This document shows positions 1 through 64,000 of a DNA stretch of 64,000 nucleotides, piece after piece. The notes under the pieces are model-generated. The model saw only the letters and a list, made by a program, of their open reading frames with translations, was not told the DNA's origin and did not search any database. The stretch is from positions 4,956 to 68,955 of the forward strand of contig JAKLEM010000005.1 of the NCBI GenBank assembly GCA_022711655.1. The letters are read 5' to 3'. The position numbers were made by a program, and so were the translations under genes. Positions within the stretch are counted from its first letter, which is position 1; every line of letters starts with the position of its first letter. Source of the DNA: Candidatus Auribacterota bacterium (GTDB lineage: Bacteria > Auribacterota > Ancaeobacteria > Ancaeobacterales > Ancaeobacteraceae).

Positions 1-473
1 CCGTAGCCCCTCCACCCTATCTCCTCGATCACCGGCGCGAGCAATAACAGCGCCTGGGCAGGGACGATCCCCGCCGCGAAGGGAGACGCCGCCATCGTCA
101 GCTGGCTCAGGGGCTGGCCGAAGAACAGATGGGACAACACCACCGAGAGGACCATCGCCGCGGGCACGACGAGAAAGATGGCCGGGATGGTCCAGGGCCT
201 GATCAGCTTGAGGTTGAAGAGCTTGTCGTAGAAATCCCGTTTCAGCTCCGGGCTCCGTGAGGTATAGATCATCCACAGGGCGGCGGCGAACGGGGTGAAC
301 AGCCCTGTGATGACAAGGGCGGAAATGAGCCTGCCGGATCCCCCGCCCGGCAGGTAGCTGACGTAGGCGGCGGTGAGGACGGCCGCCCACATGACGGCGT
401 TGGCCGGCAGGTAGAACCGGAGCGGGTAATAACGGTGATCGGCGGGCGCCGAAGGCGGGGATGTCTGTTTCAT
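1..473 (-). CDS. CPBP/CAAX (Abi) intramembrane metalloprotease, truncated by the window edge
   Basis: Not in the ORF track because it has no stop in the window. ATG at 473 overlaps the stop of the upstream kinase (ATGA). My translation is hydrophobic (MKQTSPPSAPADHRYYPLRFYLP...) and ends in APVIEEIGWRGY, the EExxxR motif of CPBP proteases. Confidence 0.8.
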   Translation of the reverse strand, partial: MKQTSPPSAPADHRYYPLRFYLPANAVMWAAVLTAAYVSYLPGGGSGRLISALVITGLFTPFAAALWMIYTSRSPELKRDFYDKLFNLKLIRPWTIPAIFLVVPAAMVLSVVLSHLFFGQPLSQLTMAASPFAAGIVPAQALLLLAPVIEEIGWRGY

Positions 474-1588
474 TTATTGAATGGGATGGTGAAGGCGAAG
501 GTGGTGCCGTGGTTCGGCTTGCTGCGGACCGATACGGTGCCGCCGTGGAGCTCGACGCAGAGCTTGACGATCGCCAGGCCGAGGCCGGTGCCGGTGTACG
601 GCCTGGTGATCGAGTGGTGGACCTGATAGAACCTGTCGAATATCCGTTCGTGCTCGCTCTCGGGTATGCCGATGCCGGTGTCGGACACCTCGATGACCGC
701 GGCGTTGTCGCGCTTGAAGGCGTGGACGACGACCGAGCCTTTCGGCCGGTTGAACTTTATCGCGTTGTTGAGCAGATGGTAGAGGACATCCTCGATGCGG
801 TCGACGTCGACGTCTGCGCGGATATATTTTTCCCGGCACTGCATCTCGATATCGACCTGCTTTTTCGCGGCGTCGTCGCGGACGAAATCGATCATCTTGT
901 GTATCAGCTGGAGCAGGTCCACCCTGCTCGACGTGATGATGGATTCCTTCCTGGTCAGCAGGGCGACGGTGTTGTCCACCAGGCGCTGCAGGCGCTTGAA
1001 CTGGTCCTGTACCGAGCGGACGGCTTTCCGCTGCGCCGCGTTCAGCTTCCCCATCGTCCCCTCGTCGAGCAGGTGGAGGTAGCCGCCGATGCTGGTGATG
1101 GGCGTCAGCAGCTCGTGTGCCACGTTGGAGATGATATCTTTCTTCAGGCTCGCGATGTCCTCCAGGCGCCTGACGATCTCGAGCATCTTCTGCCGCTCGT
1201 CCCTGACGATGTCGATCTCCGCCTCGAGCTTTTTGCGCTCGAAATACTTCTCGACGAGGATGCCGACCTGCTCGATCTCGAACGGCTTCAGCAGGTAGTC
1301 GTACGCCCCCAGCTTCAGCGCGTCGACGGCCAGATTGAGCGAGCCGATCGCCGACACGATCATGACGCCGACGGAAGGACAATGCTCCCTGACGTGCTTG
1401 AGCAGCGACAGGCCGTCGACCATTGGCAGCTTGAGGTCGACGATCAAAAGGCCGCAGCCGCCGGCCGCGAGCGCTTTCTTCGCGTCGACGCCGTCGACGA
1501 CCGCCGTCACCTCGTACCCTTTCCGGTGCAGGATGGCCCGTAAATTGGTCCGGAAGACCTCCTCGTGATCGGCTATGAGTATTTTCAC
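470..1588 (-). CDS. Hybrid kinase with N-terminal receiver: REC-HisKA-HATPase_c
   Basis: Receiver motifs KILIADHEE, LLIVDLKLP (phospho-Asp) and KPF. H-box VAHELLTPITSI, N-box LLNNAIKFN, G boxes DTGIGI and GTGLGL. GTG start with an AAGGA SD. Confidence 0.92.
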   Translation of the reverse strand: MKILIADHEEVFRTNLRAILHRKGYEVTAVVDGVDAKKALAAGGCGLLIVDLKLPMVDGLSLLKHVREHCPSVGVMIVSAIGSLNLAVDALKLGAYDYLLKPFEIEQVGILVEKYFERKKLEAEIDIVRDERQKMLEIVRRLEDIASLKKDIISNVAHELLTPITSIGGYLHLLDEGTMGKLNAAQRKAVRSVQDQFKRLQRLVDNTVALLTRKESIITSSRVDLLQLIHKMIDFVRDDAAKKQVDIEMQCREKYIRADVDVDRIEDVLYHLLNNAIKFNRPKGSVVVHAFKRDNAAVIEVSDTGIGIPESEHERIFDRFYQVHHSITRPYTGTGLGLAIVKLCVELHGGTVSVRSKPNHGTTFAFTIPFNK

Positions 1589-1606
1589 TGCATAATTCCT
1601 TACGTT

Positions 1607-3892
1607 TTATTTGGGCGCGGCGGCTTCCAGCGTCTTGCCCAGGTAAGAGACATACGTAAGCAGCATCTTGATGTACCGCTCGCGGGCGATACCCGTATGC
1701 TTGTCGCTGAAAACATAGTACACCCCGACCGGCAGTTTCTCGCCGGAGAAACGCACGGGGATCGATATGCCGGCAGAAACATGTTTCCTGAACTGCTGCC
1801 AGCTCTGCGAGCCCGACAGGAACGGGTCGTCGAGATCCATCGTCTCGTAGCCGGAGGCCCACCCCTGTTCCTGCCGGTGCGTGAAGCGCGCCATCAGCTC
1901 GATGACGTCATGCTCGACGATAACGCCGCTGTCGCCGTAAAAGCCGTACGCTTCGCCCGGCGCGGGGACCCCGGTCCGGGCGCCGACGGGAATGAAAATG
2001 ATCTTCTCCGCCTTGCATGAGGCGGTCATGATCTTCGCCATCGCGGCGATGCACTCCCTGAGGTCGCGCTTCGCGCAGACTATCAACGCGGCTTCATGCA
2101 GCCAGTACATCTCCCAGTGCCGCTCGAACATATCCTTGAACAGCTTCTCGTTCTCCATCGCCTGCGCGATCTCGTCGCACACGATCCGCATGACCTTGTG
2201 CTCGTCCCCGGTCATCGACAGGCGGCTGACGCCCGCGACGATCAAGGCGCCGAGGATCCCCGACTTCGATATGACCGGATAGACGTATCCGGCGTGAAAC
2301 GCGGCCGCCCCGTAGATGATGCCGAGGAACCCGCTCAACGCGTCGGCATACTCGAGATCGACGGCGTACAGCGCCTGCTTCCTGTCTATGATCGTGGTGA
2401 CGACCTCCTCCGGCAGCGCCTTTATCTCGCATTCGGCCATGGGCTGCATCAGCCCGCCGTGCCCGCGCAGTAGCAGGCGGCCGCCGGCGATATCGACCGC
2501 GTACAGCGAGCAGACGGCGGAATCCATGGTCATGCCGTGGCGCTCGACGGCCATGCCGAGGATGCGTTCGACCGCGGCGGGATAATTCTTCTCGCCGACG
2601 ATCACCCTGCCGATGTCGCACAGCGCGTTCATCTCGACGGCGCGATGCGACAGCTCACGCTCGCGCTGGACGATGATGTCAAGCAGTTCGTTGTAGAGGA
2701 CGGTAAGCTGGCTGAACTCCTCATCGGCGGGGATCCGCTCGACGCGGCGATACTTGCCCTTCCCGACCGACTCTGAAAGCTCTTTGAAGAGCTGCAGCGG
2801 CCGGAGCAGGTACCTCGCCGTCGCGAACGACATGGCGACCAGGAGCGAGGCAAGCACGAGGAACACGATACCGACCGCGAGGCCGGTCATGCCGAGCAGG
2901 AGCGAAACCGACTGCAGGGTGCGGCCGTACAGGACGTACCACATGACCTCTTCGTTTTTCCCCCTGCCCAGATAGACCGGAGAGAAACCGATGACCGCCG
3001 GGCTTCCCATCAGGGAAATGTTGAGCATAAATCCGTCGCGCCGGTGTGCCATAAGGTAATTCACGAGGTCCTGGTCGATCTTCTTGTTGAGATGGCCGGG
3101 CAGCATGCTCGAGTCGAGCACGATCACGCCGTCACCGTCGATCATCAGGACGCGCCCGTACTGGATCCTGAGGTCCGACTCGACCAGGGTATTGAGATAG
3201 CCCTGGTCCACCATGCATTTGACGATCCCGATGACCGACCCCATCTCGTCGTAGATGGGCAGGGCGACGGCGACGCCGTACGAACGGGAGCTCTCGTCGT
3301 ATTCGAGGCCCGAGATATAGAGCTTGCCCTTCCCCTGGTCGTATGACTTCTGCCACCATTCCTCGTCCGCCTGAAAATAGTCTGTCGTCACGCCGCTCGC
3401 CGCGACGAGCATCCCGTAGGCGTCGGTCACGAATATCTCGCGCCATACTCCCTGTTTGTCGCCGGTATACGCCTGGAGAAAGCGCGAAGCGACCGAACCT
3501 AACAGCTGTTTCGCCGCGGCGCCGCTGCCGCCGGCCTCAAGCCACTCGGCGTTGATCCTGTCGGCGTCGCGCATGATATCGATCTTCGACCGCCCGAGAA
3601 GGCTGCGATTGCTCTGCATGACAGCCTCTTTGATCGACGGCATGCGCACGACCGCGCCGACCTCATTCGCCTCGAGGATGATGTAGCGCCGCACGCTGTC
3701 GGCGAGGACGCGGGCGATCTCGCGATAATCCGACCCGATAAACCTGATATGCCGCCAATAATAGAACGCGTACAGCAGCGTGAAGCCCACCAGCAGAAGC
3801 GCCGCGAGCTGGACCAGCATGACGAGGCAGAACCTTTTGAACAATGTTTTGCGATGGAACCAGCGTTTGACGCCGAGCAGTACGTTTTTCAT
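1607..3892 (-). CDS. Membrane sensor TM-Cache-like-TM-HAMP-GAF-GAF with no transmitter or output domain
   Basis: Two TM segments flank a periplasmic domain (EIFVTDAYG...DYFQADEEWWQ). A HAMP region (RPLQLFKELSESVGKG...DEEFSQL) is followed by two GAF-like regions. Start revised to MKNVLLG at 3892, which overlaps the asnB stop (ATGA). Confidence 0.8.
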   Translation of the reverse strand: MKNVLLGVKRWFHRKTLFKRFCLVMLVQLAALLLVGFTLLYAFYYWRHIRFIGSDYREIARVLADSVRRYIILEANEVGAVVRMPSIKEAVMQSNRSLLGRSKIDIMRDADRINAEWLEAGGSGAAAKQLLGSVASRFLQAYTGDKQGVWREIFVTDAYGMLVAASGVTTDYFQADEEWWQKSYDQGKGKLYISGLEYDESSRSYGVAVALPIYDEMGSVIGIVKCMVDQGYLNTLVESDLRIQYGRVLMIDGDGVIVLDSSMLPGHLNKKIDQDLVNYLMAHRRDGFMLNISLMGSPAVIGFSPVYLGRGKNEEVMWYVLYGRTLQSVSLLLGMTGLAVGIVFLVLASLLVAMSFATARYLLRPLQLFKELSESVGKGKYRRVERIPADEEFSQLTVLYNELLDIIVQRERELSHRAVEMNALCDIGRVIVGEKNYPAAVERILGMAVERHGMTMDSAVCSLYAVDIAGGRLLLRGHGGLMQPMAECEIKALPEEVVTTIIDRKQALYAVDLEYADALSGFLGIIYGAAAFHAGYVYPVISKSGILGALIVAGVSRLSMTGDEHKVMRIVCDEIAQAMENEKLFKDMFERHWEMYWLHEAALIVCAKRDLRECIAAMAKIMTASCKAEKIIFIPVGARTGVPAPGEAYGFYGDSGVIVEHDVIELMARFTHRQEQGWASGYETMDLDDPFLSGSQSWQQFRKHVSAGISIPVRFSGEKLPVGVYYVFSDKHTGIARERYIKMLLTYVSYLGKTLEAAAPK

Positions 3893-5781
3893 GGCACACA
3901 GCTCCTCATCCACAACTCGAGCATGACAAGCGCGAATATCTGATGTCCGAGGTCGTCGCGGCGCATCCGGTGATCGTCGAGAATGGCGCATACCGCGGGA
4001 CGGTTCACATACGCACATATGCGGGCCCCGGGGTCTCGCAGGAGATCGTCGGTGTAACGGCACAGCCCTGTCCGGAACCACTCGTGGACCGGCATCGCGA
4101 ACCCCTGCTTGCGCTGGCGCATGACCAGCTCCGGCAGGGAACCGGCAAACGCTTTTTTAACAATATGCTTGGTCACGCCGTTCTTTATCTTCATGCCGAA
4201 CGGGACCTGGGCGGCGAACTCGACGATGCGATGGTCGAGATAAGGAACGCGCACCTCGAGCGAGTGCGCCATGCTCATCCGGTCGACTTTTTTCAGGTTG
4301 TCGTCGGGCAGATAGGCGGCGGTGTCCACATACAGCATCGCCGACGAATGGTCGACCGCGCCCCGCACTTCGTCGAAATAGCCGCGGATACGGTCGAAAG
4401 AGCAGTAGTCCCCCAGCGCCGCGCGCATGTCGCCGCTATAGAGCGTCCTCCTGGTATCCGCATCGCAGCACGACACCCGCCTGATAAAGCCGTCGCGGTA
4501 ATCGTCGGCGCCGGCATCGGCCGCGCGTATCACTTTTCGCATCAGCGTGCTGCGCCACGGAACAAGCTTGAGCGACCCCGCGACCGCGCGCCTGAACATT
4601 GACGGCAGGAGCCGATAGCGCTCGAGGCGGTGGTTTGTCCGGGTCCAGGAATATCCGGCGAACGATTCGTCGCCGCCGTCGCCGGAGAGCGCCACCGTAA
4701 CCAGCCGCCTGGCGGCCTCCGATACGAGGTACGTCGGCACGAGCGACGAGTCTGCGAACGGCTCGTCGAAATACCCGGCAAGCTTCGGGAGCAGCTCGAC
4801 CATGCGCGGCCGAACGTCGAATTCGTGATGGTCGGTGCGATAACGTTCCGCGACCGCCCTCGCGTAGCGCAGCTCGCTGTAGGGCGAGCCGCCGAAGCCG
4901 ATAGAGAACGTCTTGACCGGCATGGCGACCGCCCGCTGCATCGAGGCGACGACCGTGCTGGAATCGATCCCGCCGCTCAGAAACGCCCCGATCGGCACGT
5001 CGCTGACGAGCTGTTCGCGCACGGCGTCCGACAGAAGCCCGGCGAAACAGGAGGCCAGCTCGTCGTCGTTTGCCCGCGCGTAGGGCGACTCGCGCTGCAT
5101 CTCGTAGTATCGCGACAGCCGCCAGTAGGGCCGCTCCGTCACGCCGCCGTCTTTATAGACAAGCATCCTGCCCGGCTGGAGCGATCGGATATGCCGGTAG
5201 ACGGTATTGGGCCCGGGGATATAGAGGAAGCTGAAATAGTCGTCGATCGACCTCGGGTCTATGTCGCGAGCGACGGCGCCGGACGCCAGTACCGCCTTGA
5301 TCTCGGACCCGAACACGAAGGCGTCGGCGCAGTCGGCATAGTACAGCGGCTTGATCCCCAGGCGGTCCCTCACCAGCACCATCTGATCGTTGCGGCAGTC
5401 GAGCACCGCGATCGCGAACATCCCGCGCAGATGTTCGGGAAAACAGAGCCCGTATTCCTCATAGAGGTGGACGATAACCTCGGTGTCCGTGTTGGTGCGG
5501 AACCGGTGTCCGGAGCGCAGGAGCTCTTCCCGAAGGCCGGCGAAATTATAGATCTCGCCGTTGAACACCACCGCGACGCTTTCGTCCTCGTTGAAGATCG
5601 GCTGATGTCCCGTGACCAGGTCGATCACGGAAAGCCGCTGCATCCCGATCCCGAAACGGGTGCGCGCGTACGCGCCGCTGTCGTCCGGGCCGCGGTGGCG
5701 GATAGTCGCCATCATACGCCTGAGCGTCTCGGCGGGAACCGCGCCGCCGCGTTTGTCTATAAGACCGCAGATACCGCACAT
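3889..5781 (-). CDS. asnB: Asparagine synthase (glutamine-hydrolysing) family amidotransferase, probably polysaccharide-associated
   Basis: N-terminal MCGICG with Ntn Cys2 (start revised to 5781), plus HRGPD, FNGEIYN, FLSGGIDSS, LSGDGGDE and KVDRMSMAHSLEVRVPYLD. Confidence 0.92.
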   Translation of the reverse strand: MCGICGLIDKRGGAVPAETLRRMMATIRHRGPDDSGAYARTRFGIGMQRLSVIDLVTGHQPIFNEDESVAVVFNGEIYNFAGLREELLRSGHRFRTNTDTEVIVHLYEEYGLCFPEHLRGMFAIAVLDCRNDQMVLVRDRLGIKPLYYADCADAFVFGSEIKAVLASGAVARDIDPRSIDDYFSFLYIPGPNTVYRHIRSLQPGRMLVYKDGGVTERPYWRLSRYYEMQRESPYARANDDELASCFAGLLSDAVREQLVSDVPIGAFLSGGIDSSTVVASMQRAVAMPVKTFSIGFGGSPYSELRYARAVAERYRTDHHEFDVRPRMVELLPKLAGYFDEPFADSSLVPTYLVSEAARRLVTVALSGDGGDESFAGYSWTRTNHRLERYRLLPSMFRRAVAGSLKLVPWRSTLMRKVIRAADAGADDYRDGFIRRVSCCDADTRRTLYSGDMRAALGDYCSFDRIRGYFDEVRGAVDHSSAMLYVDTAAYLPDDNLKKVDRMSMAHSLEVRVPYLDHRIVEFAAQVPFGMKIKNGVTKHIVKKAFAGSLPELVMRQRKQGFAMPVHEWFRTGLCRYTDDLLRDPGARICAYVNRPAVCAILDDHRMRRDDLGHQIFALVMLELWMRSCVP

Positions 5782-5855
5782 AATGCACCCCACCGGTGTC
5801 CAGCATCGCCGTACGCAGAAAAAGCCCAGCCATGGCAAGCGCGGCTGACAAGCTG

Positions 5856-8264
5856 TTACTGTCCCTTGCCTATCTCCTCGAGTATCCTGCGCGCCTCATC
5901 CGCGCCGTCGAAACGGCTCGATCTCGACAGCGCATCGCTCAACAGCTCGCGCGCCCTGTCGCGCTCGCCTTTCTTGAAGTACGCCAGCCCCAAATGATAG
6001 ATATAGACCGGGTTCTGCGCTTCGCTGTCGACCGCCTTCCGGAAACGCGCGATCGCCTCGTCGTAGTCCCCTTTTTGCATGAAGACCCATCCCGCGGTGT
6101 CGACGATGCGCGGCAGGCCGTTGCTCTCGTTCTCGGCCCTGACGGCGAGCTCGACCGCCCGGTCGAGCCGGGTGCCGGATTGCGCATACAGCCAGGCGAG
6201 GTTGTTGGCGGCGATGTGGTCGAACTGCAGAGACAGGGCGCTCTCGTAGCGCGCGATCGCCTGGTCGACCTTGCCCAAAGAATGGTAGATCTGCGCGGAG
6301 GTCATGAGGGCCTCGACGTTCTTGGGCTGAATGCGGAGGATCTCCTCGGCCTGCTCGAGCGCGTTGACCTCCATCCCCTTCTCGGCGTACGCCTTCATGA
6401 GATAGAGGCGCGCGGGCACGGACCGCGAGTTGAGGTCGAGCGCTTTCTCGTAAAAAGCCTGCGCGCTGTCTTTCTTTCCGACCGTCGCCAGCACCTTTCC
6501 GGCGACTTCGTAGATGCGCGGGTTCGTCGTGTGGACACGCAGCATCTTGTTGCAGAGCCTGATCGCCTTGTCGTAATTGCGCGTCTTCATGTATATCCCG
6601 ACCAGGGCGTAAAAAGCGTTCACATAATTGCTGTCATGCCCCAGCGCCTCGATATAATACGTCACGGCCTTCTCGAGGTTCTTATTCTTGTGCTCGATCA
6701 CCCCGCGGTAGAAATAGGCGTCAGGCTTCTCCGGAAAATCGAGGATGATACGATCAAGCTGCTCGATAGCGGGGCCGAAATCGCGCTGGGCCGTCACCAC
6801 GCGCGCCGCGTTCAGGCGCGCCTTGTAATTGTTCGGCTGGAGGGCGAGCGCGCGCTCGGCCTCGTGCTGCGCTTTTTTCAGTTCGCCCATCTTGAGATAG
6901 GTACCGACAAGCTCGATATGCGGGTCGAGAACGCGGGAATTGATCCGTATCGCCTCTTTGAACTCTGCAGCCGCCTTCTCATACGAACCCGAGCCTGCGA
7001 GCATCCTTCCGAAGATCAGACGGGTAAGCAGATGGTTCGGGCGCAGCTTGATCGACTGTCCGATATCCTTCATTGCCGCATCGAGCCGGCGCCGCCTGAA
7101 ATTGAATATCGCCCGCATCATAAGCGCGTCGGGATCATCCGGCGCCTGCTTGACAAACGATTCGATATACGGCTCGGCCTCGGTGAGCTTGCCCCGGAAC
7201 ACGAGCATGTTACAGATATTCTTCAGCGCCTTGAGGTAGGCGGGGTCCGCATCGTACGCCTTCTTATGCATCGCCATCGCGTTGTCGAAATCGTTTTTGT
7301 ACGCATAGCAGTCGCCCAGGATCGAATATATGATCGGATTGTTCGGCATGCAGGCGGAGGCCTGGGTGAACAACTCTATCGCCTTGTCATACTCCTTGTC
7401 ATACAGATAGGTGTTCCCGAGCTTGAAATAGACCTCGCCGGACATCTTGTCTTTCTCAAGCGCCCGTTCGTAATGCGCCCGGGCCTTCTTGACATCCTGC
7501 AGGGTGATGCTGATATCGCCCATGAGCACGTTGGCTTCGTATCCCGCCGGGTCATCTTCGTAGACCTTCTGCGCGCTTTTCAGCGCGCCCCTGGCGTCGC
7601 CGGAATAGAGCATCGTCTTTGCCATTGCCAGGTCTCCCGCGACCGCGCCTGCGGCTGGTGCGGCCGCCGCCGGGGCCGGCGTATCGGATGGCTGGTCGGA
7701 GGCCTGCTGTTGAGCGCTCAAGAGCTGCTTTATGGCATTGAATTTCAGCTTGACCGCGGCATCCGACGGATTGAGCAGTACGCACCGGTAGAGCTCCTGC
7801 GCCGCCTCGTGCAGGCGCCCCAGATGGATGTACGTCAGCGCCAGCTGGTAATGGGCTTTGAGGTAACGCGGGGCCAACTGCACGGCGTTCTTGCACTCGA
7901 TGAGGGCCTCATGGTATTTCTCGTCGTCGAAATACGCCTTCGCTCTCTCGTAAAAACGGCCTGCGCGCTCTTCCCTCGTCGGCAATAACCTGTAGACGGC
8001 CGCCGCGGCGCCGGCGATGACCGATCCGCACACCAGCGCGGCGATGCCGTACCGAACGAGGGAGGGCAGCCGCACAAAGCGCGCGCTGACGCCGTTGTAG
8101 ATCAGAATGGCCCCTTTGGCCGCAAAGCCGTACGCCTTTTTCGGGTACCGGGCGACAAGGGACATCCGATGGAGGTGATAATTGACAAAGACCTTAAAAT
8201 GATACGACAACGTACGGGTCGTTCTCCTGGCGTTCTGCCGCATCTTTTCGTATAGTTCGTTCAC
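5856..8264 (-). CDS. Large TPR protein, PrsT-like and exosortase-system associated, with an N-terminal TM anchor
   Basis: One hydrophobic segment (YGIAALVCGSVIAGAAAAVY) is followed by more than 15 TPR-like repeats. C-terminus ANNLAWLYA...DTAGWVF...YHLGLAY is typical of PrsT-like proteins. Adjacent to epsI and the exosortase. Confidence 0.8.
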   Translation of the reverse strand: MNELYEKMRQNARRTTRTLSYHFKVFVNYHLHRMSLVARYPKKAYGFAAKGAILIYNGVSARFVRLPSLVRYGIAALVCGSVIAGAAAAVYRLLPTREERAGRFYERAKAYFDDEKYHEALIECKNAVQLAPRYLKAHYQLALTYIHLGRLHEAAQELYRCVLLNPSDAAVKLKFNAIKQLLSAQQQASDQPSDTPAPAAAAPAAGAVAGDLAMAKTMLYSGDARGALKSAQKVYEDDPAGYEANVLMGDISITLQDVKKARAHYERALEKDKMSGEVYFKLGNTYLYDKEYDKAIELFTQASACMPNNPIIYSILGDCYAYKNDFDNAMAMHKKAYDADPAYLKALKNICNMLVFRGKLTEAEPYIESFVKQAPDDPDALMMRAIFNFRRRRLDAAMKDIGQSIKLRPNHLLTRLIFGRMLAGSGSYEKAAAEFKEAIRINSRVLDPHIELVGTYLKMGELKKAQHEAERALALQPNNYKARLNAARVVTAQRDFGPAIEQLDRIILDFPEKPDAYFYRGVIEHKNKNLEKAVTYYIEALGHDSNYVNAFYALVGIYMKTRNYDKAIRLCNKMLRVHTTNPRIYEVAGKVLATVGKKDSAQAFYEKALDLNSRSVPARLYLMKAYAEKGMEVNALEQAEEILRIQPKNVEALMTSAQIYHSLGKVDQAIARYESALSLQFDHIAANNLAWLYAQSGTRLDRAVELAVRAENESNGLPRIVDTAGWVFMQKGDYDEAIARFRKAVDSEAQNPVYIYHLGLAYFKKGERDRARELLSDALSRSSRFDGADEARRILEEIGKGQ

Positions 8265-8281
8265 GTTGCTCCTCTCAATCG

Positions 8282-8932
8282 TTAGCCCGCTTTTCGGAGG
8301 ATCTCGGTCACATACGTATCGATCTGCCGGGCGAACTGCTCAAGCGCCGCGACTGTTTCTTCGACCGAATCCGACACCACCGGTGACGATATCCTGACGA
8401 CGGTCAGGTCCGACCGCCGGAACACCATCCTGTTGACGATATCGATGAGGCGCTGCCGTATGCCGGGCGTCATCCGGACATCCCGTCTCGTCACCAGGTA
8501 AAAAACCGTGGCCAGCCGCTGGTCGTTCTTCCTCATCAGCATGACACGCGCGCGAAAGGCGCCGCCGTCGTCCGGCGCGATGTCATACTGCTGCTCGATG
8601 CTCCACCCCGACCCGATGTAGCAGTATATCGGGAGGTGGTACTTGTAGTTCGGGGTCTTCTTCACGCTCGGGCAGCGCGTCAGGTACACCGTTACGGGAG
8701 CGCGCCCCGGGCGCTCGTATTCACGGTACAGTATGTCCGACGCGTAGATCCTCTTTGTCAGATCGGGAACCGTATCGTCTTTGATATCGCGCCCTTTCCA
8801 ATCCCCGATCGCGTACGGGATCGTCGAGAAATCGGTGTCGCCGGGGATCCTTTCCGGCACATACGTGATAAACGCCGAGACAAGCGCCGTGATGACCATG
8901 ATAGCGACCAGCGGATAGTACCGTGCTTGCAT
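8282..8932 (-). CDS. epsI: EpsI family exosortase-associated protein
   Basis: N-terminal TM followed by IPYAIGDWKG, REY...VTVY, HLPIYCYIGSGW and VVRISSP. Start revised to MQARYY at 8932. Lies directly downstream of the exosortase. Confidence 0.8.
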   Translation of the reverse strand: MQARYYPLVAIMVITALVSAFITYVPERIPGDTDFSTIPYAIGDWKGRDIKDDTVPDLTKRIYASDILYREYERPGRAPVTVYLTRCPSVKKTPNYKYHLPIYCYIGSGWSIEQQYDIAPDDGGAFRARVMLMRKNDQRLATVFYLVTRRDVRMTPGIRQRLIDIVNRMVFRRSDLTVVRISSPVVSDSVEETVAALEQFARQIDTYVTEILRKAG

Positions 8933-8937
8933 AGCGG

Positions 8938-9792
8938 TCACGCCTTCGTCCTGCTCAACAGATTCATGACAAACTGCACCCCGAACATCCCCGACACGCC
9001 GATGACGATGACAATCGCGGTACCCAGCATCGTATGCAGCATGCCTTGCGCGTATTCCATTCCATATGTGTGCGCGATGATACCGGTCAGCGCGATCCGG
9101 ATCACGTTTGAAAGGACGGCGATCGGTATGGCGGACAGGAAGAGGACGCCGCGGCCGAGCGGTTTTTTCTGAAAGAAATAGGCGAACGCCGCGGCGACGG
9201 CAAGCAGCGATATCAGCGATCGCATGCCGCTGCACGCGTCGACGACCTCCACGCTCGTCTGAGGAAAGAACAGGTTCACCCCTTCGCGGTAGACCGGGAT
9301 GCCCGTCAGCCGTATCAGGTGCGCGGCTATCCTCGAGGCGAATATCTTCATCGGTGAAGAAAACGCCTGATAGGCCGCCTCAGGGATCGGAACGGCGAAG
9401 AGCAGATAGCTGACGGGAAAGATCAGCTCCTTCAGCAGTCCCCATCCGTAGACGAACCATACGGCGCCGGCAAGTATGATGATGAACGATACCTGGCGAA
9501 AATAGATGATACTCGCGGCCGTCCCGACGAAATAGAGCAGGATGCCCGCCAGGAACAACAGGATGTCCTTTGCCGACGGCTGCGGAGGGTCCTGCTGGAG
9601 ATACTTCGTGAGCAAGTCTTTTTTCAGGAAGACGATATACAGCGAAATGAACGGGATCGCCATGCAATGCTGGTTGTTCTCGTTCTTGTAAACGTCTTTG
9701 AGCCAGTCGGGCAGGACCGGCAGCATCAACAGCACCAGCACTGCCAGAAAGATGAACGGCATGTAGCGGCTTATCTTCGGAGCGTTATCCAT
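8938..9792 (-). CDS. epsH: Exosortase (EpsH/Xrt family)
   Basis: Polytopic membrane protein with HCMAIPFISLYIV, YLLFAVPIP, catalytic VVDACSGMRSL, NVIRI and LHT. Start probably MDNAPK at 9792. Confidence 0.9.
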   Translation of the reverse strand: MDNAPKISRYMPFIFLAVLVLLMLPVLPDWLKDVYKNENNQHCMAIPFISLYIVFLKKDLLTKYLQQDPPQPSAKDILLFLAGILLYFVGTAASIIYFRQVSFIIILAGAVWFVYGWGLLKELIFPVSYLLFAVPIPEAAYQAFSSPMKIFASRIAAHLIRLTGIPVYREGVNLFFPQTSVEVVDACSGMRSLISLLAVAAAFAYFFQKKPLGRGVLFLSAIPIAVLSNVIRIALTGIIAHTYGMEYAQGMLHTMLGTAIVIVIGVSGMFGVQFVMNLLSRTKA

Positions 9793-9852
9793 ACTAATCT
9801 TCCTTTCTGACGTCACCAGAACATCTGTTTCGCGGCAGCTGGCGGACCCCGG

Positions 9853-19041: not shown

Positions 19042-20721
19042 TTATTGCTCCTTTTCCTTTGTTTCGATCTTGAACTTCTCGCCTTCCAACGCCACCAGCC
19101 GCGTCCGCGCTTTTTCAAGCCATTCGACCGACGTTGCTTTGTTCATCGTCACCTTCAGGTAATACTCGCGCGCCTTGTCCGGCTCTCCAAGCTTCTCGTA
19201 CGCGGCCGCGATCTCGCAGAGCTCATGGCCGTCGCTGACAGATTCGTTGATCTTCAGCATCTCCTGATAGGTCTTCACGACGTCTTCGTATTTGCCCATC
19301 TGCTTGTAGCAATCGGCGATGTTCTCTATCGCATCGTCGATCAGCTCTTTCTCGGAATAGGTGCCGATAGACTGGCGAAAGCTGTTGATCGCGTCGTCGT
19401 ATCTTTTGTCCTTGAGCTGCAGCTTCCCGATCCAGAACTGCGAATACGCCCTGCGCTTGCCGTTGGGGAATATGGCGATGGCTTTCTGATAGTTCTCGAT
19501 CGCTCCCGTGTCGTCGCCCATCATCTCGAGGCAGGCGCCGAGAAAATAGTAGGCGTCCTCGACTGCCATGCTCTTCGGATACTTCGCGATGAATTTCTTA
19601 TAATACCTGGACGCCTGCCGGTAATCCTTCTGGGAGTGCATGGTGGCCGCGCGGTCGATGATGTATTCGGGGCTGTTGATGCGCTTGCCGTACAAGAAGA
19701 CGAAGATCATGCCGAAAAAGATCATCGTGGCGACGGTGATCTTGCGGTGAAGCGCCTTTCGCTTGATCTTCGCCTCTTCCTTCTTCTTTTCGTGCCGGAT
19801 CTTCTCCTCCAGCATTTCCCTGTCTTCCTTCTTGAAGTCCTCGAGCGATTCGCTCACCTCTTCGGGCTTTCTCGCCATACCGATGGTCTTGCGCAGTTTC
19901 TTCGCCCTGTCGCTCTTTTCGATCTGGAGGACCCGGTCCTCGGGCCCGTAGACAACGACCTCGAAATCGGTGCCGTTGTCGAAGAACTTCGGTTCCTTCA
20001 GCCCGGCCTGTTTCAGATAATTCTTCATACGCGTCACGCCGGTCCCGAGCTTCTCGACATAATCTCCCTCGTAGAACATGGCTTCGACGAGGTTCTTGTT
20101 GCGGAGGAACTGCGTCGATTCTATGTTCGTCACGTTGGTCGGGGCGCACAGGCCGCCCGGCGAATAGAACTCTATCTTGTCGTCGAACATGAAGATCCGG
20201 CAGGTGCTGCCGGCGACGCTGTAGTCGCGGTGGATCAGCGCGTTGACCACGATCTCGCGCAGCGCGTCGAGCGGGTATTCGGGGACGTCGGTCCTCTTCA
20301 CTCCCTGCACGCTGCCGAACAGCTTCATGTTGCGCACCAGGAAATGCTCCGACTCCTCGATCATCTGAGGCACGGTGCCGCGCAGCTCTTTTTGCTCGAT
20401 GATGTGTCCCGACTTGTCTTTGCCGCTGAACCGCACGATCTTGACGCTGCTCGACCAAAGGTATTTCTGCGGGTTTTTCCCGAAAAGCAGCAGCCCGGTC
20501 ACCGTCGGATAGATCTTGCCTCCCTCTTTAGCGATCACCTTCATCTCGAGAAGGATCGCTTCGTCGGTCGCGACGACCGACTTGATCTCCCGCTTTGCAA
20601 TGATCTTGGCGACGAACTCCTTCAACTGGTCGGCGCTGAGATCGCTGAGGCTCGCCTCGACTATCGGCTTTTCGTCGAAATTCATCGCGTCATAGGATGG
20701 GCTTTTGCTCTCGTTTTCCAT
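19042..20721 (-). CDS. HATPase_c_4 / RecG-C-like ATP-binding domain + coiled coil + TM + periplasmic TPR repeats
   Basis: TVTGLLLFGKNPQ, EYPLDALREIVVNALIHRDY, SPGGL, RNKNL and VEKLGTG. Then a TM (ITVATMIFFGMIFVFLY) and CpoB/BamD-like TPRs (FIAKYPKS...AYYFLG). Start revised to MENESK at 20721. Confidence 0.75.
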   Translation of the reverse strand: MENESKSPSYDAMNFDEKPIVEASLSDLSADQLKEFVAKIIAKREIKSVVATDEAILLEMKVIAKEGGKIYPTVTGLLLFGKNPQKYLWSSSVKIVRFSGKDKSGHIIEQKELRGTVPQMIEESEHFLVRNMKLFGSVQGVKRTDVPEYPLDALREIVVNALIHRDYSVAGSTCRIFMFDDKIEFYSPGGLCAPTNVTNIESTQFLRNKNLVEAMFYEGDYVEKLGTGVTRMKNYLKQAGLKEPKFFDNGTDFEVVVYGPEDRVLQIEKSDRAKKLRKTIGMARKPEEVSESLEDFKKEDREMLEEKIRHEKKKEEAKIKRKALHRKITVATMIFFGMIFVFLYGKRINSPEYIIDRAATMHSQKDYRQASRYYKKFIAKYPKSMAVEDAYYFLGACLEMMGDDTGAIENYQKAIAIFPNGKRRAYSQFWIGKLQLKDKRYDDAINSFRQSIGTYSEKELIDDAIENIADCYKQMGKYEDVVKTYQEMLKINESVSDGHELCEIAAAYEKLGEPDKAREYYLKVTMNKATSVEWLEKARTRLVALEGEKFKIETKEKEQ

Positions 20722-20759
20722 AGCTCTTTTGTCCCTGGATGGTATGTGTCGTGTGCGTT

Positions 20760-21659
20760 CTAGTTGTCCTCTGTCGCATCCTTGAACATCGATTTGCGCT
20801 CCTGCTCGACATCCTTTTTCATCCACTGCTCGATGTTCTTCATGACGCTGTAGAAGTCGCCCAGCGAGACGCTGTCGCTGCGGACATCCCGCTGTTGCGC
20901 GATGTGTTCCTGCATCTTCATGCTGCCCACGTAATCGCCGAAACGCGATTGGCTTGAGGCCATCATGTTGAAGAGATAGCCGAAGAAGCATCCGAGCATC
21001 AGGCAAACGATAACGATGAGCAGATACTTGTTGGAAAAGAGCTGCTCGAAATACAGCTTGACCGCCCGCGCCATCGGTATCGAATGAATGTAATACCGCT
21101 CGATACGCTTTCTGTCCTGCTCGAGCACTTTGGCGCTGGAGGTGACCTGGTCGTGCAGATCGCTCCATTTCTTCTGGAGCAGGTCTTTCTGGGAGACGTC
21201 CTTTTCCCAGTAGAAATCCCTCATCGTGTCGAGATACGGCATCTTACCGAACTTCGCGCGGTGGAGGACATATTTGATCAGCGAAAGAAGGTATTCGACG
21301 TCGAAGGGTTTCGTGATGTAATCGAAAACGCCGTAGCGCACCGCGTTCACGACCGCGTCTTTCCGCTTGCCGTAGGCGGTCAGGATAAGAATGCTGACGG
21401 CGGTATTGAACTGCCTGATGCGCTTGATAGTCTCGATGCCGTCTATCCCCGGCATCATGATGTCGACGATGATCAGGTCGAAGGCCTGCTTCTGAGCAAG
21501 GTCGACGCCCTTTTCGCCGTTGTCGGCACACGAGACCTCGTAGCCCTCCGCGGTCAGTATGTCGCTGATGAGGTTCAGGATCGACTCCTCATCGTCGATC
21601 ACCAGTACTTTCGCACTGACACTACTCTTCGCTTCTTCGGGTGCTTGATTCGAGTGCAT
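20760..21659 (-). CDS. Response regulator receiver + coiled coil + C-terminal TM (membrane-anchored, no DNA-binding domain)
   Basis: KVLVIDDE, LIIVDIMMP, LTAYG and KPF, followed by a hydrophobic segment YLLIVIVCLMLGCFFGYLF. Confidence 0.8.
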   Translation of the reverse strand: MHSNQAPEEAKSSVSAKVLVIDDEESILNLISDILTAEGYEVSCADNGEKGVDLAQKQAFDLIIVDIMMPGIDGIETIKRIRQFNTAVSILILTAYGKRKDAVVNAVRYGVFDYITKPFDVEYLLSLIKYVLHRAKFGKMPYLDTMRDFYWEKDVSQKDLLQKKWSDLHDQVTSSAKVLEQDRKRIERYYIHSIPMARAVKLYFEQLFSNKYLLIVIVCLMLGCFFGYLFNMMASSQSRFGDYVGSMKMQEHIAQQRDVRSDSVSLGDFYSVMKNIEQWMKKDVEQERKSMFKDATEDN

Positions 21660-22008
21660 CAGCTACCACCTTTTCTAATACGTTCAGATCAAATGGTTTT
21701 GCTATCTCCCCATATGCCCCAAAACGGATCTCGTTCAGGTCCGTATCCGCAGAGCCGTACGCCGTGATGATGATAACCACGATGCTCCGGTCGATCTTCT
21801 TGATCTGCTTCAATATATCAATGCCGTCTGACTTGCCCAGCTTGAGGTCGAGAAGAACGAGATGAGGACTGAAATCTTTAACTTCCTGCAGCGCCTTCTC
21901 AGCGTTCTCTGCCGTCGCGACGGTATATCCTTTCATGCTGAGCATGTCGGACAACAGCGTCCGGATATTGTCTTCGTCGTCGACTATCAGGATCTTCTCT
22001 TTTTTCAC
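21622..22008 (-). CDS. Single-domain response regulator
   Basis: ILIVDDE, VLLDLKL, ITAYG and AKPF; 128 aa. Confidence 0.9.
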   Translation of the reverse strand: MKKEKILIVDDEDNIRTLLSDMLSMKGYTVATAENAEKALQEVKDFSPHLVLLDLKLGKSDGIDILKQIKKIDRSIVVIIITAYGSADTDLNEIRFGAYGEIAKPFDLNVLEKVVADALESSTRRSEE

Positions 22009-22031
22009 TTCGTCTTCCCAGCCGCCGGTTG

Positions 22032-23702
22032 TTATGACTTGTACGGCAACTTTATCGTGAACGTCGATCCCCGGCCGATCGCACTTGTCGCCTCAATGTC
22101 CCCGCCAAACCCTTCGATGATACCCTTGCTGACCGATAAACCCAACCCGGTCCCGCTGCCGTCAGTCCAATTTGAATAGAACGGATCGAATATGCTTTCA
22201 AGCTTATTCTTATCGATCCCGCAGCCGCTGTCCTTCACCGAAAGCCTTATCCACTCCTCATCCTGCGAGGTCGAGATCAGGAGCTCGCCGCCTTTCGGCA
22301 TCGCCTTGACGGCGTTCAGCATGACATTGATCGCCACCTGCATGAACTGATCGCCGTCGATCAAAACTTCGGGGAGTTTCTTATTGAAATCTTTAACGAG
22401 TGATATATTACTCTTTTTTATTTCCGGCAGCAAGAGATTTAATGAATTATCTACGATCACGTTGAGGTCGTGAAGCTGCGTCTTCGTTTTCGCGATCTTG
22501 GCGAAATTGAGCAGGTTTCCCAAGATCCGGGATATCCGCTCCACTTCCGATTTGACGACGGAGAGCAGCCGTATCGTCTCGGGGTCGACTGTCGACCGGA
22601 GCAGCTGCTGTATCCTCCCGTATATGGAGGTGAGCGGATTGTTGATCTCGTGCGACAGGCTCGCGGCAAGCTTGCCTATCGCGGCGAACTTTTCCGACCG
22701 TATCAGCTGGTCGTGGGCCTTCTTGACCTCGGTCTTGGCCGTCGTCAGATGGTCGATGAGCTGCGCGTTCTCGATGATCGCGGCGATCTGCGCGGCGAGC
22801 GGCTCGAGGACCCTTCTGTCCTCCTCGTTGAAAGGCTTTCCGTCGGTCTTGTTGTTGACGTTGAGGACGCCGAACACCTTGTCTTTGATCTTCAGCGGGA
22901 CGCTCAGGAGCGACTTCGTCATGTATCGCTCTTCGTTCCTGCCCATAAAACGGCCGTCTTCGTCGATGTCGCCGATCAGGAGCGACTGGCCCTCCTTGAA
23001 GACCCACCCCGATATCCCCTGCCCCCGCTTGATAGTGGTCGCCTGCATGATCTCGGGAACAAGGCCTATCGCCTCCTTGATCTCGAGCTGGTCCGTCTCC
23101 TCGTTCAGGAGCATCACCGAACAGATCTTAACCTTCATGACGTTCGTGATAAGGTGTATGATCATCTTGAGAAGCGTTTCGAGGTGGAACACGGAACCCG
23201 TGATCCTGCTCGCCTCGTACAAGAGCGATATCTTGAGGCCCTTCTCTTCGCTCAGCTCCGCAGACTGCGCGGCGCACTTTTCGGCGAGCGCGCGGATCTG
23301 ATGCTCCTGAAGGGCCGTGCGGAACCCGTGGCGGACCGCCATCGCCACCTGCTCGGGGCGCCCGGCATCGACGCAGTCGTACGCGCCTTTCGCGACGCGC
23401 CCTGCGACGGCCTGCGCGCCGGGATCACGGATCGCCAGGACATACGCGACCGGCAGCGGATAGCTGCGCAGCCAGTTCTGGAACCCGTCCTGATCGAACG
23501 CGACAGCCGCTTCGTTCACGACGACGACGGATATTGATTTGTTCCTGATGTCGTTAAAGAGGGCCGCGACCGAGGGCTGGTGCCAGACCTTGTAGTCGGG
23601 AGTCAGCAAAGGCTGAAGTGAATTCTTGAGCGCGCCATCGGCATCGACGACGAGAACATGCGGGGCGACAACACAACCGTTCTGGCTCTTGTCAGCGGGC
23701 AT
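22032..23702 (-). CDS. Cytoplasmic histidine kinase: pseudo-receiver + GAF + HisKA + HATPase_c (NtrB-like)
   Basis: Degenerate REC (VVVVNE where the phospho-Asp would be), GAF (SLLSVPLKIKDKVFGVLNV), SLSHEINNPL, NVMLNAVKA, DSGCGI and GTGLGL. No TM. Confidence 0.9.
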   Translation of the reverse strand: MPADKSQNGCVVAPHVLVVDADGALKNSLQPLLTPDYKVWHQPSVAALFNDIRNKSISVVVVNEAAVAFDQDGFQNWLRSYPLPVAYVLAIRDPGAQAVAGRVAKGAYDCVDAGRPEQVAMAVRHGFRTALQEHQIRALAEKCAAQSAELSEEKGLKISLLYEASRITGSVFHLETLLKMIIHLITNVMKVKICSVMLLNEETDQLEIKEAIGLVPEIMQATTIKRGQGISGWVFKEGQSLLIGDIDEDGRFMGRNEERYMTKSLLSVPLKIKDKVFGVLNVNNKTDGKPFNEEDRRVLEPLAAQIAAIIENAQLIDHLTTAKTEVKKAHDQLIRSEKFAAIGKLAASLSHEINNPLTSIYGRIQQLLRSTVDPETIRLLSVVKSEVERISRILGNLLNFAKIAKTKTQLHDLNVIVDNSLNLLLPEIKKSNISLVKDFNKKLPEVLIDGDQFMQVAINVMLNAVKAMPKGGELLISTSQDEEWIRLSVKDSGCGIDKNKLESIFDPFYSNWTDGSGTGLGLSVSKGIIEGFGGDIEATSAIGRGSTFTIKLPYKS

Positions 23703-23763
23703 CTTTTCTTTCTCGCATCCGTTGGGAAAACCTGCGCAGATACGTCAGGCTTTCTTTAGGGAT

Positions 23764-23792
23764 AGTATATCGTTTTTGCGAAAAAGAAGCAA
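23764..23792 (-). promoter_or_regulatory. Sigma70-type promoter for the signalling/EPS operon
   Basis: Minus strand TTGCTT (23792-23787) - 17 bp - TATACT (23769-23764), about 60 nt upstream of the kinase ATG. Confidence 0.6.
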
Positions 23793-23832
23793 CAGGATTT
23801 TCTGGAAGACAATGAAGGAAAGGTCGTCCTTT

Positions 23833-23885
23833 GAAACGGCGAAGAACGGTCCGGCTTGCAGCAGACGGGCCGTTATCCGCCGTTA
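23833..23885 (-). repeat. Miniature repeat family B, short derivative
   Basis: Minus strand AACGGCGGATAACGGCCCGTCTGCTGCAAGCCGGACCGTTCTTCGCCGTTTC. It carries both ends of the 35801-35927 element and lacks the core. Confidence 0.7.
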
Positions 23886-23935
23886 CGGAAAAGGATCGGA
23901 GAATTGCTTTGATGAAACAAGCAAGACCATTCTCT

Positions 23936-24151
23936 GAAACAGCGAAGAAGCCCCCAGCTGCGAGGCGTACGCCCGCGCCCGCGGACAAGCCGGCGAATCT
24001 TTAGAGATTCGCGGACCAGTCCCCGCATGGGGAGGCGTACGGTAAGTACGCCGCACAAGGAAGCGGTGGCCTGCAACGCCCCCAGGCGCGGGGGCTGCTC
24101 CGCGAATCTTCGATTCGCCGGGTTGCAGCAGATGGGCGTTTATCCGCCGTT

Positions 24152-24153
<2 letters not shown>
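23936..24153 (-). repeat. Miniature repeat family B, expanded copy with two inverted two-hairpin modules
   Basis: Ends GAAACAGCG / CGCCGTTTC and core GGCGTACGGTAAGTACGCC shared with 35801-35927. Modules at 23990-24032 and 24079-24121 (inverted). Confidence 0.75.
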
Positions 24154-25954
<1,801 letters not shown>

Positions 25955-25970
25955 AGTATGTGCTCGTTAG

Positions 25971-26126
25971 GGCAGCCGGAGAGTATTCCTGTCAGCACCG
26001 CGAGATTGTCCCCGGCGAGGAAAATCTCGCTCGGCGACACTGCTCGCTCGTCCCGCCGCCGATGGCTGCGGGACACCATGCCCGCTCGCATTGTCAATGT
26101 GCTGCCACGGACACTCCCCGCCTGCC
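25971..26126 (+). repeat. MITE-like element family A, copy 1 (~156 bp)
   Basis: Imperfect terminal inverted repeats GGCAGCCGGAGAGTATTC / GGACACTCCCCGCCTGCC. Body alignable by eye with 28340-28495 (inverted) and 38300-38451. Confidence 0.8.
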
Positions 26127-26165
26127 GCTATTTATTATTGCTTGAGATAGTAACAGCGCGAAGGG

Positions 26166-26822
26166 TCAGCCCTGCGCCGCCTTCCTTATATCTTCTATCG
26201 CCTTCTTTATATCGGGCTTGCCGTAGACCGCCGAGCCTGCGACGGCGATCGAGATGCCCGCGTCGACGGCCAGCTTGACGTTGGCGGCGGTGATGCCGCC
26301 GTCGACCTCGAGCGGGATCCGGTAGCCGTTGCTGTCGAGAAATTTCTTCGCGTCGCGTATCTTGGGGACAACGCTCTCGATGAATTTCTGGCCGCCGAAC
26401 CCGGGGTAGACGGTCATGAAGAGGATCAGGTCGATACGCTTCAGGATCTCTCCGGACAGGTCGAACGGCGTATCCGGGTTGAGGACGACGCCGCACTGCG
26501 CGCCCATCTTCCTGACCGCGTCGATGGTCGCGGGCACGTCGTAGTCCGGCTCGACATGGACAGTCAGGATGTTCGCGCCGGCTTCGACGAAATGCTTATA
26601 GTAGGTATCCGGCCGCTGGATCATCAGGTGGACGTCGAGCGGGATGCGGACCGCCTTGCGGATCGCGGCGACGGCCTGCGGCCCGAAGGTGATGTTGGGG
26701 ACGAAATGGCCGTCCATCACGTCGAGATGGAGCCAGTCGGCCCCGGCGTCCTCGGCGCGTTTCGCCTCGTCGGACAGCTTGCCGAAATCGCCGGACAGTA
26801 TGGAAGGAGCTATTTTAAACAT
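26166..26822 (-). CDS. rpe: Ribulose-phosphate 3-epimerase
   Basis: IAPSILS, LHLDVMDGHFVPNITFG, DVHLM, MTVYPGFGGQ and EVDGGI. Confidence 0.98.
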   Translation of the reverse strand: MFKIAPSILSGDFGKLSDEAKRAEDAGADWLHLDVMDGHFVPNITFGPQAVAAIRKAVRIPLDVHLMIQRPDTYYKHFVEAGANILTVHVEPDYDVPATIDAVRKMGAQCGVVLNPDTPFDLSGEILKRIDLILFMTVYPGFGGQKFIESVVPKIRDAKKFLDSNGYRIPLEVDGGITAANVKLAVDAGISIAVAGSAVYGKPDIKKAIEDIRKAAQG

Positions 26823-26922
26823 GTCGTGTCACCGTTTACCTTTCCGAGAGCCGAACTCTTATATAGTGAAACCGTTAAAATTTCCAGTAAAAGTTGCGTA
26901 ATTCATCTTTACTTCGACTCGT

Positions 26923-27002
26923 GCAGAGGGCGACAGGGCGCATGCTTTCAGCACAGGGTCCCGAGCGATGCTGAAAGAGTGCCGTCCTGTCAGGCCCCGC
27001 TG
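26923..27002 (+). repeat. Miniature inverted-repeat element family C, short copy
   Basis: Arms GACAGGGCGCATGCTTTCAGCA / TGCTGAAAGAGTGCCGTCCTGTCAGGCCCCGCTG, matching the arms of 38507-38711. Confidence 0.7.
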
Positions 27003-27040
27003 ACAAGCAAATACTCTCAACAGGCAACTACCCTCTCATA

Positions 27041-28303
27041 TCAATAGTGGAGCCTGTCCATTATAACGTTCTTCTTCGGCAGCGGGCCGATGGCGGACAG
27101 GCAGAGGTTCTCGTCGACGAACAGCTCTCCGGCTGCCTCGAGAATGTCTTCGGCGGTGACGCGGCGGAAACCCTCGACGAGCTCGGGGACGGTCAGGACG
27201 CGGCTGGTCGTGAGCATGTTCTCCCCCATCCAGAGCATGTGGTCGAATGTCTTCTCGACGCTCATGGCCAGCTGCCCGAGGCAGTATTGCTTCGCCGTGT
27301 CCAGCTCCTGCGCGGTTACCGGCTCTTTTTTCAGCTTGCCGAGCTCGCGCAGGATGATATTCATGCAGTCGAGCGCCTTCTTTTTGTCGGTGCCGACGTT
27401 GATGACGAGCGTCCCGGCGTCGATGAATTTTTCGATCGAGGTCTGGATGTCGTACGCGAGGCCGTGCGTCTCGCGCACCTCCTGGAACAGGCGAGAGCCG
27501 GCGCTCTCGCCGAGGATGATCGACAGCAGCTTGAGCGCGAATGTCCTGGGGTGCTCGCGCTTGTAGGCGCGGATCCCGAAGCACAGGTAGGCCTGCTCGG
27601 TCTTCTTGACGACGGCCGTGCACGACGGCGCGCGCTGGACAGTCCGCACCGGGTCGAGCTCCGGCGCAGGGCGGCTCTCTTCGCGGGGGAAGAACTTCTG
27701 CAGCGCCTTTTCCACCGCATGGTGCGATACCTTGCCCGCGACCGACACGACGGTGTTCTTCATCGAGTACATCCTGTCGCGGTAGGCGGCAAGCGCCGCG
27801 GGGGTGATGGCGCCGACCGACTCCTCGGTGCCGATCAGGATGCGGCCGAGCGGATGGTCGGGCCACAACACCGAGAAAAGGATGTCCTGCACGTGCTGGC
27901 CCGGCATGTCGCGGTACATGTGGATCTCTTCGTTGATGACCTTTTTCTCTTTGACGAGGTCTTCGGCGTTGAACAGCGGCCGCTGGTAGAGGTCGCTCAG
28001 GATGTCGATCGCCGTGTCGCAATAGGCGGCGGGGACCTTGGCGGTGTAGCAGGTCAGCTCCTCCGCGGTAAAGGCGTTGATGCTGCCGCCCACCTGCTCG
28101 ATGTCCTGATAGATCTGCCTGGAGTTGCGGTTCAGCGTCCCCTTGAAGACCATGTGCTCGAGGAGATGCGAAATGCCGTTGACGTCGGCGGATTCGGACC
28201 TGCCGCCCGCGCCGGCCCATACCCCGACCGACGCCGATTCCATGTGCGGCATCTCATACGTGATCAGGCGCAGGCCGCTGTCGAAGACTGAGATCTTGTA
28301 CAT
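27041..28303 (-). CDS. M16 family zinc peptidase (pitrilysin/YmxG-like)
   Basis: Inverted zincin motif GISHLLEHMVFKGT, NAFTAEE and EEI. Confidence 0.93.
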   Translation of the reverse strand: MYKISVFDSGLRLITYEMPHMESASVGVWAGAGGRSESADVNGISHLLEHMVFKGTLNRNSRQIYQDIEQVGGSINAFTAEELTCYTAKVPAAYCDTAIDILSDLYQRPLFNAEDLVKEKKVINEEIHMYRDMPGQHVQDILFSVLWPDHPLGRILIGTEESVGAITPAALAAYRDRMYSMKNTVVSVAGKVSHHAVEKALQKFFPREESRPAPELDPVRTVQRAPSCTAVVKKTEQAYLCFGIRAYKREHPRTFALKLLSIILGESAGSRLFQEVRETHGLAYDIQTSIEKFIDAGTLVINVGTDKKKALDCMNIILRELGKLKKEPVTAQELDTAKQYCLGQLAMSVEKTFDHMLWMGENMLTTSRVLTVPELVEGFRRVTAEDILEAAGELFVDENLCLSAIGPLPKKNVIMDRLHY

Positions 28304-28339
28304 ACTATATTTCTCCTTAAGTCATAACCCTTCGATCAA

Positions 28340-28495
28340 GGGAGCAGGTGGGAAGTGTTCATGGCAGCATATTGACAATGCGAGCGGGCATGGGGTCCCG
28401 CCAACGGCGGGACGAGCGAGCATTGTCGCTAAGCGGGATTTTCCTCGCCGGGGAAAATCCCGCGGTGCTGACATGAATACTTTCCACCTGCTCCC
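28340..28495 (-). repeat. MITE-like element family A, copy 2 (inverted)
   Basis: TIR GGGAGCAGGTGGGAAGTGTTCATG / CATGAATACTTTCCACCTGCTCCC (22 of 24 match). Internal TTGACAATGCGAGCGGGCATGG shared with the other copies. Confidence 0.85.
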
Positions 28496-28529
28496 GCTGG
28501 AGCGTTTTCACATTCAAAGCAGATCCGCT

Positions 28530-29783
28530 TTAATGCGGCCTGGCGCTTATTCTCATCCGGATGATCTCGCGCTCGGCCGTTTTTCCGGCGATGCGTACCG
28601 TCACCGTTTTCCCGCTCTGTGCCTTCTGCACGGGCATGCCGTCGGGGTCGACGATCTCCAGGATCTCTTCCGCGTGGTCGCGCAGGAGGTCCGGCGAGAT
28701 GAACTCCACCCGGTCGCCGCGCGCGAGCGGGTTCCTGAGGCTGACCGTTGCCGTGCCTCCTGCGGCGCTTTCGACCGTGCCGATGAAACGGCAGCCGCCG
28801 TCGTCTCCGGTGGCGCCGTAGAGCGCCGCCTCCGGCCCCGGCGTCCCGAAATAGAATCCCGTCGAGTATCCCCTGTTCGGAACCGACGCGAGCTCCTCGC
28901 GGTAACGCACCGCGTCCGCGTGAGAGCTTTTGCCGCAGGCACGGTCCAGCGCGTCGCGGTAGACGCGCGTTACGTTGCCAACATAGTAGACGCTCTTGAT
29001 CCTTCCCTCGATCTTGAGCGCGTCGACGCCCGCATCGGCCAGGGCGCCGATATGGTCGACCATGCAGAGGTCCTTGGCGCTCATGATATACGAGCCCCGG
29101 GCGTCCTCTTCGACAGGTATCGCCATGCCCGGCCGCTTCTCCTCGACCAGCTCGTACTCCCAGCGGCACGGCTGCGCGCAGTCGCCGCGGTTGGCGCTGC
29201 GGCCGCTCAGGTAGCTCGAGATCAGGCACCGCCCCGAATAGGACATGCACATCGCGCCGTGGACAAAGGCCTCGATCTCGCACGACACCCGCCTGCGGAT
29301 CTCGCGTATGTCCTCGAGCGACGCTTCGCGGGCCAGGATGATGCGCGACACTCCCTGGCTCTGCCAGAACTCCGCCGCGGCCCAGTTGGTGACGTTGGCC
29401 ACGGTCGAGAGGTGGACCGGGATGCCTATCTTGCCTGCGCGTATGACCTGCAGAGCGGCGGCGTCGGAAACGATCACCGCGTCGACGCCCGCCTTTTCAA
29501 GGAAACGAAAGTAGTCTTCGAGCCGGGCGACATGGCCGTTGCGGAAAAAGATGTTCGCCGCCGCGTATACTTTCCTGCCGCGCTCATGCGCATACGCCAC
29601 GGCCATGGCGATCTCTTCGTGCGAGAGATTGCCCGCCCGCTGACGCATGCCGAGATCGCGGTCGGAGAGATAGACGGCGTCTGCGCCGTAGTGCAGGGCG
29701 TAGCGCAGTTTTTCACTGTCCCCGGCGGGAGCGACGAGTTCCGGCTTTTTCGGGCGGCGCGCCTCTTTGAGGGGGCCGGTCAT
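28530..29783 (-). CDS. U32 family protein (TrhP/YegQ-like, probable tRNA hydroxylase)
   Basis: KPELVAPAGD, GADAVY, Fe-S cysteines HGAMCMSYSGRC and NRGDCAQPCRW, and KIEGR. Start revised to MTGPLK at 29783 (ATGA overlap). Confidence 0.9.
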   Translation of the reverse strand: MTGPLKEARRPKKPELVAPAGDSEKLRYALHYGADAVYLSDRDLGMRQRAGNLSHEEIAMAVAYAHERGRKVYAAANIFFRNGHVARLEDYFRFLEKAGVDAVIVSDAAALQVIRAGKIGIPVHLSTVANVTNWAAAEFWQSQGVSRIILAREASLEDIREIRRRVSCEIEAFVHGAMCMSYSGRCLISSYLSGRSANRGDCAQPCRWEYELVEEKRPGMAIPVEEDARGSYIMSAKDLCMVDHIGALADAGVDALKIEGRIKSVYYVGNVTRVYRDALDRACGKSSHADAVRYREELASVPNRGYSTGFYFGTPGPEAALYGATGDDGGCRFIGTVESAAGGTATVSLRNPLARGDRVEFISPDLLRDHAEEILEIVDPDGMPVQKAQSGKTVTVRIAGKTAEREIIRMRISARPH

Positions 29784-30223
29784 GGCCGGAGCCGCTCTTC
29801 GCGGTCGCGCGCGATGCGCAGGCGGTCCAGATGCGTCTGCAGGATCAGCTGGGCGGCGATGGCGTCCACCCGCTTCTTCCGCTTGTTCCTGGACAGGTCT
29901 CCTTCGAGCATCGAGCGGTGCGCCTGCGCGGTGGTGAGGCGCTCGTCGACGAAATGGACCGGCGTATCGATATATTTCCTGAAATGCTCCGCGAATTTCT
30001 CGACGCCGTCCGCCTTGAAACCCTTCGACCCGTCCATGTTCAAGGGCATCCCCATGTAGACCTCGGTCACGCCGTTCGCGTCGATCGCGTCCTTTATGGC
30101 GCGGATGTCGCTGATAAGGTCCCTGCGCTCGAGGACCATGAGCGACTGCGCCGTCCACAGCAGCTCGTCGCTGACGGAGATCCCGATACGCTTGTCGCCG
30201 ATATCCAGGCCCATTAACCGCAT
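29780..30223 (-). CDS. ruvX: YqgF/RuvX RNase H-fold protein
   Basis: MGLDIGDKRIGISVSD, GMPLNMDG, VDERLTT and VDAIAAQLIL. Start 30223. Confidence 0.95.
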   Translation of the reverse strand: MRLMGLDIGDKRIGISVSDELLWTAQSLMVLERRDLISDIRAIKDAIDANGVTEVYMGMPLNMDGSKGFKADGVEKFAEHFRKYIDTPVHFVDERLTTAQAHRSMLEGDLSRNKRKKRVDAIAAQLILQTHLDRLRIARDREERLRP

Positions 30224-30311
30224 ACCGTTTCCTCTTTGTAACTGAAAAACCATTTGCGAGCGGGGCGATAACGGGAAGACCGAAGGCTTCCCCTGCTGCC
30301 ATCTCCCCTGA

Positions 30312-31406
30312 TCACTCCGTATAGCGCCGGAGCTTCTTGTTTTCCTTCATCGCCTTGACGAGGTGCTTGATCTCTTCCAGGCGCGACGAAGGGCAGACGA
30401 CGACCGCGTCGGCCGTCTTGACGACCGTGACGCCCTTCATCCCGAGCACCGCGACGGTCCCCTCTTTCGCGATCAGCACGGAATCCTGCGTATCGAACGT
30501 CACCACGTCCCCCTCTGCGACGTTGCGAAACGCATCTTCGCGGCGGTATTTCCTGAAACTGGCCCACGAGCCGACGTCGTCCCAGTAGAAATTCGATTCC
30601 GCCGCGACGACGCGGTCTGACTTTTCCATGACGCCGTAGTCGATCGATCTCCGCTCGAGGCCGCGGTAGATGCGCTCGATGCGCCGCGCGAAATCTTTTT
30701 TGCCGGCGGCGGCCGACATCTCCCGCGCGGCGTCGTACAGGCGCGGCATATATTTCTTCATTTCTTCGAGTATCGTCGCCGCGCGCCACACGAACATCCC
30801 GCTGTTCCAGTAATAATTCCCCGCCGAGAGGAATTGCTCGGCCCGCTGCCGGTCCGGCTTCTCCTCGAAACGTTCGACCGTGCTGAAAACTGTCTTCGTG
30901 CCGGACGAGATCTTCCCGCCGAACTTGATGTAGCCGTACCCGGTATGCGGCGTCGACGGCCTGATCCCGATCGTTACGAGTCGATCGTCGCGCACACACA
31001 GGCGCGCGGCGTCCGCGAGGGTCGCCCGGAACACGGAAAGGTCCCTGATCACATGGTCCGCGGGCATCACGATCATCACGCCGTCCGGATCGCGGCGCCG
31101 GATAAGGGCGGCGGCGAGCGCGATGCACGGCGCGGTGTCGCGCCCCATCGGCTCGGCGACGATATTCCCCTGAGGGACGCCCGGCAGCTGGCGCCGCACC
31201 TCGGCGGCCTGCTCGCGGTTGGTGACCACATATATCCTGCCGCGGGGCACGAGCGGCGCTATGCGGCCGACCGTCTCCTGTATCATCGTCTTTTTGCCGA
31301 CGATCGGCAGCAGCTGCTTCGGTTTCGCCGTCCGGGAGACAGGCCAAAAACGTTCGCCGCTCCCGCCGGCCATGATCACGGCATACAGATGGTCATTTTT
31401 TTTCAT
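30312..31406 (-). CDS. manC: Mannose-1-phosphate guanylyltransferase
   Basis: VIMAGGSGERFWPVSR...PKQ, EPMGRDTAP, TGYGYI, WNSGMF, SIDYGVME and WDDVGSW. Confidence 0.93.
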   Translation of the reverse strand: MKKNDHLYAVIMAGGSGERFWPVSRTAKPKQLLPIVGKKTMIQETVGRIAPLVPRGRIYVVTNREQAAEVRRQLPGVPQGNIVAEPMGRDTAPCIALAAALIRRRDPDGVMIVMPADHVIRDLSVFRATLADAARLCVRDDRLVTIGIRPSTPHTGYGYIKFGGKISSGTKTVFSTVERFEEKPDRQRAEQFLSAGNYYWNSGMFVWRAATILEEMKKYMPRLYDAAREMSAAAGKKDFARRIERIYRGLERRSIDYGVMEKSDRVVAAESNFYWDDVGSWASFRKYRREDAFRNVAEGDVVTFDTQDSVLIAKEGTVAVLGMKGVTVVKTADAVVVCPSSRLEEIKHLVKAMKENKKLRRYTE

Positions 31407-32181
31407 GGATAAGCCCCTTCACGAAACGCTGGATGTGCGGCACCGGATCGTCCCGATGTTCCGCCGCGGTGCGGACGATCGCGCTGCCGACGACGACCGC
31501 GTCGGCGAGACGGCCGATCTGCCGGACGTCGTCTCTGTGCGACACGCCGAAACCGACGGCGACCGGCGCGGCCGAATGTTCTCTGATCCGCGCAACGGTC
31601 CGCTCGACCTCATCGAACTTCCCTTTGGTCAGCCCCGTCACGCCGGTACGCGAGACACAATAGATAAAACCGCTCGACAGGCGCGCGATCCTGCGCACAC
31701 GCGCGTCGGTGCTCGTCGGCGCGACGAGAAAGACGGTGCTCAGACCGTGCTTTTTCATGATACGCACATACTCCGCGGATTCTTCGGGAGGCATGTCGAG
31801 CGCGAGGACGCCGTCCGCGCCGGCAGCCGCGGCGTCATTCGCGAATCTTTTCATGCCGTACTTCAGTATCGGGTTCAGATAGGAAAAGAGGACGATCGGC
31901 GTCTGCGTCTGCGCTCGGACATGCGCGATCAGCGACAGCGTCTTTCCGACGGTCATCCCCGCTTCCAGCGCGCGCTGCATCGCCGCCTGAATGATCGGCC
32001 CGTCCGCAAGCGGGTCGGAGAACGGTATGCCGACCTCGATGACGTCGGCGCCGGCATTCGCCAGCGCGAGGATGATCCGCTCGGACGTCTTCGGATCGGG
32101 ATCGCCGGCCGTCACATACGGGATGAAGCCGGCCTTCTTCGCCTTTTTGAGCTCGATGAACTTCTGATCGATACGATTCAT
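31393..32181 (-). CDS. trpA: Tryptophan synthase alpha chain
   Basis: [35 protein letters not shown] and VGFG. Start revised to MNRID at 32181. Confidence 0.97.
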
Positions 32182-33374
32182 AGGCCTTTGTTCTTTTCCA
32201 TATATTCGCGGACGCTCTGGACATCCTTGTCGCCGCGCCCCGAGAGGTTGATCACGATGACCTGGTTTCTTTTCATGTGCCGCGCCGCCTTCATGGCGTA
32301 GGCGACCGCGTGCGCGCTCTCGAGGGCCGGCAGTATCCCCTCCGTTTCGCACAACGTGCGGAACGCCGACACCGCTTCCCTGTCGTCGATCGACGCGTAC
32401 GCGACCCGCCCGGTGTCGCGCAGGAGCGCGTGCTCCGGGCCTATCGCGGCGTAATCGAGGCCGGCCGAGACGGAGTGCGTCTCTCTGATCTGGCCGTCGT
32501 CATCCTGCAGGACATACGAATAGGTCCCCTGCAGCGTCCCCGGGGTGCCGCCCGCGAAACGCGCCGCGTGTCTGCCGGTGCGTATGCCGAGCCCGGCCGC
32601 TTCGACGCCGGCCATTTTCACCGACCGGTCGTTCAGGAAGGGATGGAACAGGCCGATCGAGTTGCTGCCGCCGCCGACGCACGCGACCAGCAGGTCGGGC
32701 AGTTTTTTTTCGGCGAGCAGGATCTGCCGGCGCGCCTCCTGCCCGATTATTTTCTGGAAATCGCGCACGATCATCGGGAAAGGGTGCGGTCCCAGAACCG
32801 AGCCGAGCACGTAATGGGTCGACGAGACGTTCGTGACCCAGTCGCGCATCGCCTCGTTGATCGCGTCCTTGAGCGTCCGGGATCCGCTTTCGACGCGCAC
32901 GACCTTCGCCCCCATCAACTCCATCCGGAAGACGTTGAGCTCCTGACGGCGCATATCCTCCGCGCCCATATAGATCACGCATTCGAGGCCGAAAAGCGCC
33001 GCGGCCGCCGCCGTCGCCACGCCGTGCTGCCCCGCCCCCGTCTCGGCGATCACGCGCTTTTTTCCCATCCGTCTGGTGATGAGCGTCTGCCCGATGGTGT
33101 TGTTGATCTTGTGCGCGCCGGTGTGGCACAGGTCCTCGCGCTTGAGATAGATCTTCGCGCCGCCGCACATCGCGGACAAACGCTCGGCATGATAGAGCGG
33201 CGTCGGCCTGCCGACGTACTCTCTCAGGTAGTATGCGAGCTCTTTCCGGAACGCCGCGTCGGCGCGCGCGCCGCGATAGACGCGGATGAGTTCCTCCAAC
33301 GCCGGCATGATCGTCTCGGGGACGAACATACCGCCGTATTTTCCGAAATGGCCGTGTGAGTCGGGATATGTCAT
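32178..33374 (-). CDS. trpB: Tryptophan synthase beta chain
   Basis: [16 protein letters not shown] (PLP lysine), [17 protein letters not shown] and NLSGRGDKD. Confidence 0.99.
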
Positions 33375-34000
33375 ATCTGTGCCGCTTCCCGCGCATTGTT
33401 AATGAACGCCTCGACCAGCGCGTGGTCTTTCCTGCCCGGCGATAGCTCAAGCCTGCTCGACGCGTCGACGGCGAACGGCCTGACCGTTCTTACCGCCTGC
33501 CCAACGTTATCGGGGCCGAGGCCGCCCGAGAGGACGATCTTCCTGCCGGTCTTCGCGAGATCGGCGGCTATCCGCCAGTCGAACTGTTCGCCCGTGCCGC
33601 CGTAGATACCTTCGCGGAACTGGTCGAGCAGTATCATGTCGGCCGCGCGGTATCGTTCGACATCGCGGGCGGACGTGCCGTTCTTTACCCTGATCGCTTT
33701 GATGACGGTGAAGCCGTCGGCCGCGTAGCGCGCGCATTCATCCGGCGTTTCGTCGCCGTGAAGCTGTATAAGATCGAGCGCGCACTGCCGCGCGATCGCC
33801 TTGACCGCCTCGGGCCGCTCGTTCACAAAGACGCCCGCCTTACGTATGTTCGCGGGCAAGAGGGCGACGATCCCGGCGGCCGTCTCCGGCGTCACCTGCC
33901 GAGGGCTTTCCGCAAATACGAAACCGAGCACGTCGGCGCCTGCTCGCGCGCAGAACAGCGCGTCATCGCGATTCGTTATCCCGCAGACCTTGACCAGCAT
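33371..34000 (-). CDS. trpF: Phosphoribosylanthranilate isomerase
   Basis: [36 protein letters not shown] and VDASS. Confidence 0.96.
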
Positions 34001-34004
34001 ACCG

Positions 34005-34787
34005 TCACCGCGTCCCCATGAGGTCGCGGACCGCCGCGCCGATATCCTTCGCCCGCATGAAGGTCTCGCCGATCAGCGCCGCGTCAACGCCGCACCGCCG
34101 CAGGCGGTCGACGTCGCCGCGCGTTTTGATGCCGCTTTCGCTTACCAGCGTCCTGTCAGCGGGGACCAGCGGCGCGAGAGACTCGGTGGCCGACAGGTCC
34201 ACCGTAAACGCCGCGAGGTCGCGGTTATTGATCCCGACCAGCGTCGCGCCGGCGTCGAGCGCCCGCTTGACGTCATCCGGCGTATGCGTCTCGACCAGCG
34301 CCGCAAGATGCTGCTCGGCCGCGCACGCGGCCAGCTTCTCCAGCCGGGCGGCGGTGTGTATCGATGCGATCAGGAGAACCGCGTCGGCGCCGTGCGCCGC
34401 AGCCTCGACGATCTGGTATTCGTCGATGATAAAATCTTTGCACAGGACGGGCACGGATACCGCAGCCGATGCCTGCGAGAGATACGCGAAGGACCCTTGA
34501 AAAAATTTTTCGTCGGTCAGCACCGACAGCGCGTCCGCGCCCGCCGATCCGTACGCCCGCGCTATCGCGACGGGGTCGAAATCCTCGCGGATGATCCCGG
34601 CGGAAGGCGACGCCTTCTTGACTTCCGCTATCAGCGCCATCCTGTCCGGATGGCACAGCGCGGACGCGAAATCCCTGCGGTCTTTGCGCGCGTCTGCTCG
34701 TTTCATCAGCGCGGAAAACGACACTGCCCGCTGCCGGTCCGGGACCGTTATCTTCTTGTAGGCGACGATCTCTTCAAGCCGCGTCAT
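34005..34787 (-). CDS. trpC: Indole-3-glycerol phosphate synthase
   Basis: IAEVKKASPSAG, SVLTDEKFFQGS, KDFIID, GINNRDL and SESGI. Confidence 0.97.
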   Translation of the reverse strand: MTRLEEIVAYKKITVPDRQRAVSFSALMKRADARKDRRDFASALCHPDRMALIAEVKKASPSAGIIREDFDPVAIARAYGSAGADALSVLTDEKFFQGSFAYLSQASAAVSVPVLCKDFIIDEYQIVEAAAHGADAVLLIASIHTAARLEKLAACAAEQHLAALVETHTPDDVKRALDAGATLVGINNRDLAAFTVDLSATESLAPLVPADRTLVSESGIKTRGDVDRLRRCGVDAALIGETFMRAKDIGAAVRDLMGTR

Positions 34788-35793
34788 GAGAAAAAGCCTT
34801 CAGCTTTTCGAGGACCGCCATCGCGGCTCCGCTGTCTATCGCCCGCCCCGCCGCGCCGATCGCGGCGGAGAGGTCGTCGCTCCCGCCCGCAGCCATGATC
34901 GCGAACGCGGCGTTGACGACGACGACGTCGCGGGCCGGCCCCTGTTTGCCTTTCAGTATTTCAATGACAAGGCGCGCGCTTGCGTCCCTGCCGGCGACCT
35001 GCAGCGGCGCAAGGCCGGCAACCTTGATGCCGTATTTCTTCGGATGGAATTCGTACGTTTTGATGCGGCCGTCCCGAAGTTCCGTCACCGACGACGCGCC
35101 GCCCACGCTGATCTCGTCGAGGCCGTCGTCGCCGTGCACGACGAACGCCCGTTCGGTCCCGAAGTTCCGGAGCGATTCCGCGACGGGGACGGCAAGCGCC
35201 CGGTCGTAGACGCCGACAAGCTGTCTTTTCGCGGAGAGCGGGTTGGTCAGGGGGCCGAGAATATTGAAAATGGTGCGCAAACCGATCTCCGAGCGTGCCC
35301 GCGCCGCATGCTTCATCGCGCCGTGATAGAGCGGAGCGAAGAGGAACACCATGCCGGCTTCTTTCAGGCATCGTTCGGCATTCGCCGGCGCAATGTCGAC
35401 CTTGACGCCGAGCGTCTCGAGGAGATCGGCGCTCCCGCAGCCGCTGGACACCGAGCGGTTGCCGTGCTTGGCTATCCTCACGCCGGCCCCGGCCGCGGCG
35501 AACGCCGCGACGGTGGAAATGTTGAACGTCCGCCTGCAGTCTCCGCCGGTCCCGCACGTGTCGACGATATCGCCTCCGGCGGCGAACGGCGGGAGGATCC
35601 GGTCCCGCATCGCGGCGGCGAAGCCGCTGATCTCGCCGGCGGTCTCCCCTTTGATCTTCAGGGCGGTCGCCAGCGCGGCGATCTGCGCGTCTGTCGCCGC
35701 GCCGTCCATGATCTCGCCCATGACCTTGCGGGCTAATTCCTGCGGAAGGGCCTCTCTGCGGGCCGCCATCTGTATCGCTTCAAGGATCATCAT
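34774..35793 (-). CDS. trpD: Anthranilate phosphoribosyltransferase
   Basis: DTCGTGGD, NISTV, AKHGNRSVSSGCGSAD, RTIFNILGPLTNP and GLDE. Start revised to MMILEA at 35793 or 35790. Confidence 0.97.
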   Translation of the reverse strand: MMILEAIQMAARREALPQELARKVMGEIMDGAATDAQIAALATALKIKGETAGEISGFAAAMRDRILPPFAAGGDIVDTCGTGGDCRRTFNISTVAAFAAAGAGVRIAKHGNRSVSSGCGSADLLETLGVKVDIAPANAERCLKEAGMVFLFAPLYHGAMKHAARARSEIGLRTIFNILGPLTNPLSAKRQLVGVYDRALAVPVAESLRNFGTERAFVVHGDDGLDEISVGGASSVTELRDGRIKTYEFHPKKYGIKVAGLAPLQVAGRDASARLVIEILKGKQGPARDVVVVNAAFAIMAAGGSDDLSAAIGAAGRAIDSGAAMAVLEKLKAFSHDAA

Positions 35794-35800
35794 GCCTCTC

Positions 35801-35927
35801 CGAAACGGCGGATAACGACCCGTCTGCGGCGTTGCCCACCGCCGCTCCCTTTGTGCGGCGTACTTACCAGTACGCCTCCGCAGTCGCTGGCGGGCGCCTT
35901 GCATCCGGGCCGTTCTTCGCCGTTTCG
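35801..35927 (+). repeat. Miniature repeat family B, reference copy (127 bp)
   Basis: Perfect 10-bp TIR CGAAACGGCG / CGCCGTTTCG and internal hairpin GGCGTACTTACCAGTACGCC; homologous to the 23.8-24.15 kb copies. Confidence 0.8.
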
Positions 35928-35975
35928 CACGGTTTTCACTAGGGAATCCCTCTCTCTTTCCCCTTTTAAGGGGTC

Positions 35976-37595
35976 TCAGACCTTTATCGCGTCGCCCGTC
36001 TTGGCAGAAAGATACTTGAGCTCCTCGATGTGGAAATTCTCGTCTTTGCCGAGGATGATCGTGCCGCGGTATTTCTTCTCGATCTTCTTGAAGCAGTCCT
36101 TGTCCTGCGTCTCGATGTGGTTATAGACCGCCGGGCTGACGACGACCTTGACGTCCATGTAGATGCCCGTGGAGAAGATCCGCGACAGCGTCCGCTGGAT
36201 CTCGATGCTCAGGCTGACGCACGACTTCACCATCCCGTTCCCCTTGCAATAGGGGCAGTCCTGATAGAGTATCTCCGCCGTCATCTCCTGGATGCGCTGG
36301 CGCGTCATCTCGACGAGGCCGAGCTCGGAAATCGGCAGGATGTTGGTCTTGGCCTTGTCCCGCTTGATCGCGTCCTTGAAGCGGCGCAGGACCTCGCGCT
36401 GGTTGCGGCGCGAGGCCATGTCGATGAAGTCGATGATGATGATGCCGCCCATGTTGCGCAGGCGCAGCTGGCGCGCGACCTCGTCGCACGCCTCGAGGTT
36501 CGTCTCGAGGACGGTATCTTCGAGGTTGCCCGCCATGTGCCGGCCGGTGTTGACGTCGATCGCCATCAGCGCCTCGGTGCGGTCGAAGACCAGGTAACCG
36601 CCCTTCTTGAGCCACACCTTGCGCTTGAATATCTTCTCGATCTCCTTCTCGATCCCGTATTTGTCGAAAAGCGGCTGACGCCCCTTGTACAGCTCGACCT
36701 TCTGCTTCATGCGGGGAAAGGCGAGGCCGATGAACTTCACGATGTCCCAGTAGACCTCCTTGGAGTCGACGACCACCCGGTCGACATCGTGCGTCAGCGA
36801 ATCCCTGATCAGCTGGAGCACCAGGTCGAGCTCGGTGTGGACCAGGCCGGGCGCCTTGACGATCTCGATGCGTTTCTTGATCCGCTTCCACAGCTCGATG
36901 AGATACCGAAGGTCGCGGTCGAAATCCTTGGTCGTCTCGCCCGCGCCGACCGTCCGGAGGATCACCCCCATGTTGTTCGGGATCCGCAGCGCGGTCAGCA
37001 TGTCGCGCATCTTGCGGCGCTGTTCCCGCTCTTCGATCTTCCTCGAAATGCCGCGGAGGTTGGAGTTCGGCACCAGGACAAGAAAGCGGCCCGGCAGGCT
37101 GACCTCGGTCGTCAGGCGGACGCCCTTCGTGCCGATCGGCTCCTTGAGCACCTGCACGATGATCTCGTCGCCCTCCTTGACCAGGTCCTGGATATTCGGC
37201 TTCGCCCGGTGATGATGGTTGTGGTGCCTGTTCTTATCCCGCTCCGGCTCTTTCGGCTTATCTTTTCCCGCCTCGAACTCTTTCTCGACGAACTCATCGT
37301 CGGACGCGAGGTCTGAGAGCGACGTCGGCTCGCCGATGTCGGAGACGTGGAGGAACCCGTTCTTATCGAGGCCGACGTCGACGAAGGCCGCCTGTATGCC
37401 CGGGAGCACGTTCACGACCTTGCCTTTGTAGATATTGCCGATAAGCCTGTTGTTGTCGCGCCTTTCGATGTGGAACGCCTCGAGGATCCCTTTTTCGACG
37501 AACGCGATCCGCGTCTCGAGGCTCTCGACGTTTATCACGATCTCGTTTTTCAGCTGCCCGACCTCACGGAACTTCTTTGCAAGAAATGTAATCAT
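35976..37595 (-). CDS. rng: Rne/Rng family ribonuclease (RNase G-like length)
   Basis: S1 domain GNIYKGKVVNVLPGIQAAFVD, KEPIGTKG, IDVNTG, GGIIIIDFIDM, GLVEMTRQR and the CPYC zinc link. Confidence 0.93.
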   Translation of the reverse strand: MITFLAKKFREVGQLKNEIVINVESLETRIAFVEKGILEAFHIERRDNNRLIGNIYKGKVVNVLPGIQAAFVDVGLDKNGFLHVSDIGEPTSLSDLASDDEFVEKEFEAGKDKPKEPERDKNRHHNHHHRAKPNIQDLVKEGDEIIVQVLKEPIGTKGVRLTTEVSLPGRFLVLVPNSNLRGISRKIEEREQRRKMRDMLTALRIPNNMGVILRTVGAGETTKDFDRDLRYLIELWKRIKKRIEIVKAPGLVHTELDLVLQLIRDSLTHDVDRVVVDSKEVYWDIVKFIGLAFPRMKQKVELYKGRQPLFDKYGIEKEIEKIFKRKVWLKKGGYLVFDRTEALMAIDVNTGRHMAGNLEDTVLETNLEACDEVARQLRLRNMGGIIIIDFIDMASRRNQREVLRRFKDAIKRDKAKTNILPISELGLVEMTRQRIQEMTAEILYQDCPYCKGNGMVKSCVSLSIEIQRTLSRIFSTGIYMDVKVVVSPAVYNHIETQDKDCFKKIEKKYRGTIILGKDENFHIEELKYLSAKTGDAIKV

Positions 37596-38269
37596 TAAAC
37601 CACCTTTTTGTTTGATGCCGTTGCGAACATATTGACGCGACTCACCCGGAAAGCACGCGCTTCCCTGTCGTCTATAGCGAAGAGGCCCTGCAGCGCCTCA
37701 TACGGTTTCGCGAAGCCCCCGCCCACCGATACGATCTCCAGATCGAGAACTTTCCTGCCGTTATCGGAACGTACCGCCGCCTTCCTTATGTGCGGCCTGA
37801 CGTTCATCTTTTTGCGGCTGTTCTCCTTTACCCGCTCGACGATCATCTCGTCACGGGCGAGAATGGTATCTATATCGCTTTGACTGACAATACTTTGCGA
37901 TATGGAAACACTGTACGCGATCAGATCGATCTCATGCACCAGGAGATCCGACGAGCGCCTGAAATAGTGTATATCTTTTATTTCCAGTATATTATGAAAA
38001 GAACATTCTATATCATTCCGCATCTTTTTCAAGTCAGAAAATTGCTGTATGCAGAAATCGAGGAATTCGCACTCCCCCTCCATCCCAACGGAAAGGGGCG
38101 GCCCGAACGCGATCTGCTGGTGCGGACTGAACCCCTGAGAGAGCTGGATCGGCACGTTCGCGCGCATGAAGCCGCGGAATACCGTCCGCATCAGGTCGAG
38201 GTGCGACAGGAAGCGCATCGCGCCTTTTCGTGCGTAGACCATCCTGACTGTTATGCGTTCGTTGTTCAT
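37595..38269 (-). CDS. Radical SAM-linked protein (TIGR03936/DUF2344-like)
   Basis: YARKGAMRFLSHLDL, SQGFSPH and FGPPLSVG; in the conserved position between the radical SAM gene and rng. Confidence 0.88.
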   Translation of the reverse strand: MNNERITVRMVYARKGAMRFLSHLDLMRTVFRGFMRANVPIQLSQGFSPHQQIAFGPPLSVGMEGECEFLDFCIQQFSDLKKMRNDIECSFHNILEIKDIHYFRRSSDLLVHEIDLIAYSVSISQSIVSQSDIDTILARDEMIVERVKENSRKKMNVRPHIRKAAVRSDNGRKVLDLEIVSVGGGFAKPYEALQGLFAIDDREARAFRVSRVNMFATASNKKVV

Positions 38270-38299
38270 AGGTGTTCTACCAATTATGCGCTTAGGAGT

Positions 38300-38451
38300 G
38301 GCAGCCAGGGAGTATTCGCGTCAGCACCGCGAGATTTTCCCCAGCCGGAAAATCTCGCTTGGCGACAATTCTCGCTCGTCCCTCGACTACGCTCGGGACA
38401 CCATGCCCGCTCGAATTGTCAACATGCTGACACGAACACTCCCCGCCTGCC
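38300..38451 (+). repeat. MITE-like element family A, copy 3
   Basis: GGCAGCCAGGGAGTATTC...GTCAGCACCGCGAGATT...GGGACACCATGCCCGCTCG...ACACTCCCCGCCTGCC; colinear with copy 1. Confidence 0.82.
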
Positions 38452-38506
38452 CTTTAACTAATTGCCGGAATTCATTAAGAACTCGGCTGCCCAAATAGCA
38501 AATATT

Positions 38507-38711
38507 GCAGCGGGTGACAGGGCGGCATTCTTTCAGTACGTTGAGAATTTCTGCGGCAAGCCGGCAAATCGTAAGATTTGCGGACCAGCCCCCGCATGGG
38601 GGCTTGGCCGCCGGCTGAAAGCCGGCGCGCAGAAATTCTCGCCGAGCGAGGGTCCCCGCAGGAGGGGCCCGAGCGGTACTGAAAGAGTGCTGCCCTGTCA
38701 GGCCCCGCTGC
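38507..38711 (+). repeat. Miniature inverted-repeat element family C, long multi-hairpin copy
   Basis: 25-bp arms at 38515-38539 and 38676-38700 (2 mismatches) enclose several short hairpins. The right arm contains the stop codon of the radical SAM gene. Confidence 0.8.
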
Positions 38712-40482
38712 TATTTGCGATAACATCCAGCGCTTTGCGATATTCGTTCTTCAGCGCTTCCTTACTAACCCCGGAATCGATGACGTCCCACGGTAGCGGC
38801 GCATCGACGGGGATCGCGCCCGTGTGCGCAGCGGAGTCGACCCCGGCTTTTGCGAACGCCTGTCGCCAGCGCTCGAAGTTGAAGTACTCGTTCCAGTCGT
38901 CGAAGCGCGCCCCGGCTTTCCACGCCTCCAGCACGGCGAGCGATAAACCGCGGCCGCCGCGAGCGAAGACCGCCTCGATGACGTTCTTCTCGATCTCATG
39001 GAATTTCAGCGTGATCTTCTTGCTGTGTATCCTCTTCTTGAGGATGCGCTGCTTTCGCGCGATCTCTTCCGGCGGGTTCATGGCGACCCACTGGAACGGC
39101 GTATGCGGCTTCGGCACGAAAGAGGAAACGGAAACGTTCACCTGGCCCGGGTAGCCGTCGATTTTTCTCTTGATATCCGACACCGCGTAGATGACGTCGG
39201 CGATCCGGTCAAGGTCGGCGTCCGTCTCCCCCGGGAGGCCGATCATGAAATAGAGCTTGATCAGCTTCCACCCGGCGGCGTACGCGCTCTCGACGGCGGC
39301 GAACAGCTCCGAGAAATTGATCTCTTTGCGGATCACCTCGAGCATCCGCTCTGTCCCCGCCTCGCACGCGAAGGTGAAACCGGTCTTCTTGATCTGCCTG
39401 ATCTTTTTCGCGATCTCGACCGAGAAGCTGTCGACGCGCAGCGACGGTATCGATATCGAAACCTTTTTCTCGTCGAACTGCGCGACCAGATCGTCGATAA
39501 GCCCCTCGATCTCCGGGTAGTCGCCGGTGGAAAGCGACAAGAGGGTTATCTCCTCGTACCCGGTATTGCGGATCAGCTGCGCAGCGTCTTTGACCAGGCG
39601 CGCGCGATCGCGGGCGCGGCGGGGCCGGTAGATGGTCCCCGCCTGGCAAAAACGGCAGCCGCGAGCGCAGCCCCTCATGATCTCGAGCGCGGCACGGTCG
39701 TGAACGATATTGACGAACGGCACTATCTGCCTGACCGGCGAGGGATACGCATCGAGGTCTTCGACGACCGCCTTGCGCACCGGGTACGGGACGCCGCCGT
39801 TCGGAGCGCCGGCAGCCATGCGGCGCGGCACGGCGTCCGTTCGCAGATCGTACATGGACGGCACATAGAACCCTTTGATCGTCCGGGCCGCATCGGCCAG
39901 GACTTCACTGCGCGGAGAGAGGCCTTTTTTTCTCGAGACAAGATCCATGAACTGCGGCAGAGACTCCTCCGCCTCGCCGATGATGAACGCGTCAAAGAAA
40001 TCGGCCACCGGCTCCGGGTTGAACGCGCAGGGGCCGCCGCCGATGACGAACGGCCAGCGCCCGTCGGCGCGGTCGCGGGCGAAGATCGGCACGCCGCCCA
40101 GGTCGAGCATGTTCAGGACGTTCGTATACGACAGCTCGTATTGCAGTGAGAACCCGATGATGTCGAAATCGGCCGCCGGCGCGAACGTCTCCAGGGAATG
40201 CAGCGGCACTCCGTGTTCCCGCATATGCTTCTCCATGTCCGGCCACGGCGCGAACGCGCGCTCGGCGCAAAAGCGCTCGTCGCCGTTGACCAGCTCGTAG
40301 AGGATCTTGCACCCGAGATGGCTCATCCCGATCTCGTAGACATCGGGGAACGCGATGAGGATCTTCGCCGACAGGCGCGCATGATCCTTGACGACCGCGT
40401 TCAATTCACCGCCGATGTAGCGCCCCGGCTTCTGGACGTACGGCAGGATCTTGTCGAATACGATTTCTTTCAGGTTATCCAT
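38698..40482 (-). CDS. TIGR03960-type B12-binding radical SAM protein
   Basis: VQKPGRYIGGE, FPDVYEIGMSHLG, CxxxCxxC in RGCARGCRFCQAG, and FVPKPHTPFQW. Confidence 0.92.
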   Translation of the reverse strand: MDNLKEIVFDKILPYVQKPGRYIGGELNAVVKDHARLSAKILIAFPDVYEIGMSHLGCKILYELVNGDERFCAERAFAPWPDMEKHMREHGVPLHSLETFAPAADFDIIGFSLQYELSYTNVLNMLDLGGVPIFARDRADGRWPFVIGGGPCAFNPEPVADFFDAFIIGEAEESLPQFMDLVSRKKGLSPRSEVLADAARTIKGFYVPSMYDLRTDAVPRRMAAGAPNGGVPYPVRKAVVEDLDAYPSPVRQIVPFVNIVHDRAALEIMRGCARGCRFCQAGTIYRPRRARDRARLVKDAAQLIRNTGYEEITLLSLSTGDYPEIEGLIDDLVAQFDEKKVSISIPSLRVDSFSVEIAKKIRQIKKTGFTFACEAGTERMLEVIRKEINFSELFAAVESAYAAGWKLIKLYFMIGLPGETDADLDRIADVIYAVSDIKRKIDGYPGQVNVSVSSFVPKPHTPFQWVAMNPPEEIARKQRILKKRIHSKKITLKFHEIEKNVIEAVFARGGRGLSLAVLEAWKAGARFDDWNEYFNFERWRQAFAKAGVDSAAHTGAIPVDAPLPWDVIDSGVSKEALKNEYRKALDVIANSSGA

Positions 40483-40512
40483 ACATGAGATGATCCGCTT
40501 ATAGGTGAACGG

Positions 40513-41601
40513 TTAGAACATGTAGCGCCTGATATGCACGCTTTCGACGAGGCCGAGGGCCGCGAGCGTTGCGATCATCGACGAGCCGCCGTAGCTGATC
40601 AGCGGCAGCGGGAGCCCGGTGATCGGCATGATCCCGATCGTCATGCCGACGTTGATGATGATATGCGTCGCCAGGTAGACCATCACGCCGACAACGAGCA
40701 GGCGCCCCGACACGTCGCGCGCCTGGCCGGCAGCCTTGAAACAGCTCATGAGGATCAGGCCGAACAGCAGCAGCACGAAGGTGGCGCCGAGCAGGCCGAA
40801 CTCTTCTCCGATCACCGAAAAGATGAAATCGGTGTGCCGCTCGGGCAGGAAACTGAGCCGGTTCTGCGTTCCCAGCAGCCACCCTTTACCCCAGAGGCCG
40901 CCCGATCCGATAGCGATCTTGGACTGGATGATATTGTATCCCGCTCCGAGCGGATCGATGTTGGGATTGATGAAAACAAGGAGCCGCGCTTTTTGGTACT
41001 CTTTAAGGAACATGAACATCGGCGGGACGGCCATGATGCCCATGATGATCAGCATGATCAGATACTTCGGCCGCGCTCCCGCCGCGTAGAGCATCCCGAA
41101 AATGATCGGTATGAAAACCAGCGCGGTCCCGAGGTCTGGCTGTTTCAGGATCAGCGCCAGCGGTATGCCGGCGATGATCCACGCCTTGACGATATAGAAG
41201 AATGTCTGCCGCTTCTCATAATCCCAGACCAGATATCTTGTGAGGGTGATGATCAGCACCACCTTGGCGAATTCTGACGGCTGTAGCGAGAAACTGCCGA
41301 TCGACAGCCAGCTTGTCGATCCCGAACGGGCCCTGCCGAAGATGAACAGCGACCCCAACAGCAGGAGAACGCCGACATACAGCACCGGCGCTATCGCAGT
41401 AAACGCCTTGTAATCGAGCAATGACATGACAAAGAACACACCAAACCCGATGCAAACCCAGGTGATCTGCCGGGAGATGAACGCCGTCCCGCCCGATGAG
41501 CAGGTCGCGCTATAGATCGCGAGCGAACCGACCGCTATCAGCAGCAGTATCGATACGACCATGGAATAGTCGATGTTGCGAAAAAAACGTTGTCTGGGCA
41601 T
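40513..41601 (-). CDS. rodA: Rod shape-determining SEDS protein RodA
   Basis: QPSEFAK, QPDLGT, QSKIAIGSGG, LPERHTDFIFS and PLISYGGSS; follows PBP2. Confidence 0.96.
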   Translation of the reverse strand: MPRQRFFRNIDYSMVVSILLLIAVGSLAIYSATCSSGGTAFISRQITWVCIGFGVFFVMSLLDYKAFTAIAPVLYVGVLLLLGSLFIFGRARSGSTSWLSIGSFSLQPSEFAKVVLIITLTRYLVWDYEKRQTFFYIVKAWIIAGIPLALILKQPDLGTALVFIPIIFGMLYAAGARPKYLIMLIIMGIMAVPPMFMFLKEYQKARLLVFINPNIDPLGAGYNIIQSKIAIGSGGLWGKGWLLGTQNRLSFLPERHTDFIFSVIGEEFGLLGATFVLLLFGLILMSCFKAAGQARDVSGRLLVVGVMVYLATHIIINVGMTIGIMPITGLPLPLISYGGSSMIATLAALGLVESVHIRRYMF

Positions 41602-41691
41602 ATGTCCGATCTCCTCCTGAGCGTGGTGAAGTGCCTCCGGGATTGCCGCTTCTTCCCGTGAGCGCTTTCGTCGCCTCGCGGTTCCTCAGGG

Positions 41692-43695
41692 TTAAAAGAA
41701 AAAGAACAACTTTGGCTTCTTTTTTTCTTTTCTGCTGTCGTCCTGCTCGGGGCCTTGATCGGCGGACGGATCCTGCACCGATGCGCCGGCTTCCGCTCCC
41801 TGAGCCTGCTCGTTCGCCGGCGGCTGCGCCGCTGACTCCTGCGCAGCCTGTCCAGTCTGACCCTGTTGCTGCTGCGCCTGATCGTTCGCCTGCGCCTGGT
41901 CGGCAGCGGGCGCGGCGGCCCCGCCGTTCTTTATCTGAAAATATTGTTCGAACGCTTTTTTAGCGATCGGCGCGGAATTCAAGCCGCCGGACCCGGCCGA
42001 TTCGACAAGGACGGCAATGCCGATCTCAGGGGCTTCGAACGGCGCGAATCCCGCGAACCACGCGTGCGTCTTCTTATTGCCGACAGGCCCGTACTGTACG
42101 GTACCCGTCTTGCCCGCGACCTTCACGTTCGGCAGCCAGGCGTTGCCGCCCGTACCGTCGCGTTCGTTGACCACTTTGTACAACCCCTTGCGCATCGTTT
42201 CTATATGCTCCGGCTGGATAGAGAGATGCCCTCGCACCACAGGCTGGATGATGATCTCCTGGCCGTCCGGCCTGACCATTTTTTCCACGATCAACGGCTT
42301 GTAGACCGTCCCGCCGTTCGCCACCGTCGAGATCATCGACGCGATCTGTATCGGCGTGACCTGCATGAACCCCTGGCCGATGGCGAAGTTGACCGTATCG
42401 CCGCCGACCCACGGGGCATGTATCGTTTCTCGTTTCCACTGCGGCGTCGGCACGGTCCCGCTTCTTTGCGGGGAGAGGTCGATATCGGTTTTCTCCCCCA
42501 TAAAAAACTGTTTGGCACAGGCGGCGATTGCCGTCGCTCCGACCATGACGCCGGTCCGGTAAAAGAAGACGTTGCAGGAGTACTTAATACCCTCCGTGAT
42601 ATCGAGCGTCCCGTGTCCCTTCGCGCGCCAGCACTTGAACTCTTTCGGCCCAAGGTAGAATTTGCCTGCGCAATACAGCCTCGACTTTTTATTAAGCGCG
42701 CCTGACTCTAGGGCCGACAGCCCGACTATGATCTTGAAGATCGAACCCGGCGAGTACGTACCGTTGATGCAGCGGTCGATCAGCGGCCGCGCCTTGTCCC
42801 TGAACATCTGCGCGATCTCCGAACGCCGTGCGCTGCCGATAAACATGTTCGGATCGAAACCGGGCTTGCTGACATACCCGAGGATCTTTCCCGACCGAGG
42901 GTCCATCGCGACGGCCGCACCCGCCTTGCCGGCCAGTTCCGCTTCGAGAACGTCCTGGATCCGCTTGTCTATCGTCAAGTAGATATCGGTCCCCTTCACG
43001 GGGGGCCTTGCGCTAAGCGTCTTATCCTTGAAACCTTTGTTGTTCACCTGGATCTGCTGGCCGCCCGAAACGCCGATCAATTCTGCGTCGTACGCCTTCT
43101 CGACACCCATCTTCCCGACGATGTCCTGCGGCATATAACCGCTGTCTTTCAGCTTCTTGTATTCCTCGCGCGAAATGCTCCCGACATGCCCGATCAAATG
43201 CGACGCGTAATCGTTGTAGATATAGTTGCGGACCGCGTTGACCTGTACCGTGACCCCTTCAATGAACGGCTTCTGCTCCTCGATGATAGTCACCTTATCA
43301 ATGCCGACGTCGCGCGCGACCACCACCGGCAGGTACGGGATATACCCCTCCAGCTTCATCTTCTTGACGATATCCTTTTTCGGCTCGCCGAGGACGCGGC
43401 TGAGCATGTCGGCGGTCTGCGAGAGGTTCTTTACCTCGTTGGGGATGAGCTGGACATCGAACGACGGCCGGTTATCCACGAGCAGCATCCCGTTGCGGTC
43501 ATAGAGATGCCCCCGCGGCGCGCTGATCACGATACGCCTGATGCGGTTGGTCGTCGCTAGAGCCCGGTATGAGTCGCCCTGGATGATCTGGATATACCAC
43601 AGGACGGAAAGTATGACGATGAATGCGGCGGCGGTCAGCCTGCCGATCACCTTGAGCTGATCATCGTGGGGATAGAATAGATCGATCGGCGTCAT
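41692..43695 (-). CDS. mrdA: Penicillin-binding protein 2 with a low-complexity C-terminal tail
   Basis: PGSIFK (SxxK), SCN (SxN), KTGT and AWF; Q/A/D-rich tail ending KKKPKLFFFF. Confidence 0.96.
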   Translation of the reverse strand: MTPIDLFYPHDDQLKVIGRLTAAAFIVILSVLWYIQIIQGDSYRALATTNRIRRIVISAPRGHLYDRNGMLLVDNRPSFDVQLIPNEVKNLSQTADMLSRVLGEPKKDIVKKMKLEGYIPYLPVVVARDVGIDKVTIIEEQKPFIEGVTVQVNAVRNYIYNDYASHLIGHVGSISREEYKKLKDSGYMPQDIVGKMGVEKAYDAELIGVSGGQQIQVNNKGFKDKTLSARPPVKGTDIYLTIDKRIQDVLEAELAGKAGAAVAMDPRSGKILGYVSKPGFDPNMFIGSARRSEIAQMFRDKARPLIDRCINGTYSPGSIFKIIVGLSALESGALNKKSRLYCAGKFYLGPKEFKCWRAKGHGTLDITEGIKYSCNVFFYRTGVMVGATAIAACAKQFFMGEKTDIDLSPQRSGTVPTPQWKRETIHAPWVGGDTVNFAIGQGFMQVTPIQIASMISTVANGGTVYKPLIVEKMVRPDGQEIIIQPVVRGHLSIQPEHIETMRKGLYKVVNERDGTGGNAWLPNVKVAGKTGTVQYGPVGNKKTHAWFAGFAPFEAPEIGIAVLVESAGSGGLNSAPIAKKAFEQYFQIKNGGAAAPAADQAQANDQAQQQQGQTGQAAQESAAQPPANEQAQGAEAGASVQDPSADQGPEQDDSRKEKKKPKLFFFF

Positions 43696-43745
43696 GTGGA
43701 CCTTGGAACAGGAGACGGCGCGTCAGCGCCGCTATTTTAGTGCCA

Positions 43746-44237
43746 TCAGGCTAAGCTAATCAGCCTTTTGCGCTCGTATGTGTGCATAAAAGTGAACAGG
43801 ATAACCCCAACGGTGAAATTATATATGCTCTGCGGTACGACATGGTTCAGAAAGAGATACCACAGGCTCTCTTGATAAAACAGGTCGGCGGCCGAAAAGT
43901 AGACTGCAGCATTCAGAAGCGTCACGAGAAGAGCAATCAACGACTGTGTCAACGGGTTCTCGAAATAAACGCGAAACGTGAGAAAGCCGAGAAGCAGCCC
44001 GCAGGTCCCCATCGAAACGGCAAAAAGCCCCATGCGGCCAAGCGACAGGACGTCGCAAATGAAACCCGCGATCAAACCGAACAGGAGCCCCCGCTGCCAG
44101 CCGGCCCTCAAGGAACAGAACACCACCGCGATCAGAAGAAAGTCCGGCGACACCCTTCGGATCATGAAGGCGTCCGCGCAGATCGACTGGACGAGCGCAG
44201 CGGCAAGAAAGCAGGCTGTCACGATAAGGAGCTTCAC
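43746..44237 (-). CDS. mreD: Rod shape-determining protein MreD
   Basis: Hydrophobic, with PDFLLI and GLLFGLIAGFICD. GTG start at 44237 overlaps the mreC stop. Confidence 0.88.
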   Translation of the reverse strand: MKLLIVTACFLAAALVQSICADAFMIRRVSPDFLLIAVVFCSLRAGWQRGLLFGLIAGFICDVLSLGRMGLFAVSMGTCGLLLGFLTFRVYFENPLTQSLIALLVTLLNAAVYFSAADLFYQESLWYLFLNHVVPQSIYNFTVGVILFTFMHTYERKRLISLA

Positions 44238-45088
44238 GGCGCCGTCCTGTTCTCCTGGGCCGGGGAGATGTTGTCGGTTGACGGTTCGGGCGCATTCGAT
44301 TTCAATATCAGTACCTCCTCGAGCTTCGAGAAATCGCACCCGGGCTCGATGTCCGCGTACTTATTTAGATCGAATTCGTCAATAGCGACCTTGACGACTT
44401 TTCCGATAACCAACCCTTTCGGATAAACGCCACCGAGGCCCGAAGATACTATCAGGTCGTTTATCGAGATGATCGCGCTGCGGGAGAGATAGTTCATCCT
44501 GCACACACCCGAGGACGTTCCCTCGATGATACCGTAATCACGAGAGCTTTGCACCATGGCGCCGACGCGGCTGTTCTTGTCGAGGACAAGGAGTACTTTG
44601 CTGACGGAACGGGACACCTCGACGATCTTACCCACCAACCCCTGCGCGCTCACGACGGGCATATCCGGCGCAATGCCGTGCACGGATCCCTTATCGATGA
44701 AGATCGCCTCATACCAGTTCGAGGGATCGCGGCCGATCACCTGAGCGGGCACGGCGTTGTACGACTCCCTCTTCTTAAATTCAAGCAGCTCTGACAGCCG
44801 TTTGTTCTCCGATGCAGTCTCACGCAGCTTGTTAAGCTCGCCGTTCAGCGCATCAACCTTCTGCTGCAAAAACCGGTTTTCACGAAGCAGTTCGCCCCTG
44901 GTCACGAAGGTCCCCGTAAACGCGTTAAATGCTCCCGAGACGGCGCCGGCGCTCTTAAGGAAAGGATCGAAGATGACGGTCGCGGCTGATTTAAACAGCC
45001 GCGACGTCTCATGCGGGAGGCTGAGCACGACCAAAAGGAGCGCGATCAGGAACAGCCATACCCAAGATTTTTTTCGTCTGTAATACAT
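44234..45088 (-). CDS. mreC: Rod shape-determining protein MreC
   Basis: TM, coiled coil (ENKRLSELL), VIGRDP, IDKGS, GLVGK and SGLGGVYPKGL. Confidence 0.95.
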   Translation of the reverse strand: MYYRRKKSWVWLFLIALLLVVLSLPHETSRLFKSAATVIFDPFLKSAGAVSGAFNAFTGTFVTRGELLRENRFLQQKVDALNGELNKLRETASENKRLSELLEFKKRESYNAVPAQVIGRDPSNWYEAIFIDKGSVHGIAPDMPVVSAQGLVGKIVEVSRSVSKVLLVLDKNSRVGAMVQSSRDYGIIEGTSSGVCRMNYLSRSAIISINDLIVSSGLGGVYPKGLVIGKVVKVAIDEFDLNKYADIEPGCDFSKLEEVLILKSNAPEPSTDNISPAQENRTAP

Positions 45089-45108
45089 ATCGTCCCGTTT
45101 ATCCGGTT

Positions 45109-45137
45109 ATTATACTCCGCGCAAGCGGTGATACCAA
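45109..45137 (-). promoter_or_regulatory. Sigma70-type promoter upstream of mreC
   Basis: Minus strand TTGGTA (45137-45132) - 17 bp - TATAAT (45114-45109). Confidence 0.6.
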
Positions 45138-45156
45138 CTGAAACATCGCCCGCGCG

Positions 45157-45193
45157 AAAAAAGAAAGGGGACAGATGTCTATCCGTCCCCCTT
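45157..45193 (-). terminator. Intrinsic terminator after mreB
   Basis: Minus strand GGGGACGGAT-AGAC-ATCTGTCCCC followed by TTTCTTTTTT. Confidence 0.7.
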
Positions 45194-45219
45194 CCAGTAT
45201 TGAAAAGCTGAGCTTCGCG

Positions 45220-46257
<1,038 letters not shown>

Positions 46258-46279
46258 TCATATAGTGATGTGAAGCGAA

Positions 46280-46309
46280 AATTTAAGCATATAGCCAAGC
46301 TATTATCAA
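46280..46309 (-). promoter_or_regulatory. Possible mreB promoter
   Basis: Minus strand TTGATA - 18 bp - TAAATT in an AT-rich gap. Confidence 0.35.
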
Positions 46310-46321
46310 TAAAAATCGGCA

Positions 46322-47605
46322 TCATTTTTTGCGGACATAGCGCCTGAGCGGCGGCGGGATTTTCTCACGGAATACGGCGATGAAGAGGGTTTTGCCGCCA
46401 TCGCGCCGGGTCTCGACGACCCGCGCGTGCTGAAAAATGAGGCTGATGAGGCCAGCGGCGCGATCGGGTATCAGGAGCGTCGTCTGCCGCTCAGGGCGCG
46501 GCAGACGCTGCTCTATCTTTCTCAGCAGGCCTGCCGTCCCCTCGCCGGTCAGGGCAGAAATAGCAACGCTCTCCGGGTAGTCCCTGGTAAAACGGTCAAC
46601 GGCCGACCTGTTGCCGATGCAGTCGATCTTGTTCAGGACATGTATTACCGGTTTTCCCGAAACACCGATCTCGCGCAGGACCGTGTCGACAGCCTGCTTC
46701 TGCTCATAGGCCTTTTCATGAGACACATCGATGACCATCAGCAGAATGTCCGCCTCAACGACCTCCTCGAGCGTTGCTTTGAACGAGTCGACCAGGTGGT
46801 GCGGAAGCTTTTTGATAAAACCGACCGTATCGGACAGGTAGAACTGTTTGCCCGACGGAAGAGTGTATTTGCGCGTCGTGGGATCGAGCGTCGCGAACAG
46901 CTTGTCGGCGACATACACGCGCGTCCCGGTAAGGGCATTCATCAGCGTCGATTTCCCCGCGTTAGTGTATCCGACGATCGCCAGAACGGGAGTTTCGGAG
47001 CGCACGCGCCTCTTTCGCTGCTGCGCACGCTGCTTGATCACCTCGGCAAGCTCGTCACGCAGCCGGCCCAGGCGCTCCCTGACCCGCCTGCGATCGACCT
47101 CGAGCTGCGTCTCGCCAGGCCCGCGCGTTCCTATGCCGCCTTCCTGCCGCGAAAGATGCGTCCATCGCCCGGTCAGCCGCGGGAAAAGGTAGCTGAGCTG
47201 CGCCATTTCGATCTGGAGCTTTCCTTCACGCGTCTGCGCCCGCTGAGCGAAGATGTCGAGGATCAGCTCGGTACGGTCGACAACCTTGACACCGATGATA
47301 TCCTCGAGGCTCTTTACCTGGGCAGGGGCGAGGTCATCATCAAAAATCACGACGTTCGCGCGGGCGCGAAGGCACGAGAGCGACAGCTCCTGCGCCTTTC
47401 CCTTTCCGATGTAAAACGACGGATGGGGACGGTCGATCTTGACAATGTCCGAGCCGACTATCGACGCCCCGGCGCTGTCGGCAAGCTGGCTCAGCTCGTC
47501 AAGCGAGTCCTCGACGACGAAGCGGTCAGCGAGCCGCGGCTGAATACCGACAAGATACGCTTTCTCGCTATATCTCTTTTTAACAAACTGGAATGTGCGG
47601 GCGAT
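46322..47605 (-). CDS. hflX: GTPase HflX; true start lies upstream of the ORF-track start and is probably non-canonical (ATC at 47605)
   Basis: VGYTNAGKST, LFATLD and DTVGFI. The frame stays open upstream of 47350 and encodes the HflX N-domain (EKAYLVG...DSLDELSQLADSAG...YIGKGKAQE) back to a TGA at 47609-47611, with no in-frame ATG/GTG/TTG. Confidence 0.9.
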   Translation of the reverse strand: MARTFQFVKKRYSEKAYLVGIQPRLADRFVVEDSLDELSQLADSAGASIVGSDIVKIDRPHPSFYIGKGKAQELSLSCLRARANVVIFDDDLAPAQVKSLEDIIGVKVVDRTELILDIFAQRAQTREGKLQIEMAQLSYLFPRLTGRWTHLSRQEGGIGTRGPGETQLEVDRRRVRERLGRLRDELAEVIKQRAQQRKRRVRSETPVLAIVGYTNAGKSTLMNALTGTRVYVADKLFATLDPTTRKYTLPSGKQFYLSDTVGFIKKLPHHLVDSFKATLEEVVEADILLMVIDVSHEKAYEQKQAVDTVLREIGVSGKPVIHVLNKIDCIGNRSAVDRFTRDYPESVAISALTGEGTAGLLRKIEQRLPRPERQTTLLIPDRAAGLISLIFQHARVVETRRDGGKTLFIAVFREKIPPPLRRYVRKK

Positions 47606-47631
47606 ATGTCACCTCACTGCAGCGGCGCGGC

Positions 47632-48594
47632 TTATCCCTGCCTGCGCCCAGCCTGTATATCCTCTATCTGTTCGACCACGACGCCGGCCTGTGTCTCTTT
47701 TCCCACGGCAAGCCAGCGGATGCCCCGCTCTTTCCTGAACCAGGTCATCTGACGTTTCGCATACTGCCGCGTCCTGATCTGTATCCGTTTTTTCGTTTCG
47801 GAAAGCGTCGCCTCTTCGCGGAGGTACCGGATCACCTCGCCGTAACCGAGCGCCTGTATAGCGACGCGGTTCTTCTCGATTCCTCGGCTCATCAGCGCTC
47901 GCGTCTCATCGATAAGCCCGGATCGGAACATCTCATCGACACGCTCGTCAATCCGCGCAGCCAGATCGTTTCTGTCGCGCTGCAGGCCGACGACCGTGCA
48001 AACGCAGTCATTCTCGATGCCGGACGGCTTCCCGCTCCACTGCGACTGCTGCTCCGCGAGCGGCCGTTTCGTCAACAGCATCACCTCAAGCGCACGGACG
48101 ACGCGCCGCGGATTATGCGGATCGATAGACGATGCCGTTCTCGGATCAATCTTCTTGAGTTTTTCATAGAGATGCTCGACCCCGTTTTGTTCGAGCTCTG
48201 CTTCAAGCTCCGCCCGGGCGGCGCGGTCGCGAGAGGGGCCCTCGAAAATCCCTTTCAGAAGGACACGAACATACAGGCCTGTCCCTCCCGCGACGATCGG
48301 AGTTTTGCCGCGCGCAACGATCTCGTCAACCGCTTTGCGCGCATCGGCGAAAAAACGGCCGGCGCTGTACTCTTCGGTCGGTTCGACGATATCGATCAGG
48401 TGATGGGGGATCTTTTGCAGCCACGCAGCAGGCGGTTTTGCCGTCGCGATATCCATACCGCGGTAGACCTGCATTGAGTCGGCGGAGACGATCTCGCCGC
48501 CGATCTTTCCGGCAAGGACATATGCGGCTTCGGATTTTCCCGATGCGGTCGGCCCGACGATCACTATGACAGAGGGTTGAGATATCTTCATCAT
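47632..48594 (-). CDS. miaA: tRNA dimethylallyltransferase
   Basis: GPTASGKS, SADSMQVYRGMDIATAK, GGTGLY and TRQYAKRQMTWFR. Confidence 0.98.
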   Translation of the reverse strand: MMKISQPSVIVIVGPTASGKSEAAYVLAGKIGGEIVSADSMQVYRGMDIATAKPPAAWLQKIPHHLIDIVEPTEEYSAGRFFADARKAVDEIVARGKTPIVAGGTGLYVRVLLKGIFEGPSRDRAARAELEAELEQNGVEHLYEKLKKIDPRTASSIDPHNPRRVVRALEVMLLTKRPLAEQQSQWSGKPSGIENDCVCTVVGLQRDRNDLAARIDERVDEMFRSGLIDETRALMSRGIEKNRVAIQALGYGEVIRYLREEATLSETKKRIQIRTRQYAKRQMTWFRKERGIRWLAVGKETQAGVVVEQIEDIQAGRRQG

Positions 48595-50381
48595 CTCCGT
48601 TTGAATTCTTTGGCGAGAGTATCGTTCGACAGCTTGATCATCGTCGGCCTGCCGTGCGGACAGGTCTGGGGAACGCCGCAGCGGAACAGGTCTTCGACAA
48701 GCCGTATCTGCTCTTTCTGGTCGAGCTTGTCTTTCGACTTCACCGCAAGCCGGCAGAGGGTCTTGACGACTTTCTCCTCGAACGCAGCATCAGCCTTCGT
48801 CGCCAGAGAGGTCTCCTCCAGCTCCTCTATCAGATCTCGGACAAGCCTGGTGACATCGCTGTTCTGCGCAAACGCGGGAACCGCGTCGACGATAAAACCA
48901 TTCTGTCCGAACAGGCTGATCCCCACCCCTGCGTTCTCGAGAGAGCCCAGATGCTCCGTCACAAAAACGGCCGTCGCTTTTGGGAGCTCGATCGTGACGG
49001 GCAAAAGGAGCCGCTGGACGTCCAGCTTTTTCTCCCTGATGGCCTCCATAGTTTTTTCGTAGAGCACCCGCTCGTGCGCGGCATGCTGGTCGATGATCAC
49101 TATGCCGTCGGCGGCCTCGGCGACGAGATAGAGCGAATGTGTCTGGCCGATCACGAACGGTGCCTTCTTGGAAACAGCGGCGGACATGAACGCGGGGTGA
49201 GGCAGCGGCTGATCACCGGCAGGCTGCCGCGCTCCGATACCGGTCGCGGGTCCCGCGGGATATGTCGGCTTCGTGTATGCCCCCGCTCCCGGCGGCGTCT
49301 CAAAATAACGTTTCATCGCATCCTGAACGGAGCCTGCGCAAGGCTGCGCATCGGGATCGGGCGCCTCCCCGGAGCCGAAGACGGGCATATCGTAGTTCGC
49401 CTCGAGCGACGAACGGACCGCCTGCACGACCGCGTCTCTCACTGTCGTATCGTTGAGGAACTTGATCTCACGCTTGGTCGGGTGGATATTGACGTCTATA
49501 TGCGACGGATCGATCGAAATGAACAGGAAGCAGAACGGGTTCCGGTCGTTCGACATCAGCGTCCGGTAGCCTTCGGACACCGCATAGAGGAGCGTCCTGT
49601 TCTGCACCGGCCGCTCGTTGACGAAAAAGTACTCTTTGGACTTATTCGAAAAGGTGAATTCCGGCTTCGAAATGTATCCGCTGATCCGCACCGCCAGGCT
49701 CTTCCAGTCGACCGGCAACAGGGCGTCGGCGAAATCAGCGCCGTAGAGCGCGCCGACGCGGGCCTTTAGGTCCATACCCTTCTCGATGGCGACGACCTCT
49801 TTGCCGTTATCGACGAGCTTGAACGCGACGGCGGTATGCGCCAAAGCGCTGAGCGTGACGACATTCAGGATGTGGCCTGTCTCGGTCTGGTGCGTCTTGA
49901 GGAATTTGCGGCGGGCCGGCACGTTGAAGAAGAGATCCTGCACCGTGACCACGGTCCCCTTGCTCATGCCGGCTTCGCGTATCTCCCCGACCTTTCCGCC
50001 GTCCACGCTAATCTTCGTTCCCGGAACGTTGCCGCCTTCGCAGCTGGCAAGCTCGAACCTTGAGACCGACGCGATGCTCGGCAGCGCCTCGCCGCGAAAC
50101 CCGAGGCTCCTGATCACGTATATGTCATCGACATCGCCGATCTTGCTCGTCGCGTGGCGCTCCAGCGACATGACCGCGTCGTCGCGGCTCATCCCGCACC
50201 CGTCGTCGGAGACCCTGATCATGCTGATCCCGCCGCCTTTGATCTCGACCGTAACCCGCGAAGCCCCCCCATCGATCGCATTCTCGACCAGCTCTTTGAC
50301 GACCGACGCCGGCCGCTCGACGACCTCTCCGGCGGCGATCTTGTTGGCGATGATCTCGGGTAAAACCTTTATTTTATTCAC
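48591..50381 (-). CDS. mutL: DNA mismatch repair protein MutL (endonuclease type)
   Basis: KIAAGEVVERP, GFRGEAL, and endonuclease motifs DQHAAHERVLYE and CPHGRP. Confidence 0.98.
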   Translation of the reverse strand: MNKIKVLPEIIANKIAAGEVVERPASVVKELVENAIDGGASRVTVEIKGGGISMIRVSDDGCGMSRDDAVMSLERHATSKIGDVDDIYVIRSLGFRGEALPSIASVSRFELASCEGGNVPGTKISVDGGKVGEIREAGMSKGTVVTVQDLFFNVPARRKFLKTHQTETGHILNVVTLSALAHTAVAFKLVDNGKEVVAIEKGMDLKARVGALYGADFADALLPVDWKSLAVRISGYISKPEFTFSNKSKEYFFVNERPVQNRTLLYAVSEGYRTLMSNDRNPFCFLFISIDPSHIDVNIHPTKREIKFLNDTTVRDAVVQAVRSSLEANYDMPVFGSGEAPDPDAQPCAGSVQDAMKRYFETPPGAGAYTKPTYPAGPATGIGARQPAGDQPLPHPAFMSAAVSKKAPFVIGQTHSLYLVAEAADGIVIIDQHAAHERVLYEKTMEAIREKKLDVQRLLLPVTIELPKATAVFVTEHLGSLENAGVGISLFGQNGFIVDAVPAFAQNSDVTRLVRDLIEELEETSLATKADAAFEEKVVKTLCRLAVKSKDKLDQKEQIRLVEDLFRCGVPQTCPHGRPTMIKLSNDTLAKEFKRR

Positions 50382-50423
50382 ATTCCCTCCGCATACATAA
50401 ACGGTTCTTCGAGTAGGAGTCCA

Positions 50424-50449
50424 TAGGGTACAGGCATGCCTGTACCCTA
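50424..50449. repeat. Perfect 26-bp palindrome, REP-like, overlapping the mutS stop codon
   Basis: TAGGGTACAGGCATGCCTGTACCCTA is its own reverse complement; on the minus strand it begins GTAG. Confidence 0.75.
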
Positions 50450-53077
50450 CAATTTCTTTTTCAGCTCCATCAGCTTCGTCAACGCTTGCAGGGGCGTCAT
50501 ATTATCGACGTCGAGCTTTTCGATTTCATCCAGCAAAGGGCTCTTTTTGTCCCGAAACAAGGACATTTGCTCCGCACTCTCAACCGCGCGTTTCTGCTTC
50601 GCGAGCGCCGGCTTGCCGTTCTCGGCGATGCTCCCCTCTTCGAGGTTGTCGAGGATTTCGAAGGCGCGGGCGATGATCTCTTTCGGGAGCCCCGCAAGCT
50701 TCGCCACATGGATACCGTAGCTCTTGTCGGTGCCGCCGCGGACGATCTTTCGCAGGAAGATGACGTCCTCTTCCCATTCGCGTACGGCGATGTTGTAGTT
50801 CTTCACGCCGCCCATCGTCAGCTCGAGCTCAGTCAGCTCGTGGTAATGCGTCGCGAAGAGCGTCCGCGCACGCTTCTCCGCGTTGTTATGGAGATATTCG
50901 CACACCGCCCAGGCGATCGACAGCCCGTCGAAGGTGCTCGTCCCCCGGCCGATCTCGTCGAGGATGATCAGGCTCCGTCGTGTCGCGTTGTTGATGATAT
51001 TGGCCGTCTCGGTCATCTCGACCATGAAGGTGCTCTGGCCGCTGGCGATGTCGTCCGAGGCCCCGACGCGGGTGAATATCCGGTCAACGAGGCCGACCCG
51101 CGCGCTTTCCGCCGGCACAAAACTGCCCATCTGCGCCATCAGGACCAGGAGCGCCGCCTGCCTGATGTAGGTCGATTTTCCCGCCATGTTCGGCCCGGTG
51201 ATGATCAGAAGCTGGTTCTCGGACATGTCGAGCAGGAGGTCGTTCGGCACAAAGGCGTTCGCGCCGATCAGCGTCTCAACGACCGGATGCCTGCCCCCGC
51301 GGATATCGATGAGGTCCGAATCGTTGACGTCCGGCCGCACATAATTCTGCGATACGCTCACCAGCGCCATCGACGCAAGCGCGTCAAGTATGGCAAGGGC
51401 GCGGGCTATCTTCTGCAGGCGGGCGGTCTCGAGGAGGACCTCATCCCTGACCTGCGCGAAGAGATCCGCCTCAAGCGCGTTTGCCCGCTCCTCCGCTCCG
51501 AGGACCTTTGATTCATATACTTTGAGCTCCTCCGTAACAAAGCGCTCGCAGTTCACGAGCGTCTGCTTGCGTATATAGTCCGCGGGCACCGATTGCAATT
51601 TCGCGTTCGATAATTCTATGTAATACCCGAAGACCTTGTTGTACCTGACTTTGAGCGACTTGACGCCGGTCCGCTCGATCTCCCTGTTCTGGAGCTCGGC
51701 GATCCACCCGCGCCCAGTCGTGTAGACAGACCTGATCTCGTCGAGCTGCCGGCTGAAACCCTCCTTGACAATAGAACCTTCGCGTATCGAGACCGGCGCG
51801 TCGTCCCTGATAGCGCGTTCGATCAGCGAAACGATGTCCGCCATATCCTCGCAGTCTTCCGCCAGCGCACGTATCAGCGGCGATGCGATCTCGCCGAGCG
51901 CAGCCCTGACCGACGGCACGGCCTTGAGCGATGTCTTGAGAGCGATCAGGTCGCGCGGGTTCCCGGCTCCGCAGTTCAGACGGCCGACGATCCGCTCTAT
52001 ATCCCGGATATCGTGCAGCGACTCACGGACCCGGTGCATGACGTCCTTCGAGTCAACGAACGCCTCAACGCAGTCCAGGCGCTCGCGTATCTTCGGGATA
52101 TCGACCAGCGGGCTGGCGATCCAATCCTTGATCGTCCGTCCGCCCATCGGCGTCACCGTCCGGTCGAGGACGCCGAGCAGGGTTCCTTCACGCGCACCGT
52201 CCCGAATGGTCGAGACCAGCTCGAGGTTTCGCTGGCTGACCGCATCGAGCACCATGTAGCCCGAGATCGAATAGAGGTGCACCGGGCGCAGATGGCCGAG
52301 CGATTCATAGAGGTTGTTCTTAAGATACGCGATCAGCGCCCCCGCAGTCGTGACAGACAGCGTCTGGCCCCGCAGACCGAACCCGTCGAGCGACGCAACC
52401 TTGAACTGCCCCTTAAGCGCCGTCGCGCAGGGATCGGGATCGAACTGCCAATCGTCGATAAAGTTAACAAGCGGATTGGCCGCCGCCTTGATCCGCTGTA
52501 TTAACGCGCTGTCCGCAGGGATTTTCAGGGGAGCGACGATCTCAGCCGGCCTGACGCGAATGATCTCAGAAACAAGCTCGCGCTCGTCCGCTGCCTGCGT
52601 CGACCGGAATTCTCCCGTCGAGATGTCTATATAAGAAAGGCCGTAGCGCCCGCCCGCACTGTCTATCGCGGCAAGGTAGTTGTGCGCCTTGTCGCTCAGC
52701 AGTGCGGAGTCGAGCACCGTGCCGGGAGTGATGATCCTCGTCACGCCGCGCCGGACGATCCCTTTGGCGAGCTTCGGGTCCTCGGTCTGGTCGCACACCG
52801 CCACCTTGTTGCCGGATTTGATGAGGCGCGCGATGTACCCTTCCGCGGCGTGATACGGGACGCCGCACATCGGGACCTTGTTGCCTTTACCCGATTCGCG
52901 CGCCGTCAACGCGATATTCAGGATAGCGGACGCCTTCTTCGCGTCCTCGAAGAACATCTCGTAAAAGTCGCCGAGGCGGAACAAGAGGACCGTGTCGGGA
53001 AGCGTTTCCTTGATCGTCCGGTACTGGCGCATCATCGGCGTCAATGAGCTGTCGTTCGGCGCAGTCTGCGTTGTCAT
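50447..53077 (-). CDS. mutS: DNA mismatch repair protein MutS
   Basis: TPMMRQY, FRLGDFYEMF, TGPNMAGKST, DEIGRGTST and FATHYHEL. Confidence 0.99.
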   Translation of the reverse strand: MTTQTAPNDSSLTPMMRQYRTIKETLPDTVLLFRLGDFYEMFFEDAKKASAILNIALTARESGKGNKVPMCGVPYHAAEGYIARLIKSGNKVAVCDQTEDPKLAKGIVRRGVTRIITPGTVLDSALLSDKAHNYLAAIDSAGGRYGLSYIDISTGEFRSTQAADERELVSEIIRVRPAEIVAPLKIPADSALIQRIKAAANPLVNFIDDWQFDPDPCATALKGQFKVASLDGFGLRGQTLSVTTAGALIAYLKNNLYESLGHLRPVHLYSISGYMVLDAVSQRNLELVSTIRDGAREGTLLGVLDRTVTPMGGRTIKDWIASPLVDIPKIRERLDCVEAFVDSKDVMHRVRESLHDIRDIERIVGRLNCGAGNPRDLIALKTSLKAVPSVRAALGEIASPLIRALAEDCEDMADIVSLIERAIRDDAPVSIREGSIVKEGFSRQLDEIRSVYTTGRGWIAELQNREIERTGVKSLKVRYNKVFGYYIELSNAKLQSVPADYIRKQTLVNCERFVTEELKVYESKVLGAEERANALEADLFAQVRDEVLLETARLQKIARALAILDALASMALVSVSQNYVRPDVNDSDLIDIRGGRHPVVETLIGANAFVPNDLLLDMSENQLLIITGPNMAGKSTYIRQAALLVLMAQMGSFVPAESARVGLVDRIFTRVGASDDIASGQSTFMVEMTETANIINNATRRSLIILDEIGRGTSTFDGLSIAWAVCEYLHNNAEKRARTLFATHYHELTELELTMGGVKNYNIAVREWEEDVIFLRKIVRGGTDKSYGIHVAKLAGLPKEIIARAFEILDNLEEGSIAENGKPALAKQKRAVESAEQMSLFRDKKSPLLDEIEKLDVDNMTPLQALTKLMELKKKL

Positions 53078-53089
53078 TCGTAGCCTGTC

Positions 53090-54751
53090 TCAATAGTTGA
53101 ACGTGCTCCCGCCGATAAACTCCCGAAGTATCGACGTGTTCGGCGCCTCGCGCGCCGGTATCGGGACGAATATCGAGAGGAACTCGAGAAGCCGCTGCGC
53201 TTCGACATAAGCGCGCTGGTCCGGCTTGACCTCGAGCAGGAAACGCTCGGCGAAATCTTTCAAAACCGCCGGCTCGTAGATCAGCGACGAATTGAAGAAA
53301 GCGTCCGCCTTCTCCTGGAAAGGGAATATGTTGCGCCGCTCCCCTTCGCGCACCGAATCCCATCGGTGGATCGTGTCAGCAGCTGTATATGACCGGTAAA
53401 GCTTGTCCCTGACGATACGCCTGATCAGGCGCGAGTCTGAAGTGAATATGCGGTTGCTGTTATCGATCGACAATTGCGTCAGCGCGCTGACATAGATCCT
53501 GTATTTGCTTCTGGGCGGAATGTGCGGCGTGAGCCGGTCGTTCAGCCCATGGATCCCTTCGACTATAAGGACCTCGTCAGGCCCAATCGACATCGGCACG
53601 GTCTTATCCTTGAGCCGTTTACCGTGGCTGAAACTGAAGACCGGAACCTCGACCGACTTTCCGGAGGCAAGCGCCTTCAGCTGGCGGTTAAGCAGCGGAA
53701 CGTCGACCGCATTGATCGATTCATAATCGATGCTGCCGTCCTTTTCCCTTTTCATATCATCTCTGTCGACAAAATAGTCGTCGATCGATATCGTCTTCGG
53801 GCTGATCCCGTTGACCCGGAGCTGGATCCCCAGCCGTTTCGCGAACGTCGTCTTGCCCGACGCCGTCGGCCCGGATATGAGGACGATCTTTATCTCCTGA
53901 CGGCGCTTCGTGATGACGTCGGCGATCTGCGCGATCTTTTTTTCATGGAGCCCCTCGGCGATCTTCACCATATCGGTGATCTTGCCGGAGATGCACAGCT
54001 CGTTGAGGTCACCGACGTTCTCGACGCCGAGGATCTTGTACCACGATCGCGCTTCGGTGTAGACGTTGAACAGTTTCGGCTGTTTCTGCAAACGCGGCAC
54101 GGTGCGCGGCTCCTCTCTCGTGGGGAACCCAAGGACAAACCCGGGTTTTTTCAGGTAGAGCTTGAAGGTATCGATCGCGCCGGTGGAAAAGGCCGTCAGT
54201 CCGAAACAGATGTCGGTAAAATCGCCGCAGGTAACAAGCGAGACCTGCGACAGAGGGCAGTTCGACAACAGCTTGACCTTGTCCTCCATCGCCTCGTCGC
54301 GGAAATAGTTCACCGCCTCTTCGACGGCGACGGTCCGTTTGATGTATTGCCGGTCCTCATCGATGATCCGCCGCATCTCGTCAGATATCTTTTCAAGGAG
54401 CTTCTCATTCAGCCGTTTGCGGCCGCCGAAGTCGTAATAATAGCCGTTATAGAGCGCCTGTCCGACGGCTACCTGTGAACCGGGCGAGACCGCCCGTATC
54501 GCCTGCAGCAGTATATTCGAAACCGTGCGCCGGTAGATCGCCGCGCCTTCCTTGCTCAGGAACGTGATGATCTCGAGGTCACAGTGCGCGGTGAAACGGT
54601 AATCCAGCCCGACAAGGCGGTTATTGACGATCGCGCCGAGCGGCGGGAGCTTGTCCTTTAGCGGGATCAGCGGAAGGATGTCGAGGACGGTCTGGTCGCG
54701 AAGGACCTTCAGCGATTTATACCCCTTGATGCGTACTTCGAAAAAATCCAT
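53090..54751 (-). CDS. Nucleoside/uridine kinase-like protein with a ThrRS-like N-terminal region
   Basis: N-terminus resembles the ThrRS N1/N2 region (GQALYNGYYYDF, DFTDIC). C-terminal P-loop ISGPTASGKTT, IDDYF, VEGIH and RLIRRIVRD. Confidence 0.8.
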   Translation of the reverse strand: MDFFEVRIKGYKSLKVLRDQTVLDILPLIPLKDKLPPLGAIVNNRLVGLDYRFTAHCDLEIITFLSKEGAAIYRRTVSNILLQAIRAVSPGSQVAVGQALYNGYYYDFGGRKRLNEKLLEKISDEMRRIIDEDRQYIKRTVAVEEAVNYFRDEAMEDKVKLLSNCPLSQVSLVTCGDFTDICFGLTAFSTGAIDTFKLYLKKPGFVLGFPTREEPRTVPRLQKQPKLFNVYTEARSWYKILGVENVGDLNELCISGKITDMVKIAEGLHEKKIAQIADVITKRRQEIKIVLISGPTASGKTTFAKRLGIQLRVNGISPKTISIDDYFVDRDDMKREKDGSIDYESINAVDVPLLNRQLKALASGKSVEVPVFSFSHGKRLKDKTVPMSIGPDEVLIVEGIHGLNDRLTPHIPPRSKYRIYVSALTQLSIDNSNRIFTSDSRLIRRIVRDKLYRSYTAADTIHRWDSVREGERRNIFPFQEKADAFFNSSLIYEPAVLKDFAERFLLEVKPDQRAYVEAQRLLEFLSIFVPIPAREAPNTSILREFIGGSTFNY

Positions 54752-54775
54752 AGCCTGACAATCTCGGTCAACCGT

Positions 54776-56080
54776 TCAGCAGTACAGCGTGACAGCCGTG
54801 GCCCTTCTCACTTCTTTCACGATACTTTTGCCCGCCAGTGCCGCAGCGTCTTCGAGAACAGCGATCTTGTTTTGCCGCGTCCTGCCGGTCATGCGCGCAG
54901 GATTACGCTTGCTTGCGCCTTCGACCAATATCTCTACTTGCGACCCGACAAGCGCCTGATTCTTTTCCGCGCTGATCTTCTCCTGAAGCGCGAGCAGCGC
55001 CTGGTTTCGCTCCTCTTTCACCTTCAGAGGCACGTCATCGGTCCTGCCTGCCGCTGCCGTCCCCTCTCTCGTCGAATACTTAAAGATATATGCGCTATCA
55101 TATGCAATCAAGCGCATTACCTCAACCGTTTTCTGGAAATCATCTTCGGTCTCGGTCGGATACCCAACGATGATATCGGTGCTCAGCGCGATCCCCGGAC
55201 ACCTGTCGCGCAGCTTCGCGACAATATCCAGGTAATGCCCGGCCGTGTATTTCCTGTTCATCAGGGAGAGGATCCTGTCGGAACCGGCCTGGATCGGAAA
55301 ATGTAAATACTCGCACAGTTTTGGCAATTGGCCGAACTGCGCAATGAGCTCTGCGCTGATATCTTTCGGGTGCGACGTAACGAAGCGGATCCGCTCGATG
55401 CCGGCAATATCGTTCAAGTGTTCGAGCAACCGCGGGAACGTCGCCTTTGTGTCGCCAAGCCCCTTTCCGTACGAATTGACGTTCTGTCCAAGAAGCGTCA
55501 CCTCTTTGCACCCGCCGTCGGCAAGCCGCCGCACCTCAGAGACAATATCTTTCAACGGCCTGCTCACTTCTCTGCCGCGCACGTACGGAACGACGCAGTA
55601 TGAACAATAGTTGTCGCATCCGCGCATGATCGGCACCCACGCCTTAAGCATACCTTCACGCACCGCGACCGATTGGTCGACCGGATACTCGTCCATGACG
55701 GAGACGTCGATCAGGTACTCGCGGTTTTTGCGGGCCTGTTCGATCAGTTCAGGGATCCTTCTTATCTGCTGTGTCCCGCAGACGAAATCGAGAAAGGGCA
55801 GCGTCTTGAAGAGCGCCTCCTGATGCTTCTGCGCCATGCACCCGCAAAACCCGAGAATAAGCTCCGGCCGCTTCGCCTTGAGCTTCCCCAGTTCCCGCAT
55901 CTTCCCGATCGCCTTGTTCTCCGCCGAGAGGCGAACCGAGCATGTGTTGAGGATGATGACATCCGCAGCGTCTTCGCGATCCGTCGGCGCATACCCGGCA
56001 GCAGCGAGAAGCCCCGCCATCACCTCGGAATCAGATTCGTTCATCTGGCAGCCAAAATTTTTTATATAAACTTTTTTCAT
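54776..56080 (-). CDS. miaB: tRNA-2-methylthio-N6-dimethylallyladenosine synthase
   Basis: FGCQMNESDSE, LNTCSVR, radical SAM GCDNYCSYCVVP, LLGQNVNSY and a TRAM domain. The first 10 codons are AT-rich and supplied by the inserted element. Confidence 0.98.
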   Translation of the reverse strand: MKKVYIKNFGCQMNESDSEVMAGLLAAAGYAPTDREDAADVIILNTCSVRLSAENKAIGKMRELGKLKAKRPELILGFCGCMAQKHQEALFKTLPFLDFVCGTQQIRRIPELIEQARKNREYLIDVSVMDEYPVDQSVAVREGMLKAWVPIMRGCDNYCSYCVVPYVRGREVSRPLKDIVSEVRRLADGGCKEVTLLGQNVNSYGKGLGDTKATFPRLLEHLNDIAGIERIRFVTSHPKDISAELIAQFGQLPKLCEYLHFPIQAGSDRILSLMNRKYTAGHYLDIVAKLRDRCPGIALSTDIIVGYPTETEDDFQKTVEVMRLIAYDSAYIFKYSTREGTAAAGRTDDVPLKVKEERNQALLALQEKISAEKNQALVGSQVEILVEGASKRNPARMTGRTRQNKIAVLEDAAALAGKSIVKEVRRATAVTLYC

Positions 56081-56123
56081 ATCTCATTAATTATAAACAA
56101 GATGCAATCCTGTATAATACTGT

Positions 56124-56585
56124 CTAAAACTGCTCAAAAGATGAGAAACTGGAATCGATCCCTTTTTGTACCGCATATTTCCATTCCATGAGTTTCTCTA
56201 TGTCATTAACTGTAAAAACCGGATAATTTCTGTAATCACGCTTTGGTTTAACCCAGCCTTTTTGCATCCAGTAATATATCGTCTGTCGATGAACTCTCAA
56301 AACTACCGCTGTCTGTGTTAAGTTGTATCTTTTGCTTTTATCAGCTTTCTTGTCGCACTTGCGAAATATCTTCTTATCATTATCATCTATCTGCCGCTCT
56401 ATCTCCTCCTTCTTTTCTATTTTCTCGGCCAACTTTCTCGCCTGATAGCACTGACGGAAATAGGCAAGCATTTCGATGCCCTTCTCAAAACGCTGCTGCT
56501 CTTCACTGCCATACGGATAAACAGTAACGATATCCCAACTGTCATTGCGGACGACCAGATCTTTGTTCTTCCTCTCAAAGATCAT
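56124..56585 (-). CDS. Small protein with a C-terminal MerR/excisionase-like HTH, unit 1
   Basis: YNLTQTAVVLRVHRQTIYYWMQKGWVKPKRDYRNYPVFTVNDIEKL fits a winged HTH of the MerR/Xis type; N-terminal half unknown. Confidence 0.7.
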   Translation of the reverse strand: MIFERKNKDLVVRNDSWDIVTVYPYGSEEQQRFEKGIEMLAYFRQCYQARKLAEKIEKKEEIERQIDDNDKKIFRKCDKKADKSKRYNLTQTAVVLRVHRQTIYYWMQKGWVKPKRDYRNYPVFTVNDIEKLMEWKYAVQKGIDSSFSSFEQF

Positions 56586-57708
56586 TTCTGTCAGTTCCCG
56601 GCCAGATCAGGTCGTAGCAAACGCTGCGTCCCTTGCCTGGCAGTTGTCGCAAGACTTTTTTCTCCAGCATATCCGCGATCTCGCGGAATGCGGTCGCGCG
56701 GCTGGTACGCGTCATACTCACATATTTTCGCGTCGTCAGGCCGCCTTCGAAATTGCCGATACCGGCTTCAAGGATCCGATTTATGACCTTCTTTTGCCGC
56801 TCGTTCAGCTGTATCTGGGCATGCTGGTTCCAAAAATCGGCTCGCATTAACACGCTGACAATAATATCCCTCGAATGTTCGATGGACGCCGTAACGCACG
56901 TTATAAACCATAGAAACCATTCCGTCACGTCGAGGCGGCATCTCTGAACTTTCTCGATGATCGAATAATACTCCTCGCGCACTCGCATGATCTCCGAAGA
57001 AACGCTGTAAAACCTGACAGTCAATTTCTCGTCCTGAGCCAACGCCATGTCAGTCAGCGCCCTTGCCAATCGGCCATTCCCGTCTTCATACGGATGTATC
57101 GTCAGAAATCGCAGGTGAGCTGCCGCAGCACGCAGTATACCGTCCATGTGTCTCGAAGAGGATACATTCCACCATTCGAGGAAAAGCCGCATTTCTTCAT
57201 CAAGGCGGTCCTTCGGTAAGGCTTCGAAGTGGATCTTCTCCCTTCCTACCGGGCCGGATATGACCTGCATCGGTTCATTGCCTCGAAGAGCGCCCGTCGC
57301 GATCTTTGTTAAGCCGGAATAACCGGTTGGAAACAACGCCGCATGCCAGGCATTCAGCCGTTTCAGCGTCAGCGGCTTTTCATGAGCGCGAACGGCATCC
57401 AGCAGCACATCCACAAGCCCGTCAATGTTCCTGTCGTGCGGGCCGACACCACGAGGAAGGCCAAGATTTACCGCAACGGATGATCGGACTGTGTCGCGAT
57501 TGAGGCGCTGCCCTTCGATCTCGGCGGTACGCACCGCCTCCTCGACCAGGACGGCTCCCTGCGCCTCGGTCTCGAGTTTGATATCAAGAGAGGAAACGCG
57601 GCCCAACAGTTTACCCTGCAGGATCCGTAGCTGGCTGAGCGGTTTCAGCAAAGCCGCTTCATCATATTTGAAATCAAACCAGTTCTTCCGTTCCCAGATG
57701 TATTTCAT
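56575..57708 (-). CDS. Fic family protein (DUF4172-type N-terminus, class II), unit 1
   Basis: Canonical Fic motif HPYEDGNGRLAR, inhibitory-type motif TAEIEG and a C-terminal HTH (SRATAFREIADM). Start revised to MKYIWERK at 57708. Confidence 0.92.
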   Translation of the reverse strand: MKYIWERKNWFDFKYDEAALLKPLSQLRILQGKLLGRVSSLDIKLETEAQGAVLVEEAVRTAEIEGQRLNRDTVRSSVAVNLGLPRGVGPHDRNIDGLVDVLLDAVRAHEKPLTLKRLNAWHAALFPTGYSGLTKIATGALRGNEPMQVISGPVGREKIHFEALPKDRLDEEMRLFLEWWNVSSSRHMDGILRAAAAHLRFLTIHPYEDGNGRLARALTDMALAQDEKLTVRFYSVSSEIMRVREEYYSIIEKVQRCRLDVTEWFLWFITCVTASIEHSRDIIVSVLMRADFWNQHAQIQLNERQKKVINRILEAGIGNFEGGLTTRKYVSMTRTSRATAFREIADMLEKKVLRQLPGKGRSVCYDLIWPGTDRNDL

Positions 57709-57925
57709 CTCTCGAGTCTCCGCTGAAGCGATTAAGCATCGTAATCGCTTCACTATTTGATACGATTATAACTCTAAAGGTTCCGTGAAGCAAGCATTAT
57801 TAACAAACAAAGTAAAAGCGGCAGATAGATACGTATCTGCCGCTCTGTCCGTCACTCATATGTATTATAGACTCACAATCGCCCTAGCAATCCTCTCCAT
57901 AGTCGTGCTATACCGCATCCATCGG

Positions 57926-57958
57926 TCAGCCAAAATTTTTTATGTATACTTTCTTCAT
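57926..57958 (-). pseudogene. miaB: Spare miaB 5' replacement fragment (MKKVYIKNFG*) carried by unit 2
   Basis: ATG AAG AAA GTA TAC ATA AAA AAT TTT GGC TGA versus functional ATG AAA AAA GTT TAT ATA AAA AAT TTT GGC TGC: three synonymous and no non-synonymous changes before the junction. Confidence 0.8.
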
Positions 57959-58001
57959 ATCTCATTCAGCCTAAACAAGATGCAATCCTGTATAAAACTG
58001 T

Positions 58002-58463
58002 CTAAAACTGCTCAAAAGATGAGAAACTGGAATCGATCCCTTTTTGTAACGCATATTTCCATTCCATCAGTTTCTCTATGTCATTAACTGTGAAAACCGG
58101 ATAATTTCTGTAATCGCGCCTTGGTTTAACCCAGCCTTTTTGCATCCAGTAATATATCGTCTGTCTATGAACGCTCAAAACTACCGCTGTCTGTGTTAAG
58201 TTGTATCTTTTGCTTTTATCAGCTTTCTTGTCGCATTTGCGAAATATCTTTTTGTCATTATCATCTATCTGCCGCTCTATCTTCTCCTTCTTTTCAATTT
58301 TCTCGGCCAACTTTCTCGTCTGATAGCACTGGCGGAAATAGGCCAGCATTTCGATGCCCTTCTCAAAACGCTGCTGTTCTTCACTGCCATACGGATAAAC
58401 AGTAACGATCTCCCAACTATCATTACGGACGACCAGATCTTTGTTCTTTCTCTCAAAGATCAT
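58002..58463 (-). CDS. MerR/excisionase-like HTH protein, unit 2
   Basis: 153-aa paralogue of 56124-56585 with about six substitutions. Confidence 0.7.
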   Translation of the reverse strand: MIFERKNKDLVVRNDSWEIVTVYPYGSEEQQRFEKGIEMLAYFRQCYQTRKLAEKIEKKEKIERQIDDNDKKIFRKCDKKADKSKRYNLTQTAVVLSVHRQTIYYWMQKGWVKPRRDYRNYPVFTVNDIEKLMEWKYALQKGIDSSFSSFEQF

Positions 58464-59586
58464 TTCTGTCAGTTCCGGGCCAGATCAAGTCGTAGCAAAC
58501 GCTGCGTCCCTTGCCTGGCAGTTGTCGTAAGACTTTTTTCTCCAGCATATCCGCTATCTCGCGGAATGCGGTCGCGCGGCTCGTGCGCGTCATACTCACA
58601 TATTTTCGCGTCGTCAGGCCGCCTTCAAAATTGCCGATACCGGCTTCAAGGATCCGGTTGATAACTTTCTTTTGCCGCTCGTTCAGCTGTATCTGGGCAT
58701 GCTGGTTCCAAAAGTCGGCTCGCATCAACACGCTGACAATAATATCCCTGGAATGTTCGATGGACGCAGTGACGCACGTTATAAACCATAGAAACCATTC
58801 CGTCACGTCAAGGCGGCATCTCTGAACTTTCTCGAGGATCGCATAATACTCCTCGCGCACTCGCATGATCTCCGAAGAAACGCTGTAAAACCTGACAGTC
58901 AATCTCTCGTCCTGAGCCAAAGCCATGTCAGTCAGCGCCCTTGCCAATCGGCCATTCCCGTCTTCATACGGATGTATCGTCAGAAATCGCAGGTGAGCTG
59001 CCGCTGCACGCAGTATACCGTCCATGTGTCGCGAAGAGGATGCATTCCACCATTCGAGGAAAAGGCGCATTTCTTCATCAAGGCGGTCCTTCGGTAAGGC
59101 TTCGAAGTGGATCTTCTCCCTTCCTACCGGACCGGATATGACCTGCATCGGTTCATTGCCTCGAAGCGCGCCCGTCGCGATCTTTGTTAAGCCGGAATAA
59201 CCGGTTGGGAACAACGCTGCATGCCAGGCATTCAGCCGCTTCAGCGTCAGCGGTTTTTCATGAGCGCGAACGGCATCCAGCAGTACATCCACAAGCCCGT
59301 CAATGTTCCTGTCGTGCGGGCCGACACCACGAGGAAGGCCTAGCTTTACCGCAACGGATGATCGGACTGCATCGCGATTGAGGCGCTGCCCTTCGATCTC
59401 AGCGGTACGCACCGCCTCCTCGACCAGAACGGCTCCCTGGGCCTCGGTCTCGAGTTTGATATCAAGAGAGGAGACGCGGCCCAACAGTTTACCCTGCAGG
59501 ATCCGTAGCTGGCTGAGCGGCTTCAGCAAAGCCGCTTCATCATATTTGAAATCAAACCAGTTCTTCCGTTCCCATATGTATTTCAT
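58453..59586 (-). CDS. Fic family protein, unit 2
   Basis: Paralogue of 56575-57708 with HPYEDGNGRLAR intact and about six amino-acid differences. Start 59586. Confidence 0.92.
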   Translation of the reverse strand: MKYIWERKNWFDFKYDEAALLKPLSQLRILQGKLLGRVSSLDIKLETEAQGAVLVEEAVRTAEIEGQRLNRDAVRSSVAVKLGLPRGVGPHDRNIDGLVDVLLDAVRAHEKPLTLKRLNAWHAALFPTGYSGLTKIATGALRGNEPMQVISGPVGREKIHFEALPKDRLDEEMRLFLEWWNASSSRHMDGILRAAAAHLRFLTIHPYEDGNGRLARALTDMALAQDERLTVRFYSVSSEIMRVREEYYAILEKVQRCRLDVTEWFLWFITCVTASIEHSRDIIVSVLMRADFWNQHAQIQLNERQKKVINRILEAGIGNFEGGLTTRKYVSMTRTSRATAFREIADMLEKKVLRQLPGKGRSVCYDLIWPGTDRNDL

Positions 59587-59803
59587 TTCTCGTATCTCCG
59601 CTGAAGCGATTAAGCATATTATTCGCTTCACTATTTGATACAATTATAACTCTAAAGGTTCCGTGAGGCAAGCATTATTCATACACAAAGTAAAAGCGGC
59701 AGAGAGAAGCGTATCTGCCGCTTTGCCCGTCACTCATATGTATTATAGACTCACTAACGCCTTAACAATCCTCTCCATAGTCGTGCTATACCGCATCCAT
59801 CGG

Positions 59804-59857
59804 TCAGCCGTAGGTCTTGAGGCAGACTCTGCTATTCCTCAATATGTTTGTGTGCAT
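59804..59857 (-). pseudogene. miaB: Displaced original miaB 5' end (MHTNILRNSRVCLKTYG*)
   Basis: Reads ATG CAC ACA AAC ATA TTG AGG AAT AGC AGA GTC TGC CTC AAG ACC TAC GGC TG|A. Joined at GGCTG to the miaB body it gives V-x-L-K-T-Y-G-C-Q-M-N, the MiaB N-terminal consensus. Confidence 0.75.
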
Positions 59858-59976
59858 GATGTTATGTAATCATTCTTTAGATATTCATCGGATCCTGCAG
59901 ATGAACGAATCCGACCATGGATAAACCGAAGGACTGAGGAAATTATACAACATACCCTGCGAAAAGTAAGGTTATC

Positions 59977-62900
59977 TTATGCGGCATCGCCCATCGTACG
60001 GGTATTCTCCTTAATGCGTTGGATCTCGTCGCCAAGGGGCTTGGGCAGCGGCGCTAATGCCCCTTCCGATAGCGCCTCCATCCCGTTCGCGATCGCATCC
60101 AAGGTCATTTCCATCCCGATGAGAACCGAACGGCTGACACGCTTCGCTTTCACCATACGCTCGCATTGGCAACGCTCGAGCGCAAGCCGCGATGCCATGA
60201 CAACACGGTCCACCATTGCCAGTGCCGCCGCGCGGTTCGGGTGATCTTTTGCTTCGCGTATCTTCGTACGCGCCGCCTCTGCGCCGTCGACCAGCCTGTT
60301 GAGCGCTGCCTCATCGCCGTTCCTGATCACGCGCGCCAGGATCGAAAGCGGTATCCCGCGGCCGCGCCGCCCCCGCCATTTTCCCCCTTCTTCCTTCATC
60401 AGCTCGGCAAAACGGCCCGCATCCGCGACCTGGCCGTATATCTCGAGCGCAATGTCCCCGCGCTCCCACACCACCTTGCCCTTATGCGAGAACTCCGATT
60501 CGGCGGTGCGCCATTTGCCGCTCACCATTTCGCCTGCGGCATCGGCCATTGGAGATAGTTTAACCTCGGCTCCCGTCTTCTCTTCCTTCAGCATCGTCGG
60601 GTCGCAGGTGAGCAGATCGCAGCCGGGGACGTCCCGCGCTTTGACCTTTACGATACTCACGAGCTCACTTTCCAGCATGCCGGCAAAGGGCACGGCCGGA
60701 CGTGAAACATGTATCGCGCTACGGCCGTCTGCGGTCGTCCTGACCCGCACCAGCGCGGCACCGGCAAGCGTGTGTTCATCGCCATCGACCAACAGCATCA
60801 GCCGCTGGTTCCGGTCCGTCAGCACGCTCGCGATGCCCCTCAACTTGCCGATAGACCGTCCCCATACATTTACCGATTCATGTCCTTGCGCGACCCAGCG
60901 CACGTGATCGATGTTCGCCGTCTCATACGCCTTCATCGTGTAGGACTTACCCCATTGTTCGTAATACGGCTTATTCCATGCGTCCCAGAACGCCTCCTCA
61001 CCCATCGACGTTCGATCCCAGCCCCTCGCGCGCCGGCCGCCGTACGTGCCCTTCAGCGACTCCGTTATCGCCGCTTTCAATAGTTTCACTTCCACTTTGT
61101 ATTCGCAGTCCTTCATCACCTGCATCAACCCATACATCCAGTTTATCCGGTCCGGCCGTGATTCGTCTTCCATCTCTTCAGTTGGCGCCACCTTGAACTC
61201 ATTTTTCAACGCGTCCCTGTATGCAACGTCAATCTCCCTAGCCATTGCACCGGCGTCCGCGTACTCCCTCTCGCACAGTTTCGCAAACACATCCTTCTGA
61301 GCGTACGATACCACCATCAGCTTCTCGATCGCGAGCAGCGCATCCCGGCCCTTCATCCCTTCCAGCAGCGCCGCGTTGGCATCAAGGAATGCGGATGCCT
61401 CTTCGCCATGCGCCGACAGGTGCGCCAGCGCCGCGTACAGCCGGCCGATCTCCATATCGCGCTCATTCACGTCTTCGATCGTCATCATCTCGCGCAGGAT
61501 CTTCCTGAGCGCCTCCTTCCCCCCGTCGCCTGCACGCCACGATACCAGCGTCAGCGGCAGCAGCAGGAACCCTTCGAAATCACTCAACTCTCCTTCCCAA
61601 TATACCGCCTCGCGCGCCAACGTCGTATTCTCTTCGTATATGGCCGCAAGTGACGCTTCCAACCCCTGTAACGACATCCGCCACAGCCCCGCATCGGGAT
61701 GGCTGTCCAGCTTCGCCGGAATCGCCAGATCTCCGGCCTCGAAGGGGCTTCGTTCCTCGTCTTGCTCCGCCGCCCGGTTGATATCCTTGACGATCTCGAC
61801 CAGGCCCTTGCCCTTCAGTCCGCTCTCCTGATACAGATACGCGACATCGTTCAGGGCCTCTTGTATCCGCTTGTCTCCTTGCGCAAGTTCGCGCAACGGT
61901 TCCCACGCCATCATCTCCCTCCCGACCCCCAGCCACGGATAATTACCCGCAAGCCCGCGCCTCAGCTCGCTCTCCATCTCGTTGTTGCCGAGGTCGTCCA
62001 TCAGGAACCGGTAGATCATGCCTTTGCCGTCGATGATCTGTTTCAGAATCTCGGCTGCCGACGGCGCCGAGAAGACCTTTTTCAGGAACTCGTCGTCCTT
62101 CATCTTCTCAACCGTGCCGGGAGGATATTTCCCCAGCCACGTCACGTACTCCACTTCCTTCTTCCCGCCCCCGATCCGCAGCGGCCGGTACTCGGCCTGG
62201 TAGAGCTCCGAGTAGGTGAACGGCAGTTCGGCGAACATCACCGTATCCGCACCCGTCAGCGATATCCCCGTCCCGCCGCTGTCGATACCCGCCACCAAGA
62301 CCTTTAAATTACTCTCTTCTTTGTTGAATGCGATCTTGTGAGACTCCTGCGCATCTTCGCTTACGCCGCCGTACATCTTCTCCGCTTTGCCCAGTTTTTC
62401 CTTCTTCAGCCGCTCGTCTATCGCCTCCTGCAGCCGCTCGACCATCCAGCGGTGCTTCGCGAAGATCAGCACCTTCTTCCCCGCCTTCACGCGCGCCACC
62501 ACCGCATCGGCCAGCCTCCCTATCAGCGGCGACTCCCCCTTTCCGCCCACCATCTTCGGGTCGGCCATCGCCTGCAGGATCATCTCCAGCTGGACCATCG
62601 GGTTGAGCCCTTCTATGTCGAGCTTCTCGTCCTCTTTCGTCGTCCGCAACGCGTTATACCTTTCCGCCCACCCCTTGAAATCGTCGATCATCGACTTGAT
62701 GATCTCTACCTGTTCTTCGCTCAGGTCGTACATCCCTTCTTTTTGCGGCTCAATGTCGACCCTCTTAGGCCGCCACGGCGTTTTGCCGTCGCCGTGGAGT
62801 TTCTCGTCGTACTCGGCGAATACCTCGCTCTGGCGGCGGCGAAGCATGACTTTTGCGAGTTTCTGCTTCAATACAACCAGTCCGCCGATCTTCACCTCTC

Positions 62901-64000
62901 CCCGCCCGACGATAAAGTCCGTCTTGAACTTCTCGAACGACCCCTCGTATTGATCGAGGTACGACAGGAGCGAATACAAATGCTCCGGCTTGTCGTGATA
63001 CGGCGTCCCCGACAGGAGCCACCTTCTCTGCGGCTTGATCTGACGTATCGCCGCCGCCTGCTGGACGGTGTCAGACGGGCTGTCCGCCTTCTGCACCTCA
63101 TCTATGATCGCCAGCTCGATCCCCGGGAAGAGATCTTTTATTTCCTGGCTCTTCCGGATTTCCTGTGGGTAAATTGCTTGTAGTAATGACTTGTTCAAAT
63201 CCTTTAGTTCCTGATCAGTAACGGCATTCGCATCGCGCAGATGACTATCTAAGAGCAGTTGCATATCGTCTGACAGTAGAGACTTAAGCTCATCAGTAGT
63301 AACCCTTTCAGGAAAATCACGCATTCGTAAAACATCATTAAATGCTGCTATAAATGCTTCTTCTGAAACCGTAGATAACTGCTCAGTCTTTAGACCAAGT
63401 TTTTCAAGAATGATTATATCAGCTTTCTTATTGTCTTTAAGTGAGTTACAAAGCAATTGAGCGTTTAAATCACCCACTAAAAAGTCAGAAGACCCTATTT
63501 CCTTTTCACTCCTGCCCCGCAGGAACTCGTAATTCACAATGAGGTAGCGCGCTTTTCCCATCCGCTTCGCGAGTGCATCAAACATCTTCGCGTCCTTCTC
63601 CGCCTCCTTCAGCTCATCGCTGTCGACGATGCAGACTTCTTTGTCTTTGCGCCCGGTAAAGTCCTTGATGATGCTCGCCCAGGTCCGTTTCACGCGGTTC
63701 GGTGTGACGATCAGGACTCGCTTGAGATTCAGCTTCTCCGCAGCAGCAACCGCCTGGAACGTCTTCCTCATCCCCTGCTCGTCCGCGAGGATCGCCTTGT
63801 CGTGCCCGGCAAGGAACTGCGCTCCCCTTCTCTCGTACTCCAGCATCTTCGTTTCAAGGCCATTTACCTTGAACGACCGCACCTGCGCATAGTGCGCGGC
63901 TACCTGCTCGCGGATACGCTTGATGAGCTCTTTTTGCTCCCTATCCCCGCCGGCCTTCTGCAGTTCTGCAAGGGCCTCCTCGAATGCCTGTCCCTGGTCC
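59977..64000 (-). CDS. Very large SNF2-family helicase/ATPase-domain protein, 5' end outside the window
   Basis: ILADEQGMRKT (motif I variant), IIDEVQ (II), LLSGTP (III), MLRRRQ, LIFAKH, GTGISLTGA (V) and YQAEYRPLRIG (VI). I checked that the frame is open from 63882 to 64000, so the protein is over 1340 aa. The C-terminal ~650 aa are unrecognised. Confidence 0.85.
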   Translation of the reverse strand, partial: DQGQAFEEALAELQKAGGDREQKELIKRIREQVAAHYAQVRSFKVNGLETKMLEYERRGAQFLAGHDKAILADEQGMRKTFQAVAAAEKLNLKRVLIVTPNRVKRTWASIIKDFTGRKDKEVCIVDSDELKEAEKDAKMFDALAKRMGKARYLIVNYEFLRGRSEKEIGSSDFLVGDLNAQLLCNSLKDNKKADIIILEKLGLKTEQLSTVSEEAFIAAFNDVLRMRDFPERVTTDELKSLLSDDMQLLLDSHLRDANAVTDQELKDLNKSLLQAIYPQEIRKSQEIKDLFPGIELAIIDEVQKADSPSDTVQQAAAIRQIKPQRRWLLSGTPYHDKPEHLYSLLSYLDQYEGSFEKFKTDFIVGRGEVKIGGLVVLKQKLAKVMLRRRQSEVFAEYDEKLHGDGKTPWRPKRVDIEPQKEGMYDLSEEQVEIIKSMIDDFKGWAERYNALRTTKEDEKLDIEGLNPMVQLEMILQAMADPKMVGGKGESPLIGRLADAVVARVKAGKKVLIFAKHRWMVERLQEAIDERLKKEKLGKAEKMYGGVSEDAQESHKIAFNKEESNLKVLVAGIDSGGTGISLTGADTVMFAELPFTYSELYQAEYRPLRIGGGKKEVEYVTWLGKYPPGTVEKMKDDEFLKKVFSAPSAAEILKQIIDGKGMIYRFLMDDLGNNEMESELRRGLAGNYPWLGVGREMMAWEPLRELAQGDKRIQEALNDVAYLYQESGLKGKGLVEIVKDINRAAEQDEERSPFEAGDLAIPAKLDSHPDAGLWRMSLQGLEASLAAIYEENTTLAREAVYWEGELSDFEGFLLLPLTLVSWRAGDGGKEALRKILREMMTIEDVNERDMEIGRLYAALAHLSAHGEEASAFLDANAALLEGMKGRDALLAIEKLMVVSYAQKDVFAKLCEREYADAGAMAREIDVAYRDALKNEFKVAPTEEMEDESRPDRINWMYGLMQVMKDCEYKVEVKLLKAAITESLKGTYGGRRARGWDRTSMGEEAFWDAWNKPYYEQWGKSYTMKAYETANIDHVRWVAQGHESVNVWGRSIGKLRGIASVLTDRNQRLMLLVDGDEHTLAGAALVRVRTTADGRSAIHVSRPAVPFAGMLESELVSIVKVKARDVPGCDLLTCDPTMLKEEKTGAEVKLSPMADAAGEMVSGKWRTAESEFSHKGKVVWERGDIALEIYGQVADAGRFAELMKEEGGKWRGRRGRGIPLSILARVIRNGDEAALNRLVDGAEAARTKIREAKDHPNRAAALAMVDRVVMASRLALERCQCERMVKAKRVSRSVLIGMEMTLDAIANGMEALSEGALAPLPKPLGDEIQRIKENTRTMGDAA

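Follow-up and report, generated by a model that had tools for sequence, protein, structure and literature searches.

A membrane-anchored Schlafen-type GHKL protein with predicted periplasmic TPRs in polysaccharide-export loci of uncultivated PVC-group bacteria

Introduction

Schlafen-GHKL proteins ('Schlatpases'), most of which occur in an HTH-bearing form, include DIP2311 (PDB 3LMM). In RzAgo the PF13749 module binds and hydrolyses ATP, with E314 and N318 coordinating the γ-phosphate and Mg and with ATP binding driving oligomerisation, and soluble AlbA_2-GHKL-TPR fusions have been noted in the same work (10.64898/2026.05.29.728809). The protein analysed here is encoded in a 64,000-nucleotide stretch of a Candidatus Auribacterota contig (JAKLEM010000005.1; hereafter the window) and shares with RzAgo and DIP2311 a homologous PF13749 module and the subdomain that precedes it (35-39% identical across some 250 aa), the invariant N-box, RN and G-x-G residues, and the fold (TM 0.70 to 3LMM), but it lacks AlbA_2, HTH and Argonaute domains and is predicted to be membrane-anchored with a periplasmic TPR domain. 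Unlike it, the soluble AlbA_2-GHKL-TPR fusions (e.g. P0210) have no TM helix, and unlike other Schlatpases its family is fixed in polysaccharide-export operons, not in defence islands.

Described systems of the secretion and export machinery offer a second set of comparisons. In type II secretion, the secretin-assembly ATPase GspA/ExeA (with ExeB) is likewise bitopic in the inner membrane, pairs a cytoplasmic ATPase domain with a periplasmic interaction domain and is encoded with a secretin; however, ExeA combines an AAA+ P-loop ATPase with a peptidoglycan-binding domain whereas the window protein combines a GHKL fold with TPRs, and the two have no sequence homology. Three loci contain ExeA-like AAA_22 genes alongside the gene described here, which therefore does not replace them. 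PilF/PilW/Tgl and BamD/CpoB have a comparably short periplasmic domain made only of TPRs, with resemblance in both Foldseek and NCBIfam comparisons, but are outer-membrane lipoproteins or soluble periplasmic proteins, whereas the window protein has an inner-membrane tether preceded by a cytoplasmic domain of 327 residues and scores below cut-off for all of the curated families. Finally, AlgK, PelB, BcsC and PgaA also dedicate periplasmic TPRs to a polysaccharide export route, yet they are attached on the outer-membrane porin side in synthase-dependent pathways, while the window protein belongs to a PCP/BY-kinase/Wzy_C/exosortase locus and carries a predicted ATPase module. Our literature search found no paper describing a GHKL-TM-TPR protein and none on TPR/secretin partners in exosortase loci.

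Results

Architecture of the GHKL-TM-TPR protein

The gene lies at window positions 19042-20721 on the minus strand, where the original prediction had placed it, and its 559-aa product features four parts, namely a cytoplasmic PF13749 GHKL module, a charged linker, one TM helix and five predicted periplasmic TPRs (Table 1; pLDDT 89.4 for the whole-protein AlphaFold2 model). This length follows from the use as start codon of the ATG at 20721, the first past the stop (20760-20762) of the upstream receiver gene. An alternative 708-aa reading, with the ORF extended back to 21168, was rejected because it overlaps the receiver gene in another frame and because orthologs begin at the equivalent ATG. 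As the gene starts 38 nt past the upstream stop, there is no space for an N-terminal AlbA_2 domain (PF04326); Pfam profiles detected no AlbA_2 in the 559 aa and no HTH either, residues 259-559 being accounted for by linker, TM and TPR. The proposed absence of both domains thus stands for the window gene but does not extend to the family, in which five orthologous lineages keep AlbA_2.

Table 1. Features of the GHKL-TM-TPR gene and its neighbours (window coordinates; residues are those of the 559-aa product)
Feature	Coordinates	Strand	Evidence
Whole gene, GHKL module - linker - TM - TPR	19042..20721	-	ORF, start codon, Pfam, AlphaFold2
GHKL (Bergerat-fold) module, predicted, residues 10-258: N-terminal subdomain + ATP-binding core	19948..20694	-	Model, Foldseek, PADLOC
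PF13749 HATPase_c_4, residues 171-256	19954..20211	-	Pfam E 8.5e-17, 61.4 bits vs cut-off 26
N-box E156-x3-N160, predicted Mg/γ-phosphate ligands	20242..20256	-	Alignments + RzAgo equivalence
Charged juxtamembrane linker, residues 259-327	19741..19947	-	Low pLDDT over 265-301
Single TM helix, residues 328-345	19687..19740	-	Kyte-Doolittle maximum 1.85; inside model helix 299-348
Periplasmic TPR domain (predicted), residues 351-558: five helix pairs + capping helix	19048..19671	-	Pfam, AlphaFold2, Foldseek
Poly_export + Secretin_N + Secretin outer-membrane protein	17580..19037	-	Pfam/NCBIfam
Polysaccharide co-polymerase PCP (Wzz/GNVR, XrtA-type chain-length determinant)	16091..17554	-	Pfam/NCBIfam
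BY-kinase with C-terminal YYYYYY cluster	15353..16087	-	Pfam/NCBIfam
Membrane-anchored response regulator: receiver - linker - TM - conserved periplasmic tail helix; proposed partner	20760..21659	-	Pfam: Response_reg only
Single-domain receiver, 128 aa	21622..22008	-	Conserved in window's clade
GAF-HisKA-HATPase_c histidine kinase	22032..23702	-	Pfam; conserved upstream in 9 lineages

The N-terminal HATPase_c_4 domain of the original prediction is confirmed by Pfam (61 bits; cut-off 26), and all the motifs that had been named for it were found (REIVVNALIHRDY at residues 155-167, SPGGL at 187-191, RN at 207-208 and EKLGTG at 223-228). The module is predicted to adopt a Bergerat α/β sandwich fold: its domain-only model (pLDDT 92.1, pTM 0.89) has 3LMM as best Foldseek match (TM 0.70, E 3.6e-14), followed by the HK853, CpxA and VanS CA domains, PDK2/4 and BCK (E about 1e-4), and positions 175-435 of the PADLOC pAgo model also match it (E 1.4e-18). 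In alignments of 56 and 69 sequences E156, N160, H164, N208 and G228 are invariant, and the other family-conserved residues R165, Y167, P188, G189, R207 and G226 are retained, with R207 and G226 conserved at 90% or more. The N-box E-x3-N, the RN and the G2-box G-x-G, which make up the ATP-site residues, are therefore intact in sequence, with E156 and N160 as the equivalents of E314 and N318 in RzAgo. For this domain, which the original prediction had seen as a possible energiser or signalling switch, published biochemistry of the PF13749 family favours an ATP-driven oligomerisation switch (10.64898/2026.05.29.728809). The SPGGL motif offers no clear counterpart of the G1-box Asp found in classical GHKL ATPases, which makes nucleotide affinity uncertain.

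The linker that follows is 77-95% identical among close orthologs, exceeding the conservation of the TPRs. It had been read as a charged coiled coil; the charge is real, but AlphaFold2 yields a low-confidence or disordered stretch at 265-301 and then a single long helix, 299-348, running through the membrane. The sole strongly hydrophobic segment of the protein, at 328-345 (ITVATMIFFGMIFVFLYG), is flanked by eight K/R on its N side versus two on its C side, from which we predict an N-in topology with periplasmic TPRs, and positive-inside flanks recur in 7/7 orthologs tested; one hydrophobic segment with such flanks agrees with the single TM originally placed between cytoplasmic domain and periplasmic TPRs. 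The helix itself is weakly conserved (22-52% identity), which counts against a specific TM-TM contact. A hydropathy scan of the protein found no N-terminal hydrophobic segment, signal peptide or lipobox.

Pfam TPR families match residues 353-525, and 24 residues of the TPR domain are invariant across 7 orthologs. Foldseek matches include consensus TPR, BamD, MamA and PilF. The best NCBIfam matches fall below their cut-offs (YbgF/CpoB, TIGR02795, 83.6 vs 90.1; BamD, TIGR03302, 36.2 vs 81.4), such that the 'CpoB/BamD-like' label first given to these repeats is a fair description of resemblance but not of membership, and the gene lies outside any tol-pal or bam context. Pilotin scores are far under cut-off (PilW 34.7 vs 154; Tgl 22.5 vs 225), as is that of PrsT, the XrtA/PEP-CTERM TPR lipoprotein (TIGR02917, 29.2 vs 312.2), an all-TPR lipoprotein of about 900 aa. 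Judging from AlphaFold2 helices and hydropathy, the first TPR residue comes 5 residues past the membrane helix, which places the domain against the inner membrane and a long way from the outer-membrane pore, and would require its partner to be inner-membrane-proximal. The TM-TPR part also has a homolog, P0242, in which the N-terminus is unrelated; this protein, known solely from a 1.3-kb contig, suggests that the TPR half can function separately. The domain also contains two invariant periplasmic cysteines, C397 and C471.

A polysaccharide-export locus with a membrane-anchored receiver

The locus is a Wzx/Wzy-like system for polysaccharide export, of the exosortase (XrtA) type and with PCP, BY-kinase and Wzy_C, in which gene spacing is tight and internal terminators are not above chance. 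As originally described, the gene sits between receiver genes upstream and the OPX-secretin downstream, whose ATG (19037) lies 4 nt past its stop codon; only 7 clusters of this Poly_export-secretin fusion were found among 5.8 billion clusters. A domain search detected no DNA-binding domain in any component of the upstream relay (GAF kinase, receivers). Across 11 lineages the receiver-TM protein keeps its TM and an amphipathic tail motif, D-F-Y-x2-[LM]-x2-[IL]-E-x-W; the tail spans about residues 240-299 of the window product and contains …LGDFYSVMKNIEQWMKKDVEQ…, and three loci encode a further copy of the motif in a small TM protein of its own. A word-index search for the TM-tail module, limited in its reach, returned matches from the window's own clade alone, and in one genome (G001) a further receiver-TM paralog is encoded elsewhere, in an unrelated locus.

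Distribution, linkage and selection

Among about 15 billion proteins the GHKL-TM-TPR architecture was found in 12 lineages, reaching down to about 35% identity and all in polysaccharide-export loci, with hosts from Auribacterota, Omnitrophota and one Planctomycetota-labelled MAG; the protein is thus very rare and restricted to uncultivated PVC-group bacteria. A TPR-specific pattern run over 241 million JGI metagenome records recovered only two lineages already known and one weak TPR match. Uniqueness to the assembly, which the original prediction had named as a concern, does not apply, and a chimera or recent fusion was rejected as the source of the architecture given that its 12 lineages come from independent contigs in JGI, ENA, Logan and NCBI.

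The gene order around it is largely preserved. The receiver-TM gene is upstream in 11/12 lineages (L117, which has none immediately upstream, is the exception), the GAF kinase is upstream in 9 of 12, and PCP and BY-kinase are downstream in all 10 informative loci. The Poly_export-secretin fusion lies downstream, with the GHKL-TM-TPR gene at most two genes upstream of it, in 8/11 informative loci; the remaining three lineages (L007, L009, L119) have an ordinary Poly_export+SLBB OPX and no secretin, indicating that the protein is not secretin-specific. Conversely, none of the loci examined had the secretin fusion without the GHKL-TM-TPR gene, and within the window's phylum the 2 genomes out of 79 that encode the protein are also the ones with the secretin fusion and the receiver tail module. 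The proposed linkage to the OPX-secretin in relatives is hence recovered, yet the membrane-anchored receiver and the PCP/BY-kinase are more constant partners than the secretin, and because linkage reflects inheritance of the whole locus it cannot by itself assign a role. One apparent 'full-length' secretin match (G061) was rejected as an OPX fusion, being an ordinary PilQ in a pilMNOP-like row.

The family forms one clade within the Schlatpase radiation. AlbA_2 is present in 5/12 lineages and was lost three times independently; where it is retained, P or S replaces the Glu of the canonical conserved 'GE', as judged from alignment. The window's genome revealed no other Schlatpase. Values of dN range from 0.14 to 0.29 in the GHKL and TPR halves alike, and with dS saturated (>1.5) the dN/dS ratio can be given only as an upper bound of about 0.1, indicating purifying selection on the gene; within the protein, conservation is highest in the GHKL half. 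The repurposed Schlafen-partner GHKL architecture that had been predicted is accordingly real and conserved across the 12 lineages, under purifying selection.

Proposed function and alternatives

We consider the GHKL-TM-TPR protein to be, by its predicted topology and locus, a bitopic inner-membrane accessory of the polysaccharide export system, and give roughly even odds to a model in which it acts as an ATP-gated adaptor that couples the GAF-kinase/receiver relay, itself DNA-free, with the base of the export apparatus in the periplasm. ATP binding would induce dimerisation or oligomerisation of the cytoplasmic GHKL module, as in SLFN-pAgo, and the adjoining membrane-anchored response regulator, fed by the GAF histidine kinase, would set or read the GHKL state, so that relay output would proceed without DNA binding. 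The TPR domain would then relay this state through an inner-membrane-proximal periplasmic partner, for which the conserved C-terminal tail helix of the response regulator is the best candidate ligand and the PCP base or the Poly_export domain of the OPX are others, and assembly or gating of the export conduit could thereby come under post-translational control. ATP dependence, binding partners and direction of signalling are all elements that we infer, and the linkage sample behind the model, at 12 lineages, is small; L117, with no receiver-TM gene directly upstream, and the additional paralog of G001 also weigh against it. A bolder version, which we entertain tentatively and with distinctly lower confidence, holds that a defence-derived ATP switch was domesticated as the output of a two-component pathway lacking a DNA-binding step, where the phosphorylated membrane receiver would control ATP-dependent oligomerisation and the TPRs would open, assemble or dock a secretin-based exporter.

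The original prediction of a trans-envelope coupler with the TPR as secretin pilot survives in its secretin linkage but not in its specificity for the secretin, given the three lineages with non-secretin OPX, a TPR held at the inner membrane and no lipoprotein signal. A dedicated pilot or assembly factor, in which the TPR chaperones or positions the Poly_export-secretin in the manner of PilF/PilW/Tgl, or which resembles GspA/ExeA with GHKL as the energy source, is less likely than the adaptor and in our view improbable: the 4-nt spacing to the fusion, its proximity in most informative loci, the presence of the gene in all secretin-fusion loci examined, the PilF match and the ExeA-like N-in bitopic topology are countered by the ordinary-OPX lineages, the missing signal peptide and lipobox, the 5-residue tether, the PilW and Tgl scores and the lack, by Pfam, of the AAA+ and peptidoglycan-binding domains of ExeA. 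Somewhat more doubtful still is a periplasmic polymer-handling scaffold analogous to AlgK, PelB, BcsC or PgaA, with TPRs guiding the nascent chain or recruiting modifying enzymes and GHKL left as a vestigial anchor. Periplasmic TPRs inside a polysaccharide locus and the existence of P0242 would fit such a role, but the latter is known from one short contig, known TPR scaffolds are outer-membrane lipoproteins or porin-fused and not anchored in the inner membrane, and the GHKL half, better conserved than the rest of the protein and with all its ATP-site residues in place, is not vestigial.

Two further readings strike us as very unlikely. The nearest solved folds after 3LMM are kinases, and two receivers and a BY-kinase adjoin the gene, as would suit a protein kinase or partner switch that phosphorylates or sequesters one of these neighbours in the manner of PDK/BCK or SpoIIAB-type anti-sigma kinases; however, the protein lacks a HisKA/DHp domain to serve as phospho-acceptor, the upstream genes already include a complete histidine kinase, and the sole PF13749 biochemistry is ATP hydrolysis and oligomerisation, not phosphotransfer (10.64898/2026.05.29.728809). 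Descent from defence-associated Schlafen-GHKL proteins and the AlbA_2 of five lineages could instead point to an anti-phage sensor residing in the polysaccharide locus, a membrane-tethered Schlatpase whose TPR senses envelope attack and triggers a Schlafen-type nuclease response. Against this, the window protein has no effector domain, AlbA_2 has been repeatedly lost and, where kept, appears by alignment to lack the 'GE' Glu, the genome has no second Schlatpase, and the family stays linked to export genes in different phyla, in contrast to SLFN-pAgo defence genes, which have no conserved partners.

If the adaptor model is true, this would be the first Schlafen-associated GHKL ATPase with a role beyond defence and nucleic-acid biology, and the family shows that the GHKL half can persist, strongly constrained, where the Schlafen half has repeatedly been lost. 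A compact co-inherited module is made up of the GAF kinase, the receiver anchored in the membrane, the GHKL-TM-TPR protein, PCP/BY-kinase and, in some loci, the Poly_export-secretin; it provides a testable model for switching polysaccharide export without transcription, and the GHKL-TM-TPR protein is the most likely accessory factor of an undescribed secretin-type polysaccharide exit. The domesticated-switch version, if true, would place polymer secretion under a novel form of control that is both post-translational and trans-membrane. The reach of these proposals is set by the extreme rarity of the family and its restriction to uncultivated PVC-group bacteria. Finally, the same operon encodes a separate all-TPR protein of 802 aa at positions 5856-8264.

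Architecture and predicted topology of the GHKL-TPR protein

The mechanical open reading frame of the GHKL-TPR gene reaches back to position 21168; because the TAG of the upstream receiver gene (20760-20762) precedes the first available ATG, we place the start codon at 20721. Pfam reports HATPase_c_4 (PF13749) at residues 171-256 (E 8.5e-17) and several TPR families at residues 353-525, and neither an AlbA_2 (Schlafen) nor an HTH domain, as the original prediction had claimed together with four motifs, all of which are found (REIVVNALIHRDY 155-167, SPGGL 187-191, RN 207-208, EKLGTG 223-228). Both domain families are already known. The single hydrophobic segment (residues 328-345) is flanked by eight Lys/Arg residues before and two after, a pattern repeated in 7 of 7 orthologs tested, and this asymmetry predicts a cytoplasmic location for the first 327 residues and a periplasmic one for the TPRs.

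An AlphaFold2 model computed from a 56-sequence alignment (mean pLDDT 89.4) features an alpha/beta module over residues 10-258, a low-confidence charged stretch (265-301), a single unbroken helix (299-348) holding the membrane segment, and five helix pairs with a capping helix (351-558), such that the TPRs would start about five residues past the membrane. Modelled alone (pLDDT 92.1, pTM 0.89), the N-terminal module has as its closest solved structure DIP2311/3LMM (TM 0.70, E 3.6e-14), also the only PDB entry covering it by sequence, followed by histidine-kinase CA domains (HK853, CpxA, VanS) and mitochondrial PDK/BCK kinases (E ~1e-4); these matches to the model indicate a Bergerat (GHKL) fold. 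The TPR part resembles generic TPR proteins (consensus TPRs, BamD, MamA, PilF, OGT).

PF13749 is reported to bind and hydrolyse ATP, whose binding drives dimer and tetramer formation, and the RzAgo N-box residues E314 and N318 coordinate the gamma-phosphate and Mg (Schlafen-Argonaute preprint, May 2026, 10.64898/2026.05.29.728809). Their counterparts here are E156 and N160, and positions 175-435 of the PADLOC pAgo model match the same GHKL region (E 1.4e-18). Across alignments of 56 and 69 relatives E156, N160, H164, N208 and G228 are invariant and F80, G81, P84, G115, P150, A161, R165, Y167, P188, G189, R207 and G226 reach 90% conservation or more; none of these residues is lacking in the window protein. 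The same preprint names the AlbA_2+GHKL pair "Schlatpase" and mentions Schlatpase-TPR fusions in passing (10.64898/2026.05.29.728809). One soluble fusion of this kind, P0210 (AlbA_2-GHKL-TPR), is without a membrane helix, whereas the window family has one. We found no description in the literature of a GHKL-TM-periplasmic-TPR protein, nor of such a GHKL-TM-TPR component in exosortase or Wzx/Wzy loci.

Distribution and evolution of the membrane form

Relatives are rare: searching 5.8 billion clusters by word index returned four of full length, an exhaustive profile scan over 1.84 billion representatives contributed four further clusters and some fragments, 241 million JGI metagenome records yielded nothing new, and 185,579 species genomes gave two matches, one in an Omnitrophica MAG and one in a MAG labelled Planctomycetia. 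The architecture is nevertheless not confined to one assembly, an outcome on which the original prediction had staked its case, and is found in 12 lineages, all from uncultivated bacteria (the window, L001, L124, L004, L008, L121-123 as one, L010, L118, L117, L007, L009 and L119), with L004 being Ca. Ancaeobacter aquaticus (Auribacterota). Within the window's phylum the gene occurs in 2 of 79 species genomes, the window's own and that of Ca. Ancaeobacter aquaticus, both of one family; the window's genome holds no further Schlatpase. Comparing close orthologs gave a dN of 0.14 in the GHKL module and of 0.24-0.29 in the TPRs, with dS saturated (>1.5); the membrane helix is just 22-52% identical, and the linker (259-327), at 77-95% identity, exceeds the TPR domain in conservation. 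A Q-[IV]-E-K-x-D-R-x-x-K motif in this linker is discernible even in distant orthologs.

A maximum-likelihood tree built on the GHKL region groups all 11 membrane forms of full length in one clade (support 94/89), which falls among canonical AlbA_2-GHKL-HTH proteins. Five lineages retain an N-terminal AlbA_2 (L007, L009, L010, L117, L119) and seven are without it, and well-supported branches of this tree force three independent losses. The absence is real: wherever AlbA_2 is missing, no more than about 40 nt separate the start codon from the end of the preceding gene. Retained AlbA_2 domains align a Pro or Ser with the conserved "GE" Glu of canonical members, which we take to be the first catalytic Glu of the Schlafen nuclease E-x4-E...D triad; this alignment points to a nuclease already inactive. 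A 346-aa protein (P0242), from one 1.3-kb contig only, is homologous to the TM+TPR half; its 110 N-terminal residues are unrelated, and it lacks the GHKL module.

A conserved polysaccharide-export neighbourhood

Judged by sequence, the window locus is an XrtA-type polysaccharide locus, here in an Auribacterota genome. As originally described, the gene is wedged between receivers and the OPX-secretin fusion, which combines Poly_export, Secretin_N and Secretin domains and whose ATG (19037) lies 4 nt downstream. Upstream are a receiver of 299 aa whose C-terminal part includes a membrane helix (receiver-TM protein), a 128-aa single-domain receiver and a GAF-HisKA-HATPase_c kinase; downstream follow a polysaccharide co-polymerase (PCP, Wzz/GNVR), a BY-kinase with a YYYYYY tail, a Wzy_C protein and glycosyltransferases, and further on the exosortase, EpsI/DUF3485, all-TPR and asparagine synthase genes. 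Intergenic gaps are short, and no promoter-like or terminator-like sites in the locus rise above shuffled expectation.

The receiver-TM protein lies directly upstream in 11 of 12 lineages (in L117 a small HTH_17 gene takes its place), the GAF kinase upstream in nine, and PCP and BY-kinase downstream in all 10 loci with a long enough contig. Linkage to the secretin likewise extends to relatives, the fusion standing right after the GHKL-TPR gene or one small gene later in 8 of 11 informative loci. The secretin-less L007, L009 and L119 have an ordinary Poly_export+SLBB OPX instead; on the upstream side they encode an ExeA-like AAA_22 protein and an HD protein, and on the downstream side an ABC transporter. 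A reverse search of 5.8 billion clusters found Poly_export+Secretin in only seven, making the fusion about as rare as the GHKL-TPR protein, which is encoded upstream of it in both new loci inspected from these clusters (L123, L124). Within the phylum, the fusion and the TM-tail module of the receiver-TM protein are both confined to the two genomes that carry the GHKL-TPR gene. The fusion was never seen without the GHKL-TPR protein, whereas the latter does occur without secretin.

Coordinates of the GHKL-TPR gene, its neighbours and related features
Feature	Sequence	Position	Strand	Remark
GHKL-TPR gene	window	19042-20721	-	first ATG past upstream receiver stop; 559 aa
Charged linker	window	19741-19947	-	residues 259-327; disordered in AlphaFold2 model
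Receiver-TM protein	window	20760-21659	-	conserved periplasmic tail helix
Poly_export-Secretin_N-Secretin fusion	window	17580-19037	-	starts 4 nt after the GHKL-TPR gene
Exosortase EpsH	window	8938-9816	-	same operon
EpsI/DUF3485	window	8282-9235	-	same operon
PrsT-like all-TPR protein, 802 aa	window	5856-8264	-	same operon
Asparagine synthase	window	3889-5838	-	same operon
ExeA/GspA-like AAA_22 ATPase	L007	1519-2325		then HD-domain protein; upstream of GAF kinase
ExeA/GspA-like AAA_22 ATPase	L009	4689-5498		as in L007
ExeA/GspA-like AAA_22 ATPase	L119	2770-3576		as in L007
TM+tail paralog	L007	5902-6264
TM+tail paralog	L009	9150-9533
TM+tail paralog	L119	7435-7779
Second receiver-TM paralog	L125	2439-3278		G001 contig 71
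Intervening protein	L008	2991-3638
Intervening protein	L010	12352-12897
Intervening protein	L122	4190-4738
P0242	L116	214-1254
HTH_17 gene	L008	72-296
HTH_17 gene	L117	1531-1779
HTH_17 gene	L118	184-619

A candidate adaptor between signalling relay and export apparatus

The original prediction of a trans-envelope coupler holds in so far as a repurposed GHKL domain sits in a transmembrane protein tied to an export machine. Its proposal of a secretin pilot, to which an ExeA-like assembly factor may be added, is weakened and now appears unlikely, given that three loci have the protein without a secretin, that it is tethered to the inner membrane and lacks a lipoprotein signal, and that it scores below threshold for every pilotin, BamD and CpoB family. 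An AlgK/PelB-like polymer scaffold strikes us as somewhat less probable still, and we give very little credence either to a GHKL protein kinase or partner switch or, equally, to a co-located defence sensor. The reading we favour, with about an even chance of being correct, is an ATP-gated adaptor that would couple the export apparatus, at its inner-membrane-proximal part, to a DNA-free GAF-kinase/receiver relay. The protein is of interest as an example of a domesticated defence ATP switch, as the likely accessory of the undescribed secretin-type polysaccharide exit and as a candidate output of a two-component pathway independent of transcription.

The membrane helix of the receiver-TM protein carries a G..FGY motif and is followed by a periplasmic tail. 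In this tail an amphipathic motif, [LV]-x-D-F-Y-x-x-[LM]-x-x-[IL]-E-x-W-[ML]-K...E, is conserved, also in lineages where the rest of the tail has diverged. A short conserved helix by the inner membrane, together with a TPR tether of five residues, makes this tail the kind of ligand that the TPRs could bind. An extra small membrane protein, a paralog of the receiver TM and tail alone, is encoded in L007, L009 and L119, which are the three secretin-less loci. Ca. Ancaeobacter aquaticus encodes a further receiver-TM paralog, 49% identical and with the tail motif preserved, in a locus (L125) that contains neither export genes nor another GHKL-TPR gene.

In three loci a gene for a 180-215-aa protein separates the GHKL-TPR gene from the secretin fusion. 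This protein combines a membrane segment at the N-terminus with repeats rich in Lys, Glu and Tyr (…YKxKYGxxYxxKLKEDY…); it has no Pfam match and is missing from the window's clade. In L008, L117 and L118 a small HTH_17 (excisionase/MerR-like) gene lies shortly before the receiver or GHKL-TPR gene, and it could be the missing DNA-binding element of the locus.

Follow-up and report, generated by a model that had tools for sequence, protein, structure and literature searches.

The miaB gene of a Candidatus Auribacterota genome is preceded by two nearly identical units and by two further miaB starts, which raises the question of what kind of DNA occupies the 5' end of this tRNA-modification gene and how it came to be there twice. 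The locus lies in the window, by which we mean the whole 64,000-nucleotide stretch analysed, taken from a 56-contig MAG that is 74.8% complete (G000). We observe two 1878-bp tandem units (56049-57926 and 57927-59804) that are 95.2% identical, with 90 substitutions and 0 indels, the self-match of the sequence at an offset of exactly 1878 nt spanning approximately 56044 to 57931. Each unit holds a class II Fic gene, a gene for a 153-aa MerR-type HTH protein, and a miaB start reading MKKVYIKNFG. The GC content of the cassettes is 0.37-0.55 versus 0.56-0.63 for the host, and that of miaB drops from about 0.58 to 0.37 at its 5' end. The features of the locus are as follows.

54776..56080, minus strand: functional miaB, 434 aa (ORF; Pfam UPF0004, Radical_SAM, TRAM)
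56049..56050, minus strand: J1 crossover dinucleotide TG, right arm P1 joined to the miaB body (B')
56081..56123, minus strand: spacer from HTH stop to miaB ATG, with phased 8-mers and a promoter-like site
56124..56585, minus strand: cassette 1 HTH gene, 153-aa MerR-type winged-HTH protein (Pfam MerR_1/HTH_17)
56575..57708, minus strand: cassette 1 Fic gene, class II, DUF4172 + Fic, 377 aa (Pfam, sequence)
57709..57926, minus strand: cassette 1 left arm P', beginning ACCGATGGATGCGGTATAGCACGACTATGGAGAGGAT, with a terminator-like hairpin at 57815-57846
57927..57928, minus strand: J2 crossover, P2 joined to P'1, an attP-like tandem joint
57929..57958, minus strand: spare miaB start of cassette 2, MKKVYIKNFG then TGA, with three differences, all synonymous
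58002..58463, minus strand: cassette 2 HTH gene, 96% amino acid identity to copy 1 (ORF, Pfam)
58453..59586, minus strand: cassette 2 Fic gene (Pfam; dN/dS 0.05)
59587..59804, minus strand: cassette 2 left arm P', with a promoter-like TTGCCT-17-TATAAT at 59671-59643
59805..59806, minus strand: J3 crossover, displaced 5' arm joined to P'2, attL-like
59807..59857, minus strand: displaced miaB start MHTNILRNSRVCLKTYG, then TGA (set against the N-termini of relatives)
59895..59915, plus strand: inverted relic of the miaB B' half-site, CAGATGAACGAATCCGAC = QMNESD (inverted repeat I6, 16/17 matches)

All three joints read CAGCC on the plus strand (J1, 56049-56053; J2, 57927-57931; J3, 59805-59809), which on the minus strand is GGC TG, that is, a Gly codon and the first two bases of a Cys codon. 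Cassette 1 supplies the first 10 codons of miaB (56051-56080), the start at 56080 reading ATG AAA AAA GTT TAT ATA AAA AAT TTT GGC TGC CAG ATG AAC and the spare at 57958 reading ATG AAG AAA GTA TAC ATA AAA AAT TTT GGC TGA. The spacer at 56081..56123 carries the phased 8-mers TTAGACAG/TTATACAG, 10 nt apart, and a promoter-like TTATAC-16-TATAAT, with the -10 hexamer upstream of the miaB start being TATAAT in copy 1 versus TAGGCT in front of the spare start of copy 2. The usual MiaB N-terminus, KxYIKTYGCQMN in 19 relatives, is matched by an in-frame [ILV]-K-T-Y-G ending on the core, a match well beyond what chance would produce. The displaced start at 59857 may have been the chromosomal start before insertion, or it may be an arm left by an older insertion that has since decayed. 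The QMNESD relic adjoins a P'-like CCGATGAAT on the opposite strand and has 2 mismatches over 19 nt, both at synonymous third positions; a comparable inverted piece was seen in L117 only, and none of the recombination schemes that we tried yields the relic cleanly.

We read each unit as a cassette that consists of a left arm P' (TG-RCCGATGG...), cargo, and a conserved right-end module, the last being made up of the MerR-type HTH gene, the phased-8-mer/promoter-like spacer, and a right arm P, itself a surrogate miaB start. The cargo, which appears to lie behind its own terminator and promoter, is a predicted class II Fic AMPylase: class II is recognized by HxFx(D/E)GNGRxxR accompanied, within one chain, by an inhibitory N-terminal helix of the form (S/T)xxxE(G/N), and here the motif HPYEDGNGRLAR is intact and an inhibitory TAEIEG is present in the same chain. 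The P' arms of the window are of class A, common to Omnitrophota contigs. In the frame of large serine recombinases (LSRs) the P' arm of cassette 1 encodes DRWMRYSTTMERIARAIVSL followed by a stop; read in this frame, the arm gives DRWMRYSTTMERI..., homologous to a tail that is in frame with LSRs elsewhere, with no upstream ORF for this tail-coding frame within the window.

The same arrangement is widespread. A search of genome contigs with the single HTH protein as query gave no matches; an alignment-based HTH search succeeded, and 126 other loci were surveyed, a family that the first-pass annotation had suggested looking for through miaB genes with an upstream duplicate 5' fragment. The three-part architecture occurs in more than 100 unrelated contigs with differing cargo, and the site is polymorphic in occupancy among relatives. 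A crossover site lies 76-289 nt downstream in 88 of the 100 full-length HTH genes with room downstream, half of these sites (44) leading into miaB and the other half (44) into a P' arm. Crossover sites lie on the HTH strand in 180 cases versus 1 on the other, with arrays holding at most 5 sites per locus, and 23 of 160 arms hold phased 8-mers at a distance of 70-100 nt from the crossover, versus 0 in shuffles. L023 and L027 show the same three parts with unrelated cargo (a two-component system with TrkH, HNH, and a 455-aa ORF), and family cargo as a whole includes Fic, CHAT proteases, nucleases, two-component systems, and toxin-like genes. The clearest view of the boundary comes from L131 and L068, which are 100% identical over 844 nt as far as GGCTG, past which L131 continues into miaB and L068 into a class A P' arm with CHAT/TPR cargo. 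Joints share only GGNTG, with N matching the left arm, indicating that exchange takes place in or after the TG; the consensus attP core is the dyad CGGC-TG-GCCG. Crossover falls in the TG of a Cys codon, the one within the conserved MiaB motif ...K-x-[FYWL]-G-C-Q-M-N. The family is large and apparently undescribed, as far as the searchable literature shows.

The first-pass annotation had proposed a mini-island inserted site-specifically at the Gly-Cys codons of miaB, bringing a replacement 5' end and kept by purifying selection. The two-copy tandem with its exact 1878-bp period, the three junctions with a GGCTG core on the minus strand, and the three miaB starts (56080, 57958, and 59857), with a spare differing by exactly three synonymous changes, are as it described, and its reading that simple duplication cannot account for the third, different start stands. 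Integration at the Gly-Cys codons is borne out by the recurrence in more than 100 contigs and by the L131/L068 pair, the replacement 5' end by the family-wide architecture, and selection by dN/dS values of 0.05 (Fic) and 0.08 (HTH) together with the synonymous changes of the spare start. Two other parts of its account, the mini-island and the Fic/HTH unit, need amending. The HTH gene is the cassette backbone, not a Fic partner, and accompanies unrelated cargo; Fic relatives in other cassettes amount to two distant matches only (24-34% identity), indicating that Fic cargo is not common to the family. A role for HTH as a Fic antitoxin was likewise rejected, given that the same backbone occurs with unrelated cargo and that Fic has its own inhibitory helix.

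As for the mini-island, no serine recombinase was found in the window or in G000 (tblastn with three LSRs; PF00239 search), and the cassette genes in the window are Fic and HTH only, which makes these units non-autonomous cassettes instead of a self-sufficient island. LSRs (Resolvase + Recombinase + Zn_ribbon_recom) are found directly upstream of, and overlapping, the miaB start in the same-phylum genomes G007, G017, and G062, and at the miaB start in Margulisiibacteriota as well, with LSR-bearing elements at the miaB site also in L162 and L163 and LSR fragments at the equivalent place in L027, L101, L110, and L119. These autonomous relatives combine a 60-aa version of the HTH protein with a full LSR, and the P and P' arms of the cassettes are homologous to the arms that flank LSR-bearing elements. 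Serine integrases that use a 2-bp crossover typically show a short shared core of the GGNTG type together with an attP dyad. A search of viral contigs for LSR relatives gave only prophage integrases, 29-37% identical, which were not informative. The family recombinase is probably an LSR and not a tyrosine integrase.

We consider it likely that 56049-59804 holds two non-autonomous cassettes of a large integrative family that targets the miaB TG and is moved by LSRs. A P-TG-P' site would recombine with the current miaB start, placing the cassette upstream, rebuilding miaB as P-TG-(C)CAGATG, and leaving the former start behind, ended by TGA. Since P imitates the displaced arm, the rebuilt start would again be a target, and cassettes could stack, the miaB-proximal copy 1 then being the newest insertion. 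The LSR would be supplied in trans, and the cassettes would be mobilized in trans; autonomous relatives carry a small HTH gene, an LSR, and P at exactly the same position, and the P' arm of the window retains the code for the LSR C-terminal tail. The HTH protein may act as a DNA-binding accessory, serving directionality or architecture or else regulating the cassette-borne miaB promoter. With no recombinase found in the window or G000, the two window copies may be fossils.

It is also conceivable, if rather unlikely, that only one integration took place and that the second copy arose in situ, by unequal sister-chromatid exchange at GGCTG or by a recombinase-mediated attL x attR-type exchange, followed by 5% divergence. 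The two copies do agree in length (1878 nt) and gene content and show no indel between them, and tandem pairs of related cassettes occur elsewhere (L124, with the same P-arm peptide and 85.6% identity). However, dS between the copies is 0.15-0.19, which would mean long coexistence of a 1.9-kb direct repeat starting at 100% identity, and such repeats are usually lost fast. The spare start, useless once displaced, has changed only synonymously, and changes in the P' tail frame are all conservative (A/V, R/K, I/L), both of which are expected if the copies diverged while in use elsewhere; in addition, differences are evenly distributed along the units, and conversion tracts are absent. The low dN/dS and the synonymous-only spare start indicate that the copies diverged under selection, consistent with their having been acquired separately from a pool of cassettes. 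In-situ duplication bears on the doubling only, not on the nature of the element.

A very improbable account is that the 130-153-aa HTH protein is itself recombinase- or transposase-like, the cassettes being autonomous through it. The HTH gene is common to nearly all recombinase-less cassettes, always beside the right arm, and the N-terminal VYPYGSEEQQ of its product is superficially like the serine-recombinase IYxRVSTEDQ, with Ser27 invariant. Its AF2 model (pLDDT 82.7), however, has an N-terminal 3-strand sheet, long helices, and a MerR-type wHTH without a resolvase-like alpha/beta fold, with PDB fold matches confined to wHTH proteins (RacA, GlnR, BldC, CueR); furthermore, some cassettes lack the HTH gene (the 455-aa cassette of L023), and autonomous relatives pair their 60-aa HTH with a full LSR. 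A cut-down serine recombinase (YPYGSEEQQ versus YIRVSTEDQ) was ruled out by the predicted fold.

An assembly artefact, in which strain variants of a single cassette would have been strung together as a false tandem of two, is scarcely credible, even though the genome is a 56-contig MAG and a second assembly of the same organism (L121), identical at the miaB-proximal end, breaks inside the repeat. J2 is a hybrid of the copy-2 start (AAG/GTA/TAC variants) and the copy-1 left arm, in which the first copy-specific base lies 39 nt past the TG, marking it as a genuine tandem joint, not the joint of a circle. Copy-specific bases lie within about 60 nt on both sides of J2, a hybrid that would arise neither from a strain bubble nor from an excised circle, and independent assemblies show tandem arrays to be the rule in the family. 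Least probable of all is an ordinary conserved HTH-miaB operon with repeats arising from homologous recombination or duplication of native DNA, for although HTH genes lie upstream of miaB-type genes in very many genomes and a similar start (MSNKVYLKNLG) occurs, without the unit, in a same-order relative, half of the HTH genes precede a truncated start joined to a P' arm instead of miaB, array cargo is unrelated and joined at a single dinucleotide, with L131 and L068 diverging exactly at TG, and cassette GC departs from that of the host.

The best HTH homologues are 60% identical and found in another phylum, Omnitrophota, and the host is Auribacterota-like. The contig may conceivably be mis-binned; counter to this, the same-family relative G001 shows synteny for mutS, a 553-aa kinase-like gene, and the miaB body. 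No close empty-site relative was found among the 40 nearest genomes and in a search of 5.8 billion proteins, in which the nearest miaB is 68% identical (Candidatus Ancaeobacter) and two 100% matches are other assemblies of the same organism, breaking in the repeat. No close relative starting miaB with MKKVYIKNFG without the unit was encountered, the same-order relative starting with MSNKVYLKNLG.

Among known systems, SCCmec/SCC and pseudo-SCC elements sit at rlmH (orfX) and are moved by the large serine recombinases CcrAB/CcrC; these and phage JC1 are the closest analogues. The cassettes resemble SCC and pseudo-SCC in targeting one end of a conserved RNA-modification gene at a fixed position, in stacking in tandem, and in keeping the target gene intact, and resemble pseudo-SCC in being recombinase-less modules that retain att arms. 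Unlike SCC, which inserts at the rlmH 3' end with no surrogate start, they enter the miaB 5' end at the Cys codon of an Fe-S motif, each brings a conserved HTH gene and a promoter-like site along with its replacement start, they can be smaller than 2 kb, and their hosts belong to uncultivated phyla. JC1 likewise targets the 5' end of a MiaB-family methylthiotransferase gene (rimO), has its serine recombinase beside attP, and supplies a new ATG in frame; in JC1-related B. multivorans prophages, part of the integrase gene overlaps rimO. JC1 differs in that it is a complete phage of 61 kb, encodes its own recombinase, has an 18-bp overlap, and integrates singly into a proteobacterial rimO, and arrays or recombinase-less cassettes have not been reported for it.

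CIMEs and the tandem accretion of ICESt1/ICESt3 in Streptococcus thermophilus, as well as tycheposon satellites, involve recombinase-less units bounded by helper att sites and presumed to be moved in trans. The cassettes share with CIMEs and tycheposons the lack of a recombinase, the helper-family att arms, and the build-up in tandem at one site, but those systems use tyrosine recombinases at gene 3' ends or tRNA genes, with no gene-start replacement. The likeness to integron cassettes, which are small, recombinase-less, in one orientation, and set on a fixed platform, is functional only: here neither an IntI tyrosine recombinase nor an attC hairpin occurs, the recombinases associated with the family are serine-type, the cassettes bring promoters of their own along with a backbone gene, and a housekeeping gene start serves as the platform. 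Helper-family att arms without a recombinase, as in CIMEs and pseudo-SCC, are present here, and so are the short core and attP dyad of LSR elements (GGNTG; CGGC-TG-GCCG); an encoded recombinase, also a feature of LSR elements, is absent from the window and G000 and present at the same site in G007, G017, G062, L162, and L163. No helper element was seen in a search of G000, of which 74.8% is represented in the assembly.

SXT/R391 ICEs in prfC and dusA-specific islands enter the 5' end of their target and replace it with element-borne sequence (PMC4482086). As in SXT/prfC, dusA islands, and JC1/rimO, the window element supplies an in-frame start codon and N-terminal codons, with the displaced start at the far joint. 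Unlike the cassettes, SXT/R391 elements and dusA islands are large autonomous ICEs or prophages with tyrosine integrases, longer identical cores, and no conserved mini-cassette. The features of SXT/R391 membership (tyrosine integrase, conjugation genes, prfC) are absent from the window element, which has only Fic and HTH genes and targets miaB. The SXT/prfC parallel drawn by the first-pass annotation is no more than an analogy; the enzyme here is most likely an LSR and not a tyrosine integrase.

A wider reading, which we put forward tentatively, is that the miaB start may be an integron-like gene-capture platform run by LSRs across Omnitrophota, Auribacterota, and Margulisiibacteriota, in which arms imitate the target and one integrase-only reaction inserts, excises, and reshuffles cassettes; the window would then record the pool crossing a phylum boundary. 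Because P looks like the displaced start and P' (RCCGATGGAT) like CCAGATGAAC, every array joint would be attP-like or attB-like, and an integrase-only reaction on such joints would need no classical directionality switch. Cassettes retain the recombinase tail-coding arm and the HTH factor, and so may complete or control a helper recombinase that lands alongside.

Such a family offers an explanation for short orphan miaB-start ORFs and for the recurrent annotation of a "MerR regulator upstream of miaB", and it is of practical interest for integration tools, since its recombinases recognize a short site that lies within a highly conserved coding motif, and natural cassettes measure less than 2 kb. 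If the system works as inferred, it would be a widespread and apparently undescribed way to capture and stack accessory genes in unculturable candidate phyla. The N-terminus and promoter of miaB, which encodes an essential-type tRNA-modification enzyme, would be serially replaced by mobile DNA, so that the miaB start in these lineages would record past insertions.

Reading of positions 54000-61000, with self-comparison of the sequence at a 1878-nt offset, resolves two tandem units upstream of miaB, 56049-57926 (unit 1) and 57927-59804 (unit 2), which differ by 90 substitutions and no indel (95.2% identity) and carry all of their genes on the minus strand.

Features repeated in the two tandem units
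One per unit, minus strand: DUF4172/Fic protein, 377 aa
One per unit, minus strand: MerR_1/HTH_17 protein, 153 aa (the HTH protein)
Each unit, 43 nt beyond the HTH gene, minus strand: ATG...GGC TG start

The minus-strand sequence is GGCTG at each of the three joints. At J1, where the right arm of unit 1 (P, the surrogate miaB start) meets the miaB body, GGCTG is followed by CCAGATGAAC and opens a functional MiaB (434 aa, with UPF0004, Radical_SAM and TRAM domains); at J2 (P of unit 2 to the left arm, P', of unit 1) and J3 (displaced start to P' of unit 2) it is followed by ACCGATGGATGCGG, and both spare starts end in TGA. Relative to the functional start, the one at 57958 has the changes AAA>AAG, GTT>GTA and TAT>TAC, all synonymous, and the far start at 59857 reads MHTNILRNSRVCLKTYG, the ending of which agrees with the MiaB N-terminus of 19 relatives (KxYIKTYGCQMN). 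GC content is lower over the units (0.37-0.55) than in the miaB body (~0.58). The first-pass annotation had described the 1878-bp period, the three GGCTG junctions, the spare start with its three synonymous changes and the third, different start at the far junction, and had thought an assembly artefact unlikely; all of this is borne out, the last point because copy-2 right arm meets copy-1 left arm at J2, which makes it a genuine tandem joint, neither a circle nor a strain bubble. The observation is real, and its interpretation as site-specific integration at a MiaB cysteine codon with a carried replacement start is essentially right.

The far side of the array has further features. An inverted copy of the miaB-body half-site, CAGATGAACGAATCCGAC (QMNESD), lies ~40 nt upstream of the displaced start (59895-59915, plus strand), adjoined on the other strand by the P'-arm-like CCGATGAAT (59880-59897). 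This copy may be the decayed head-to-head joint of an older rearrangement, and if so, the start at 59857 is perhaps not ancestral. The next gene upstream (59977-64000, running beyond the window to contig position C45:74237) encodes a 3101-aa protein, in which the N-terminal ~1700 residues, made up of ~17 tandem ~100-aa repeats (consensus ...DHTFKELKQDLIDQIGPE.GKTG.DAW.RSDAAVK.IL.AIKDE.CGGDANKM...), are followed by a SNF2-type helicase core; the contig ends 370 nt beyond the start of this gene, and GC content drops sharply within it, at 63200-63500, to 0.38 (flanks 0.55-0.60).

Homologues of the HTH protein are numerous (50-60% identity, ~130 aa) and mostly labelled Omnitrophota, and in the first three contexts looked at a UPF0004/Radical_SAM gene follows the HTH gene directly. 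We surveyed 126 loci retrieved with the HTH alignment (80 from metagenomes, 46 from named genomes), with sites located by script. A crossover site was found 76-289 nt downstream of the HTH gene in 88 of the 100 full-length HTH genes with downstream room, 44 of these sites being fused to CQMN and 44 to TG|RCC..., the P' arm. Sites on the HTH strand number 180, against one on the opposite strand, and arrays hold up to five sites; the window units are members of an element family and no isolated case. Locus L023 has three starts, as in the window (displaced KVFIRTFG|WPLVAL, spare KKVYLKSWG|*PMVVL and one functional), delimiting two elements with very different cargo, and L027 has one 4.85-kb element.

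The strongest single result is a natural pair, one site occupied and the other unoccupied, that diverges exactly at the dinucleotide. Two groundwater loci, L131 (766-1609) and L068 (1-844), from separate assemblies of the same kind of sample, are 100% identical over 844 nt ending in ...GGCTG, beyond which L131 continues into miaB, whereas L068 continues into a class A P' arm (the type in the window) and then a CHAT/TPR gene. The joints of L023 read GGCTG|G, GGTTG|A and GGTTG|T, and the variable base goes with the left arm, so exchange takes place in or just after TG. The consensus of attP-type joints is ...AAAGTnTTyATnnnnACnTTyGGn TG RCCGWTGG..., with a dyad CGGC-TG-GCCG. P' arms divide into classes, of which class A (RCCGATGG.TG.G.TATAG....GACTATGGAGAGGAT) is common to the window and Omnitrophota contigs L023, L042, L047, L065, L068 and L081; the miaB side, too, is similar to P' (CCAGATGAAC versus ACCGATGGAT in P').

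In three genomes of the same phylum (G007, G017 and G062), a 488-567-aa protein with Resolvase, Recombinase and Zn_ribbon_recom domains, a large serine recombinase (LSR), is encoded directly upstream of miaB, overlapping its start, with a 60-aa version of the HTH protein at the opposite end of a 4-5-kb segment. In Margulisiibacteriota the genes are arranged as small HTH, LSR, P arm, miaB. At miaB, autonomous HTH-LSR modules are bracketed by inverted repeats that comprise the LSR 3' end and the miaB start and stop precisely at TG, the far copy being joined to a P' arm as an inverted attP.

Inverted repeats bracketing HTH-LSR modules, by locus
L036: 3913-4089 and 8109-8285
L037: 18-225 and 4905-5112
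L038: 6581-6721 and 10800-10940
L162: 1-208 and 1879-2087
L163: 126-374 and 2041-2290

The repeats are 100% identical over 177 bp (G007), 208 bp (G017) and at least 141 bp (G062) in the Auribacterota-like genomes, and 92% identical in L162 and L163, from two Margulisiibacteriota genomes; the latter cases argue against an assembly artefact. Contigs tend to stop shortly past these repeats. Truncated or internally deleted LSR genes stand at this place next to miaB in four loci (L027, L101, L110 and L119). Translation of P' arms in the recombinase frame gives a conserved tail (DPWVVFY... in G007, DDRWCKYRVMILG... in L110, GRWLRYRGTMERI... in L065), and the P' arms of the window encode DRWMRYSTTMERI(A/V)(R/K)A(I/L)VSL* with no recombinase ahead of them. 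The most likely mechanism is that serine recombinases stack cassettes at the TG within the Cys codon of MiaB. Since a serine recombinase is absent from the window and from the entire 1.62-Mb assembly (G000, 74.8% complete), the window units would be non-autonomous cassettes, reliant on an LSR in trans.

With respect to the origin of the pair, in-situ duplication of a single cassette would fit the equal length of the units and the absence of indels, and we regard it as unlikely. Between units, dS amounts to 0.147 for Fic and 0.191 for HTH and dN/dS to 0.05 and 0.08, respectively, non-coding divergence is 9-12%, the three changes in the spare start are all synonymous (chance ~1-2% by our own estimate) and the stretch coding for the P' tail has conservative changes only. 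Such substitution patterns speak for two acquisitions from a pool, the copies having diverged while both were in use.

The HTH gene is part of the cassette backbone, because unrelated cargo goes with the same gene. Modelling with AlphaFold2 on the basis of 27 homologues (mean pLDDT 82.7) predicts a three-stranded sheet and two helices, one of them long (residues 28-65), together with a MerR-type winged HTH. Foldseek matches in the PDB (RacA, GlnR, BldC and CueR) cover the winged HTH alone, which rules out a recombinase fold. Of 160 arms, 23 have phased 8-mers (TWAKACAS, 10-nt spacing) at 70-100 nt upstream of the crossover, whereas shuffled arms have none; the 8-mers of the window, TTAGACAG and TTATACAG, overlap TTATAC-16-TATAAT in copy 1. 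Thirteen nt ahead of the miaB ATG, the -10 hexamer TATAAT of the functional copy (56093-56098) is replaced by TAGGCT in the spare copy (57971-57976), the densest cluster of inter-unit differences. The HTH protein presumably controls directionality, serves as an architectural factor or regulates the cassette-borne miaB promoter.

Stacking of cassettes at miaB is kin to known systems. Where serine recombinases stack modules that lack a recombinase, the nearest parallel is that of SCC and pseudo-SCC elements; restoration of the target's 5' end has analogues in SXT (prfC) and the dusA islands, which use tyrosine integrases. Literature searches on miaB in connection with attB sites, serine recombinases or genomic islands returned no report of this gene as an integration target, and we found no published description of such stacking. 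The closest reports concern the MiaB-family gene rimO (PMC9144972, PMC4482086): phage JC1 integrates into the rimO 5' end, encodes a serine recombinase and provides a new ATG (PMC9144972), and PMC4482086 cites a rimO element of Polaromonas.

The closest MiaB, at 68%, is that of Candidatus Ancaeobacter (Auribacterota); no close relative was found, and the collection has only 79 species genomes of this phylum. The two nearest relatives have a gene directly upstream of miaB (L035 5845-6786 in G001; L040 upstream of 1462 in G003). The G001 product begins MSRPLRIEYPGALYHVTARGNER and is presumably an IS200/RAYT-like Y1 transposase; this genome also has an HTH remnant 2.4 kb upstream and a miaB start that resembles LSR-type P arms (..TYEKSAPRKVYIRTYG). 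Synteny with the Ancaeobacter relative (mutS, a 553-aa kinase-like gene, miaB) indicates that the contig is host DNA. The HTH protein, P arm (KKVYIKNFG) and P' class of the window are of types typical of Omnitrophota, and this resemblance suggests exchange between phyla. The window shows a tandem pair of minimal form, lacking a recombinase, in a phylum that is not the main reservoir.

Follow-up and report, generated by a model that had tools for sequence, protein, structure and literature searches.

Tandem Fic-HTH Units without a Recombinase at a Conserved miaB Codon in an Auribacterota Genome: Probable Site-Specific Gene Cassettes

Introduction

At the miaB gene of a Candidatus Auribacterota bacterium, a mobile-looking unit without an integrase is present twice in tandem, which raises the questions of how such a unit entered this position and how a second copy arose. 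The locus lies within the window, a 64,000-nucleotide stretch of contig JAKLEM010000005.1. A sequence-only reading of this DNA had proposed that the units were possible satellites, mobilized in trans, that carried a Fic toxin as anti-phage or addiction cargo and an excisionase-like helix-turn-helix (HTH) protein. We examined this proposal by analysis of the units and their junctions, of the whole genome and of related genomes.

Results

The tandem is genuine and both copies are under purifying selection. An offset comparison within the window gave a period of 1878 bp, with copy 1 at 56042-57919, copy 2 at 57920-59797 and an extra 12 bases repeated at 59798-59809. The copies were identical at 1786 of 1878 positions (95%). 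Each unit contained one Fic ORF, one ORF for a 153-aa HTH protein and nothing else (Table 1), and ORF and Pfam analyses upheld the earlier description of intact two-gene units. The cassettes had a GC content of 48%, and that of the host was about 60%. The junction between copy 2 and copy 1 was spanned by a 15.8-kb contig from a different sample (99.8% identical) and by three short contigs (100% identical). The Fic-HTH tandem is real and no assembly artefact, being present in four other assemblies; all five assemblies had the same tandem, and neither an excised circle nor an empty site nor a single-copy variant appeared among them. The earlier estimate of some six amino acid changes per protein and many silent ones was accurate, with 6 amino acid differences from 20 nucleotide differences for the HTH genes (dS, 0.19; dN/dS, 0.085) and 6 from 42 for the 377-aa Fic proteins (dS, 0.147; dN/dS, 0.047). 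The dN/dS comparison that the same reading had called for therefore gave ratios of 0.05 to 0.09 at a dS of 0.15 to 0.19, indicating strong purifying selection.

The insertion point was GGCTG, comprising the Gly10 codon and the TG of Cys11, the first codons of the conserved GCQMN motif of miaB. Cores of GGCTG in direct orientation bounded both ends of the cassettes, and each of the three was preceded by a miaB-type 5' end. In gene direction, a cassette consisted of the core, a 55-nt conserved arm whose sole inverted repeat was a 5-bp TATAG/CTATG stem, a terminator-like hairpin, a promoter-like site, the Fic gene, the overlapping HTH gene and a replacement miaB start with the first 10 codons and an AT-rich promoter. 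As each cassette brings its own miaB start and 10 codons, insertion keeps miaB intact; the older 5' end was shifted upstream and left as a dead stub. The in-unit 5' copies had a GC content of 7 to 15%, versus 60% in the miaB body, and a third, GC-richer in-frame stub (SRVCLKTYG) lay beyond copy 2. This displaced stub conformed to (R/K)V.(L/I)KT(Y/F)G, matching the N termini of the MiaB proteins of relatives. The gene order mutS-TGS/uridine kinase-miaB was also present in G001, a genome of the same family. The common GGCTG, the GC contrast and the displaced stub indicated that this is site-specific insertion rather than local duplication alone, and, judging from the aligned junctions, the crossover must be confined to the 5 bases of GGCTG.

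Table 1. Positions of features at the miaB locus, in coordinates of the window
Feature	Position	Strand	Evidence or details
Native miaB body, from third base of Cys11	54776..56048	-	UPF0004, Radical_SAM and TRAM Pfam matches; ~60% GC
Junction core 1, GGCTG: cassette 5' copy + miaB body	56049..56053	-	Three-way junction comparison
Cassette-borne replacement miaB 5' end + 43-nt spacer after HTH1	56054..56123	-	AT-rich, 7% GC; ATG 56078-56080, peptide MKKVYIKNF
HTH1, 153 aa	56124..56585	-	ORF, Pfam, predicted structure
Fic1, 377 aa, SoFic-type class II	56575..57708	-	Pfam, PADLOC SoFic, PDB 8cil, motifs
Cassette 1 control region	57709..57864	-	Terminator-like hairpin 57815-57846, then promoter-like TTGCTT-17-TATAAT upstream of Fic1
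Arm of cassette 1, ACCGATGGATGCGGTATAGCACGACTATGGAGAGGAT..., inverted repeat TATAG-N5-CTATG	57865..57926	-	Same arm type in metagenome arrays
Junction core 2, GGCTG: unused cassette 2 5' copy + cassette 1 arm	57927..57931	-	Junction comparison
Unused miaB 5' copy of cassette 2	57932..58001	-	ATG 57956-57958, MKKVYIKNFG then stop
HTH2, 153 aa, 6 residues unlike HTH1	58002..58463	-	ORF, Pfam
Fic2, 377 aa, 6 residues unlike Fic1, both motifs intact	58453..59586	-	ORF, Pfam
Cassette 2 control region + arm 2 (59743-59804)	59587..59804	-	Terminator-like hairpin 59693-59724; TTGCCT-17-TATAAT at 59671-59643
Junction core 3, GGCTG: displaced native miaB 5' end + cassette 2 arm	59805..59809	-	Junction comparison
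Displaced native miaB 5' end + upstream region, to stop of giant SNF2-like ORF	59810..59976	-	ATG 59855-59857, MHTNILRNSRVCLKTY, 44% GC

A recombinase was absent from this genome and present at miaB in relatives. No Pfam Resolvase match was obtained across the whole genome, which is 75% complete, and the recombinase of relatives, used as a tblastn query, had no match in it. The one Phage_integrase match was an Xer-like gene beside topA on another contig, the sole tyrosine recombinase. These searches, together with the junctions, confirmed that the units were inserted in miaB without a recombinase of their own. In relatives, at least 20 MAGs from the Omnitrophota, Auribacterota and Elusimicrobia had a large serine recombinase (LSR) of 550-590 aa, with Resolvase, Recombinase and Zn_ribbon_recom domains, that abutted miaB at the codon used by the two units. 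The 3' end of the LSR overlapped the miaB start in G007, in G017 and at over 20 other loci, with the same GGNTG. An LSR C-terminal remnant, consisting of the last ~110 residues, was detected directly upstream of miaB in G001, and a recombinase pseudogene in G020. The sequence-only reading had hinged on the existence of an integrase family that targets miaB; the search for such elements in relatives was positive, and the LSR family targets the same codon. The term satellite did not hold in the phage sense, as the units contained no phage or helper-related genes. Phage satellites (PICI, P4-like and PLE) were rejected because the Fic-plus-HTH content includes no phage-derived integrase and no gene for exploiting a helper through capsid redirection, packaging, or primase and replication functions, and because the LSRs of miaB elements shared no more than ~30% identity with the phage recombinases of a phage collection.

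Analysis of metagenome contigs and related genomes detected 41 distinct displaced 5'-end-plus-arm junctions and 31 distinct miaB sites. Every junction of the 41 distinct sites broke at the same GGNTG. Direct arrays at miaB were observed in L016, L019, L020, L109, L110 and L111, of which all but that of L019 were recorded as combining different cassettes. Many contigs had direct arrays of recombinase-less cassettes that shared this junction signature and whose cargo was of the toxin-antitoxin, Abi or defence type. The cargo consisted of small defence or toxin-antitoxin modules of 1.4-5 kb; the L016 array, for example, carried an AbiE pair and a nucleotidyltransferase pair with an HTH gene. A long HTH gene was located right before the miaB 5' copy in L016, L018, L020, L110 (twice) and L111. 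In L112 and L107, the LSR C terminus and its miaB 5' copy were fused at the core to a window-type arm, and in L029 an intact recombinase unit was followed by cassettes. After the first ~8 bases, the arms of recombinase-bearing units diverged from the window-type arm. No other genome yielded a near-identical cassette, and the only cargo common to two arrays was one weak case (L111/L120; 83%).

The Fic protein resembled a known anti-phage defence protein. The likely start was MKYIW, giving 377 aa, as the close Fic homologues in G021 and G036 begin at this same position. Pfam detected DUF4172 and Fic domains, both above cut-offs. Motifs were assessed against the catalytic consensus HxFx(D/E)GNGRxxR and the inhibitory consensus (S/T)xxxE(G/N), the latter on the N-terminal side of the Fic core within a single chain. 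Both copies had the catalytic motif HPYEDGNGRLAR at residue 205, with Y replacing F, and the inhibitory motif TAEIEG at residue 61, as had been noted from the sequence. The PADLOC SoFic model matched residues 28-380 over profile positions 18-349 of 361 (E value, 1.9e-41), which supports the suggestion of an anti-phage cargo. The best solved relative was PDB 8cil, a 'Fic family protein' (E value, 8.6e-119); similarity to the Shewanella SoFic structure was weak and restricted to the core (E value, 1e-7). SoFic, a class II Fic AMPylase that acts as a single-gene anti-phage defence, has the same DUF4172, Fic and C-terminal domains and the same N-terminal inhibitory and catalytic motifs. On these matches, the Fic protein is predicted to be an abortive-infection anti-phage payload.

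The HTH protein was of a generic MerR type. Its MerR_1 score was 27.9 bits (cut-off, 21.6), and the score for the excisionase-type HTH_17 family was 18.4 bits, below the cut-off of 27. The predicted structure (pLDDT, 84) comprised a beta-sheet at the N terminus, a long helical hairpin and, at the C terminus, a winged helix of the MerR type. This winged helix matched the DNA-binding domains of RacA, GlnR, BldC and MerR-family proteins with target-based TM scores of 0.65-0.77. No Xis was among the top 50 structure matches, although Xis and MerR winged helices are related folds. An excisionase identity was not supported by the HTH_17 score or by these generic matches. In a phylum sample of 79 species, the HTH family occurred in 5 and the LSR in 5, sharing a locus in 3, to which the G001 remnant is added. 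A short HTH form was the first gene of recombinase units at about 20 loci in relatives, and a homologue lay at the far end of miaB recombinase elements. Homologues beside miaB also accompanied unrelated cargo (nucleotidyltransferase pairs, a two-component system with TrkH, HerA-like and Ppl), and the family was always tied to the miaB site or a recombinase. Because it accompanies both recombinase elements and unrelated cargo, the HTH protein belongs to the element and not to Fic. We infer an element-encoded DNA-binding accessory that may bind the TATAG-N5-CTATG repeat of the arm, a candidate site, and could either serve as a directionality factor or repress the cassette operon.

An alternative role for the HTH protein, which we consider a serious possibility but the less probable one, is that of antitoxin or transcriptional repressor of Fic in a two-gene, toxin-antitoxin-like defence module. 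This alternative covers the HTH role only and is compatible with a cassette. There is an 11-nt overlap between the HTH gene and the Fic stop, suggesting translational coupling; the fold resembles regulators such as GlnR, BldC and RacA and is not specifically that of Xis; and there is a precedent in E. coli, where the toxicity of SoFic is countered by a small protein encoded immediately downstream (PMC12249575). Against a dedicated antitoxin are the occurrence, in G021 and G036, of closely related Fic proteins (79% identical) that are solitary and lack the HTH gene, the inhibitory helix that Fic itself already contains and the association of the HTH family with other cargo.

Discussion

These results suggested that the units are recombinase-less gene cassettes, inserted site-specifically at GGCTG of miaB and moved in trans by an LSR, a reading to which we assign a probability of about 0.68. 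The lack of a serine recombinase in the 75%-complete genome means that the units are best read as non-autonomous cassettes that arrived separately, and that the case for mobilization in trans is drawn from other genomes only, with indirect support from the fusions of recombinase sites to window-type arms in L112 and L107. An LSR from a co-resident or transient element would have inserted the cassettes successively, and copy 1, beside miaB, would be the newer. A usable target is probably regenerated at each insertion, because the cassette 5' copy resembles the native one. Given that no recombinase was detected in the genome, the cassettes would currently be immobile. To our knowledge, canonical LSRs join only attP and attB. 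For a hybrid site to be entered repeatedly, the cassette 5' copy would have to act as a putative B-type half-site, and this requirement counts against the model. So do the invariance of the tandem across the five assemblies, the failure to find a near-identical cassette in another genome and the divergence of the arms of recombinase-bearing units from the window-type arm.

The presence of two copies could have resulted from a single insertion followed by in-place duplication through unequal crossing-over between junction repeats and later divergence. The identical architecture, the exact 1878-bp period, the common 12-bp junction and the identity of the first 38 nt of the arms are what such an event would produce. 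A dS of 0.15-0.19, however, needs long coexistence of 1.9-kb direct repeats without collapse or gene conversion, and both genes of both copies are under strong purifying selection (dN/dS, 0.05-0.09). The two in-unit miaB 5' copies had 3 differences, all synonymous, when 4.7 of 30 sites are synonymous (P of about 0.004); the middle copy is unused and yet only synonymously diverged, which fits divergence while serving in separate lineages. Arrays of related but distinct cassettes are, moreover, common elsewhere. In-place duplication is thus improbable, and two separate arrivals, one of the origins suggested by the sequence-only reading, are favoured by these comparisons. A different origin, for which we see still less room, is that the units are decayed remnants of full elements after recombinase deletion and form no cassette class of their own. 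The truncated LSR of G001 and the pseudogene of G020 demonstrate that such decay occurs at miaB, but the units retained no coding trace of a recombinase: only 43 nt separate the HTH stop from the miaB start, and tblastn was negative. Many independent contigs share the layout in which a long HTH gene directly precedes the miaB 5' copy, and purifying selection on both genes also argues against decay. Least probable of all is spread by natural transformation with homologous or microhomology-mediated recombination at miaB, with no dedicated recombinase. Homology-driven spread would be suited by the high conservation of the targeted coding motif, by the resemblance of each half of the cassette site to miaB (arm ACCGATGGATG versus gene CCAGATGAACG, matching at 7/11 positions) and by the absence of a recombinase from the genome. 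This process does not account for the breakage of all junctions of 41 distinct sites at one GGNTG or for the fusion of a recombinase gene to the site in more than 20 genomes, and homologous replacement would leave no displaced native 5' stub.

Site-specific insertion of recombinase-less cassettes has counterparts in known systems. SCCmec and the psi-SCC or SCC-like elements lie at rlmH (orfX) and are moved by the large serine recombinases CcrAB and CcrC; recombinase-less psi-SCC members are thought to depend on a recombinase in trans. The miaB cassettes are similar in occupying one conserved RNA-modification gene, in forming tandem arrays with core repeats and recombinase-less members and in the involvement of an LSR. 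In contrast to SCC, which is inserted at the rlmH 3' end without rebuilding that gene, they enter at codons 10-11, bring a promoter and a 5' copy, carry small cargo of 1.4-5 kb and occur in uncultivated Auribacterota, Omnitrophota and Elusimicrobia. A recombinase-less array cassette, such as psi-SCC or an integron cassette, would be a better analogy than a satellite. An integrative element with its own LSR was rejected, as the units contain no recombinase gene; the LSR elements of relatives do use the same site, a feature in common with such elements. The LSR of phage JC1 (Bcep22-like) inserts within the 5' end of rimO, a miaB paralogue; as at miaB, an LSR element enters the first ~10 codons of a methylthiotransferase gene and supplies the ATG and N terminus, and the recombinase abuts or overlaps the target (PMC9144972). 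JC1 differs in its target and in being a complete temperate phage with its own recombinase, for which cassette arrays and recombinase-less passengers are not described (PMC9144972). The dusA-specific integrases and genomic islands likewise use the 5' end of a tRNA-modification gene, which the island restores, but these are autonomous islands with tyrosine recombinases and another target gene (PMC4482086). In integron cassettes and tycheposon arrays, too, small cassettes that are promoter-poor or have a single function are stacked at one site in the same orientation; many have no recombinase, and the newest is the one adjacent to the attachment point, an order that would apply by analogy to the miaB cassettes (10.1101/2020.12.28.424599). 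In contrast to integrons, the miaB cassettes have no IntI or attC hairpin, and their site is a copy of the 5' end of the target gene. Classification as integron cassettes was rejected because the only tyrosine recombinase in the genome is Xer-like and because the arms reproduce miaB sequence rather than attC.

The units look like passenger cassettes of an undescribed gene-capture system. We also considered, as a tentative and on balance unlikely extension, that the miaB site hosts an integron-like, LSR-driven capture system. In such a system, the platform would be a resident recombinase unit lying between perfect inverted copies, 118-208 bp long, of its own 3' end together with the miaB start; a structured, conserved non-coding module of ~365 nt would be coupled to it. 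Each free cassette would carry a copy of the 5' end of the target as its recombination site, so that every insertion would both restore miaB and create a new target. The direction of the reaction would be set by the MerR-like HTH protein, and both Fic cassettes would be passengers that remained after loss of the platform.

If the cassette reading is correct, it would account for a mobile-looking unit without an integrase in the window, and the miaB elements would provide natural att-site/recombinase pairs whose target, the GCQMN codons of MiaB, is both very short and highly conserved. There would then be a second, mechanistically independent route to the ordered stacking of small defence and toxin modules, as performed by integrons and SCC, one that is driven by an LSR and in which the recombination site of the cassette also supplies an important host gene with a spare 5' end. 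Such cassettes would also reveal a route by which SoFic-like defence genes pass between poorly known phyla.

Two Fic-HTH units in tandem at miaB

All genes between 50 and 64 kb of the window were located on the minus strand, in the order mutS, TGS/uridine-kinase protein, miaB, HTH1, Fic1, HTH2, Fic2 and a giant SNF2-like open reading frame (ORF). An offset comparison detected two head-to-tail 1878-bp units plus 12 repeated bases, with identity at 1786 of the 1878 positions and a GC content of 48% versus ~60% in the surroundings. Each unit had two genes, one for a DUF4172 plus Fic protein and one for a 153-aa product with a C-terminal match to MerR_1. The Fic protein most likely starts at MKYIW (377 aa), as stand-alone homologues with 79% identity in two other genomes (G021 and G036) begin there. 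Both Fic copies retained the TAEIEG motif (residue 61) and HPYEDGNGRLAR (residue 205).

An assembly artefact or a strain chimera was ruled out, as the tandem junction recurred in four other assemblies. A contig of 15.8 kb, derived from a different sample (99.8% identity), had the same Fic-HTH-Fic-HTH-miaB order and spanned the internal junction, which was likewise covered, in the same gene order, by three short contigs with 100% identity.

Coordinates of features in the window, its genome and compared loci
Feature	Locus	Coordinates	Strand
miaB, working gene	window	54776-56080	-
Unit copy 1	window	56042-57919	-
Unit copy 2	window	57920-59797	-
Terminator-like hairpin, then T run	window	57815-57846	-
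Terminator-like hairpin, then T run	window	59693-59724	-
14-nt inverted miaB copy	window	59898-59911	+
Giant SNF2-like ORF	window	59977-64000	-
Methylthiotransferase paralogue	G000, C23	16692-17924	
Methylthiotransferase paralogue	G000, C53	52356-53486	
miaB locus of G001	L011 (G001:C6)	7514-7821 and 7845-8786	
Inverted repeats	L023	126-302 / 4322-4498	
Inverted repeats	L024	1046-1223 / 9477-9654	
Inverted repeats	L028	18-225 / 4905-5112	
Module	L024	706-1045	-
Module	L026	46-385	-
Module	L027	4421-4760	-
Module	L030	1-336	-
Module	L032	5243-5582	-
Module, second copy	L119	9142-9501	
Module, second copy	L120	2096-2462	
Fused recombinase remnant	L037	1622-2072 and 5691-5761	

The sequence-only reading had described both copies as intact, with about six amino acid changes each and more silent ones, and had raised the possibility of two independent arrivals. 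The description was borne out by the dN/dS comparison that it had proposed: the HTH genes differed by 20 nt and 6 aa (dS, 0.19; dN/dS, 0.085) and the Fic genes by 42 nt and 6 aa (dS, 0.147; dN/dS, 0.047). Between the two miaB 5' copies there were 3 differences, all synonymous, with synonymous sites amounting to 4.7 of 30 (roughly, p = 0.004). The middle copy is out of use in its present position, and the presence of only synonymous changes fits divergence while each copy was the working miaB start in separate lineages. The copies are old, and this pattern of substitutions makes two arrivals more likely than duplication in situ. No near-identical cassette copies were found in a search of other genomes.

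Displacement of the miaB start

Read in the gene direction, the junction in the working miaB gene was ...AAAAATTTT GGCTG CCAGATGAAC..., that between the copies was ...AAAAATTTT GGCTG ACCGATGGATGCGG... and that beyond copy 2 was ...AAGACCTAC GGCTG ACCGATGGATGCGG.... Comparison of these junctions showed the units to be insertions into miaB, with cassette 1 supplying the working gene with its promoter region and its initial nine or ten codons (MKKVYIKNFG, 7% GC). The GC-richer stub beyond copy 2 contained in-frame MHTNILRNSRVCLKTYG, followed by a stop, and its pattern, (R/K)V.(L/I)KT(Y/F)G, matched MiaB N termini of relatives (e.g., RKVYIRTYGCQMN in G001); on this match, the stub is the displaced native miaB start. 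Judged by the three junctions, the crossover must be confined to GGCTG; in the conserved GCQMN motif, these bases make up the Gly codon and the first two positions of the Cys codon.

After this core, each cassette on the minus strand comprised a 55-nt arm with an inverted repeat (TATAG-N5-CTATG) inside, a terminator-like hairpin, a promoter-like site (TTGCYT-17-TATAAT), Fic, HTH and a miaB start. The loops and inner stem bases of the hairpins differed between cassettes (GCGGCAGATA...TATCTGCCGC versus GCGGCAGA...TCTGCCGC) with pairing kept, which suggests that the hairpin is functional. The HTH gene overlapped the Fic stop by 11 nt, and a further 43 nt separated it from the replacement miaB start. 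The displaced miaB promoter lies upstream, and the hairpin would shield the cassette from it; miaB would then probably be transcribed within the cassette operon, as its third gene.

Several other features were observed around this site. A 14-nt stretch (CAGATGAACGAATC), situated upstream of the displaced native start at a distance of ~40 nt, reproduced miaB codons 12 to 16 exactly in inverted orientation, with CTG in front of it as in the attachment core. This stretch may be either a native pairing element or a scar left by an earlier inversion. In other loci, the regions upstream of arrays were searched for inverted fragments of miaB, and nothing comparable was detected. The giant ORF (>3100 aa), which runs on to the contig end, terminated 167 bp from the displaced native start. 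It contained domains of the SNF2-related and Helicase_C types, and its PADLOC matches, to ZorD and DpdE, were weak; the same gene (3094 aa called) also adjoined the cassettes in L121, an independent assembly. Two more methylthiotransferase paralogues in the window's own genome (G000), with 30 to 35% identity to MiaB, were without the insertion signature.

A large serine recombinase at the same miaB codon

The sequence-only reading had viewed the integrase-less unit as a possible satellite and had proposed looking for recombinase-bearing elements at miaB in related genomes. Such elements were found, and the recombinase was of the serine type. In genomes G007 and G017, the gene immediately upstream of miaB encoded a 563- to 567-aa protein that combined the domains Resolvase, Recombinase and Zn_ribbon_recom, and its last codons overlapped the miaB start. 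A scan of species-representative genomes detected many relatives of this protein, including at least 20 loci (49 to 91% identity) in Omnitrophota, Auribacterota and Elusimicrobia and in MAGs labelled Planctomycetia. The gene order at these loci was short HTH, cargo, recombinase, miaB. The cargo, which looks like defence genes, included a HerA-like ATPase, a Ppl-type protein and, assigned from sequence alone, restriction-modification genes and HigB-like toxins. As the genome containing the window is 75% complete, a recombinase unit may exist elsewhere in it. The mechanism of recombination and the activities of HTH and Fic, as described here, are deduced from the sequence and from comparative context.

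At 11 of 13 loci checked (the three in the table and 8 more), the recombinase unit lay between inverted repeats of 118 to 208 bp with 100% identity. These repeats consisted of the C-terminal coding region of the recombinase and the miaB start, ending exactly at the GGNTG core. The inverted copy ran outward into a conserved, GC-rich, noncoding module of ~365 nt, which contained variable hairpin inserts and some covarying or compensatory pairs. In genomes G079 and G081, a second module copy (92% identity) was located 10 to 18 kb further upstream in direct orientation, joined to the 5' end of an older miaB. The module was present twice per island, as an inverted pair around 10 to 18 kb of restriction-modification and toxin genes. 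No Rfam family was detected for the cassette region or the module, even at an E value of 1 or less, and blastn gave no match to the module in the window's own genome. On one contig (L034), recombinase, core and module were in direct order. No derivation of the recombinase-unit layout from a single attP × attB event was found; it looks like that of a circle bearing two sites in inverted orientation. Another locus, L037, carried a fused recombinase remnant of N-terminal and C-terminal pieces, an inverted attachment site and a repeat of 283 bp, in direct orientation, of the 3' end of the recombinase gene, which is evidence of rearrangements within such arrays.

Arrays lacking a recombinase were sought as miaB-type N termini followed by a stop or Trp. 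This search yielded 31 distinct miaB sites and 41 distinct junctions of a displaced 5' end with an arm, all with a breakpoint at GGNTG followed by RCC..TGG. In five loci (L016, L020, L109, L110 and L111), between two and four sites formed a direct array, with L016 having an AbiE pair and then a nucleotidyltransferase pair plus HTH. Recombinase-less cassette arrays are common. The window-type arm (GSTATAGNNNGACTATGGARAGGAT) was present in 11 metagenome contigs. In L112 and L107 this arm was joined at the core to the recombinase C terminus and its miaB 5' copy, and in L029 an intact recombinase unit was followed by cassettes. These three loci are the most direct link of the recombinase to window-type cassettes. 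The only further match to the arm pattern within the phylum (in G018) had 2 mismatches, was unrelated to miaB and was taken as chance.

The closest relative with this locus, G001, belongs to the same family as the window's genome and retained only the last ~110 recombinase residues beside miaB. Beyond this remnant were an IS200-like Y1 transposase-type gene, an AbiTii gene and a short HTH, with another Fic gene at the contig end. The G001 island is decaying and reloading at one site. The Y1 transposase-like gene had prompted consideration of IS200/IS605-type single-strand transposition, but it was not seen again at other loci and hence was regarded as cargo. Xer-dependent (IMEX-like) integration was considered unlikely, as the sole Xer-like recombinase was far off and the site was unlike dif. 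A tRNA or tmRNA target was also ruled out, as none was present within the window.

Role of the HTH protein

Homologues of the HTH protein (n = 152) were mostly ~130 aa and from Omnitrophota. The gene adjoined miaB in all contexts examined, being directly upstream in L016, L018 and L020, separated by two genes in L019 and a few kb upstream in G001, G007 and G017. A conserved host neighbour of miaB was ruled out, since HTH co-occurred with the recombinase and is no core gene: among the 79 species in the phylum of the window, which includes a MAG labelled Candidatus Auribacterota, just 5 had it. The recombinase was also detected in 5 of the 79 species, at the same locus as HTH in 3 of these. The HTH protein is a member of a miaB-linked mobile family.

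An AlphaFold model (pLDDT, 84) contained a sheet of three strands and a long helical hairpin, with a winged helix at the C terminus. In fold and profile searches, the winged helix matched the DNA-binding domains of RacA, GlnR, BldC and the MerR family. The sequence-only reading had proposed a structure search against Xis, AlpA and MerR; no Xis was among the top 50 matches, and the HTH_17 score was under its Pfam cut-off. The large serine integrase of phiRv1 uses a small Xis-type DNA-binding directionality factor, which provides a precedent for a directionality role of HTH. The main alternative is an antitoxin or repressor role, suggested by the overlap of the HTH gene with Fic and by AS1, an antitoxin encoded downstream of E. 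coli SoFic (PMC12249575); this alternative is weakened by the occurrence of close Fic homologues without HTH and of HTH with unrelated cargo.

Comparison with known systems

SCCmec and its recombinase-less relatives at rlmH are similar in the use of a serine recombinase, the formation of arrays and dependence in trans, and dusA-specific islands are also among the closest known systems (PMC4482086). A literature search found no link of miaB or Omnitrophota to a serine recombinase. The novelty of this system is the combination of four features: miaB codons 10 and 11 as the target, a 5' copy of the target gene in every cassette, stacked defence cassettes without a recombinase, and a recombinase-unit architecture of inverted repeats and a ~365-nt module.

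Follow-up and report, generated by a model that had tools for sequence, protein, structure and literature searches.

A probable ISL3-type MITE that adds a predicted 116-residue domain in frame to a giant SNF2-type helicase

The gene for a SNF2-type helicase in a Candidatus Auribacterota genome (G000) contains a foreign in-frame segment, which is very probably an ISL3-type MITE that was put in place by a transposase acting in trans, with the duplication of 8 bp of the target and the addition of a domain of 116 residues to the encoded protein. The window, meaning the whole stretch of DNA analysed here, has a length of 64,000 nucleotides, and the coordinates of the features within it are given in Table 1.

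The insert and its position in the helicase gene

In the host protein, about 14 N-terminal repeats of approximately 117 aa precede a helicase core of the SNF2 type, to which a tail of about 700 aa is attached; the repeats were undetected at the DNA level by Tandem Repeats Finder. The protein meets the criteria of the SNF2 family, having the N-lobe, Helicase_C and motifs I, II, III and VI, with Pfam matches to SNF2-rel_dom (PF00176, 2.2e-16) and Helicase_C (PF00271, 1.4e-9). Motif I (Walker A) is atypical, with GMRKT in the place of the GLGKT of the homologues, and that the helicase still works is inferred and has not been shown.

Table 1. Features of the host gene and of the inserted element, in window coordinates.
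Feature	Position	Strand	Description
Host gene	59977..64000	-	the last 1340 codons (C-terminal part) of an open frame with 3116 codons, which extends to C45:74282 on the contig
Helicase motif I	63783-63760		DEQGMRKT
Segment before the insert	63534-63517		NYEFLR
Target-site duplication, gene-upstream copy	63496..63503	-	AGGAAATA on the coding strand; codes ..K-E-I
Insert	63139-63495		119 codons, GSSD...SQEI
Non-autonomous ISL3-type element (probable MITE)	63147..63495	-	349 bp; one open frame, 116 codons and one base
Left terminal inverted repeat	63473..63495	-	GGGTCTTCTGACTTTTTAGTGGG; codes G-S-S-D-F-L-V-G
Right terminal inverted repeat	63147..63169	-	CCCACAGGAAATCCGGAAGAGCC; codes (Y)P-Q-E-I-R-K-S
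Target-site duplication, gene-downstream copy	63139..63146	-	AGGAAATA
Helicase motif II	63102-63091		DEVQ
Helicase motif III	63015-63001		LSGTP

The insert lies between NYEFLR and the DEVQ of motif II. The distance from the NYExL segment to motif II is about 15-25 residues in the nearest helicase homologues, P0059 and P0060, which are giant proteins too (33-36% identity), as well as in ten more distant SNF2 proteins, against about 130 residues in the window protein. When the flanks were joined in silico, giving ...NYEFLRGRSEKEIKDLFPGIELAIIDEVQ, the NYE-to-DE spacing became exactly that of P0059 and the alignment to this homologue, which had consisted of two HSPs, became a single one (E = 4e-92). 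In DNA, an empty-site allele would read ...GAAAAGGAAATA directly joined to AAAGATCTC... The reading of the insert as an ancestral domain of the helicase was rejected; the homologous helicases are without it.

The GC content of the insert is 0.33-0.43, compared with about 0.58-0.63 in the flanks, and its GC3 is 0.31, compared with 0.76 in the rest of the gene, where both sides are alike. This large contrast in GC3 suggests a recent event and a low-GC donor for the copy in the window, both of which remain inferences. The 8-mer TATTTCCT of the plus strand, which reads AGGAAATA on the coding (minus) strand, is present on both sides, with a start-to-start distance of 357 bp, and occurs five times in the 64-kb window, where 1.0 occurrence would be expected. 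A similar heptamer, CAGGAAAT, is located 18 bp inside the element. The initial annotation had described an AT-rich insertion of some 119 extra codons between NYEFLR and motif II, bounded by an 8-bp direct repeat 357 bp (119 codons) apart, whose removal restores the helicase sequence; the composition, the frame, both positions of the repeat and the effect of removal are all as it described, and the alignment to homologous helicases that it had suggested found the insert absent from them.

The position in a conserved ATPase core, where a foreign in-frame segment would typically be an intein, raises the question of whether an intein or intron removes itself, leaving the mature protein or the mRNA without the segment. 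This is hardly conceivable here, because the segment starts with Gly-Ser-Ser and not with Cys/Ser/Thr, and its end reads ...QEI followed by K, with no terminal His-Asn and then Cys/Ser/Thr, in line with the absence of intein termini already remarked by the initial annotation. Its 119 aa have an all-helical predicted fold that is not HINT, no HINT or intein match was obtained in Pfam, and the Rfam search of the insert region gave only chance-level matches, with no intron or other RNA family. It is also extremely unlikely that the segment is an assembly artefact, in which a chimeric join in the MAG would have placed foreign low-GC DNA in the contig. The MAG has 56 contigs and is 75% complete, the break in composition is abrupt and the junctions are without read-level support, all of which would be compatible with a chimera; however, the segment is in frame, it is bounded by a perfect direct repeat and by inverted repeats, its removal restores the spacing of the homologues, and the same architecture is present in independent assemblies from other studies.

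Element termini, other copies and matching ISL3 insertion sequences

The closest relative of the insert is P0004 (65% aa identity), on the 1313-bp contig L019. The DNA of the window and of L019 is 75% identical over 350 bp, with no similarity outside the span of the element, and this homology starts exactly at GGGTCTTCTGAC and ends exactly at CCGGAAGAGCC, by which the termini of the element were established. Two further DNA copies are present at the loci L017 and L027, and all four copies have exactly 349 bp and 38-40% GC. The ends form imperfect terminal inverted repeats, in which the left repeat GGGTCTTCTGACTTTTTAGTGGG matches GGCTCTTCCGGATTTCCTGTGGG, the reverse complement of the right end, at 16/23 positions, and these repeats are conserved in the four copies. 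A narrower alignment of the domain family, used to trace related loci, returned two loci.

Each of the four copies has its own flanking 8-mer. The duplication is AGGAAATA in the SNF2 helicase of the window (8/8 positions identical), ATTTTAAG in the intergenic copy of L019 (8/8), AGTTAAAT in L017 (8/8), where the element is a low-GC3 island, as in the window, inside a 10,561-codon frame of a MAG labelled Planctomycetales, and ACAAGTTT/GCAAGTTT in L027 (7/8), where it is inside a 480-aa frame. In the window, the gene-upstream 8-mer directly adjoins the start of the element, as defined by homology to the other three copies. A single 8/8 match would arise by chance with a probability of about 2e-5 to 5e-5. 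Because the 8-mers abut the exact start and end points of the DNA homology with the other copies, and because those three copies have 8-mers of their own at the same junctions, the flanking repeat in the helicase gene is, as judged from these sequences, not a product of chance. The copies differ by 20-45% in DNA and their duplications have decayed at only 0-1 of 8 positions; thus, most of the divergence probably predates the insertions.

The intergenic copy of L019 is located between an fba-like gene and a gene for a secreted protein. Contig C4 of G000 shares 86% and 71% identity with its two flanks and has both flanking genes in synteny, and the element is absent from this locus in G000; the intergenic DNA of C4 is too diverged from that of L019 to provide a clean empty site. 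No DNA copies were found elsewhere in the host genome, where the search returned only the query itself, and a fuzzy search for the inverted repeats in the same genome gave nothing beyond the element of the window.

These observations also bear on a recombination or gene fusion without a transposase, in which a piece of a low-GC donor gene would have been joined illegitimately through 8 bp of microhomology. The flanking 8-mer could have acted as such microhomology, a similar heptamer is present within the element and the transposase gene is absent from the genome assembly; yet this is very unlikely, since it leaves unexplained the different 8-bp duplications at identical element termini in three other loci, the inverted-repeat termini held in common with ISL3 insertion sequences and the existence of an intergenic copy. 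Transposition of an ISL3-type element accommodates them, and the proposal of the initial annotation has to be adjusted accordingly in two respects: the insertion is in frame, but the mobile unit is 349 bp plus one 8-bp duplication, and not 357 bp; and the domain is mobile, but as part of a DNA transposon (an ISL3-type MITE) and not as a protein domain moved by recombination. The target-site duplication that had been termed apparent is genuine, with a length of 8 bp.

A scan of the metagenome collection with the left-repeat pattern gave eight loci, seven of which share the terminus of the element but differ from it in the interior. Five of these seven insertion-sequence loci come from one metagenome, and four of the five end at contig ends, as multicopy repeats do. 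Their transposase has matches to DDE_Tnp_ISL3 (PF01610, 3.6e-72) and HTH_Tnp_ISL3 (PF13542, 1.2e-10). In three of these ISL3 insertion sequences (L020, L025 and L026), the ends match those of the 349-bp element over 24-34 bp: the left repeat is identical or nearly so to their left ends, and the right repeat matches right ends of ISL3 insertion sequences, including the GTGGGTAAAT that comes next after it. The insertion sequence of L025 has a perfect 8-bp duplication, ATTTATAA. The interior of the element has no similarity to the interior of the ISL3 insertion sequences, and a simple internal-deletion derivative of the insertion sequence was rejected on this ground. With ends that start GG(C/G)TCTTC and AT-rich 8-bp duplications, the element meets the criteria of the ISL3 family; in the literature, the ends of ISL3 elements and of an ISL3-derived MITE start GGCTCTTCG, and their direct repeats are 8 nt long (PMC11448079), and ISL3-like transposons produce AT-rich 8-bp duplications and circular intermediates (PMC5559704).

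The remaining ISL3 criterion, a cognate transposase in the same cell, is not met in G000, G079 or G080, three MAGs that carry a copy and in which no ISL3 transposase was found. All of them are incomplete, which makes this a weak negative; multicopy insertion sequences are, besides, often lost from MAGs. That the element was mobilised in these cells is only inferred, because the transposase is missing from the three genomes.

As for a MITE, the element satisfies the criteria of size (349 bp, with less than about 500 bp and no transposase gene required), of terminal inverted repeats and of a target duplication of fixed length that is specific to each locus (8 bp, different at each), and its 116-aa helical peptide has no similarity to the ISL3 transposase. 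The criterion of multiple copies per genome is not met, there being one or two per genome, in contrast to the high copy numbers of classical MITEs, although the incompleteness of the MAGs may hide copies: G000 has the recent copy of the window and an old, GC-adapted one on contig C53, G079 has one full copy and a partial match, and G080 has one copy. Nor is the element non-coding, and in this respect it departs from the class: every copy has a frame that is open from end to end, and dN/dS is below 1.

Coding capacity, protein family and predicted fold

The length of the element and that of the duplication add up to a multiple of three (349 + 8 = 357 = 3 x 119), and so the insertion never shifts the frame of the host. 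In each of the four copies, the same single frame out of six is open, with 0 stops where about 7 would be expected for its composition, and the other five have 3-17 stops each. The four copies align gap-free, without indels, and dN/dS is 0.24-0.63, also without the codons encoded by the repeats; these values are rough, as dS is near saturation for most pairs.

When the 119 residues by themselves served as a phmmer query on 1.84 billion protein representatives (E <= 1e-3), 57 clusters were matched, including that of the query protein, with a match that nearly always covers residues 1-117. The proteins with the domain have 64 to 7809 aa and carry it at many different positions, flanked on each side by 50 or more host residues in 35 of the 56 other clusters; four of the 56 matches are short stand-alone ORF calls. 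The hosts are unrelated to each other and include proteins with HEAT plus WG repeats, DUF4330 and many membrane proteins without a family. Among the 79 species genomes of the host phylum, only G000 has the domain, and its second copy is part of another giant frame, on C53, being older, GC-adapted and 36% identical. The hydrophobic pattern and an invariant Asn are kept in members down to about 30% identity, and the motifs at the two ends of the family, GSS(E/D)F..G and IYPxE(I/T)RKS, are the translated inverted repeats. For 31 other members, the pair of residues ahead of the domain is found again behind it at 13 of 62 positions, where shuffling gives an expectation of 4.6 ± 2.0 (P = 3e-4); this recurrence is, on the evidence of the protein sequences, a trace of the target duplication at the protein level.

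The domain was modelled by AF2 from a 32-sequence alignment with good confidence (mean pLDDT 88, pTM 0.82) as a compact bundle of short helices, in which a beta-bridge links residues 12 and 115 and thereby brings the two ends of the domain together. In a model of the 630-residue helicase core, the insert has pLDDT 85-97 between low-confidence linkers and forms the same beta-bridge. Away from the insert, confidence in this model is low (pLDDT below 50 for residues 255-430); the shallow alignment left lobe 1 otherwise badly modelled, and the packing of the domain on it cannot be judged. Pfam gave nothing significant for the insert alone or for any of the 32 aligned members, the search of PDB with a sequence profile of the domain gave nothing below E = 0.1, and Foldseek found no PDB structure similar to the domain model at E <= 0.001, with TM-scores of 0.2-0.3. 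The initial annotation had called the insert helical and proposed a search with it alone, to see whether it is embedded in unrelated proteins, and an AlphaFold model, to see whether it folds independently; both tests came out in its favour, with 56 other clusters from unrelated hosts matched, nearly always over the full length, and a predicted all-helical independent fold, also within the helicase core.

ISL3-derived MITEs are common and usually non-coding (PMC11448079), and the element could be one more of these, with its open frame and protein "family" as by-products of DNA conservation and of gene callers reading through it. The best-conserved peptide motifs, at both ends, are indeed translated inverted repeats, and the stand-alone ORF calls would fit as well. 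This is nonetheless unlikely: a non-coding sequence would not be expected to stay free of stops in one frame, with 3-17 in the others, or free of indels in copies 20-45% apart, nor to have the dN/dS values found for the interior only; the confident fold obtained from the family alignment and the hydrophobic pattern and Asn retained in distant members also speak against it. A coding element is favoured instead. Both the 3n length and the open frame are inferred to be adaptations by which the element lineage has its genic insertions tolerated. If most of the divergence between copies predates the insertions, the active lineage itself, and not only its fixed copies, would keep the open frame or be selected for the peptide, which is likewise an inference. 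That the transposon lineage is built for read-through, its 3n length, single frame and repeat-coded ends being kept by selection so that it can persist within genes as a surface domain that folds by itself, is only narrowly preferred here. A bolder form, in which the domain is useful to its hosts and has spread for that reason, is not excluded.

Proposed mechanism, significance and comparison with known systems

In the mechanism proposed here, an ISL3 DDE transposase supplied in trans would bind the terminal repeats of about 23-30 bp, for which there are no binding or transposition data, and would insert the element at the AT-rich 8-mer AGGAAATA, duplicating those 8 bp. The insertion point would fall in RecA lobe 1, in a surface loop that separates the NYExL segment from motif II. 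The element would have landed in the sense orientation with its first base at codon position 1, which gives the only stop-free frame among the six; as element and duplication together make 119 codons, the downstream frame is kept. The helicase would then be read straight through and gain the 116-residue helical domain, although expression of the fused protein has not been shown.

Gene-dense bacterial genomes have few harmless landing sites for transposons, and a 3n element encoding a compact domain with adjacent ends would be an alternative to the splicing out of inteins. If the lineage is indeed built for read-through, ISL3-type MITEs act as carriers that bring domains into bacterial proteins, above all into giant ones. 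The element would be a clear prokaryotic case of transposon-driven domain insertion, in which the whole chain can be followed from an autonomous ISL3 element and its miniature derivative, through a copy between genes and fresh in-frame ones, to an old copy that is GC-adapted. It would also explain an uncharacterised "domain family", whose N- and C-terminal motifs would be transposase-binding sites, again without binding data. For annotation, the warning is that mobile DNA can pass for "domains" of this kind in giant proteins; for protein engineering, it offers a naturally evolved insertable domain together with permissive sites, such as the loop of the SNF2 core.

In-frame insertions of MITEs are known from the RPEs of Rickettsia, ERIC, BOX, QMITE1 of Coxiella and the MITEs of Anabaena (PMC10969869, PMC5896051, PMC3184786). 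The RPEs (Ogata et al. 2000, summarised in PMC10969869) are small selfish repeats found in frame in unrelated protein-coding genes; like the element, they have an open frame for a conserved peptide, which is thought to be tolerated at protein surfaces. They have about 100-150 bp, are restricted to Rickettsia and have no identified transposase partner (PMC10969869). The element, in contrast, has 349 bp and encodes a full domain of 116 residues with a confident predicted fold, has clear inverted repeats, 8-bp duplications and a matching ISL3 insertion sequence, and is found in MAGs labelled as different phyla.

The ISL3-derived MITE of 187 nt in Microcystis aeruginosa resembles the element in its ends that start GGCTCTTC(G/C), its 8-nt direct repeats, its imperfect inverted repeats in common with ISL3 insertion sequences and its occasional insertion in genes, but it is a high-copy, stem-loop and essentially non-coding sequence that splits the genes it enters (PMC11448079). 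The element is instead low-copy and conserves an open frame over its full length; the host protein is extended by it, not broken. To our knowledge, the peptides of ERIC, BOX, QMITE1 and MITEb/e are short, without a recognised fold or a protein family that crosses phyla. ERIC, the pneumococcal BOX, QMITE1 of Coxiella and MITEb/e of Anabaena do have in common with the element the formation of intragenic in-frame fusions (PMC10969869, PMC5896051, PMC3184786).

Inteins are also foreign in-frame segments in conserved NTPase domains that the host tolerates; however, the element has no splicing residues or HINT fold and stays in the protein, and it moves by DNA transposition, whereas inteins move by homing. 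We know of no description of a 3n length of element plus duplication, with a single open frame, as a conserved design. What is new is a MITE with a conserved, foldable domain of 116 residues, a 3n length after insertion and end motifs encoded by its repeats, and the spread of such a MITE to proteins that are unrelated, in MAGs whose labels name different phyla.

Element copies and related repeats at other loci

The open frame of L017 (CAYIQK010000004.1; G079:C4), a locus with a copy of the 349-bp element DNA, extends over 10,561 codons in a MAG of 1.7 Mb. Its composition is a mosaic, in which the GC3 of individual 150-bp windows is as low as 0.22 and as high as 0.80, and it contains several low-GC islands in addition to the element, which suggest that foreign modules were taken up in frame repeatedly. 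Both this locus and protein P0005 also have tandem repeats of about 60 aa, similar to the domain's C-terminal half (...LSxLEIxRLNRxLIExNYPLExPK...). These represent a shorter module related to the domain and tandemly amplified, the origin of which is unexplained.

An old copy of the domain is also found in a second giant frame of G000, the genome of the window helicase, on contig C53, which encodes more than 2390 aa and is still open where the contig starts. This copy has a host-like GC, degraded ends and no duplication, and illustrates the long-resident state. The intergenic copy at L019 has its open frame intact over the full length, with no ATG ahead of the domain and a stop 4 codons past the domain end; gene callers take an internal GTG as its start codon and annotate a protein of 114 aa. 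In L020, where a metagenomic ISL3 copy lies within a ribD-like deaminase gene, the frame of the deaminase continues across the junction with the left repeat, giving ...NKY|GSSDFLVGKK..., and then stops, a fusion illustrating a route by which the repeat-coded GSSDF motif joins host proteins.

Coordinates of the features discussed
Feature	Location	Strand	Remark
Tandem ~60-aa low-GC repeats	L017 about 11326-12351; P0005 residues about 150-330		
Second giant frame with domain copy	G000:C53:1-7173 (domain 2449-2802)	+	
Intergenic element copy	L019 150-602		
ISL3 copy in ribD-like deaminase gene	L020 1-190		
Giant helicase frame, repeat part	L002 (G000:C45:64000-74608), about 5400-10283	minus	past the window's right edge
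In-frame TAG	G000:C45:74283-74285	minus	outside the window, directly upstream of the 3116-codon frame
SNF2 motif I, DEQGMRKT	window 63783-63760	minus	
Motif VI, QAEYRPLRIG	window 62199-62170	minus	

Repeats and upstream stop of the helicase frame

The helicase occupies the C-terminal portion of a frame of 3116 codons, whose residues 1 to ~1640 are made up of some 14 repeat units of ~117 aa in tandem (consensus ...DAWxRSDAxVKxILxAIKDExCGGDANKM...FQFxxxDGxPG...HPDV...LKGxDLxxQFILPEIAGI...ADHTFKELKQDLIDQIGPE.GK.G). These repeats had no match in a Pfam search, and none were detected by TRF in the DNA. The upstream TAG lies in what is apparently the linker belonging to one more unit of the repeat (...EDLINNVGS*EAEDWTDSDKAVK...), and beyond it the same frame is open as far as the contig end; this stop could correspond to a pseudogene break, read-through or two neighbouring genes.

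ATPase motifs of the helicase

Judging from its sequence, the helicase ATPase may be impaired, which, if so, would make the insert easier to tolerate: motif I reads DEQGMRKT in the window helicase, whereas all aligned homologues have GLGKT.
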